Source: Blastocystis sp. Blastoise (taxonomy: Eukaryota; Protista; Bigyra: Opalinata). Taken from it: a stretch of DNA of 64,000 nt. The stretch covers positions 1,240,001 through 1,304,000 of the forward strand of contig JBBPEB010000034.1 in the NCBI GenBank assembly GCA_039096225.1. Direction: 5' to 3'. Position 1 is the stretch's first letter; every line of letters begins with the position of its first letter. The translations under genes and the position numbers were made by a program. The notes beneath the pieces were generated by a model. That model made no database searches and was not told the DNA's origin. It was given only the letters and a program-made list of their open reading frames with translations. Shown here in pieces: positions 1-64,000 of this stretch.

Positions 1-3000
1 TATAAAGAGGACAAATAGAAGTATATTGATATTCTTGTGTATATATATCAAGAGAAGGAGATGTTGAAAATGAATAAAAGGATTTCTGAGTATACTATAT
101 ATAATAATATTATTATTAAATAAATAAATATATATATATACTTCTCCATCACCTTTAATATACACTTTATATTTATCTCTTCGATTATCTAAACAATATC
201 CATCATCATATATATCTCTTGTATATATATACATATACGTTAATGTACCTGCAAAACTAATAGGACTGTAAAAAGTAGAATTAAGAAATATATATAATAT
301 TATTATTGAGAGAATATAATATAAAATAAAATAAAAAGATATATAGATTTCAGTTTTCGAACAATCATTAGGACTAATTCTACTTTGAATAGTACAATAT
401 ATATAAGAATTAATTGTATCAATATCTTCTTCTTCTTCTTTATTGAGAAGACGTACATATAAATGACCATTAGAAATCTCACGAAAGAAACGAATGGATA
501 ATGTATATTGTGAAGTAGAATCCATAGTGATTCTATAACTAAAGAATTGATCGGATTCCCCTGGGAATAAAGGAATATCAAATCCTTCTGAAGATGTTAC
601 ATATACTTTTATTATAAAATTATTCTGATTCACTAAATTATAATAACGATCTCTTACTACTAATGTAAACTATATATATTATTTTTATTATTATTATTAT
701 TATATATATACATCAACACTTCTATATAAAGGAATAATTGAATAGATAGTAGAGATAGAAGAGTAGAGATAAGAAGGAACATCACTATATACTGATAATT
801 GGAATGGAGTATTAATCACAGATAAACCATTCACACTATAGAAATATATTATTATAGATTTATATATATATATATACATCCATCTAAAATAAACAGATTC
901 TGAAGTATAAGAAACAAATTGATATATTAATTTTTCATGTAATGGATCTATATATATAACAATAATAATAAATATATAAATACCTTCTTTTGAAGTAAAG
1001 AAATACGACTGATCTGTATTTAATAGAATTGTTCCTGTAAATAATGTTGTAGGAACTGTATTATTATATTCATCACGAAAATATATTTCAAAATCATCTA
1101 TATATATATATATATATATTATTAAATAAATAAAATAATAAATAAATATATACGAATAACACCAACAGTAGTAGTTCTATTTGGTGGTATAAAAATAGTA
1201 TTAGAAGGAAGAAGAGAACCATGAGTTACTGTCCATGCAGATAAAAATGGAGAATAATGAATAGGAATACCATCTACTGTTATATAAATATCATATATAG
1301 CTACATAGATAGCTTTTAAATATAAATAAAGAGAAGAAGAAGAAAGATAGGAGAAGGTATATGTAGGAAGAGATGGAACTATATATATATATAGAATAAT
1401 AAATAATATAATAATATAAATACCCTTTCGATCACTAATAAAAGTGACTTTAATTCGTTGTTCGAGATCGATATCTATAGGTATTTGTCCACATCGACTA
1501 TTAAGGAATAATTGAAGTGGATATATAGATCCTGCAGTACTCGTGAAGAAGAGAGGATATTCAGAAGTAGTAATAGTAGTAGAAGTTAAAGGAATCGTTG
1601 ATACTGTAGGAGATATCAATTGGATACCCTATTCAATATAATTATATTATTATTATAATTATTATATACTTTTTCGGGTGAAATAATTTCTAAATAATAT
1701 CCTGATGATAAATGAGAGACAGAATCCTATATATATAATAATAATAATGATTATATATAGAATGATACAAGATTGATATTGAGAGTATGTTTATTCGAGA
1801 GATAGAGATGAAGTTGATTATATCTGGAGATCAATTGTAGAGTTAATTGTCCATTATTATAGAAGGAATAGGATACTGAAGTGATTATAGAAGGAGATTT
1901 AATGGTAGCAGGAGTATCACCAGGTAAATATACTTGAAGAACTATATATTTATTATTATTAATATTATTATATATATATACTATTTTCATTAAAGAAGAA
2001 TATATAAGAATTAGTTTGAGAGAAACATCGAGATTGAAGTATATTATTATAAGGAATATCAGGGTTTATTACAGGAGTAGAAGAAGAGTATTGTATATAA
2101 GGATGAAGAAGAATACAAAAAGGAGATATGGATTCTATATATATATAATATAATATATAGTATATATATACCTAAATAGATATTTGATTTAAATTGAAGT
2201 ATTTCATACATATAAATATGATATCCAAATATTGATGTTTTATTAAGAGATACAGTCTAAATATATATATTAATAATAATAAAATATAAATATACTTGTT
2301 GTTGAATATGAATATTTTTGAAATCTCTTGTACAATAATAAGGATTTTCTCCTTCACTGTTTAAAGTACTACTATAGCTATTTCCAGAGAGATTAATACT
2401 ACTATTCATATTTGGTATAGTTGTAGTATCTTCTTTATCAATAATCATAGAAACTACTTTAGAGAGAAGAGGAGCATCACAGAGAAATGTCAAATTCGTT
2501 TGAGTTATAAAACGAGATATAGAATCTATAGAATAATATTATTTTATTATTATTATTATTATGTATACTTGATTGAGTTCCACATGTTCTAGAAGCAAAG
2601 AATATAGATATAGAATAGGTGATTCCAGGAATAAGACCTAATTTATCTGCATAATTCGTTATATTAATATGAAAACCAACTGGAGTATTATAACTATATA
2701 AATAATAATAATAATATATATAATATAAATACCCTCCATAATCTAAGAATAAATGTTTATTAATAAAAACCCATAATCCATTATTCGTTTCAAAATCTAT
2801 AAATTGATCTGTTCTATTCTCATATCTATATATATAATAATAATATTATATAAATATAAAATAATAATATACAAGAAGAATAGATTTGTTTTCATAGTAA
2901 ACCAACATTTCTTACCAATATATTCTTCTATTGGACTTAATGCATATCCTCCTTTTACATCTGTTAAAGGAAAATAAGTAGGACTAGAAGATATAAAATA

Positions 3001-4492
3001 TATATAAAATATATATATACTAGTTAAGAGTAAGAAGGTTTTTGGTACCAATAATACCAATAAGAGGAAAAGAGAAAGAATAGGAATTATTACTTTCTGT
3101 AAACCATGTATTGAAGGTAGAATATGTAGAATTCATAGATGCACTATAAAAAAGAAGAATAAAAAAAATATTATATATATATATACACAGGAAGATCATA
3201 ATCATTGAGTTCTGATTCAACGAATCCAGTTTCTTTAGAACTTCCCCATTTCTGAAAGTCAGTATTCCCTTGGGGATCTAAGCAACATAATCGAGAAATC
3301 ACTTCATTATTATGGAAATCATCAGTAATATCCTCTACGAAACAACATCCATCTCCTGCAGCAGTATAATCATAATAGGTACTCATTGTATATATTATAG
3401 CTATAAAGAATTATATTCATTAATTATATATATATAAATATACGAGAAATAGCAACAAAAGCTCGAATATTATTATCAGCATAATCATTCACTTTATCAC
3501 ATACTGTTTCTACTCTATCTTCTTTTGAATATAAATTTGAATATATATATCTATATATATATAATATATAAATAAATAAATATATATACTTTGGATAATT
3601 TGAAGGTTGTTTTGTAATAAAATTATCTGTATAATGAATAATACAATCACGAATACCAAATCCTTTCTCATCAACATATAATGCATATACTCTATATATA
3701 GTAATAATAATAATAATTGTATATTATATATATACTTATAAGTAACTGATTTTGTTTGTATTTCAATATATTCACCTCCAGGAAGTGATTGACAAGATTC
3801 ATAAGGCCATTGATTTGTTATGAATTCATTAAATGTAGAATACTTTTGAAAAGTCATTATGAAATATTCATCATCAGACCAACCATTTATATTCAATATT
3901 AACAACTTTAACGAGGTTCCTGGCAATAACGAAATAGGAAGGGAACCTATAGAAATATTTTAATTTATATTTATTTTTTATAGAAGAGATGATGATAATA
4001 ATCATAAATTTAAATATTTTTAGAAATAAATAAATTATAAAAATCATACCAATTACGTCGTAATCTCTGAATGAATTATTCTCTATGTTCTTAAAGCCTG
4101 TAGGATCTGATATATGTTCTATATAACTTCGTTTATCTGTTATAGAGTCATTATTGGAATTCGAATAAAACATTTCCCACATTTGACCTTGAAAATGATA
4201 ACAATAAGTCTAAATAAATTTATAAATGACTATAGAATTCTATTTATATATCAATACATACAAGATAAACTTCATTACGATCTTTTCCTATCCAAACATA
4301 TTCAGAATCAAAATAATAATCACCTCCTTGTTTTATCATACAATCTTGTGCAGGCAATTCTCTTGATTTACCTATTCAATTATGTGGAATATTATGGAAT
4401 TAAGAAAATTGAAAAAACAAACCTAATTTCTTTTCAGAATTAACTGCTAAACATGTAGTATAGATGAATAAGAGTAGATATAATATCCTCAT
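1..4492 (-). CDS. Large multi-exon secreted/cell-surface protein with Ig-like (filamin/invasin-type) repeats; 3' end runs off the window
   Basis: ATG at 4492 gives the signal-peptide-like MRILYLLLFIYTTCLAVNSEKK. GT..AG-bounded exons link the ORF-track fragments (MWEMFYSNS.., YDYTAAGDGCCFVED.., ITVDGIPIHYSPF..). FEIYFRDEYNN near 1060-1095 matches the 'RDxYxN' motif of filamin/Big-type Ig repeats. The protein is Ser/Thr-rich. The domain call is inference. Confidence 0.7.
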
Positions 4493-7464
4493 CTAATTAA
4501 ATAAGAATTATAAGATGAATTATCTGAAAGAAACAAAAGTGTTTTGAAAACAAGAAAATTCTCTTAATTATTTGTTAGAATCTCAGTGAAAAAATGGTTT
4601 GTGTTGTTTAAAATGTGTTTGGTTGAATTTTCTTTGATTTCTTTGTTGTTATGGAGGTGATGTGTTATTTGTATTGTTAAAAGATTTTATATTTGAATGG
4701 CTATTTTGTTTGTGGTTAAATTTTTGGATTTGATAAATAATTAATTTAATTTTGAAGTAATTCATTTAATATTTTAGTTAGAAGAGTAGTGTAATGAGTA
4801 TATAAAAGTTTATGTGATAAATTAGATAGTATTTTATCAGTCAAATAGAAGAAAAGTATTTTAAGTCATTTTTACTTTATAATTGTTTGTTTTTTTGAAT
4901 TATTTTTGATTCATTGTATTATTTAAAACATTTTACATATTATTTGAAATCAATTAATATATTTTAGTGATAATTATTGCTATGAAAACTGAATGATTAT
5001 CATAAATCTTAATCATATATATAATATAGCATCTATACATTTTATAGTTCACTTTAAAGCCATTCAATACTTTATAATTCTTCTTATTACATTAAAAAAT
5101 GAAGAAAAGAATAGAATCGTCTTTTCCCATAATTGTACTGTTCTTCTCCATAACTTGCAACATAATATTTTTGGGGTATTTCTAACAATTTTTCTTCTTT
5201 TTTCCTTTATCGTTTCTTTCCATCAATTCACATAATGATATGAACAATTAGCAGATATCATAAAACTGACAACTAAAGTCGGGAAAGAAACACAATTATT
5301 AGAATGTCTATATAGAATATCAATGAATAGAAACTCTCGTATTGTACCACTATTTCTCTTGTATTATACATAAATTGACTGATTGTAAAAAAGTTGCTAA
5401 TTCAACTGTTTTGAAAATAGTATAAAAATCGTTATAGCTACAGTTTCGGTATTTCCCAAGAAATCAGTAAAAGTGATCTTACTAGTCAAGAGAGAATTCT
5501 ACAGTGTCTACAGTCAAGTCTAAAACCAATGAAAACCTATTGGAGTCAATAAACAAAGAATTCTTCTAACAATTTCTCGCTATTTACCTAGTTTTTAAAT
5601 AAGATGTTCTTTATAAGCTATGTTATCAAAACGAGTCATAAAAAATAGTAACATTTGTTTTATTTTTCTATATAAAAAGATTGCTATCTTACGTCAATAC
5701 GACTTTTCCCATGAATCAGCAAACGATATTCAGAAACTCTTCATTCATTTGTATTCGTTGTTTTTTGCAAAACACTTTGGCTATCCTTTTTTATTTTTCA
5801 TTTTATTCTATGAATATGGAATATAATTATATAATTTATTATTTTCTAATGAGTATTTTATGTGTACTCTTCATTAGTAGATTTTAAAATACATAATAAA
5901 GACAATTATAGTGATTCCATTTTAATAATGTTGTCAATTTTGAGTATAAATTGTTATATAATGTTTATCAATATTACAGATATACATAAATGAATTTTAT
6001 AGGATTAAAAGAGGAAATGAATAAAAGTAATAGTTTGTAAAATTATATTTAAAGCATTATATAAATTTTTTGTGAGACTTTTCTTCTAAAAACTTATTTT
6101 TTTTATTTTAGAATGATAAAATGTATTAAATCATTTATAAATGTATTATTTTATTCTATCTACTTGCTAACTTGTTTAATTGATTAAAATGAATACATGA
6201 AAACACTGATTCTCAAAGATGAGTGTATTTTTCTTATTAAATGAGTTAAAAACAAAAGTTATTCACAATATATTGAATATGTATAATAAGAAATAATAAA
6301 GAATAACGATGAAAAAACATCAAAATTGATTATTTATAAAAATATATTTGAAAAGTCTTTACATATCAATATCAGTGTCATAAAGAAATATAAACTCATA
6401 GATTTAGATTTATAAATGATTTAGTATATGAAGAGGATCTTTATGTATTTAATAATGTGAACTATTTCTTCAAAATACTTTATACAATAAAGAGTAGCAA
6501 TGAAATGCTTTTAGAGAATTCAGTAGATGAATCAGTTTCATACTCTTCAACTGTTCTCAATCCATGTACATGAATAGATTCTTGATAAGCATTAATTTAT
6601 ATATAATATAATAACTACATAAATAGCATGAATATCAGGAAATAAAGATGAATTGCTTGTTTCAATTGGTATACATAAGGTATATTCATGTTATAATTAT
6701 TATAATTTGATAGAATATATTTTTGTAACTTCATGGAATATAATATTGCTATTATTTCAAAAACAAGAAGAGAATCACTGTTAATTGTTTCTATCTTGTT
6801 GAAATTCCAGTAAAGATTAAATAATTGACATCTCAAAATATAATAAATCATCACAGACTTCTTAAATAGCTTCTCATGAAGATCAATATAGGATTTTGAA
6901 AATAATTTGTTGAAGAATTGCGAATATTTGACTTTTATTTGAAATACATTTTGTTAACATTTGATTAAAGCAGCCAATAATACATTCTTTTATGTTTATT
7001 TAGTAATTTTGATGTTTGTATTTCTTTTTTTGATCATAAAAATAAATTCTTTGAGTATATCCATGTTCTCTAAGTATGTTAACTAACATATTCAACTATA
7101 TTGAATTGAATAAGTTATTTTAACGATATAAAATGATTAAAAAAGATTTAAAAGAAGTAATATTTTTCACTTTTTAATTTTTTCGCTTTAAAAAAATATA
7201 TAATCGTGATTCTTTTTTGATACTTGTTCATTCACTTTGAAATGCTATATAATTACCCTTAATATCAATTAGTAACTAAGAGTAATTCCATATATATCTT
7301 TTCTAAAAATTTGCAAGTTTTAATTTTTCTTGCTTTCATTAATTCATTGTTTTTATTCTAGAATACAACTTTTTTCAAAGTATTTATTGAATATATTATA
7401 TAGAAATGCGTTTCCGAAGAATAATACTTTATAATTATGTTATTTTTATAGTTGAATTCAAGTG

Positions 7465-10400
7465 ATGTCAGAAAGCAAGTCAATATTAACAGAAGATAAA
7501 TGTATGTGAGTATGATTACAATCAATTTATATGTTTTTAGATTTGTTTACGTTTCAAGATGAGAAGCAATTATGGGTTTCAAGAGAATTTATTGAGAAAT
7601 ATCCTCAATTCCCCTTTCATGATATTATTCAACACTCAGATAAATATGAGGATGGTAGCTATTATATAGATATACCTTCAATGAGCATGAATAAAGTTAT
7701 TTCTTTATTTAATGATAAAAATAAAGATATTTCTTCTTTAAATCTACGAGACACTTATGATATATATAGAACACTTCATGAATATTCAGTTACACTTGAT
7801 AAAAAAACTCAAAAATGTTTATTATTACATATTAAAAAATTATTTGCAGAGTATCTGAAAGAGAATAGTTATGAGATATTTATAGGTTATGGCAATAGAA
7901 ACCTGCTGGATGATGATTATCCTATTGAATTATTTGATTCAGATTGGAAAAAAATAAGTATAAAAGGTATATTTATATTATTATTTGCAAATAATATGTA
8001 TAGGCTTATTTACACAACAACGAAGAGAAGAATTATTCTATTATTCATTACTTATTAAACTGATGAATATTATTATAGTTGAAATTGAATGTAAATAGAT
8101 ATTAAAATAATAAATAAATATATACAGATGATTATTCTTCAAATATTCCATTAGAATATATATGTCCATTGTGTATTAAAGATATATTCCCTTCATTAAA
8201 CGAATTAACAATAAATGGTATATATATACCTTTGTTTTACTATATATATAGTAACTACAAGTAGTAAACAAACTGAATTAGTATTGAATCCAAATAGTGA
8301 TGAATATATAATGGAATATGCTCGCCTATTCTATAGTAATGACTATGAAATAAGTAAACGTAAAAAATATGAGTATTACACCGAATCAGAAATGAATGAA
8401 TATAATAAGATTTCTTCTTTAGATACTAAAAATATTTATTATTCTCGTGATTTGATTGTTTCTTATAATAAAAAAAGAAAACAAAATCAGTTACCAAAAA
8501 TATTTAAAAATAGTATTAATGAAGTTATATATACAAATGATTATTCAGAAATCAAAAATAGTGAAATGATTTGTAATAATATGCTTAAAGATACAGCTAG
8601 AATTACATTTGATAGTATATATATATATATAGAATTAAAACTTTTCATTTAGAATCCTTATAATATATAATCAAGCATTTTTTAATAATCCTTATATATA
8701 GACTACAAAAACAATAAAAAATTGTGGTATTTTCATATATATATATATTTATATCATTAATTTATTCTTATGTATATATCAAATAGTATTGATAAAATAT
8801 CTTCAAAATGGGGTATGTCTCAATTATTACAACTTTGTCCTTATTTTTCTATTTCAGAAATATGGTTTAATACATGTAAATAAATACACTATAAACATAA
8901 TATCAAACACTAGTACATTCCTATTCAAAATATGAGGCTATGACTATTATAAAATCATTGGAAGGTGTCTTTGATTCTTTAAAAACATTAAATATTAGGT
9001 GGAGTATGTATTTCTAGTTATTATTGTCAATATTACTACTCTATGTTATTGTTTAATATAGCTAAAGAATTATTTGATAAAATTAATAATAAATTGTTTA
9101 TGAAAATAATGACAACTCATGTATTTCCAAATGTTACTGAAATTATATATGATGATGGTATAGATATGTATTATATAAAGTATATATTATATATAGAATC
9201 TTTCAGATTGTCTTCAATGAAAAAAGAATGCTTCCCTAAATTACATATTATCAATTACAATGTTACAATAAGTAATTTCATATATAATACATGACTATTA
9301 TTTTTATTCTAGCTACTAGTAATTTTGAATTCCTTTTTCCTATGGATTTAATGTCAATAATTGATACTATTAGAATAAATAGAATTGATATCAACAATAA
9401 CAAGGAAATAGCTATTCTTTTAGATAACCTAGTTTATAGTCATTCAATTCATATTGATGAAATTAATCCATTACTTTGTAGTATATATATTTGATAGTAT
9501 TACACTCTCTATACAATTACATTTCTTTGTTTTTATATAGATGGATTGATTTATTGTTTTCCACATTTAAAAGAATTATTGGAGAAAAATCTTATTTCCT
9601 TTGATAAAATTTATAGTATAATATATATATATATATATATTAAAAAAATATTATTTTATATGCTATATATTATTTTTAATCATATAAAGTTGATACTTCT
9701 GATTCTATAAATGTCAAAAAATTGGATTATTTTGAAAAGTATAAACATAATATTGATCGTTTAGATATTACATTCAATGGTATTCATTTAATATATAGTA
9801 TTAATATTCATGTATAGATAATATGGAAGATGATATAAGAAATTCTTTGGAAGGAGTTTTAAAGAGTAGTGTATTAGAACATTTGAATGAATTTGCTATA
9901 ACATGTATATTCTTTATTATATAATATTATGTTTTGTATAACGTCTATAGTTGAAGAAAATATAAGTTTTGAATATTTAAAATGGATATCAAGTGCTTTT
10001 AATGATAATAAGATTACAGTTATTAAAAAATTAACGATTAATTGTATATTATATTATAAATATATGATAATATATAGTACGCTATATCAAGGAAGACTCA
10101 TTCTCTGAGTATTTCACAATATTAGAAAACATAATGAATATATTGATTCCTATCGCTTCTATTGTTTTTATTTATGGTAATTATATATATATATGATGAT
10201 TATGTCAATAATAATTATTTAATTAATTTAAATAAAATTATAAAGGAAATATGACAGATATAAATAGATTGATTCTTAAAGGCTGTTTCCATAATATAAC
10301 TGAATTATCTTTATGTATATATATATTCTACAAACAAAACGTTTCAATAGAAAACATGATATATCTGATCTTATTTTAATATTTGTATTATTATAGACCC

Positions 10401-11233
10401 TAATGATATACCTGATGAACACTTTTGTGAACTATATACTACAGATAGTTTCCCTAAGTTGAAATTGATCAAGTTTCGTATATATTTATAGTAATAATAA
10501 GATATATATTACAAATTATGAATCTTTGTGTATTATTTCTTTATTATATAATTTCATTTTATTCAATATTATATATATTAATAGGAACATTTAGAGACAA
10601 TGATTGGTGGAATGGTTTTATCCAAAAATATGTATATATATGAATCATAACAACTTTCCATTATCAACTAGTATTCAATTAACATGTATGTCAATCCAAA
10701 TAATACACTATTATTTATTAATGCTATTAATTCTATAGGTGGCTCTTCTTATGAGTATATTTATGATCCTAATACTTCTATTCTTCGATGTAAACAGGAT
10801 ACTCATTCACTTATGGATACAGTTAAATGTACAGAAGGTACATATATGTAACTAATATGTATTATATAATATGTAGATAAAACAATAAATGAATATGAAA
10901 TAGAGACATTATTTGATTGTATAAATGAAAATAAGACGAAAAGTTTAAAAAGTTTAGAAATATGTATACATATATATAAATATTTTAAATTATACTTTTT
11001 TATAGATATTTATAATGAGGAACACTTATTAGAATTGATCAATTTTATAACTAATGGAAAGATTCCTAAATTGAAAGAATTTATAATTCATATCAGTATA
11101 TTTACAGATATATATATCTATAATGTTTTGTATAGATGAATATATTCCAGATGAACACATTAATTCATATAAACAACAATTGATTGATTCTATGTTTATT
11201 CAAGAAAATCATGTGTATTATAAATTCGATTAA
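7465..11233 (+). CDS. Multi-exon hypothetical protein: N-terminal BTB/POZ-like region followed by degenerate leucine-rich-repeat-like units
   Basis: ATG at 7465 (MSESKSILTEDK), then an intron, then LFTFQDEKQLWVSREFIEKYPQFPF..DGSYYIDIPS. Roughly 20 short GT..AG introns follow. Recurring FPSLNEL/FPNVTEI/FPKLHII/FPKLKLI/IPKLKEF motifs. Ends ..HVYYKFD-TAA at 11233. Confidence 0.7.
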
Positions 11234-13056
11234 ATTAAGCAAATTATTTTATATTTGTTTTTTTTGTTGCTTTATATATAATCTATTTTTTTAAATAAAA
11301 AAAAAAATATTTATTTAAATTTCTATTAATTATATATATATATAAATTTATTATTTTATTTGAAAATAATGGAATAAAAATAATCAGTATATATGTTAGC
11401 TGTTGTTTTCAGTATTTGATATTCTTTAAATAATATATTATTGTTTGTTATGAATTCATTGTTCTATTGTGTTTATTAGGTATTCTTAAAGAAGAATAAA
11501 TACTTCAATAGATATATTCTTATACAAAAATAATTTGAAATAATTTTTGGTAAAAATGTTTAATAACTGTTAACTACTATATATGAAGTATTAAAAAGAA
11601 AAAAGACTGTTTTGGATCTACTTTTTTAAAAGAATTACAAATTCAAAATATATAAAAAATTATTTGTTTTAGGGTTTCTTATGTAGTTATATAATGTTTG
11701 TTTTACTGATTATAAAAGTAGTTTCAAAGTAAGCTGTAGAAGAATAGAGGAAATATGTTGTTTATATAAGAATCTCTTTTCATGCTTAATATATAAAATA
11801 CCAAATAGTTTTTAATATATGTAAAATTAAATATCATATAGAGACTTTGATATAAATAGGTTAATAGTATAGTATACCATCCAATAGAATTATACATGTT
11901 TATAAATATTGAAAAAAATATATTTTTATGATTAATTATAAATGTAAAATATATTTAAAAATTACAGTTATTAAATGTATATATATGAATTGTTATACTT
12001 GAAATCATTTTATATGCTATTATATCAGAATTTAATTATTTATTATATAATTGATATTGTTTAAATAAGATAATGAATAAGAAACGTTCTGTACTGTGAG
12101 CTAATCATATTTGGTCTATAGATGAATATGGTAAATATATATAAGTTAAGTATCTTAGATAATTATTTTTTGTTGAATAGTATACAAAAATAAAAGTGAT
12201 AATAATTGTTTGGATGGAAATAATATACTCATTTACATGATGATTATAAGGAGTATAAGATATATTATGATTAATTTTTTTTAAGAATAAAAATAGAAAA
12301 AAAATAATGATTTTTAATTAACTAGAAGGATATTGAAATTGAAAGAAATAAAATAATTTGAATGGGTAGAGAACTATATTATGAATGTAATAAATATATA
12401 AAGATATTAAATCGAGGATAGAATTGAAATGATTAGCTAAATTATTATTATAATTATCAATAATATCAGTGATTCATGTGAATTATGATTATTTAAATAA
12501 CATAGAATATGAATTGAAGTTCAAATAAATCATATGAAGAAGATTTGAAACCAAAATGTGAATAAAAGAGGTATTTAGAAGTAATACATATTAATTCAGA
12601 ATATTCAGAACAATCTGATTAAGAATTAATATAGAATTGACTTGTTACCGTAGCTAATGGAATAAAGAATGACAATTATTTGCTTATTTTGATCTATTTT
12701 AATGTTTTTCTTGTAAATTACATGATTTATAAATAACAAAATAAAATATTTTTCATTATAAATGCAATTTAAATGAATAATAAAGAGATTTAAAAAATGA
12801 ATAAAAAAATTGTAAATAATATGTATTTATTTTAAAATAAAAGTCAATAAATCAAAAATAATCGTGAATTGGTGAAAACCTAGTTTTTCATAAATATTTA
12901 CGATTATTATTAAGTTTTAAGGCATAAAAAAAAATTTGTTTTCATTTAGTTTATTAACTAGAATTCTGAATTAGAGAAACAGGTTTCTCTTTATAGGATA
13001 GAAAAAGAGTTTTTAAAAAAGTTTTCACTTTTATTTTATTTCTTTTATTGTTAAGA

Positions 13057-14628
13057 ATGGTGAAAGAGAAGGTAGAATTTGATGCTGATAAGATGGGTGA
13101 TATTCAGAAGGATGTAATTCATTTTGAAAGACTGATTGGTGATTTGATTGGTATTTTGAGTAAGTCAATAAGTTTCTGTATTCATTCAGGTGAGTCTATA
13201 AATGAATTGGTAAAGCAATCTGTAAGAAATTGTGAAACAATGAATGATAAAAATGGCGATGATCCAAAAATAATTATCCAAGAATCTTCTTTTCTGAATG
13301 AAAATGATTTAAATATGAATAATAATGATAATGGAATTGATTATATTCGATTCACAAGTAATGGTCCAGTTTATTCTCTTCCTAAACGAATAACAAATAG
13401 TCTAGTGGGTAGCTATTTATATGAATATTCTCAAGAAGATAAAAGAAGTGTTGATGGTACTATTTTTTTTGATTATCGTGGTGATGAAACACTTTTTCCT
13501 TTATTAATTGATTCTTTAATGAATAAGAAAATAAATATTGATAAATTGAAATTTGGAGATCAAATTGATTTATTAAAAATGTTTGAATATTGTGAATTAC
13601 CTATTCCTGAAGAATTAATGAAAGTTTATTACCAAAGAGATCACAATATCAAGAAATATGAAGAAGATGATGATGTCATTCTTTATGTAAACAATAAGAA
13701 AGATGATATATTAAGAGATTATTTGAAAAAGAATGGATTATGGAATAAAATTGTTAATGAATATGGATATGGATATGTAGATTATGATGAAGAAAATAAT
13801 GAAATGTTTATGAAAGTGTATCTTGAATATATTGATTATATTGATGAATATATTCTATATAATTGTATTTATATTTCTGAAGAAGAAACAAAGAATATAA
13901 ATAGAGAATTATTAGAGAATGAAATGTATGGTTTATTTGGTGATAAAGGAAAAGAAAAGGTCAAAGAAGGAATGATAACTCCTCAGTGTTTTGTTGGCAC
14001 AAAAATAATAATGAATTATTCAATGGAAATACCTTTAATGAATTGGCTTGGTAAAGAAAAGAAATGGAAATTATTATTTAGGTATATATAAATTATTATA
14101 TTATATCATTGTATATATATAGAGCAAGTGAACATAATTATAAAGCAAGTGAATTTCATAAATATTGTGATAATACAGAAGAAACAGTGACTTTAATCAA
14201 ACATATAGGTAATAATAATCATATTAATATATTTGGAGGATATACTGATCAAAATTGGGATAGTTCAGATCGTATATTTATTTATATAATTGTTTAATAT
14301 TATTTATATAGGTTGGAAAAATTATTCTAAAGAATTTCTATTTACATTAAGTAATGAACATGGTATTCCTCCTACTAAATATGATTATACATATAGTAAT
14401 AGAAGTTATGCTATATATTATTCTTCTTCTTATGGTCCAACATTTGGAGGTGGTTTTGATATAAAAATATCTGATCAATGCAATAATAATACTAATTCTT
14501 CTTGTAATGCATATTCTTATTCTGAAGTAAATACTCCTCAAAAACATTCATTATTTGTAAATACTAATGATGCTAATTCTGGTAACAGTTTTACAGTAGA
14601 AGATTATGAAGTCTGGGGAAGAGTATAA
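13057..14628 (+). CDS. TLDc-domain protein with upstream BTB/POZ-like segment
   Basis: Splicing introns 14082-14122 and 14272-14311 gives WKLLFRASEHNYKASEFHKYCDN..IFGGYT..W..FLFTL..YGPTFGGGFDIKI..FTVEDYEVWGRV*, the canonical TLDc signature. A possible in-frame 30-nt intron lies near 13159-13188. Confidence 0.9.
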
Positions 14629-16439
14629 AAAGAATAATAAATTATGTTTTTTATTTCAATCATTATATATATTCTTTTCTTTTCTTTATTGAGAAAAGTT
14701 TTTCATTATATATATATTATTTTTAATAAAATATAAAAAATAGTTTTGTTAATTGTTTTCTAACTGCATTCATACTATTAAAAGTTTATTAATATTAATT
14801 ATTATATAATATTCTCAAGATAAATATATATTTTTTATTAAAAATAATTTTTATAAACATGTTTATTTTATAGATATATAACAAAGGATAATATATAAAT
14901 CATATAATAAAAACAATAAAATATATGAAGGATAGGAGTTCTATGATAATAATAAACATCAATACATTATTGTTTATTTAAATAATTAAAAAAATCTTAT
15001 TGAAAGTCTAAAATAATAAATAGTTGTCTATAATATAAAATGAAAGATGTTTCTATTCTTTTTTATCAAAAATTTAATACTTTTTATAAACAATAATAAT
15101 AAGAATACTATACATATGAATATCAATTTATATAATATATAAATAAAAATATATTATATCATTGAATTATAAAAAAATAATAATAAATATGTTTAAAATA
15201 AATGTACAGAATGACTATTATTTAAAAGAAATGAACAAATTCAAATAAATATTAATAATAAAATTAAATAACGTTTTTAAATATAATAAAAAAATAATTT
15301 ATAAACAAGAATAAGTTGAGAATAGTATAGAATTCATGAATAGTATACAATTTTCAAAAGTAGCCAAATGAACATTTTAATAGTATTTATAAGTATTATA
15401 AAATAAGAATGATTATAAAAATAGTTTTTATTATGATGAAGAGTATAAATACAGATGTATAATAGAATAATATAGAAAATTTGAATAAATAATAAAGAAG
15501 ATAGATTTGATGAGATATATAAAAAATAATATAGGTGTCTTACCAATATTTTGTGGTACTTGTTGTGACTATCTCAGAAAGACATTTAAATCAGATATAA
15601 TACAGTGAATAAAAAAATATTTACATTGTTAAAAAATAACAAAGGTGTCACATGTTTGACAATTGCTGTAAAAAAAGTGTTTCAGGGAAGAGAGAGATTA
15701 TTATTATTATTATTATAGAGAACAATTGGTGAAAATATTTTCCATTATGAATATATTTATACTATGGAATTAAATGAATGGAATCATGTGATATTCTTAT
15801 TAATACCATTTTATAAAGATTATAGTTTTGTATATATATTATTATATATATAATAATGTAAAATATTTTGTATATTTCTCTCTTCTTTGTTATATAGATA
15901 TTCATGACATTTAATAATCTATTTATTATTCTTTTTTATTCTATTTTTATCAAGCATATATATATGTAGTTTCTCAACTACTATTTTGAATCTATATCTT
16001 TATCTCTAAACTTTTAAATTAAATGTTTTTATAAAAGTTATTAATCAATAAATATTATATATATATATATAGATTTATATAATTATAATCTTCTAAAAGT
16101 CCCTACCTTTCATCATCTAGCCTTCAAATCATTATTCTTACCCTTACAACAATTCATATCTCCCATTTGCAGAAGGATTATATTCTTAAGGGTTTCCAAC
16201 AACTTGATGTATATAAATATATTGTATATTATATATATATATATATTGTTTGTATAATATGTATCTACTATATATAATAATAATAATATATATATATAGT
16301 ACATAAATATTATATAGAGGTGATTCATCTTATTCATTTGTAGGTCCATTTGATATATTTAATATACTCACTACCATTATAATGTATATATATATATTAT
16401 TTCTAACAATAAAAATTTATAAGAATATATATATATATA

Positions 16440-18127
16440 TAGAGAGAGAAAACAATTCAAATATTAATCATTAAATAGCTATTTGAATGTTATCCTATAT
16501 ATATTTATATATCCTATATTTGGTCTTTATTATTTAAAATGGAATTATTTTTTGGAATAAATTAATTGAATATTATATTTAAATTTTTAGCTTTGAAAAT
16601 AGCTTATATTTGAATTATTTTACGTTAAAAAATGTCTTATTAATGAATATATAAATATATAGATTTATATAAGATATATTATTATCTAAGAATAAAAGAA
16701 ATAAATTGTTGTATATGGTTTAGAAGTGTTAAAAGAAAGATATAAACATTATTAAATATACTAAACTTATATATATATTGAAATATCGATTATAAATGGA
16801 AGAAGAACTATTCTATAGGTATATATATATTCTTATATGGTTATAATTAATATATTTATTCCTATTATAGTTATATATTATTTATATATATTTTATAAAG
16901 TCATAAAAAATATTAATGCATCTTGAACATCATTATTTTATTCTCCTATTAATGTAGTTACTTATATTCTTCTATTTAAAAATAATTTATGAGATTCTTT
17001 TTAAAAATATAAATATTATGGTTATAGAATAGTTTATGATATAAAGGATGCAATGTGATGAAACAAATTCATTCTGAATTTGAAGAAATTCTTAAAGAAT
17101 AAATATTACTATTTTGTTATATATAATAATAAAATATAATAATAATACTATTGTATTTCCTTCTTCTATGCGATCCTCACAACAAAAAGATAAACTAAAT
17201 CAAGCTTCTATTTCCCATAGGAATAATACATTATTTACGCGATTATTTATGAATCGAAAAAGTTTTTCTGTGCTTTCAACTCTGAAATCTCATTCACCTA
17301 TTCCACTTCGTTCAATGTCTCTTTCTATATCTCCTTCTCCTTCTATTAATAATACAAATATTTCTCCGATTACAACTATACATAGATCTTCATCTACTAT
17401 TCCTTCTTCTTCATCACACTCATTTACAGATTCTTCTAATTATTCAACAAAAACTTTATCATCTTCAACTATACCTATATCAAATGATTATACTCAATCA
17501 TATTCTTCTATTCGAGAAAATAGTATATATTCTGATATATATATCTATATCTCAAAAGACATGTTCTATCCTTTCTACATATTTAACTACAACAAATGAA
17601 GAAGATACTCAAGTTTCATAAGTAGTAATATTTCTGTGAATACTAATAATAATTCAAATAAATAATAATAATTCAAATAACTTTATATTAAATAATAAAA
17701 TAGCTATAAACCATTATAATGATTCATAAAATGAGTATATAAATAAGAATATGCCAAGTCCTATGATTCTTCAAGATAAAGAATTATTTAAAAAGAAGAA
17801 TAGTATAAATAGAATACCTCAAAATAATCGATTTCATTCAAATAGTATATCTACAGTATATGATAATAATATACTATTAACAGATATAACAGAATCTTCG
17901 AAAACAAAACATTCATCATTACGTCTTCTTAGTCATTCTTCTTCTTCTTCTTCTTCTATTCATAATTTATCTTGTACTACATCGTATTGTTTATCTACAT
18001 ATATATACATAATCATTGTGAAACTACTCATTATAATACTCCTATTGCTCTTCTTCCTTCTTCTAAATATATTTTATATAATATAGATTTATATTCATCT
18101 AATCCTTCTATAGATATACATTATTCA

Positions 18128-18177
<50 letters not shown>

Positions 18178-18210
18178 TAATAATAATAATAATAATAAGT
18201 TTAATAATGC

Positions 18211-18246
<36 letters not shown>

Positions 18247-18258
18247 GTTTAATAATGC

Positions 18259-18296
<38 letters not shown>

Positions 18297-19850
18297 TAGA
18301 AATTGAAAATGAATTATCTACAAATGTGACTACTACTTCTAAAGCAGATTCGAATAGAATTCGAAGTAAGCTTATTCAACGTCGTATACGTTGTTTATGT
18401 ATAAAGAGAATAGTTGAATGTAAAAGTTAATTTAGTAGTTATAATTATAAACCATAGAAATTATTATTATTTGATTTAGGAACTCCTTTATATGAAGTAT
18501 TACCTTATACTATTTTAGGATTAAAGAAAGCACGAGTATTATTAAAATTACCTCATATAATACATTTTCTCCTTCTTTATATTATTTATATAATCTTCAA
18601 CTTTTATTATTACTTCTTTAGTTGAGTATTTATCATTAGGTATTTATTATAGTAAACAATTCCATATTAGTATTCTTAATGATATTATTACGGATATTTA
18701 TAATTTATTATGTATTAGAAGAAGAAATAATAATTTTGAAAATTAACAAAGAATGAAAGTGGAGAAGAAAATGAAATGAAAAAAGAAATAAAAAAATTAT
18801 TAATTATGATAATGATGAAATAGAAAAATTAAAATAAAATATTAAGGAAATAAAATAGTAATGATCAACGAAGAGTTATATAATATTATATATTTATTTT
18901 TTATTCATTATTATATATATAGAAGAATTAATGGATCATATATTGACTAGTAAAAATATAGTTTATATTACAATCCTTCTTGATATTATTCTATTTTATA
19001 TATAGAGTAGGCAAAAATTTACTTATATAATTTTAGATCTGTTTTTATTGTTATATGTATATATATATATATATTATTTTATGTATTATAACGATACTAA
19101 TTATTCTATCTATTTATATAGAGAGATTTATTAGTATTATGAACTCATATATGCTATTTATTTGTGAATCCTATATGTTCTCCTACTCCTATTACTATCT
19201 CTACACTTTTTTTATTCTTGTTATTTCTTTCTTTCATTCTTATAAATACTCTTCTACTTTTATTATATTAAATAAATTGTAAATTAAGATAATATCTTCT
19301 TAAATTTTTTGTAACTATTTTTTTCTTCTTTAATTTCTTTATTATCTTCATCTAAAGAATATATATTATTATTATTATTAAATTATTTATATCATTCTCA
19401 ACAATAAATTGTAGAATTTTATGCAAGAATAATAATAATTGAAATTTTAACAAGAATTTCAGAAACTCATTATTGTCAAGAAGTAAATATATTTTATATT
19501 ATATGCTCTTATATATTATATAGATTATTTAAAATATGGTTGAATTGAATAGTTATAATTGAAGAGAATAGATGATATGGATTTTTGATCAACTATGAAA
19601 TGTTTATTATCGTACTGATAATAAAAGTATGTATATATATAGTTTTCATTTATAGATTATATATATATATATATAGGAATATCATTTCATTCTTTTAATA
19701 TAATCTTCTATATACATATACTTCATGATATCTAAAAGATAATATGGTGATTTGTACTATATCATGTAATGCTATTAGAGAGTTTTGTGAGAAAGGAGTA
19801 CAATTAGTAACTACTGATAATAAAAGGTATATATTATTATTATTATATTT
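16440..19850 (+). pseudogene. Decayed intron-containing gene with Ser-rich and poly-Asn segments
   Basis: Coding-like fragments (17114-17599, 17751-18430, ..SKADSNRIRSKLIQRRIRCLCIKRIVEC..) are broken by stops and frameshifts. GT..AG introns are recognisable. Paralogous to 41.1-44.2 kb and 61.3-64 kb. Confidence 0.5.
18128..18293 (+). repeat. (AAT)n microsatellite (poly-Asn)
   Basis: Interrupted AAT trinucleotide run, seen directly. Confidence 0.95.
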
Positions 19851-20016
19851 TTTTTGATATGTATATATAATTTTCATTTATATTTCTTGTAAATTATTTT
19901 ATAATTATATTGTATATATATATATTTATTTAAAGTCAACAAAATTATATATAAGAAATAGTAATTATAAATATATTTATTAAAAATATCATATATATAT
20001 ATATATATATAATAAT

Positions 20017-20961
20017 TTATTTTTCTTTATTTAGGTGATATAAAAAGAATTTATTAACGTTTAATTGTTCAAGATCTAAATCTATATTATCATAATCAAA
20101 ATTCCTATATATATATATAAAAGAAACTATTGTATATATACATTTTATTTATTTTTTTAATATTTTTTTGATACATATTATATTCTTTGATAAATTGTTG
20201 AATCATTCCGAATATAAGAATTGCATTATTATTATCATAAGATTTATCACACTTTATATATAATATTTATTATATATATATATATATATATATATACTTT
20301 TTTATATTGAACAATAATTTTTGATGTATTAATTTTAAATAATCTATATATATATATATATAGATAATTATATCAGAATAATTAAATATACTTTTTCATT
20401 TGATTTATAATTTGATTAAGATATTTATCATTTCCATTTTCAATATCAAAGAAATTATATATATTAATTGTAAGCGTTTTCTTTTTATCACCATTTGATA
20501 ATTTATTAATTATTAAATAATATCTATCTTTATTTCTATACAATAATAATAATAGTAATAATAATAATATTAATATATATATATATATATAGATTAATAC
20601 TTTAAGTAGATTGTAAATATAAAAAATATTGGTGAATTGGAATTAAAATGAATCTGAATTTCATCAGATATATTATATAACTATATATATATTATTGTTA
20701 ATAATAGGTATATATATATATATATATATATACATAAGAATCATTAATAAAATCATTATAATTATAGTAGTTATGAATGAATAAATTTATATTATTGGTT
20801 GTTACAATTTGGTTATAAACATTCAAATATAAATATATATCAAATAATTCACTTGGAAAAGATCCTTCATGTAAGAATGTATACTATATATATTATATTA
20901 TATTATATTATATTATATTATATTATATACATATTGTTTTTCATTAACTATTATCTCATTA

Positions 20962-20999
<38 letters not shown>

Positions 21000-22907
21000 T
21001 ATATAATACTAATTAGATTATATGTTTGTTTATTATTTATTTGTATAGGATCATTTTCATATTGACTATTTTGACTATTATTATAACAACTAGTTGTATA
21101 TATATATATAAATATTTTATTATATTATATACATTATATATATATATATTATATTATATTATATTATATATATATATATATACAAATATTAATATTATCA
21201 TTTGAATAATTTATAGATAAATTTGATGATTGATTATGAATTTCGTAACTTATATCATTATTTTCAGATAATGAAGTATAATCATATACATCAGTAGGTA
21301 TTATATTATCAGCATTAATATTATCAATATTATATTTAATAGATGATTGTATATTAGAATTATTAGCTGAAATTATATTAGCTGAAGATTGGTTATTATT
21401 TTGAATAACTTTAGATGCATATTCATTAGTATTTTGAAGTTTTTGGAAAGAAATATTATTACTATTACTAATTATTGGATTAGCCAAATTATTATTGATA
21501 TTATTTAATAAGATATTAGGAGATGAAGAAATTATATTATCATTACTACTAATTATTGGATTTAATGAATTATTGTAATTGATTGATGAATTAAGATAGT
21601 TATTATTATTTATTAATGGATTTGAAGAACTGTTATGATTAATGAATGAATTAGAAGAATTATTATTATTTTGATTATTAATATTGATTGATGAATTAAG
21701 ATAATTATTATTATTGATTGATGAATTAAGATTGTTGTTATTATTGATTGATGAACTAAGATAATTGATATTATTGATTGATGGATTAGAAGAATTGTTA
21801 TAATTGATTGATGTACTAGATAAATTATGATTATTATTTACTATTGGATAAGAAGAATTGTTATAATTGATTGATGCATTAGATAAATTATGATTATTAG
21901 TTGATATTGGATAAGAAGAATTGTTATAATTGATTGATGTACTAGATAAATTATGATTATTATTTACTATTGGATTAGATAAATTATGATTATTATTTGA
22001 TATTGGATAAGAAGAATTATTAATGAATGAATTAGAAGAATTATTATTATTTTGATTATTATTGTTGATTAATGGATTAGATAAATTATTTATTATTTGC
22101 TTAGAAGAATTATCATTGATAGAATTATCACTATTGGAAATGATAGAAATATTAAACTGATCAATATCTTCAACAGAATTATGAATACTTGGAATTGGAG
22201 AATAATAATTATTTAATATATTATTATTATTTAGATTATATTGATTATTTAATGAATCATTTATACTATAATTATTATCATTGTTATTAGAATTAAATGA
22301 AGGAAGAAGAAGAGGAGAAATAAGTTCTATACTTTTTTTATTTTCATCATCATTCATACTATTGAACTTTATAATGGGAGATATAATTATAGGAGATATT
22401 TGTTGATCTGATAATTTAATATATTTATTTTCATTGTTACAATTATTTATTTTAGCACTATCTTTTGATTCCATCTATGGGATATATATGATAATATGAA
22501 TATACATGAATAATATGAATATGAATATATATGGATAATATGAATATGAATATGAATATGAATATGAATATGAATATGAATATGAATATGAATATGAATA
22601 TGAATATGAATATGAATATGAATATGAATATGAATACATATGGATAATATGAATATACATGAATAATATGAATATGAATATATATGGATAATATGAATAT
22701 GAATATGAATATGAATATGAATATGAATATGAATATATATGGATAAAATGAATATACATGAATAATATAAATAATATCGATAATAAAAATAATATGGATA
22801 ATATTGATAATATGAATACTTTAGATGATATATCTTCTTTTGATTCAATATAACGATTTATATCATAATTGAATGTACACTTTCTAACCAGTAATTCATA
22901 TGAGCAA

Positions 22908-22942
<35 letters not shown>

Positions 22943-24288
22943 ATATAGATATCTACATACTAGAGCTTCATGAATGGTTATTAGGTTACCATCAATATCT
23001 CTTTCTGGGACAAAATAATTCATTTCTTTAGCGAATTGTTTATCCAGGACATAATCAATGAATACTTTTATACCAAGCTCAGAAGTACATAAATCATTTA
23101 ATTTAAAATCATTATTATTATATATAGTTTTATATTTTATATTTAGATTATAGTATTTGTCATGAACATCATTTGTATGATGGCAACTTCTGATGAAACT
23201 TTGGCAATAAAGAGGATTAACACAATTTGTTCTTCCAAACCAAGTGGCAAAACAATGTCTATAGGAATAACCTGAGTGATCTTTAGGTATGTTACTAAAT
23301 AATTTTTTTAATTGATGTTTACAACTATATAGGTATATAAGTTAATATATATATATATATATATATATAGATTTAGATAAATATATATATATAGGTATAC
23401 ATAGTGGGATAGGTACTATATGTGAATTGGGATGCTACATAATTACTATTAGTATTTGGTTTTCGTATATATAGGAATAAATTTGTTGTATATTCAATAT
23501 CATTATCTTTTAAATATTCACATATTTGATTTCTTATAATTATATATTTATCATATATCTTTTGAAATTTTTCGCATAAAATATATATATCAGGAAATTT
23601 CTTGCCGTCAGAATAAGGAATATTTCCATTCTTAGATCCTGTATGTATTATATATATATATTCTTTTTTAGTATTTTCATTTCTATATTTCTTTAGGTTT
23701 TCAAATAATTTCAAATTATATATATCATTATTTCTAAGTGGACAGCCTGTGCAAGTCTGAAGGAGATACATCATAAGAATCGTAATAGTATGAAATTTTT
23801 TTATATATATATCATTAATATTTTTCTTATTATTAATTTCTTCTATATATATATTAATTTTTTCAAATAATGTTCTAATTATATTGTAGTAATCTTGTAA
23901 AGAGATAAGAGCTTCCATTTTCTTTTTCTTATTCAAATCCTCAAAAGCTTTACTATCATTTTTACTAATGAAATTGTTATCTGTAATCATAACTGAAGAC
24001 TTGTGAGTAATATATGTTAGTGTTTCTTTTATTATATCTTTCATTTTATTATCTATATATACATTTTTTCTTTCTATATAGGTAATTATAGATCTTATCT
24101 CTTGTATTCTATTATGAAGGGTTTTTGGACAATTTGATCTGGGCAGAATATTTAGAGTAACGTATTTATATATAAAATCAGGAAATAGTAAAATATTCAA
24201 ACCATAATGATCAAGTTCTTCCTGATATAATACAAAAGCAAAATTGATTATATCACAAATACTAAGCATAATTTCATAACTATATATA

Positions 24289-24337
<49 letters not shown>

Positions 24338-24654
24338 TACAAAATTTGTTTCTCAGATAGAGAATATATAGATATATCCGGTATTTTATCCTCAACCCCG
24401 TTTTCATAGAAGTCTCCAGTAATCACAGATTTAATTAAAGGTAAAGCATATTTTATAAATATTTTTGTATTTGTATCCATTAGTAGAATTCTTTTTCTAC
24501 TACACTTTCTTTGATATTTCCAATATTTTATTATATTATATAGGCGACTAATATCATCATCACTTAATCGTTCTGGTAAAAAGCAACCAAGAAGATTTTT
24601 ATTTATTTCTAATGATTTCTCACCAAGATTTATTCTTTCATTTAATTTTACAGG

Positions 24655-24711
<57 letters not shown>

Positions 24712-25014
24712 TTCTTAATTCTTGAATTGTATTTAATGATTCTTCATTATTGTTATTTTTCTTAATTATCTAGAATTATTATATTTATTAAATGTATATA
24801 CATATAATATATATATAGATACATATCCTAATTGCAGATATATATAGGTTTGAAGATCCAAATCTTTTACAAGTAGTGGGTTAGTAATAATCTATAAATT
24901 AAAATTAAAATAAATATGATTATTATTTAAATATATACATGTTTAGTATAGTTTGTATCCGAGTTCAAAATTAAATTACACAAATTATTCATAAAATCCT
25001 GTATATATATATTA

Positions 25015-25047
<33 letters not shown>

Positions 25048-25414
25048 GATTTTAAATATACTTCATTATCATCAAGATTTATTTTGTATTGCTTCAAAAA
25101 ATTATATATTTCTGATCTTATCTATTGAGTATATATATATATAAATCAAAAAATATTATTTTAAAATATATTTATACTTCTTCATCTATTTCATTATTAT
25201 TCTTAATTATATTTTGAATATCTATATATCGTATGAATTATAATAATAATAATGCATTTAATATATAAACAATTATTACTTGATAATGTATATAGAAATG
25301 TTTTGAGTTCTTCTGAACTTATTAGAATTTCTTCATCATCTTCTTCTTCATTATTTTTAATTGCTAGTGGTATATAGTCTATTTTATTCTTATTTGATAT
25401 AATTTTCCCATTAT

Positions 25415-25482
<68 letters not shown>

Positions 25483-27042
25483 GTGAGTCTATATCAATTA
25501 CATTATCTTGAATTTCGTCATTATTCTTGTTAGAATTGAATTTATAAGATTGATTATTATTTATCTTAATAGAATCATATTCTTTATTATCTATAGATTT
25601 CTTTTTTATTTTTATATTTTTATGTAGAATCGGTGAAAGAAATGAGGCTTCAATAGGAAATTCATGACAAGCAGGTAATTGTTTATTTATAGAATTGGGA
25701 TTACATTGATTATTTAAATTATTATTAGATATAGAAGATTTAATAGAATTATTAAAAGTTGATATAGGTGGAGAAGGAAATGAATGAAATTTATTGATAG
25801 ATAAATCATTATTATTATTATTAGAAATTGATATAGGTGGAGATAGAGATGAATGAAATTTATTGATAGATAAATCATTATTATTATTATTAGAAATTGA
25901 TATAGGTGGAGATAGAGATGAATGAGATTTATTGATAGATGAATTATGATTATGATTATTATTAAAAATTGATATAGGTGGAGAAGGAGATGTATTAAAT
26001 TTATTAATAGATGAATTATTATTATTATGATTATTATTAAAAATTGATATAGATGGAAAAGGAGATGATATAGAAGATGGAGATGAATTAAATTTATTGA
26101 TAAATGAATTATTATTATGATTATTATTAAAAATTGATATAGGTGGAGAAGGAGATGAATGAAAATTATTGATAGATGAATTATTATTATGATTATTATT
26201 AAAAATTGATATAGGTGGAGAAGGAGATGATATAGAAGGTGATGAATTAAATTGAATAGAATGAATAGATGAAGATGAATTAAATTTATTGATAGATGAA
26301 TTATGATTATGATTATTATTAAAAATTGATATAGGTGGAGAAGGAGATGTATTAAATTGATTAATAGATGAATTATTATTATGATTATTATTAAAAATTG
26401 ATATAGGTGGAGAAGGAGATGATATAGAAGGTGAAGATGAATGAAATTGAATAGAATGAATAGAAGAAGATGATATAGAAGGTGAGTAATATAGATCACT
26501 ATTCATATATAATGGATTAAGGTCTTTAGATAAAGGACTAGGAGGAAAAGAAGAACAAGAAGAAGAATCATCGATCAAAATTGTATTAACTATATATATT
26601 ATTTATGAAATGAAAATTATATTATTATTAATGTATATATATATATATATTACAATTATTATTTAATATTTTTTTATTTTGTTTTTGAAATTTATTGTTA
26701 TTTGAAGATGAGATTTCTATTTTATTATAATATTATTATAGTATATATATACTTTTTTTAGGTGTACTTGATTGACGAGTTTTTTCATAAGTAGAATCAA
26801 TAGATAATTGTTGAGTTTCTAGTATATCATTTTTAAAACGATTGTTATTTTTTTTGATTTTATTATTTTTAGTATTCGCTATAATTTTAATAATTAATAT
26901 ATAGATTTATTAATAATAATATATAAATTATTTTGATATTAGATACAATCAAATTGATTAATACTTATTTGGTTTTGCTATATAAAAATAAATAATTTAT
27001 TTATCATGTATTATGTATATTATATCATACAATTCTTTTCAT
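20017..27042 (-). CDS. Multi-exon tyrosine recombinase (phage-integrase-fold) protein with Ser/Pro/Asn-rich flanks and a conserved C-terminal domain; copy 1, apparently intact
   Basis: Exon 24279-23401 has QTCTGCPLRNNDIYNLKL (R at 23733-35) and HTGSKNG (K at 23631-33). After intron 23400-23325, exon 23324-22961 reads ..KDHSGYSYRHCFATWFG..FIRSCHHTNDVHDKYYN, giving box II YxxRH..AT and H-x8-Y. Putative ATG at 27042; last exon ends ..HLNKEK-TAA at 20017. The full exon chain is inferred from GT..AG sites. Confidence 0.8.
22490..22762. repeat. (ATATGA)n hexamer microsatellite, probably intronic in the recombinase gene
   Basis: Direct tandem repeat. The copy at ~47020-47290 differs in arrangement. 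An AG acceptor at 22476-22475 precedes the MESKDSAK exon. Confidence 0.9.
25760..26480 (-). repeat. Coding minisatellite encoding SPSPPISIFNNNHNNNSSINKF-type repeats
   Basis: Repeated GATATAGGTGGAGAAGGAGATG units within ORF 25379-26578. Unit arrangement differs in copy 2 but the frame is kept. Confidence 0.85.
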
Positions 27043-27135
27043 TACTATTAAATAAGAAAAATAAATATTGTTATTTATAACTTATTTTTTTCTGAATAGT
27101 TTTTTTTAATCAATTATATTTTAATATAAAATAAA

Positions 27136-27256
27136 AACTGTAAACAAACTGTATATTAACTGTATATTAACTGTATATTAACTGTATATTAACTGTATAT
27201 TAACTGTATACTAAATATAATTAAACTGTATACTAAATAAAATTAAACTGTATACA
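27136..27256. repeat. 11-bp phased direct repeats (AACTGTATATT) ~95 bp upstream of the recombinase start codon
   Basis: AACTGTA at 27136, 27147, 27158, 27169, 27180, 27191, 27202, 27224 and 27246, all in one 11-bp register. Confidence 0.9.
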
Positions 27257-30200
27257 AAAATTTTCTGATCAACGAATGGTTTATATATATAGGATTTAAA
27301 TATATTTTTAAATATAATTATTATATATATATATGTTTATATATATCATACATTATTTTTTTTCTAGTTTAACACATTTAGAATATAAATTTATAAAAAC
27401 TTAATTATAAGAAAAATAAAATAATTAATACTAACCCTGTTGATACGATGACAATCAGTATCAGTATCATTTCTATTGTTAATTATATTATTTTTTTGAT
27501 GATGCTAATTTATATATTGTTTTTTATTTATGTATATAGTATATACTTTATAAGTCAAAAGAATAATATTAAAAATTAATTGAAAATTTTTATAAGAATA
27601 TCATCTATATTATGACTTATTCTCTTTGAATATTATAGTTCTTTGACATATGACACCATTTTATTCTATGTATATAATCTAAAGATTATAAATATATAGA
27701 TGAGATTCATTTAAATATCATATTTCAGGATATAGAGCATAAAATTGTCGATGAAAAATTATAAAAAATCTTGCATCAAAAATCATTTTTTTCAATCATA
27801 ATTGATCCTATCAACTCATTCACATAAATTATAACACTTTTAAAGCTATATTATATATATACATACTATTTAGATATTTCTTAGTAAATATGTTTCTTTA
27901 AAATATAAAATTGAATGAAAATCGTTTAAAAAATCGATAGTCTAAAAAATAATATCATAAAAAAAGTCATAACCACATTCATTTATTATATTTCTAGCAC
28001 TTTTAAATGCTATATATATTTATGACACTGTTGTTATTCTATACTAAAAGAATTATTATTATTAAATAAAAATTGACTGAGTTATATGACTTTTATTAAA
28101 GAGAGGCAAAAAGAAAAGTAAGACAAATAAAATTTCTTGTTTTCATTTTTGATACCCTAGATAATGAATTTTGAAACAAATTTATTTTTATGAATTTAAT
28201 GTATGATATAGCTTAGTAATAACTAAAAATAACAAATTTAGAAGACAAAAAAAACAACATATTGCATTTTGACCCAATGTCGACTTGTCAAGATAAATCT
28301 ATTAAAGTATTATTTCTTATGTATGGACAATTCTGTATATGAATATAAACGATATAAAGCCATTTAGCAGCATTATCCTAGTTAAAAGACCTTTTTTTTC
28401 AATCTTGCCAAAACTGATTCATTTTGTACGAAAATTTTATTTTTTTAAATTTCTACTTTTCTCAATGATGGATTGTCGTTATATTATGTTTGACACCAAA
28501 AAATATATCTACGTTTTATAAACTTTATATCTAGTATGCTTTTATATTATTATTCTTAAAATGGAAGACACTATTACAATAACAAGATTAAAAAAGTGAT
28601 TGATCATGATTTTTAAATAATCAAGGCTACTGATCTCATTTTTGAACTAATATGTCTTAAATATACAAAATATGTATCTATATGTTATCCTTATTCGATA
28701 TTGGTGTCTTTCATATATATTTAATATATTTTTATTGGTGAATGAGTTAAAAGAAACTTGAGTATGCGAATTATTTTTTTCTAAAAATTTCAGTTTTTTA
28801 AATCTCATTCGTAAGTACTCATTTAAGTTATATTTAAAAATTATGAATATACATATGTGTACTAGATCCTTATTACTATCTATTTGATATACATATATGT
28901 TTGAATAAGGACCTTTTTCAAAACTGATGCAAATGCTGACTTGAATAGAAAAGTATAAGTGTGTTATTCTAAACACATATCATATGTATTTTAGTTTAAT
29001 ACACATTTTAGAAAGTATTTGGCACAGCATTCTCATTTCGAAATGTTAATTTTTCACTTTTAAAGAATCTAGTTGTAAGAAAATGTTCTACAGGTCAAAA
29101 TATCTACAAAAAGTAAAAAAATGTGAATATTAATATTGTTTAATAGTGACTAAAAAGAAAATAAAAGTAAATTGAAAAACAAATTATTTAAATAAAAAAT
29201 AGAAAATAAAGAATTCTAAGAGATTTTAAGAATTCTAAAAGAAATGAAGAGAAAAATATTTTAAAAATTTTAGAGTCATTTCAAAAATCAAAAATTTAAT
29301 TAGAAAAAACAATATTTTTAAATGAAATATAGTTTGTTTTCAATACTTTATTATGTTATATGTAATCTTATATTTAGTAAAAGCTCGTTTAAACAGTCAT
29401 AGATACCTATATAAATTTATATGAAAAGTCATTCTTATATTATTTTTCTTAATTAATTATATGACTTTTTTTGAACACAATATTTGACCTCATAATTGAG
29501 TATATAATATATGTCACATATCAAGTGTATTCAATCAAAACCTAAAAATATATTTTAATTGCTTTGAAGAATAGAAATGACTTTAAGATTTACTTGTTTT
29601 GTTATTTTAATAGAAATTAGATTTTAAACAAAAATATCATACTAATATATAAAAGATGATATGTGATTAAATATGAAAACTATATTTTTGATATTATTTA
29701 TTATATAATCGTTGAATGAGAAGAGTTTGTTTCTTTTTCTTTCTTTCACTTTTTATTCTTATATTTTAATTTCATTAGTTTATGTTATATTGATGATAAA
29801 TACTATTGTAAGGTAATTTAAAAAATATATCTTTAAGTATACAATTAAGAAATAATAGGCTCATTCTTGTTAATTTAACTTTCATCAAAATTTTATATAT
29901 CAAAAAATTGTTTATTATATATTTTGCTATGTCTATATACCTAAACCTTCTTTCACTTTTTTTTATTAAATATTTTCTTATTTTCAAATATTAAACAAAC
30001 AGAATTTAAACTCATTCTTAAGACATCCAACATTTGTAAATATATATTTCCTTAAAACTTTCACAAGAGTTATTCATTGTTTTAGTTTCATTCAAATCAA
30101 TATAAAATATTTCAATAATTTGTTTTTATTTTCTAATATTCTCTTATAATCAAGTATCAAGTGTTGTTTTACAAATTGACTAATAATCATCTTTTGTATT

Positions 30201-30386
30201 CATAGACTAAACGATATATTATATATTATTATATCTATTGATAGTGTTTTATTCATGTATGATATTCTTAAATTATTATATATTTTAATTTTAAGATATA
30301 TTCATTAAATTTAATTCTTAATCTTTTTTGTTTTGTTTTATTATCAAAGAATAAAGATATTTTATTTTATATATAACATTGAAACA

Positions 30387-30397
30387 TTAGGGTTAGG
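30387..30397 (+). repeat. Short internal telomere-like sequence TTAGGGTTAGG
   Basis: Seen directly; conserved at 54961-54971. Confidence 0.7.
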
Positions 30398-31073
30398 AAG
30401 CTAAACAAGCATTTTTTAAATAATAGTTACTAAAGCAAAGACACTTAAACAACACATTTGTTTTATAACAAAAAATATAAAGTTATTTATTTTATATACT
30501 CACACCTTATTCCAATATACATATTATTATAACATACTAATATACTATAATGAATGATATATTATGTCAATAGTCTCTGATGAAATATCATCATATTTTC
30601 AACATAATGATAAACAACAATGTATATAAACAATATTTTTTTTTGAAATTTCTTGTAAGTATTAAAGTTAATTATATGTAGCTATTATAGAATAAAAAAA
30701 TATATATCAACAAATAAAGTCATTAATATATTATTAGAAAGGATGTTTTTGATGAACCTTTTGGGTTATGAAAATTTTTGGCTTTTTGAAATGACTTTTA
30801 ATTTTATTTTTGAAATATAAAATAAATTAGTCTTAAAAAAGAAATTCTTTTAAGAAAATATTTTTGTAAATTATTTTTTTTGACTTTGAGCGTCATGAAT
30901 TGATTTTTTAAATATGTGCTACAATAAATATAATTTTTATAAATTTTATTAATAATGATGATTAATAAATTATTACTTAAAAAGGGTTATTTTTTATATA
31001 CTGATAACCAAACACCTATTTTTCTTATTATTTTTATTACATAGAGAGATATAGATGAAAATTTTAATATTCA

Positions 31074-31109
<36 letters not shown>

Positions 31110-33162
31110 ATAGAATAGATTCTTATCATTTTGAAATATTTATGTATATATAAGATATAAAAGAAAATTATTCTTTGTGTCTTATAAATATATTTTTTAT
31201 TATAATGTTCTAGTGTTATATATTTCAATAAATATTTATATTAAATTATAATACATAAAATCTATATATGTGTTAATATAAAATCACAATAGATCCAAAT
31301 ACTATATTTTTATTTATTATATAATGATAATATATATATATATTGTTTTATAAAATATATGTTTTAATTATATTATATATATATTTTTATTAAATGAATT
31401 TATAATTTATATTTGTATTATATGGTTTTTAATTTATATCATATTTATTATAGATTGAATTATTTTATCAATATTTAAGTATTATTGAATGAAAAATAAA
31501 AATTATTTTTTAATTATATTATATATATATATATATAAATTCATTTATTTATTTATATAATAAGCTAACTCTTTTTTTAAATGATATTTATATTTATTTA
31601 TAATCTATTTTTAAAAATTATTTATTTATTAGATATTCTATTAATAATATGAAATACGAAATATATTTAATAATAATATATTACTCTTTGAATGAGACTT
31701 TTGTATTTATTAAAATTAATTGAATTTTTTTTTATATCTTTAATGCGATATAATTATATAATTATGTGTTATTGATAAAAATGTTTTTATTATAATTAAG
31801 TGAAGTTAATAAAAAGAAGTATATTTCAATTTTAGAAAATATTAGATAATTTGATTCTATAAATTAGATATATAATATATTAATAAAAATAATTTTATTT
31901 TTTGAATATATATATTAAAAATAATAAATTCTAAATAAATTTCTGATTATATTTTATATAATAATAGTTAGTTTACATTTAATACAATGAATTTTATATA
32001 ACTATCATTATTTAATAATAAATAGTGTTATTTGTTAACGTAAAAAAAAATATATACAAATATTTATTAATTAATGAATATTTATTGTATAATAGATATT
32101 TTATTTCTTTTAATGAAAATAAATATTAATTTATGAATGATATATTTTAATTATCAAAAGTAGTATTGAGAATGATTATAAATGAGAGTTTATATTGAAT
32201 AGTAATTATAAAATTATATTTAAATACTTGAATAATATATAAAGATAAATATTATATATGAATTAATCAATTTGTGAAAAATCTGTATTGAATTGTTTAA
32301 TATTAGGAATACTCATATATAGTTAGTATTATTTTATATATAAATATATAATAGCTAATTATGATAATTATATATATATACATAATTCATTATATATGTA
32401 AATATATATTTGAATAATAGAAAAAATAGGATAGAAATTATTTAGTTTATTGTATATTTAAATAATTAAAAATATCCATATTATAAAATATTATTATTTT
32501 TTCTAGATATATAAATGAATATAATATATATATTTATATATAGAGAAGTAATAAAAAAATATTATTTGACTTTATTTCTGGTTGTATGAAATATAGAATT
32601 CATAATGAGTAATAGAATTAGTAATGAATGTTTTATAAAATTTTTTATGCTATGCATTATAATTATGTCAATTATTGCTGATATGATAGAATAATAATGA
32701 ATATAAGTATATATAGGTATATATATAAATATATTATAAAAAGTAATTTAAAAACACAAAAATCTTTTAGTAACATATAATACTTTTTGAAAAATTGATC
32801 TATTTGATAGTTTGATATGAATAGAAATAAATATTAGAATAAGTCATATGACTATTAATTGATAATATAGAATTTTTAATTAATTTAAATAATTTGTATA
32901 ATATTGACAATTAATCGCGATTATTTAATATTAATAAGATAATTATTACTTTAAGGTATTTTTATAGTCGCATTTTAGCTACAGTCACATAATTTTATAT
33001 ATATAAAATTTCTATATCAATAAATGGACACCAAAGACGACCTAGGAGTATATGATGTTATATAAGTGTTAATAAAAAGTCTATATATATAATAACACTT
33101 TTTAGAGATAATTAGTCATTTGATATTATTCAAGTGATATTCTACATATTTTTATGAAAAAT

Positions 33163-33411
33163 CATGATTATTATAGAAAGTGATTTATTCTAATAGATAA
33201 TAACAGATTTATGATTATTTACGACAGATAAAGTATAATTAAATATATTCCCGTGATTATTTATGAAAATTGATTATTTTTATAGATAATGATAGATTTA
33301 TGATTATTTATGACTTATAGAGTGATATTTGATAAATTCCCATGATTATGTTATAAAAGAAATAGTTTTAAAGACAATGATAGATTTATGATTATTTATG
33401 GGTTCGAGAGT
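33163..33411. repeat. Degenerate ~89-bp tandem repeat (about 3 units) abutting the telomere tract
   Basis: CRTGATTAT starts at 33163, 33252 and 33341; AGATTTATGATTATTTA occurs in each unit. Confidence 0.75.
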
Positions 33412-33503
33412 GGGTTAGGGTTAGGGTTAGGGTTAGGGTTAGGGTAGGGGGGGGTGGGGGGGGTTGGGTGGGGGGTTGTGGTGGTGGTGGGTGGGTGGGG
33501 GGG
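33412..33503 (+). repeat. Interstitial telomeric tract (GGGTTA)n degrading into G-rich sequence
   Basis: About 5 clean GGGTTA units, then G/T-rich noise typical of miscalled telomere repeats. Confidence 0.9.
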
Positions 33504-34245
33504 AAAAAAAAGAGAGTATGTTATAAAATGTTATAATATTTTTTAATATTATAAATATAATTGGGGATAGAAAAGGATATAATTGATTTAATTGGTAGTC
33601 TAGAATTTGAAAGTAAGTATAGTTTGAGTAGTAAGGGATATTTTTGAATAAATTAATTGGGTATTGTAGAATTGTGAAAATAAAATAATTGGATAATAAA
33701 AGATATATTAAATATAATTGGTAGTCTAGAATTTAGATTTCTGGAATCTAGGATTTTAGAATTGTAGAGTATAAAATATAAGATAATGAATTTGATTGGT
33801 AGTCTAGGATTCTAGATTTAGATTCTGGGAGTGTGGGTGGGGGATTGTTTTTGTTGGGTTGTTTAAAATCCTAGAATCGTAGACTCTACGATTATGGGGG
33901 TGGGGGTGATAAAATAAAAAGGAAGAAATAAAAAAAAAGTCAAAAAAATGGTTTGTGGGGGGGGGGGTTGGTTGTTTTGAGTGGTTTTTTTTTTTTTTTT
34001 TTTTTGTTTGTTTTTTGTGTTTTTGTTTTTAAATTATAATGGTAATTCTTTTATTTTTATTTATTTAATGAATTCTATATATTTATTTTTATTTTTATAA
34101 TGAAATATTATTTATATTAAATAATAAATAGACGCCATTCTTGGGTTGGGTTTGAATGTGTGGGTATTTATAGTGTTAGGGTTCTTGTGGTTTGTTTTAA
34201 TGTGGTGTTTTTTATGGGTTTGTGTGGGTTTCTGCGGTTGGAAGG
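33504..34245. repeat. Short truncated, noisy copy of the unit's left-end module
   Basis: Shares GAGAGTATGTTATAAAATGTTATAATATT, ATTGGTAGTCTAGA and AATAGACGCCATTCTTGG with 35101-36050. Confidence 0.75.
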
Positions 34246-34289
34246 GGTGTGGGGGTTGGGGTGGGGGGGGGGTGGGGGGGGGTGGGGGT

Positions 34290-34355
<66 letters not shown>

Positions 34356-34422
34356 GGGGTGGTTAGGGTTAGGGTTAGGGTTAGGGTTAGGGTTAGGGTT
34401 AGGGTTAGGGTTAGGGTTAGGG
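34246..34422 (+). repeat. Interstitial telomeric tract: poly-G followed by (TTAGGG)10
   Basis: Clean TTAGGG array at 34363-34422, preceded by G homopolymer. Confidence 0.9.
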
Positions 34423-35100
34423 AAAAAAAAATATATATTGAGAGTATGTTATAAAATGTTATAATATTTTTTAATATTATAAATATAATTGGATAAAAAA
34501 GGATATAATTGATTTAATTGGTAGTCTAGAATTCTAGAATTCTAGAATTTAGGATTGTAGAATTGTAGAGTGAAATAAACCAATAAAATGAATTAAAAAA
34601 AAAAAAAAAAAAATATATTAAGGTGAGAAAAAATAAATAAAATAATAAAAAAAAAAAAAAATTTTATAAAAAAAATTATTTTTAAAAAAAAATAATTTTA
34701 ATAATAAAAAAATAATATAAAAAATATAATAATAAAAATATAATATAATTGTATAATATAAGATATATAAAATAAATAATATATAATTATAAAAATATAT
34801 TATAATAGTAAATTTTAAAAGAGTAGAGTCTAGAAGTGAAGAAAAATGATATAAAGAGTATAAAAAATGAAATAAAAAAAAAAAAAATAAAAAAATTAAA
34901 ATATTAAAAAAATATAAAATTATAAATTAATGAATTTAATATAAATTTAAATAATGAAAGATTATTTATATTAAATAATAAATAGACGCATTCTTGGTGG
35001 GTTTGAATGTGTAGCTATTATGGTGTAGGATACTGGTGAAAATGGATTATTCAGCATGAGAATTACTAGGAGGGGGGGGGGGGGGGGGGGGGGGGGGTTA
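34423..35100. repeat. Second short truncated, noisy copy of the left-end module, ending in a G-rich/telomeric tract (35069-35100)
   Basis: Same start (A-run, ATATATATTGAGAGTATG) and same end landmarks (AATAGACGC..GAATTACTA) as the clean module. Confidence 0.75.
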
Positions 35101-35189
35101 AAAAAAAAAAAATATATACTGAGAGTATGTTATAAAATGTTATAATATTTTTTAATATTATAAATATAATTGGATAAAAAAAGATATTA

Positions 35190-35780
35190 TTGATTTAATT
35201 GGTAGTCTAGAATCGTAGAATCGTAGAGTCTACGATTGTATGATTGTAGGATTAAATAAACCAATAGAATAAGTTTAAAAAAAAATCAACCAAAATAGTA
35301 TTAGGGTAAAAAAGTGAACCAAAATAGTATTAGGGTAAAAAAATGATAGAATAAAGTGGTAATGTTTTAAAAGAAGGGTTCTCAAAATTTTATTAGGGTG
35401 AAAATAATTAATTTAATTGGTTAAAAAAATAAAATAAAATAATTGGGTATTGTAGAATTGAAAAAAGAAGAAAATAATTGGATAAAAAAAGATTTATCCA
35501 ATAAAAATAGAGTTTTTCATTTCTACAATCATAGAATCGTAGACTCTACGATTCTACGATTGTAGAATATAAGATAATGAATTTGATTGGTAGTCTACAA
35601 TCGTAGAGTCTACGATTCTACGATTGTAGGATTGTAGGAAAATGAATTTGATTGGCTGTCTACAATCGTAGAATCGTAGAGTCTACGATTCTACGATTGT
35701 AGGATGAAATAAGCCAATAGAATGAATTAAAATAAAAAAGTCAACCAAAATGTTATTAGGGTAAAAAAGTGGTTGACCTT
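35190..35780. promoter_or_regulatory. Cis-module: four octamer-built palindromes, multiple CCAAT/ATTGG boxes and four single TTAGGGT sites
   Basis: Palindrome centres at 35228(G), 35544(C), 35608(G) and 35681(G). Perfect 21-bp arms CTACAATCGTAGAATCGTAGA-G-TCTACGATTCTACGATTGTAG at 35660-35702. TTAGGG at 35301, 35330, 35393 and 35756. Function unknown. Confidence 0.6.
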
Positions 35781-37817
35781 TTTGAGAGGCTTTTTTATTT
35801 TGCTTTATTTTTTTTGTTTATTTTTTAAATTATAATGGTAATTCTTTTATTTTTATTTATTTAATGAATTCAATATATTTATTTTTATTTTTATAATGAA
35901 ATATTATTTATATTAAATAATAAATAGACGCCATTCTTGGCTTGGGTTTGAATGTGTAGCTATTTATAGTGTTAGGATACCTGTGGTCTGTTGAAATATG
36001 GTGCTATTCATGGATCTGTTTGAATTACTACGTTTGAAAAGGTTTAAGGTAAGAATGGGAAGATTTTAATTATGGTATATATTTTATTTTTATATTATAT
36101 CATACTATATTATTGATTGTCTTATTATATAGTTGAAAGTGATGTTTATGAATGAAAATTCATAACATCACTTTTTCCCATTGTCTTTGTAGTGTTGGTT
36201 TTGGTACTTATGATGATAAACTATGTTCTACGATGATTTTGGATCATTTATGTTGTCTTAGTATCATTGGAATACTTTTTAAGGTATATATTATATTAGA
36301 CAATTGTGGTGATTATGTATAAATATTTTATATTATATAGTTATTTTTATATAGAAAGTATATATAGGATGAGTTGAGTGTGTTTAATGAAGTATTAAGT
36401 CTTTTTTGTAAGTATTAGGTATAGAAATTATTAAAATAGGTAAAAAAAATTATAACAAAAATTCAAAAATTTCTAAACTATTCTTTCAACTAGAGGGTGT
36501 TTCACCCATCAAATAGGTATATATTATTTATTTTATTCTATATTATTATTATATAGGTTGTGCGTGTGTTGGATATATATATAATATATAATATAAATAA
36601 AAAATACATAATAAAAAAAGAAAAATTGATTGAATATCATTTTTATTTTTTATTTTAAAATTTAATTTTTTAATATGTTTATATAATTATTATAATATAA
36701 TATGAATACAATCAATGTGAATTAACATATAGATACTATTTAAATAAATAAAAGTTTTGTTTAAAGACATTTTGTAAAAAACTATGAATTCACTCATGTT
36801 GACTTAAATAAACAAAAATAACTTTTATGAAGTTATTATAGACTAATAAACATATGTGTATGATAATAACTTGTTTTAAAAACAAAATAGTTTAATAATG
36901 TTAAGAATTGTGTGTATAAAAGAATACTTGAAAAATGATTATAATAAAATATTGATAATTAAGTCATAAAGTAATTAAATAAGTGAATCATGAACAGTTT
37001 GAAGATAGTTGAAGGAGAGACTTTGACATGATTTGTTTTAAATATTTTATAAAAACATGTTAAATGAATTTATAAAGTGATTATTAATAAGAATTAAACA
37101 TAATAATAACTTTAAGAAAATAATTAATAAGAATGAGAAGATAATGTTTTAGTAAAGTATAAAATAAAAAATATATATGATGACTAGAGATGATAATGAG
37201 TATAAAAATGAATAAATAATGAATATTAAGAGTATCTAAATAATAAATAAATAAAAAGAAGAAGTTTGAAAAGATAGATAAAGTTCTTAGTATAATTTTT
37301 CTTTTTATTCTCATTTTATTATTTTTAAATAACATATATTATTCTTTTGAATTAAAATTGATACTATTCATTGAATAATAGTCTATAGTATACACTAGTA
37401 TGACTAAAAGTTGAAAAATAGAATAAAATATTTTTTAAGAATGGATGAATTGTGTGTAAACATAGTTGTTTAGAATGCTTATATAAGTTTAATATGTTAT
37501 AATGAATATTTATAATTGAAAAAAGATAATAAATTAACATATTTTATATAAAAATGTTTTAATTACTGGTGCTGAAGTGTTGATATAAACATATTAAGAT
37601 GATATTTGTCATGAGAATTGAAAATAAAGGTAGAAAAGAAAGAAATATTAATTAGAAGACTATATTACTATTTGAAAATTTTTTAATTTTTGTAAATACA
37701 AAGAGATTTCTTGATGATTAAATAATTGAAGATAACTATATATATTACATAATTGATTAGATAAACATTTGAATTCTATATATATAGAATAATAATTATA
37801 AATTAAAAGAATAGAAT

Positions 37818-37888
37818 AATTTAAGTCAGGAATCGAACCTGATATATATATAATATTTATATATTCTATCCATTTATAGAAATTAAAT
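37818..37888 (-). ncRNA. tRNA-like cloverleaf 1 (non-canonical; nominal anticodon AAT)
   Basis: ATTTAAT-TT-CTAT AAATGG ATAG-A-ATATA TAAATAT TATAT-ATATA-TCAGG TTCGATT CCTGA-CTTAAAT-T; 71 nt with B-box GGTTCGATTCC. Lacks U33 and has one acceptor mismatch. Confidence 0.5.
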
Positions 37889-37996
37889 ATTAAAATAATA
37901 ATATATTTTAATATATTGAATTCATCTTCTATATATATATATATAATATAATTATAATATAAAAATTAATTATAAAAAGAATATAATAAAATAAAA

Positions 37997-38060
37997 TATT
38001 TAAGCCAGGATTTGAACCTGTATATATATATATATATCCATCCATTATGGAGCTTAAATA
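37997..38060 (-). ncRNA. tRNA-like fold 2 with (TA)8 in place of the anticodon arm
   Basis: TATTTAAGC-TCCAT AATGG ATGGA-(TA)8-CAGG TTCAAAT CCTG-GCTTAAATA followed by TTTT, a Pol III terminator-like run. Confidence 0.5.
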
Positions 38061-38149
38061 CGATAAACAAAAGTAATTATAAGTATATATGAATAGAAAA
38101 TAAATATATATATATATAAAATTATAGAAAAACACAATAAAAGTTACAA

Positions 38150-39110
38150 GAAAGGAATACCAATGTGAAAGAAAAAAAAAAGGGAAATATTAGAATAAAA
38201 AAAGATTATGTATAAATATATATATATATATATATACGAAAGCAACAAAGCTATTAATACACCAAGAGAACAAAATACATAAAAAATAAAATATATATTA
38301 TATAAAATAGTTAATAAAAATAATATAAAATAGTATAATAAACCACATAAATATGTAAATATAAAAAATAAATATATAATAGATAAAGACAAATATAATA
38401 AAAAAAAAAATAAAAATATAATATATATATTTACATAAGATACCTAAAATTGTAACCCAATTCATCTCAAATAACATTACAAGACTATAAACAAGACAAA
38501 GAATCCAAATAGAAGCAAAAGAAGAAAAATATCAAGCACAATGGAGACGATGATCATCTCTTTGATAACAAAAACTATATAGAAATAATATATATAGATA
38601 AATAAGATAATAATAAATATGTATATATTAATTTAAAAGTAAATAAAAGATTAAAAAGAATAAAAAAAAAGAAAAAATAAATAAATAAAAATATACAGGA
38701 AAAAGGATATTTTTGAAAAAGGAAGAGATCATTTGAGTAGAATAAAAAGTAGCAAAAGGACACCATACCAGTTTGAAGACGATCAGTAAAAGAAAAAAAG
38801 AAAAAAAGGAAAAAAACAAACCCATCATGGGTGAATTAACTCTTAGGCTATATAAAATAATAATAAAATGAATAGAATAAATAAATAAATACCTTGTAGA
38901 TTGTTTGAACACATTAAAACCAACAAGAAAGGAAACCAACACAGAGATCACCAATCAGGTAACACCAAGACTTCCTAAATAAATATATAATATTAAATAG
39001 ATAAATAATATAGAATATATACCATTTTAAGCACTTTTTGAAGAACAGCAAAAGGAATGGAGATTTTGAAGAATGGAGAGACTACAAGACCTAAGAATGA
39101 GACAGCTAGG
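38150..39110 (-). pseudogene. Decayed multi-exon gene for a hydrophobic (membrane) protein
   Basis: Spliceable fragments GSLGVT*LVISVLVSFLVGFNVFKQST / LRVNSPMMGLFFSFF.. / FVIKEMIIVSIVLDIFFFCFY contain in-frame stops. Confidence 0.45.
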
Positions 39111-39987
39111 AGATATAGAGATGATAAATAGATAACATACATAATTAATTAAAAAGATAAAGTTTTGATAAATATATAAGATAGATAAATAATGAAATTT
39201 GAAATTGTTTTTAGTGAAGACAAAAGAAAAGTGTCATTATAAATAAGAATCACGATTTCATGAATGGATCTCGTTATAATTTGAATAAATTTTATGTTTT
39301 TTTTAAAACTTGTTTTTTAAAAATAGTTTTTCTTTAGATAATGTGTTGTTTTAAATATAAATGTGTTTTTGAATGTTTATAATAACTCAAGATGTAAACA
39401 TTATTAGTAAATTTATTTTATTGAATTATTTTATAGATAAAAAAATAGTGATCCGTGACAAAAAGCTTTAATAAAGAGTATTTAGCATATATTATAGACT
39501 TATAAAGCAATTCAAGATGAAAATGAGTTCAAATATTGTTTAATTATTGATATTAAGAGATAAAAAGGTGATGTTTATAATTGTATTTCAAATGAGTTTA
39601 TTGAGTTTATATTGAGTTGATAGAGCTTATGCTTGATAGAATAGAGTTGATTTAGATTTATTTATTATTAAACAGTGAATGGATTGACAATGTTAACTTT
39701 TTATTGATTAAATGATTATAAATTGTGTTTAAAATAGTATATAGAGATAAAAAAATAAAAAAATAATTTATATTATAATGATATTTATAAAAGAATATTA
39801 AAAATGTAAAACACAGATCGTTGTTTTATTCGTTTACGGTAAAAGTTAAATGAATCCGTATAATTTTATTTTAATTCTTGAAATATAGAAAAAATTGACA
39901 CTTGGTCTTTGATTTATTTTTTTTTTAAGTTATGTGTTGCTGTGATGCTTTATTCAGATTGAATATATTAAATTCAATAAATAAACA

Positions 39988-44230
<4,243 letters not shown>

Positions 44231-44391
44231 CTTTTTGATATGTATATATAATTTTCATTTATATTTCTTGTAAATTATTTTATAATTATATTGTATATAT
44301 GTATATTTATTTAAAGTCAACAAAAAAGAATACATAAGAAATAGTAATTATAAATATATTTATTAAAAATATCATATATACATAAAATAAT

Positions 44392-44739
44392 TTATTTTTC
44401 TTTATTTAGGTGATATAAGAAGAATTTATTAACGTTTAATTGTTCAGAATCTAAATCTATATTATCATAATCAAAATTTCTATATATATATAAAAGTTAT
44501 TATTGTATATATATATATATATACAAGTTTCTAATATGTTTTATATTTTTTTGAAACATATTATATTCTTTGATAAATTGTTTAATCATTCCAAATATAA
44601 GAATTGCATTGTTATTATCATAAGATTTATCACACTTTATATATAATATTTTTTTATTATATATATATATATATAAGTATATATATATATATACTTTTTT
44701 ATATTGAACAATAATTTTTGATGTATTAGTTTTAAATAA

Positions 44740-44775
<36 letters not shown>

Positions 44776-45103
44776 TAGATAGATAATTCTATTAAAATAA
44801 TTAAATATACTTTTTGATTTGATTAATTATTTGATTGAGATATTTATCATTTCCATCTTCAATATCAAAGAAATTGTATATATTAATTGTAAGTGTTTTC
44901 TTTTTATCACCATTTGTCAGTTTATTAATTATTAAATAATATCTATCTTTATTTCTATAATAATAATAATAATAATATATATATATATAGATGAATACTT
45001 TAAATAGATTGTAAATATAAAAAATATTGGTGAATTGGAATTAAAATGAAATTGAATTTCATAAGATATATTATATAGCTATATATATATGAATAATAAA
45101 GGG

Positions 45104-45140
<37 letters not shown>

Positions 45141-45367
45141 AGAATCATTAATAAAATCATTATAATTATAGTAGTTATGAATGAATAAATTTATATTATT
45201 GGTTGTTACAATTTTGTTATAAACATTTAAATATAAATATAAATCAAATAATTCACTTGGAAAAGATCCTTCATGTAAGAATGTATACTATATATATTAT
45301 ATTATATTATATTATATTATATTATATTATATACATATTGTTTTTCATTAACTATTATCTCATTTTA

Positions 45368-45423
<56 letters not shown>

Positions 45424-48400
45424 TATATTATATAATACTAATTAGATTATATGTTTGTTTATTATTTATTTGTATAGGATCATTTTCATATTGACTATTT
45501 TGACTATTATTATAACAACTAGCTGTATATATATATATATAAATATTATATTATTATATTATATACATTATATATATATATATTATATTATATTATATTA
45601 TATATATATATACAAATATTAATATTATCATTTGAATAATTTATAGATAAATTTGATGATTGATTATGAATTTCTTTGCTTATATCATTATTTTCAGATA
45701 ATGAAGTATAATCATATACATCAGTAGGTATTATATTATCAGCATTAATATTATCAATATTATATTTAATAGATGATTGTATATTAGAATTATTAGCTGA
45801 AATTATATTAGCTGAAGATTGGTTATTATTTTGAATAACTTTAGATGCATATTCATTAGTATTTTGAAGTTTTTGGAAAGAAATATTATTACTATTACTA
45901 ATTATTGGATTAGCCAAATTATTATTGATATTATTTAATAAGATATTAGGAGATGAAGAAATTATATTATCATTACTACTAATTATTGGATTTAATGAAT
46001 TATTGTAATTGATTGATGAATTAAGATAGTTATTATTATTTATTAATGGATTTGAAGAACTGTTATGATTAATGAATGAATTAGAAGAATTATTATTATT
46101 TTGATTATTAATATTGATTGATGAATTAAGATAATTATTATTATTGATTGATGAATTAAGATTGTTGTTATTATTGATTGATGAACTAAGATAATTGATA
46201 TTATTGATTGATGGATTAGAAGAATTGTTATAATTGATTGATGTACTAGATAAATTATGATTATTATTTACTATTGGATTAGATAAATTATGATTATTAT
46301 TTGATATTGGATAAGAAGAATTGTTACAATTGATTGATGTATTAGATAAATTATGATTATTATTTGATATTGGATAAGAAGAATTGTTATAATTGATTGA
46401 TGTATTAGATAAATTATGATTATTAGTTGATATTGGATAAGAAGATATTGTTATAATTGATTGATGTATTAGATAAATTATGATTATTATTTACTATTGG
46501 ATTAGATAAATTATGATTATTATTTGATATTGGATAAGAAGAATTATTAATGAATGAATTAGAAGAATTATTATTATTTTGATTATTATTGTTGATTAAT
46601 GGATTAGATAAATTATTTATTATTTGCTTAGAAGAATTATCATTGATAGAATTATCACTATTGGAAATGATAGAAATATTAAACTGATTAATATCTTCAA
46701 CAGAATTATGAATACTTGGAATTGGAGAATAATAATTATTTAATATATTATTATTATTTAGATTATATTGATTATTTAATGAATCATTTATACTATAATT
46801 ATTATCATTGTTATTAGAATTAAATGAAGGAAGAAGAAGAGGAGAAATAAGTTCTATACTTTTTTTATTTTCATCATCATTCATACTATTGAACTTTATA
46901 ATGGGAGATATAATTATAGGAGATATTTGTTGATCTGATAATTTAATATATTTATTTTCATTGTTACAATTATTTATTTTAGCACTATCTTTTGATTCCA
47001 TCTATGGGATATATATGATAATATGAATATACATGAATAATATGAATATGAATATATATGGATAATATGAATATGAATATGAATATGAATATGAATATGA
47101 ATATGAATACATATGGATAATATGAATATACATGAATAATATGAATATGAATATATATGGATAATATGAATATGAATATGAATATGAATATATATGAATA
47201 TGAATATATATGGATAATATGAATATGAATATGAATATGAATATATATGAATATGAATATATATGGATAATATGAATATACATGAATAATATAAATAATA
47301 TCGATAATAAAAATAATATGGATAATATTGATAATATGAATACTTTAGATGATATATCTTCTTTTGATTCAATATAACGATTTATATCATAATTGAATGT
47401 ACACTTTCTAACCAGTAATTCATATGAGCAAGTTCTATATATATATATATATATATATATAGATATCTACATACTAGAGCTTCATGAATGGTTATTAGGT
47501 TACCATCAATATCTCTTTCTGGGACAAAATAATTCATTTCTTTAGCGAATTGTTTATCCAGGACATAATCAATGAATACTTTTATACCAAGCTCAGAAGT
47601 ACATAAATCATTTAATTTAAAATCATTATTATTATATATAGTTTTATATTTTATATTTAGATTATAGTATTTGTCATGAACATCATTTGTATGATGGCAA
47701 CTTCTGATGAAACTTTGGCAATAAAGAGGATTAACACAATTTGTTCTTCCAAACCAAGTGGCAAAACAATGTCTATAGGAATAACCTGAGTGATCTTTAG
47801 GTATGTTACTAAATAATTTTTTTAATTGATGTTTACAACTATATAGGTATATAAGTTAATATATATATATATATATATATATAGATTTAGATAAATATAT
47901 ATATATAGGTATACATAGTGGGATAGGTACTATATGTGAATTGGGATGCTACATAATTACTATTAGTATTTGGTTTTCGTATATATAGGAATAAATTTGT
48001 TGTATATTCAATATCATTATCTTTTAAATATTCACATATTTGATTTCTTATAATTATATATTTATCATATATCTTTTGAAATTTTTCGCATAAAATATAT
48101 ATATCAGGAAATTTTTTGCCGTCAGAATAAGGAATATTTCCATTCTTAGATCCTGTATGTATTATATATATATATTCTTTTTTAGTATTTTCATTTCTAT
48201 ATTTCTTTAGGTTTTCAAATAATTTCAAATTATATATATCATTATTTCTAAGTGGACAGCCTGTGCAAGTCTGAAGGAGATACATCATAAGAATCGTAAT
48301 AGTATGAAATTTTTTTATATATATATCATTAATATTTTTCTTATTATTAATTTCTTCTATATATATATTAATTTTTTCAAATAATGTTCTAATTATATTG

Positions 48401-48812
48401 TAGTAATCTTGTAAAGAGATAAGAGCTTCCATTTTCTTTTTCTTATTCAAATCCTCAAAAGCTTTACTATCATTTTTACTAATGAAATTGCTATCTGTAA
48501 TCATAACTGAAGACTTGTGAGTAATATATGTTAGTGTTTCTTTTATTATATCTTTCATTTTATTATCTATATATACATTTTTTCTTTCTATATAGGTAAT
48601 TATAGATCTTATCTCTTGTATTCTATTATGAAGGGTTTTTGGACAATTTGATCTGGGCAGAATATTTAGAGTAACGTATTTATATATAAAATCAGGAAAT
48701 AGTAAAATATTCAAACCATAATGATCAAGTTCTTCCTGATATAATACAAAAGCAAAATTGATTATATCACAAATACTAAGCATAATTTCATAACTATATA
48801 TATATATATATA

Positions 48813-48844
<32 letters not shown>

Positions 48845-49160
48845 GATACAAAATTTGTTTCTCAGATAGAGAATATATAGATATATCCGGTATTTTATCC
48901 TCAACCCCGTTTTCATAGAAGTCTCCAGTAATCACAGATTTAATTAAAGGTAAAGCATATTTTATAAATATTTTTGTATTTGTATCCATTAGTAGAATTC
49001 TTTTTCTACTACACTTTCTTTGATATTTCCAATATTTTATTATATTATATAGGCGACTAATATCATCATCACTTAATCGTTCTGGTAAAAAGCAACCAAG
49101 AAGATTTTTATTTATTTCTAATGATTTCTCACCAAGATTTATTTTTTCATTTAATTTTAC

Positions 49161-49220
<60 letters not shown>

Positions 49221-49522
49221 TTCTTAATTCTTGAATTGTATTTAATGATTCTTCATTATTGTTATTTTTCTTAAGTATCTAGAATTATTATATTTTTAAA
49301 TGTATATACATATAATATATATATAGATACATATCCTAATTGCAGATATATATAGGTTTGAAGATCCAAATCTTTTACAAGTAGTGGGTTAGTAATAATC
49401 TATAAATTAAAATTAAAATAAATATGATTATTATTTAAATATATACATGTTTAGTATAGTTTGTATCCGAGTTCAAAATTAAATTACACAAATTATTCAT
49501 AAAATCCTGTATATATATATTA

Positions 49523-49579
<57 letters not shown>

Positions 49580-49946
49580 GATTTTAAATATACTTCATTA
49601 TCATCAAGATTTATTTTGTATTGCTTCAAAAAATTATATATTTCTGATCTTATCTATTGAGTATATATATATATAAATCAAAAAATATTATTTTAAAATA
49701 TATTTATACTTCTTCATCTATTTCATTATTATTCTTAATTATATTTTGAATATCTATATATCGTATGAATTATAATAATAATAATGCATTTAATATATAA
49801 ACAATTATTACTTGATAATGTATATAGAAATGTTTTGAGTTCTTCTGAACTTATTAGAATTTCTTCATCATCTTCTTCTTCATTATTTTTAATTGCTAGT
49901 GGTATATAGTCTATTTTATTCTTATTTGATATAATTTTCCCATTAT

Positions 49947-49992
<46 letters not shown>

Positions 49993-51579
49993 GTGAGTCT
50001 ATATCAATTACATTATCTTGAATTTCGTCATTATTCTTGTTAGAATTGAATTTATAAGATTGATTATTATTTATCTTAATAGAATCATATTCTTTATTAT
50101 CTATAGATTTCTTTTTTATTTTTATATTTTTATGTAGAATCGGTGAAAGAAATGATGCTTCAATAGGAAATTCATGACAAGCAGGTAATTGTTTATTTAT
50201 AGAATTGGGATTACATTGATTATTTAAATTATTATTAGATATAGTAGATTTAATAGAATTATTAGAAATTGATATAGGTGGAGAAGGAGATGAATGAAAA
50301 TTATTGATAGATGAATTATTATTATGATTATTATTAAAAGTTGATATAGGTGGAGAAGGAAATGAATGAAATTTATTGATAGATAAATCATTATTATTAT
50401 TATTAGAAATTGATATAGGTGGAGATAGAGATGAATGAGATTTATTGATAGATAAATTATGATTATGATTATTATTAAAAATTGATATAGGTGGAGAAGG
50501 AGATGTATAAAATTGATTAATAGATGAATTATTATTATTATGATTATTATTAAAAATTGATATAGGTGGAGAAGGAGATGATATAGAAGATGGAGATGAA
50601 TTAAATTTATTGATACATGAATTATTATTATGATTATTATTAAAAATTGATATAGGTGGAGAAGGAGATGAATGAAAATTATTGATAGATGAATTATTAT
50701 TATGATTATTATTAAAAATTGATATAGGTGGAGAAGGAGATGATATAGAAGGAGATGAATTAAATTGAATAGAATGAATAGAAGGAGATGAATGAAAATT
50801 ATTGATAGATGAATTATTATTACGATTATTATTAAAAATTGATATAGGTGGAGAAGGAGATGATATAGAAGATGAAGATGAATTAAATTTATTGATAGAT
50901 GAATTATTATTATTATTATGATTATTATTAAAAATTGATATATGTGGAGAAGGAGATGATATAGAAGGTGAAGATAAATTAAATTGAATAGAATGAATAG
51001 AAGGAGATGATATAGAAGGTGAGTAATATAGATCACTATTCATATATAATGGATTAGGGTCTTTAGATAAAGGACTAGGAGGAAAAGAAGAACAAGAAGA
51101 AGAATCATCGATCAAAATTGTATTAACTATATATATTATTTATGAAATGAAAATTATATTATTATTAATGTATATATATATATATTACAATTATTATTTA
51201 ATATTTTTTTATTTTGTTTTTGAAATTTATTGTTATTTGAAGATGAGATTTCTATTTTATTATAAGATATTATTATAGTATATATATACTTTTTTTAGGT
51301 GTACTTGATTGACGAGTTTTTTCATAAGTAGAATCAATAGATAATTGTTGAGTTTCTAGTATATCATTTTTAAAACGATTGTTATTTTTTTTGATTTTAT
51401 TACTTTTAGTATTCGCTATAATTTTAATAATTAATATATAGATTTATTAATAATAATATATAAATTATTTTGGTATTAGATACAATCAAATTGATTAATA
51501 CTTATTTGGTTTTGCTATATAAATATAAATAATTTATTTATCATGTATTATGTATATTATATCATACAATTCTTTTCAT
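44392..51579 (-). CDS. Tyrosine recombinase gene, copy 2 (catalytic exons intact; three small lesions elsewhere may be real or assembly errors)
   Basis: ORF 47887-48783 differs from copy 1 by one amino acid (N->S). Exon 47838-47475 keeps YSYRHCFAT and CHHTNDVHDKYY. Lesions: lost splice acceptor near 49165, an extra T near 47433, and a 1-nt insertion near 46446. Confidence 0.72.
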
Positions 51580-51673
51580 TACTATTAAATAAGAAAAATA
51601 AATATTGTTATTTATAACTTATTTTTTTCTGAATAGTTTTTTTTTAATCAATTATATTTTAATATAAAATAAA

Positions 51674-51827
51674 AACTGTAAACAAACTGTAAACAAACTG
51701 TATATTAACTGTATATTAACTGTATATTAACTGTATATTAACTGTATATTAACTGTATATTAACTGTATATTAACTGTATATTAACTGTATACTAAATAA
51801 AATTAAACTGTATATAAACTGTATACA
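51674..51827. repeat. 11-bp phased direct repeats (AACTGTATATT), 13 AACTGTA cores
   Basis: Expanded counterpart of 27136-27256 in the same 11-bp register. Confidence 0.9.
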
Positions 51828-54800
51828 AAATTTTTCTGATCAACGAATGGTTTATATATATAGGATTTAAATATATTTTTAAATATAATTATTATATATA
51901 TATATGTTTTTATATATCGTACATTATTTTTTTTCCAGTTTAACAAATTTAGAATATAAATTTATAAAAACTTAATTATAAGAAAAATAAAATAATTAAT
52001 ACTAACCCTGTTGATACGATGACAATCAGTATCAGTATCATTTCTATTGTTAATTATATTATTTTTTTGATGATGCTAATTTATATATTGTTTTTTATTT
52101 ATGTATATAGTATATACTTTATAAGTCAAAAGAATAATATTAAAAATTAATTGAAAAAATTTATAAAAGTATATTATCTATATTATGACTTATTCTATTT
52201 GAATTTGGTAGTTCTTTGACATATGACACCATTTTATTCTATGTATATAATCTAAAGATTATAAATATATAGATGAGATTCATTTAAATATCATATTTCA
52301 GGATATAGAGCATAAAATTGTCGATGAAAAATTATAAAAAATCTTGCATCAAAAATCATTTTTTTCAATCATAATTGATCCTATCAACTCATTCACACAA
52401 ATTATAACACTTTTAAAGCTATATTATATATATACATACTATTTAGATATTTCTTAGTAAATATGTTTCTTTAAAATATAAAATTGAATGAAAATCGTTT
52501 AAAAAATCGATAGCTTAAAGAAATGATTTCTATAAAAGAGTCATAACCACATTTATTTATTATATTTTTAACACTTTTATATGTTATATATAATTATGAT
52601 AGTGTTATTATTCTATACAAAAAGAATTATTATTATTAAATAAGAATTGACGGAGCTATATGACTTTTATTAAAGAGAGGCAAAAAAAAATTAAAAAAAC
52701 TTAAATTTCTTCTTTTCATTTTTGATACCCTAGATAATGAATTTTGAAGCAAATCTGTTCGTATGCATTTAATACATGATATAGCTTAGTAATAACTAAA
52801 AATAACAAATTTAGAAGACAAAAAAAAACAACATATTGCATTTTGACCCAATGTCGACTTGTCAAGATAAATCTATTAAAGTATTATTTCTTATGTATGG
52901 ACAATACTGTATATGAATATAAACGATATAAATTGATTTGATAACTTTAAATAAGTCAAAAGACCCTTTTTTCAATCTTGCCAAAACTGATTCATTTTGT
53001 ACGAAAATTTTATTTTTTTTATTTCAACTTTTCTCAATGATGGATTGTCGTTATATTATGTTTGACACCAAAAAATATATCTACGTTTTATAAACTTTAT
53101 ATCTATTATGCTTTTATATTATTATTCTGAAAATGGAAGACACTATTACAATAACAAGATTAAAAAAGTGATTGATCATGATTTTTAAATAATCAAGGCT
53201 ACTGATCTCATTTTTGAACTAATATGTCTTAAATATACAAAATATGTATCTGTAGGTTATTCTTGTTCGATATTGGTGTCTTTCATATATATTTAATATA
53301 TTTTTATTGGTGAATGAGTTAAAAGAAACTTGAGTATGCGAATTATTTTTTTCTAAAAATTTCAGTTTTTTAAATCTCATTCGTAAGTACTCATTTAAGT
53401 TATATTTAAAAATTATGAATATACATATGTGTACTAGATCCTTATTACTATCTATTTGATATACATATATGTTTGAATAAGGACCTTTTTCAAAACTGAT
53501 GCAAATGCTGACTTGAATAGAAAAGTATAAGTGTGTTATTCTAAACACATATCATATGTATTTTAGTTTAATACACATTTTAGAAAGTATTTGGCACAGC
53601 ATTCTCATTTCGAAATGTTAATTTTTCACTTTTAAAGAATCTAGTTGTAAGAAAATGTTCTACAGGTCAAAATATCTACAAAAAGTAAAAAAATGTGAAT
53701 ATTAATATTGTTTAATAGTGACTAAAAAGAAAATAAAAGTAAATTGAAAAACAAATTATTTAAATAAAAAATAGAAAATAAAGAATTCTAAGAGATTTTA
53801 AGAATTCTAGAAGAAATGAAGAGAAAAATATTTTAAAAATTTTAGAGTCATTTCAAAAATCAAAAATTTAATTAGAAAAAACAATATTTTTAAATGAAAT
53901 ATAGCTTGTTTTCAATACTTTATTATGTTATATGTAATCTTATATTTAGTAAAAGCTCGTTTAAACAGTCATAGATACCTATATAAATTTATATGAAAAG
54001 TCATTCTTATATTATTTTTCTTAATTAATTATATGACTTTTTTTGAATACAATATTTGACCTCATAATTGAGTATATAATATATGTCACATATCAAGTGT
54101 ATTCAATCAAAACCTAAAAATATATTTTAATTGCTTTGAAGAATAGAAATGACTTTAAGATTTACTTGTTTTGTTATTTTAATAGAAATTAGATTTTAAA
54201 CAAAAATATCATACTAATATATAAAAGATGATATGTAACTAAATATGAAAACTATATTTTTGATATTATTTATTATATAATCGTTGAATGAGAAGAGTTT
54301 GTTTCTTTTTTTTTTCTTTCAGTTTTTATTCTTATATTTTAATTTCATTAGTTTATGTTATATTGATGATAAATACTATTGTAAGGTAATTTTAAAAATA
54401 TATCTTTAAGTATACAATTAAGAAATAATAGGCTCATTCTTGTTAATTTAACTTTCATCAAAATTTTATATATCAAAAAATTGTTTATTATATATTTTGC
54501 TATGTCTATATACCTAAACCTTCTTTCACTTTTTTTTCATTAAATATTTTCTTATTTTCAAATATTAAACAAACAGAATTTAAACTCATTCTTAAGACAT
54601 CCAAAATTTGTAAATATATATTTCCTTAAAACATTCACAAGAGTTATTCATTGTTTTAGTTTCATTCAAATCAATATAAAATATTTCAATAATTTGTTTT
54701 TATTTTCTAATATTCTCTTATAATCAAGTATCAAGTGTTGTTTTACAAATTGACTAATAATCATCTTTTGTATTCATAGACTAAACGATATATTATATAT

Positions 54801-55257
54801 TTCTATATCTATTGATAGTGTTTTATTCATGTATGATATTCTTAAATTATTATATATTTTAATTTTAAGATATATTCATTAAATTTAATTCTTAATCTTT
54901 TTTGTTTTGTTTTATTATCAAAGAATGAAGATATTTTTTTTTATATATAACATTGAAACATTAGGGTTAGGAAGCTAAACAAGTAATTTTTAAATAATAG
55001 TTACTAAAGCAAAGACACTTAAACAACACATTTGTTTTATAACAAAAAATATAAAGTTATTTATTTTATGTACTCACACCTTATTCCAATATACATATTA
55101 TTATAACATACTAATATACTATAATGAATGATATATTATGTCAATAGTCTCTGATGAAATATCATCATATTTTCAATATAATGATAAACAACAATGTATA
55201 TAAACAATATTCTTTTTTTGAAATTTCTGGTAAGTATTAAAGTTAATTATATGTAGC

Positions 55258-55272
55258 AGGTTAGGGTTAGGG
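55258..55272 (+). repeat. Short telomeric tract AGGTTAGGGTTAGGG joining copy 2 to copy 3
   Basis: Follows ..TTATATGTAGC, where copy 1 continues TATTATAG at 30683. Confidence 0.85.
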
Positions 55273-55358
55273 AAAAAAAAATATATACTGAGAGTATGTT
55301 ATAAAATGTTATAATATTTTTTAATATTATAAATATAATTGGATAAAAAAAGATATTA

Positions 55359-55949
55359 TTGATTTAATTGGTAGTCTAGAATCGTAGAATCGTAGAGTCT
55401 ACGATTGTATGATTGTAGGATTAAATAAACCAATAGAATAAGTTTAAAAAAAAATCAACCAAAATAGTATTAGGGTAAAAAAGTGAACCAAAATAGTATT
55501 AGGGTAAAAAAATGATAGAATAAAGTGGTAATGTTTTAAAAGAAGGGTTCTCAAAATTTTATTAGGGTGAAAATAATTAATTTAATTGGTTAAAAAAATA
55601 AAATAAAATAATTGGGTATTGTAGAATTGAAAAAAGAAGAAAATAATTGGATAAAAAAAGATTTATCCAATAAAAATAGAGTTTTTCATTTCTACAATCA
55701 TAGAATCGTAGACTCTACGATTCTACGATTGTAGAATATAAGATAATGAATTTGATTGGTAGTCTACAATCGTAGAGTCTACGATTCTACGATTGTAGGA
55801 TTGTAGGAAAATGAATTTGATTGGCTGTCTACAATCGTAGAATCGTAGAGTCTACGATTCTACGATTGTAGGATGAAATAAGCCAATAGAATGAATTAAA
55901 ATAAAAAAGTCAACCAAAATGTTATTAGGGTAAAAAAGTGGTTGACCTT
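55359..55949. promoter_or_regulatory. Cis-module copy with four palindromes, CCAAT boxes and TTAGGGT sites
   Basis: Matches 35190-35780; perfect palindrome at 55829-55871. Confidence 0.6.
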
Positions 55950-57986
55950 TTTGAGAGGCTTTTTTATTTTGCTTTATTTTTTTTGTTTATTTTTTAAATT
56001 ATAATGGTAATTCTTTTATTTTTATTTATTTAATGAATTCAATATATTTATTTTTATTTTTATAATGAAATATTATTTATATTAAATAATAAATAGACGC
56101 CATTCTTGGCTTGGGTTTGAATGTGTAGCTATTTATAGTGTTAGGATACCTGTGGTCTGTTGAAATATGGTGCTATTCATGGATCTGTTTGAATTACTAC
56201 GTTTGAAAAGGTTTAAGGTAAGAATGGGAAGATTTTAATTATGGTATATATTTTATTTTTATATTATATCATACTATATTATTGATTGTCTTATTATATA
56301 GTTGAAAGTGATGTTTATGAATGAAAATTCATAACATCACTTTTTCCCATTGTCTTTGTAGTGTTGGTTTTGGTACTTATGATGATAAACTATGTTCTAC
56401 GATGATTTTGGATCATTTATGTTGTCTTAGTATCATTGGAATACTTTTTAAGGTATATATTATATTAGACAATTGTGGTGATTATGTATAAATATTTTAT
56501 ATTATATAGTTATTTTTATATAGAAAGTATATATAGGATGAGTTGAGTGTGTTTAATGAAGTATTAAGTCTTTTTTGTAAGTATTAGGTATAGAAATTAT
56601 TAAAATAGGTAAAAAAAATTATAACAAAAATTCAAAAATTTCTAAACTATTCTTTCAACTAGAGGGTGTTTCACCCATCAAATAGGTATATATTATTTAT
56701 TTTATTCTATATTATTATTATATAGGTTGTGCGTGTGTTGGATATATATATAATATATAATATAAATAAAAAATACATAATAAAAAAAGAAAAATTGATT
56801 GAATATCATTTTTATTTTTTATTTTAAAATTTAATTTTTTAATATGTTTATATAATTATTATAATATAATATGAATACAATCAATGTGAATTAACATATA
56901 GATACTATTTAAATAAATAAAAGTTTTGTTTAAAGACATTTTGTAAAAAACTATGAATTCACTCATGTTGACTTAAATAAACAAAAATAACTTTTATGAA
57001 GTTATTATAGACTAATAAACATATGTGTATGATAATAACTTGTTTTAAAAACAAAATAGTTTAATAATGTTAAGAATTGTGTGTATAAAAGAATACTTGA
57101 AAAATGATTATAATAAAATATTGATAATTAAGTCATAAAGTAATTAAATAAGTGAATCATGAACAGTTTGAAGATAGTTGAAGGAGAGACTTTGACATGA
57201 TTTGTTTTAAATATTTTATAAAAACATGTTAAATGAATTTATAAAGTGATTATTAATAAGAATTAAACATAATAATAACTTTAAGAAAATAATTAATAAG
57301 AATGAGAAGATAATGTTTTAGTAAAGTATAAAATAAAAAATATATATGATGACTAGAGATGATAATGAGTATAAAAATGAATAAATAATGAATATTAAGA
57401 GTATCTAAATAATAAATAAATAAAAAGAAGAAGTTTGAAAAGATAGATAAAGTTCTTAGTATAATTTTTCTTTTTATTCTCATTTTATTATTTTTAAATA
57501 ACATATATTATTCTTTTGAATTAAAATTGATACTATTCATTGAATAATAGTCTATAGTATACACTAGTATGACTAAAAGTTGAAAAATAGAATAAAATAT
57601 TTTTTAAGAATGGATGAATTGTGTGTAAACATAGTTGTTTAGAATGCTTATATAAGTTTAATATGTTATAATGAATATTTATAATTGAAAAAAGATAATA
57701 AATTAACATATTTTATATAAAAATGTTTTAATTACTGGTGCTGAAGTGTTGATATAAACATATTAAGATGATATTTGTCATGAGAATTGAAAATAAAGGT
57801 AGAAAAGAAAGAAATATTAATTAGAAGACTATATTACTATTTGAAAATTTTTTAATTTTTGTAAATACAAAGAGATTTCTTGATGATTAAATAATTGAAG
57901 ATAACTATATATATTACATAATTGATTAGATAAACATTTGAATTCTATATATATAGAATAATAATTATAAATTAAAAGAATAGAAT

Positions 57987-58057
57987 AATTTAAGTCAGGA
58001 ATCGAACCTGATATATATATAATATTTATATATTCTATCCATTTATAGAAATTAAAT
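57987..58057 (-). ncRNA. tRNA-like cloverleaf 1, second copy
   Basis: Same sequence as 37818-37888. Confidence 0.5.
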
Positions 58058-58165
58058 ATTAAAATAATAATATATTTTAATATATTGAATTCATCTTCTA
58101 TATATATATATATAATATAATTATAATATAAAAATTAATTATAAAAAGAATATAATAAAATAAAA

Positions 58166-58229
58166 TATTTAAGCCAGGATTTGAACCTGTATATATATAT
58201 ATATATCCATCCATTATGGAGCTTAAATA
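58166..58229 (-). ncRNA. tRNA-like fold 2, second copy
   Basis: Same sequence as 37997-38060. Confidence 0.5.
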
Positions 58230-58319
58230 CGATAAACAAAAGTAATTATAAGTATATATGAATAGAAAATAATATATATATATATAAAATTATAGAAAAA
58301 CACAATAAAAGTTACAAGA

Positions 58320-59270
58320 AAGGAATACCAATGTGAAAGAAAAAAAAAAAGGGAAATATTAGAATAAAAAAAGATTATGTATAAATATATATATATATAT
58401 ATATACGAAAGCAACAAAGCTATTAATACACCAAGAGAACAAAATACATAAAAAATAAAATATATATTATATAAAATAGTTAATAAAAATAATATAAAAT
58501 AGTATAATAAACCACATAAATATGTAAATATAAAAAATAAATATATAATAGATAAAGACAAATATAATAAAAAAAAAAATAAAAATATAATATATATATT
58601 TACATAAGATACCTAAAATTGTAACCCAATTCATCTCAAATAACATTACAAGACTATAAACAAGACAAAGAATCCAAATAGAAGCAAAAGAAGAAAAATA
58701 TCAAGCACAATGGAGACGATGATCATCTCTTTGATAACAAAAACTATATATAAATACTGTATATAAATAAATAAGATGATAATAAATATATTTATAATAA
58801 TATAAAAGTAAATAAAGAATAAAAAATAATAAAAAAAAAAGAAAAAATAAATAAATAAAAATATACAGGAAAAAGGATATTTTTGATAAAGAAGAGATCA
58901 TTTGAGTAGAATAGAAAGGTCATAAAGAACATCATAATAGTTTGAGAGCATTAAAACCAAAGAAGAAAGGAAACAACGAACCCATGATGGGTGAATTAAC
59001 CTTTAAACTATATAAAATAATAATAAAATGAATAGAATAAATATATAAATACCTTGTAGATTGTTTGAACACATTAAAACCAACAAGAAAGGAAACCAAC
59101 ACAGAGATCACCAATCAGGTAACACCAAGACTTCCTAAATAAATATATAATATTAAATAGATAAATAATATAGAATATATACCATTTTAAGCACTTTTTG
59201 AAGAACAGCAAAAGGAATGGAGATTTTGAAGAATGGAGAGACTACAAGACCTAAGAATGAGACAGCTAGG
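58320..59270 (-). pseudogene. Membrane-protein pseudogene, second copy
   Basis: Paralogue of 38150-39110 with a divergent internal patch. Confidence 0.4.
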
Positions 59271-60147
59271 AGATATAGAGATGATAAATAGATAACATAC
59301 ATAATTAATTAAAAAGATAAAGTTTTGATAAATATATAAGATAGATAAATAATGAAATTTGAAATTGTTTTTAGTGAAGACAAAAGAAAAGTGTCATTAT
59401 AAATAAGAATCACGATTTCATGAATGGATCTCGTTATAATTTGAATAAATTTTATGTTTTTTTTAAAACTTGTTTTTTAAAAATAGTTTTTCTTTAGATA
59501 ATGTGTTGTTTTAAATATAAATGTGTTTTTGAATGTTTATAATAACTCAAGATGTAAACATTATTAGTAAATTTATTTTATTGAATTATTTTATAGATAA
59601 AAAAATAGTGATCCGTGACAAAAAGCTTTAATAAAGAGTATTTAGCATATATTATAGACTTATAAAGCAATTCAAGATGAAAATGAGTTCAAATATTGTT
59701 TAATTATTGATATTAAGAGATAAAAAGGTGATGTTTATAATTGTATTTCAAATGAGTTTATTGAGTTTATATTGAGTTGATAGAGCTTATGCTTGATAGA
59801 ATAGAGTTGATTTAGATTTATTTATTATTAAACAGTGAATGGATTGACAATGTTAACTTTTTATTGATTAAATGATTATAAATTGTGTTTAAAATAGTAT
59901 ATAGAGATAAAAAAATAAAAAAATAATTTATATTATAATGATATTTATAAAAGAATATTAAAAATGTAAAACACAGATCGTTGTTTTATTCGTTTACGGT
60001 AAAAGTTAAATGAATCCGTATAATTTTATTTTAATTCTTGAAATATAGAAAAAATTGACACTTGGTCTTTGATTTATTTTTTTTTTAAGTTATGTGTTGC
60101 TGTGATGCTTTATTCAGATTGAATATATTAAATTCAATAAATAAACA

Positions 60148-64000
<3,853 letters not shown>

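Follow-up and report, generated by a model that had tools for sequence, protein, structure and literature searches.

A probable tyrosine-recombinase gene, split by introns, in tandem 20-kb units next to telomere repeats of Blastocystis sp. Blastoise

Every telomere-inserting nimavirus described, from shrimps and isopods, has a tyrosine recombinase, and these viruses exist as concatemers, joined via a short telomere tract, or as episomes (PMC10871703). Cryptons, among them the CryptonS of stramenopiles, are eukaryotic elements whose only mobility gene is a recombinase, with no RT, LTR or TIR; those of oomycetes bear C48 peptidases (PMC3212892), and CryptonV is microsatellite-targeting according to a work cited in PMC8869645. 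The OLV11-like recombinases of virophages, Polinton-like viruses and giant viruses are proteins of ~320 aa encoded in capsid-coding genomes (PMC4642659). Yeast Y' elements are tandem, near-identical units of 5-7 kb, present at many chromosome ends with short telomere tracts between them and moved by host recombination (PMC4222662). Terminons, as described in PMC5537684, always carry RT.

We analyzed a window of 64 kb (the whole stretch of Blastocystis sp. Blastoise DNA considered here), with ~19% GC. Tortoise Blastocystis isolates have 21-23% GC and were annotated with Braker3 and RNA-seq (PMC10690189). The window contains tandem units of 20-24 kb, in which the sole recognisable intact gene encodes a probable tyrosine recombinase. 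Judged by analogy, the element would work most like the telomere-inserting nimaviruses (PMC10871703) and the target-specific Cryptons (PMC3212892, PMC8869645) and appears to be built like Y', and its enzyme seems closest in sequence to the OLV11-like viral recombinases (PMC4642659). None of these four families can accommodate it. Nimaviruses reach 278-579 kb and have core viral genes, whereas the unit has one recognisable gene; this likeness is drawn from published descriptions. With Cryptons, compared by description, the unit shares a recombinase as its only mobility gene and the lack of RT, TIR and LTR. It differs from them by its much greater length, its tandem arrays at chromosome ends, the lack of a DUF3504 or GCR1_C match, and its junctions, which are telomere tracts with variable right ends and in which no terminal direct repeat of 4-6 bp was identified. 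The OLV11-like proteins share only ~16% identity with the domain, have S, T or N rather than Y three residues before the Arg, and belong to capsid-coding genomes, whereas neither a capsid gene nor a terminal inverted repeat was found here. The tandem near-identical units with short telomere tracts between them reproduce the architecture of Y' elements, whose units are shorter (5-7 kb). Y' elements encode a helicase, not a recombinase. Coordinates of the features are collected in Table 1.

Table 1. Main features of the 64-kb window (strand +, - or. where none applies)
Feature	Position	Strand	Remarks
Unit 1	19650..30682	.	92-100% identity per 500-bp bin to unit 2 (full bins)
Large gene of probable recombinase, copy 1	20020..26977	-	NCBI WA158_006854 = P0003, 1715 aa
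Exon with catalytic box II	22961..23324	-	Y948 (23269-23267), R951 (23260-23258), H952, H978 (23179-23177), Y987 (23152-23150)
Antisense intron 1	23287..23394	+	108 nt, GTATGT...TATAG; overlaps the sense intron; inferred from piece coordinates of the X1 contig
Intron splitting the catalytic domain	23325..23400	-	76-nt GT-AG, annotated in 13/13 copies, without read support here
Exon with catalytic box I	23401..24279	-	R818 (codon 23735-23733, GCPLRNND), candidate K852 (23633-23631, TGSKNG)
Antisense intron 2	23465..23593	+	129 nt, GTATAT...ATCAG; inside the box I exon; from the loose end of the X1 contig
Short-module region	33412..35097	+	three TTAGGG or G-run tracts, two short noisy copies between
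Unit 2, complete 20.2-kb repeat unit	35098..55257	.	palindrome cluster, decayed host-gene-like segment 41045-44030, gene copy 2
Palindrome cluster, unit 2	35207..35702	.	four palindromes, core GTAGA(G/C)TCTAC, one inverted
Gene of probable recombinase, copy 2	44395..51527	-	annotated P0004 (WA158_006855)
Unit 3 start	55258..64000	.	(TTAGGG)2 junction, 99% identity to unit 2, continues beyond the window

The repeats are arranged head to tail: positions ~19650-30682 match ~44030-55257, and 35095-43791 match 55264-64000 at 99%. The left end of the unit, an A-run followed by GAGAGTATGTTATAAAATG (in unit 2 an A-run, TATATAC and TGAGAGTATG), occurs four times and each time directly follows a TTAGGG or G-run tract. 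The telomeric setting assumed by the first-pass annotation is borne out. The DNA before this tract varies: it is unique at 33411, consists of two short noisy modules, or is cut at 55257, where unit 1 continues. Right ends of units vary as well. The two short modules correspond to the first ~950 bp of the unit at 61-73% identity, and together with the G-runs they may be long-read consensus error. These modules (33505-34246 and 34423-35068) end at nearly the same unit position (36030-36042), beside the telomere-like GGTTTAAGGTAAG; the shared stop is either a preferred telomere-healing site or the product of repeated noisy reads.

Unit 1 begins otherwise. Its identity to unit 2 switches from ~80% to ~99% within a flanking gene-like region and not at a telomere junction; this jump at 19650 suggests homologous recombination within a captured host-gene-like segment as the event that added unit 1. 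The decayed segment of unit 2 is ~80% identical to an intron-rich, plus-strand gene-like region at 16378-19650, which flanks unit 1. One short exon of this region has a by-eye likeness to a glycerophosphodiesterase C-terminus, for which no Pfam match was found. A host ORF at 12997-14091 (+; 364 aa, ending in EKKWKLLFR), also without Pfam match, resembles by eye the beginning of a TLDc-type protein.

Outside the recombinase gene, unit 2 contains ten stop-free frames of at least 70 aa, nine of them of low complexity; the unit 1 copy of the tenth has no Pfam match, and neither a [YF]xDD RT motif nor a long frame is present among the ten. No capsid or packaging ATPase was seen in this part of the unit, where intron-split genes could be missed. 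The 64-kb window has no pair of inverted repeats of at least 150 nt and the units are direct tandem copies, hence terminal inverted repeats are absent at this length. Neither a target-site duplication nor an empty site nor a circle was observed. A Rfam scan of 26900-44500 returned no hammerhead and nothing above threshold, the matches on palindromes being sub-threshold miRNA look-alikes. The window has one canonical three-unit heat-shock element (at 7774) and the unit none. Concerning the chromosomal position of the copies, four of the 13 annotated ones (8 contigs) are separated from a contig boundary by 2 locus numbers at most. The locus tags 003002/003003 and 006557/006559 straddle such boundaries: as the members of each pair are on different contigs, sequential numbering would place these copies at or next to contig ends.

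The region 22961-24279, in which the first-pass annotation had noticed a recombinase active site, is the middle of the 1,715-aa protein P0003. Its map on the locus is exact and comprises 19 exons between 26977 and 20020; this number is a lower bound, the first 4 residues being located further upstream, outside the exon map. P0003 is composed of S/N/P-rich repeats, a helical region with the recombinase domain (approximately aa 531-1050), N-rich repeats and a C-terminal globular region. The minus-strand frame 24290-23373 bears GCPLRNND and TGSKNG, and the frame 23341-22910 bears HSGYSYRHCFAT and SCHHTNDVHDKYY. Excision of the intron 23400-23325 (GTATAC...ATATAG) joins them in frame as YPT-I-CKHQL, as had been proposed from the letters. 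This intron shares its GTAT.../(TA)n/...ATAG build with most other introns of the gene. Among 15 GT/AG pairs tried around the splice site, 4 keep YSYRH and HHTNDVHDKYY both in frame; the 76-nt intron is the shortest of them and also the choice of the annotators. The public annotation of Blastocystis sp. Blastoise has the same join and all five motifs in 13/13 copies on 8 contigs, with 0-3 substitutions over 520 aa. All 13 are annotated "hypothetical protein", and so are the five 100% matches obtained by a search with the first exon, which come from the same organism and whose clusters make up these 13 proteins on 8 contigs. Copy 2 in the window differs from copy 1 by one residue in the catalytic exons. 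It has no AG acceptor at ~49170, and the annotated P0004 begins at an internal Met downstream.

Several repeats accompany the gene. A long (AATATG)n satellite occupies 22482-22815, within the intron 22819-22475. Coding repeats of 63-72 bp in the flanking S/N/P-rich exons are not equally numerous in all gene copies, whereas the recombinase exons are near-identical throughout. An 11-bp repeat array (AACTGTATATT), located at 27136-27255 and 51605-51870 with a different copy number in the two units, lies ~150 bp upstream of the mapped gene start and is a possible promoter element. The C-terminal region of P0003 (aa 1511-1715; 20960-20020, -) bears a by-eye likeness to a degenerate Ulp1/C48 peptidase without catalytic residues, which found no support in Pfam or PDB.

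The residues R818, K852 (tentative), Y948, R951, H978 and Y987 follow the order and spacing of tyrosine recombinases, the R-H spacing of 27 and the H-Y spacing of 9 being inside the family ranges. The predicted nucleophile is Y987, with Y986 as alternative. In the 101-row alignment A5, which includes both comparison families described below, R818, R951, H952, H978 and Y987 do not vary; the family Lys is displaced by one column from K852, which lies in a low-confidence loop of the model. Of the R-K-Y-R-H-Y pattern first read in this DNA, R, Y, R, H and Y are in place and the catalytic Lys is uncertain. In alignment A1 box II was out of register, and this alignment was not used for folding. The combined pattern of boxes I and II, defined post hoc, arose in 1/100,000 shuffles of the domain, and box II alone in 151/100,000.

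Alignment-free comparison with the ESM Atlas gave the joined domain a score of 0.97 (176-182 of 256 features) with unnamed viral clusters, the two top ones being Preplasmiviricota, and 0.96 with a Phage_integrase cluster; among the best 10 named matches, 10/10 share the family or clan. Exon A alone, on the box I side of the splice, scores 0.94-0.95 and its list includes Phage_integrase, DUF3504, ResT-TelK and NDC10_II clusters, DUF3504 and NDC10_II at only 0.88.

Two families of relatives were assembled for profile comparison. A motif of the OLV11-like type led to 94 loci, in frame in 94/94 cases, and to 66 distinct full-length IMG/VR proteins, which on the strength of that motif we take to be the OLV11-like family. 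For box I and the helices preceding it, this family, the lead named by the first-pass annotation, gave the best sequence match: exon A matches its profile with 24 bits, a value reached by 0/1000 shuffles and 0/500 local shuffles without composition correction. With the composition correction of HMMER the match is not significant, 163/1000 shuffles scoring as high. An hhalign comparison with 20 OLV11-like recombinases gave 162 colinear columns across the splice and through the RH pair, with both arginines in register (E 0.0012). The second family, phage and cyanobacterial-type integrases (n=50 distinct, from IMG/VR and metagenomes), was fished with the box II motif of the domain itself (17 loci tested, 8 recombinase-like, among the steps). 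The profile of this family matches exon B with 11-13 bits, a score reached by 0/1000 shuffles and obtained partly by construction. These integrases share box II (YxxRH...GHxxxVHxxY, including YxxR) and a Lys in an S/T-K-T/N-G turn; they differ by a median Arg-to-Arg distance of 81 versus 133 here, by the lack of an exon A match and by being prokaryotic. One relative, on a Microcystis plasmid, is annotated as tyrosine-type recombinase/integrase. The group with YxxRH and GHxxxVHxxY is widespread and barely seen by Pfam (1/4 tested, below threshold).

The domain has no match in Pfam, PHROG, NCBIfam or PDB sequences, nor in a phage tblastn. In particular PF00589 gives no match at E<=10; PF00589 also misses 14/20 OLV11-like recombinases at E<=0.1 (6/20 match). 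No relative was found at E<=0.001 among 1.84 billion representatives, and homolog searches returned Blastocystis copies only. Searches for long OLV11-like fusion proteins found none, which is weak evidence. One match of a motif search was due to chance, with no recombinase frame listed, and two further motif searches were empty. Identities of ~16% or less would not place the domain reliably in a tree. As regards structure, AlphaFold failed to fold the single sequence (pLDDT 36), and in the alignment-guided model pLDDT reaches 70-85 in most of the catalytic core (mean 63). Tyrosine recombinases, type IB topoisomerases and structural relatives make up the whole of the first 27 rows of a VIA search with the guided model, a comparison that is partly circular as the guiding alignment was made of recombinases. 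The best matches are XerH (Z 12.3, rmsd 7.0, 241 aligned), XerA (Z 10.5, rmsd 3.6, 173 aligned), the Tn1549 integrase, Cre and type IB topoisomerases; Foldseek agrees, with weak E-values. From sequence and model together, we consider that the domain is very probably that of a tyrosine recombinase, whose active site is split by an intron as first supposed. It is likely to be intact and active, and is predicted to cleave DNA via a 3'-phosphotyrosine.

The hypothesis of an AT-rich orphan protein without recombinase fold, in which the motifs arose by chance or persist as relics, would account for the silence of the curated profiles, for the weakness of each sequence statistic and for a structure that hinged on the supplied alignment. 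It is very improbable, because the alignment-free Atlas gives recombinase families for exon A alone and a higher score for the joined domain, and each of the two exons is matched, in the correct order, by a recombinase family of its own.

RNA was examined on 23160-23600. Run X1, which holds a third of the sampled words and is one of three runs presumed, though not recorded, to be RNA, gave a single 617-nt contig there (depth 201), spliced on the plus strand and covering ~22993-23850; runs X2 and X3 gave no contig over 23160-23600. The X1 contig maps in two pieces, 23160-23290 and 23406-23465, with 7 letters between them in the record; the loose end continues from ~23595. One joint row was discarded by the mapping program as sitting at a repeat. 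These offsets misfit the sense intron and fit exactly two plus-strand GT-AG introns, therefore the contig is a spliced antisense RNA. It contains no plus-strand frame of more than 59 aa, and one base agrees with copy 2. As it stems from the opposite strand, the sense splice 23400-23325 is neither shown nor refuted by the reads. Such a spliced antisense RNA would likely damp expression of the recombinase.

Our preferred reading, to which we assign a probability of roughly 0.5, is that of a Y'-like element of chromosome ends which, with the help of host recombination, likely inserts at telomere repeats by means of its own recombinase. The recombinase would cut and rejoin DNA at the fixed end of the unit, which would thereby insert in TTAGGG tracts at chromosome ends. 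Y987 is predicted to attack a phosphate activated by R818, K852, R951 and H978, Y948 taking the position of the first His. If junctions of adjacent units recombine, a circle with a short telomere tract may be released, and this circle could re-integrate at another telomere tract; a route of this kind has been proposed for Cryptons and telomere-inserting nimaviruses. Host homologous recombination would add copies of the unit and keep them alike, as the homology-type left edge of unit 1 suggests. The 13 intact, near-identical copies on 8 contigs count in favour of this reading, as do the left end that abuts a telomere or G tract in 4/4 cases, the locus tags at contig boundaries and the precedent of the telomere-inserting nimaviruses. 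Against it count the left edge of unit 1, which is not at the fixed end, the variable right ends, the antisense orientation of the sole RNA contig, and part of the junction region, which may be assembly noise.

The palindromes allow other roles for the enzyme. All nine GTAGA(G/C)TCTAC cores of the window lie within ~600 bp of a left end, one core is inverted per complete unit, and all nine have a single central G or C. The best palindrome, 35660-35702, already singled out in the first-pass annotation, is real, its two 21-nt arms being perfect and separated by a single base (21-1-21). Arms are made of 8-bp repeats, and the palindromes are candidate sites for binding of the recombinase or a host factor. 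A resolvase for this cluster might recombine direct sites into circles or flip the inverted site to amplify the unit. Flp acts in this manner for the yeast 2-micron plasmid. The position of the cores and the one inverted copy agree with this role, as do the inverted arms with a 7-bp centre, an arrangement in keeping with the arm-spacer-arm layout of sites used by tyrosine recombinases (PMC3212892). We hold it to be improbable nevertheless, for no unit boundary falls at any palindrome and the repeated 8-bp arms look like an array of protein-binding sites. Still less probable is a protelomerase-like enzyme that would resolve 35660-35702 into hairpin ends, which the first-pass annotation had put forward as an unproven idea. 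TelA has R255, K286, Y363, R366, H394 and Y405, and ResT likewise has Tyr in place of the first His (PMC3558466), in agreement with the first-pass annotation. The R-K-Y-R-H-Y order and the R-to-K (34 versus 31) and R-to-H (27 versus 28) spacings resemble TelA, a ResT/TelK cluster appears in the Atlas search of the joined domain (0.94, rank 29 of 30, 135 features), and TelA and TelK, which have a related fold, are present in the fold search (Z 6.6 and 6.3, ranks 24-27), below Xer, Cre and integrases. However, YxxR is ordinary among integrases: the Tyr is found in 48/50 phage and cyanobacterial integrases (from a search partly biased to Tyr), S, T or N in 66/66 OLV11-like proteins, and Lys in 54/56 TelN-type protelomerases. 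The position is variable and not diagnostic, and gives no support to a resolvase reading. Neither PF16684 nor the 56-member TelN profile, in which ResT and TelA are not included, matches the domain (155/1000 shuffles as high for the latter), and TelN-type A2 gives E 0.28. The TelA substrate is an even palindrome that yields a self-complementary 6-base overhang and then hairpin ends (PMC3558466), whereas 35660-35702 is odd-symmetric, with a single central base that could not give such an overhang. True ends of the DNA lie outside the window, which shows TTAGGG tracts and 0 inverted pairs of at least 150 nt, of the kind left by hairpin ends in assemblies.

The main competitor of a recombinase-driven insertion, at well below even odds, holds that the recombinase domain is real and is a passenger or part of a domesticated DNA-binding protein, the unit spreading like yeast Y' elements. 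An eroded, telomerase-healed end would invade an internal TTAGGG tract and copy the unit by host break-induced replication. The geometry seen here, a tract-proximal end that is fixed and distal ends that vary and are capped by tracts, is the one described for Y' acquisition in PMC4222662, and it is explained as well by this route as by our preferred reading; the same model accounts, by host break-induced replication alone, for the variable right ends and for the homology switch at which unit 1 begins. The near-identity of the copies requires no selection if homogenisation is recent, and domesticated Crypton recombinases are known (PMC3212892). But the domesticated DUF3504 genes described there have lost the catalytic Tyr and the second Arg, whereas here all six residues are present in 13/13 copies. 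Retention of the active site despite extreme divergence from any relative is explained less well by the host-driven route, and so is the fact that the recombinase gene is the sole intact gene kept while the host-gene-like segment decayed.

We found no description of the element in the literature searched, from which most subscription papers and Repbase were excluded, and the main text of PMC10690189 contains neither "recombinase" nor "telomer". Tentatively, and with more doubt than confidence, it may represent a new class of eukaryotic telomere-resident element: capsid-free and RT-free, ~20 kb long, with an intron-laden recombinase of probable viral origin, circle excision, TTAGGG-specific integration, Y'-like arrays at most chromosome ends and antisense control. 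Nuclear genomes of eukaryotes rarely contain catalytically complete tyrosine recombinases, and the present domain is invisible to every curated profile tried, which means that standard repeat and protein annotation misses it. If insertion by its own recombinase is true, the element would encode an enzyme for the amplification of subtelomeres, so far credited to host recombination, and would provide a test of whether subtelomeric arrays arise passively through host repair or are selfish elements equipped with an enzyme of their own. If TTAGGG is its target, it would be a site-specific recombinase for the telomere repeat of vertebrates themselves. Together with the nimaviruses, it would point to a repeated and independent use of tyrosine recombinases in colonising chromosome ends.
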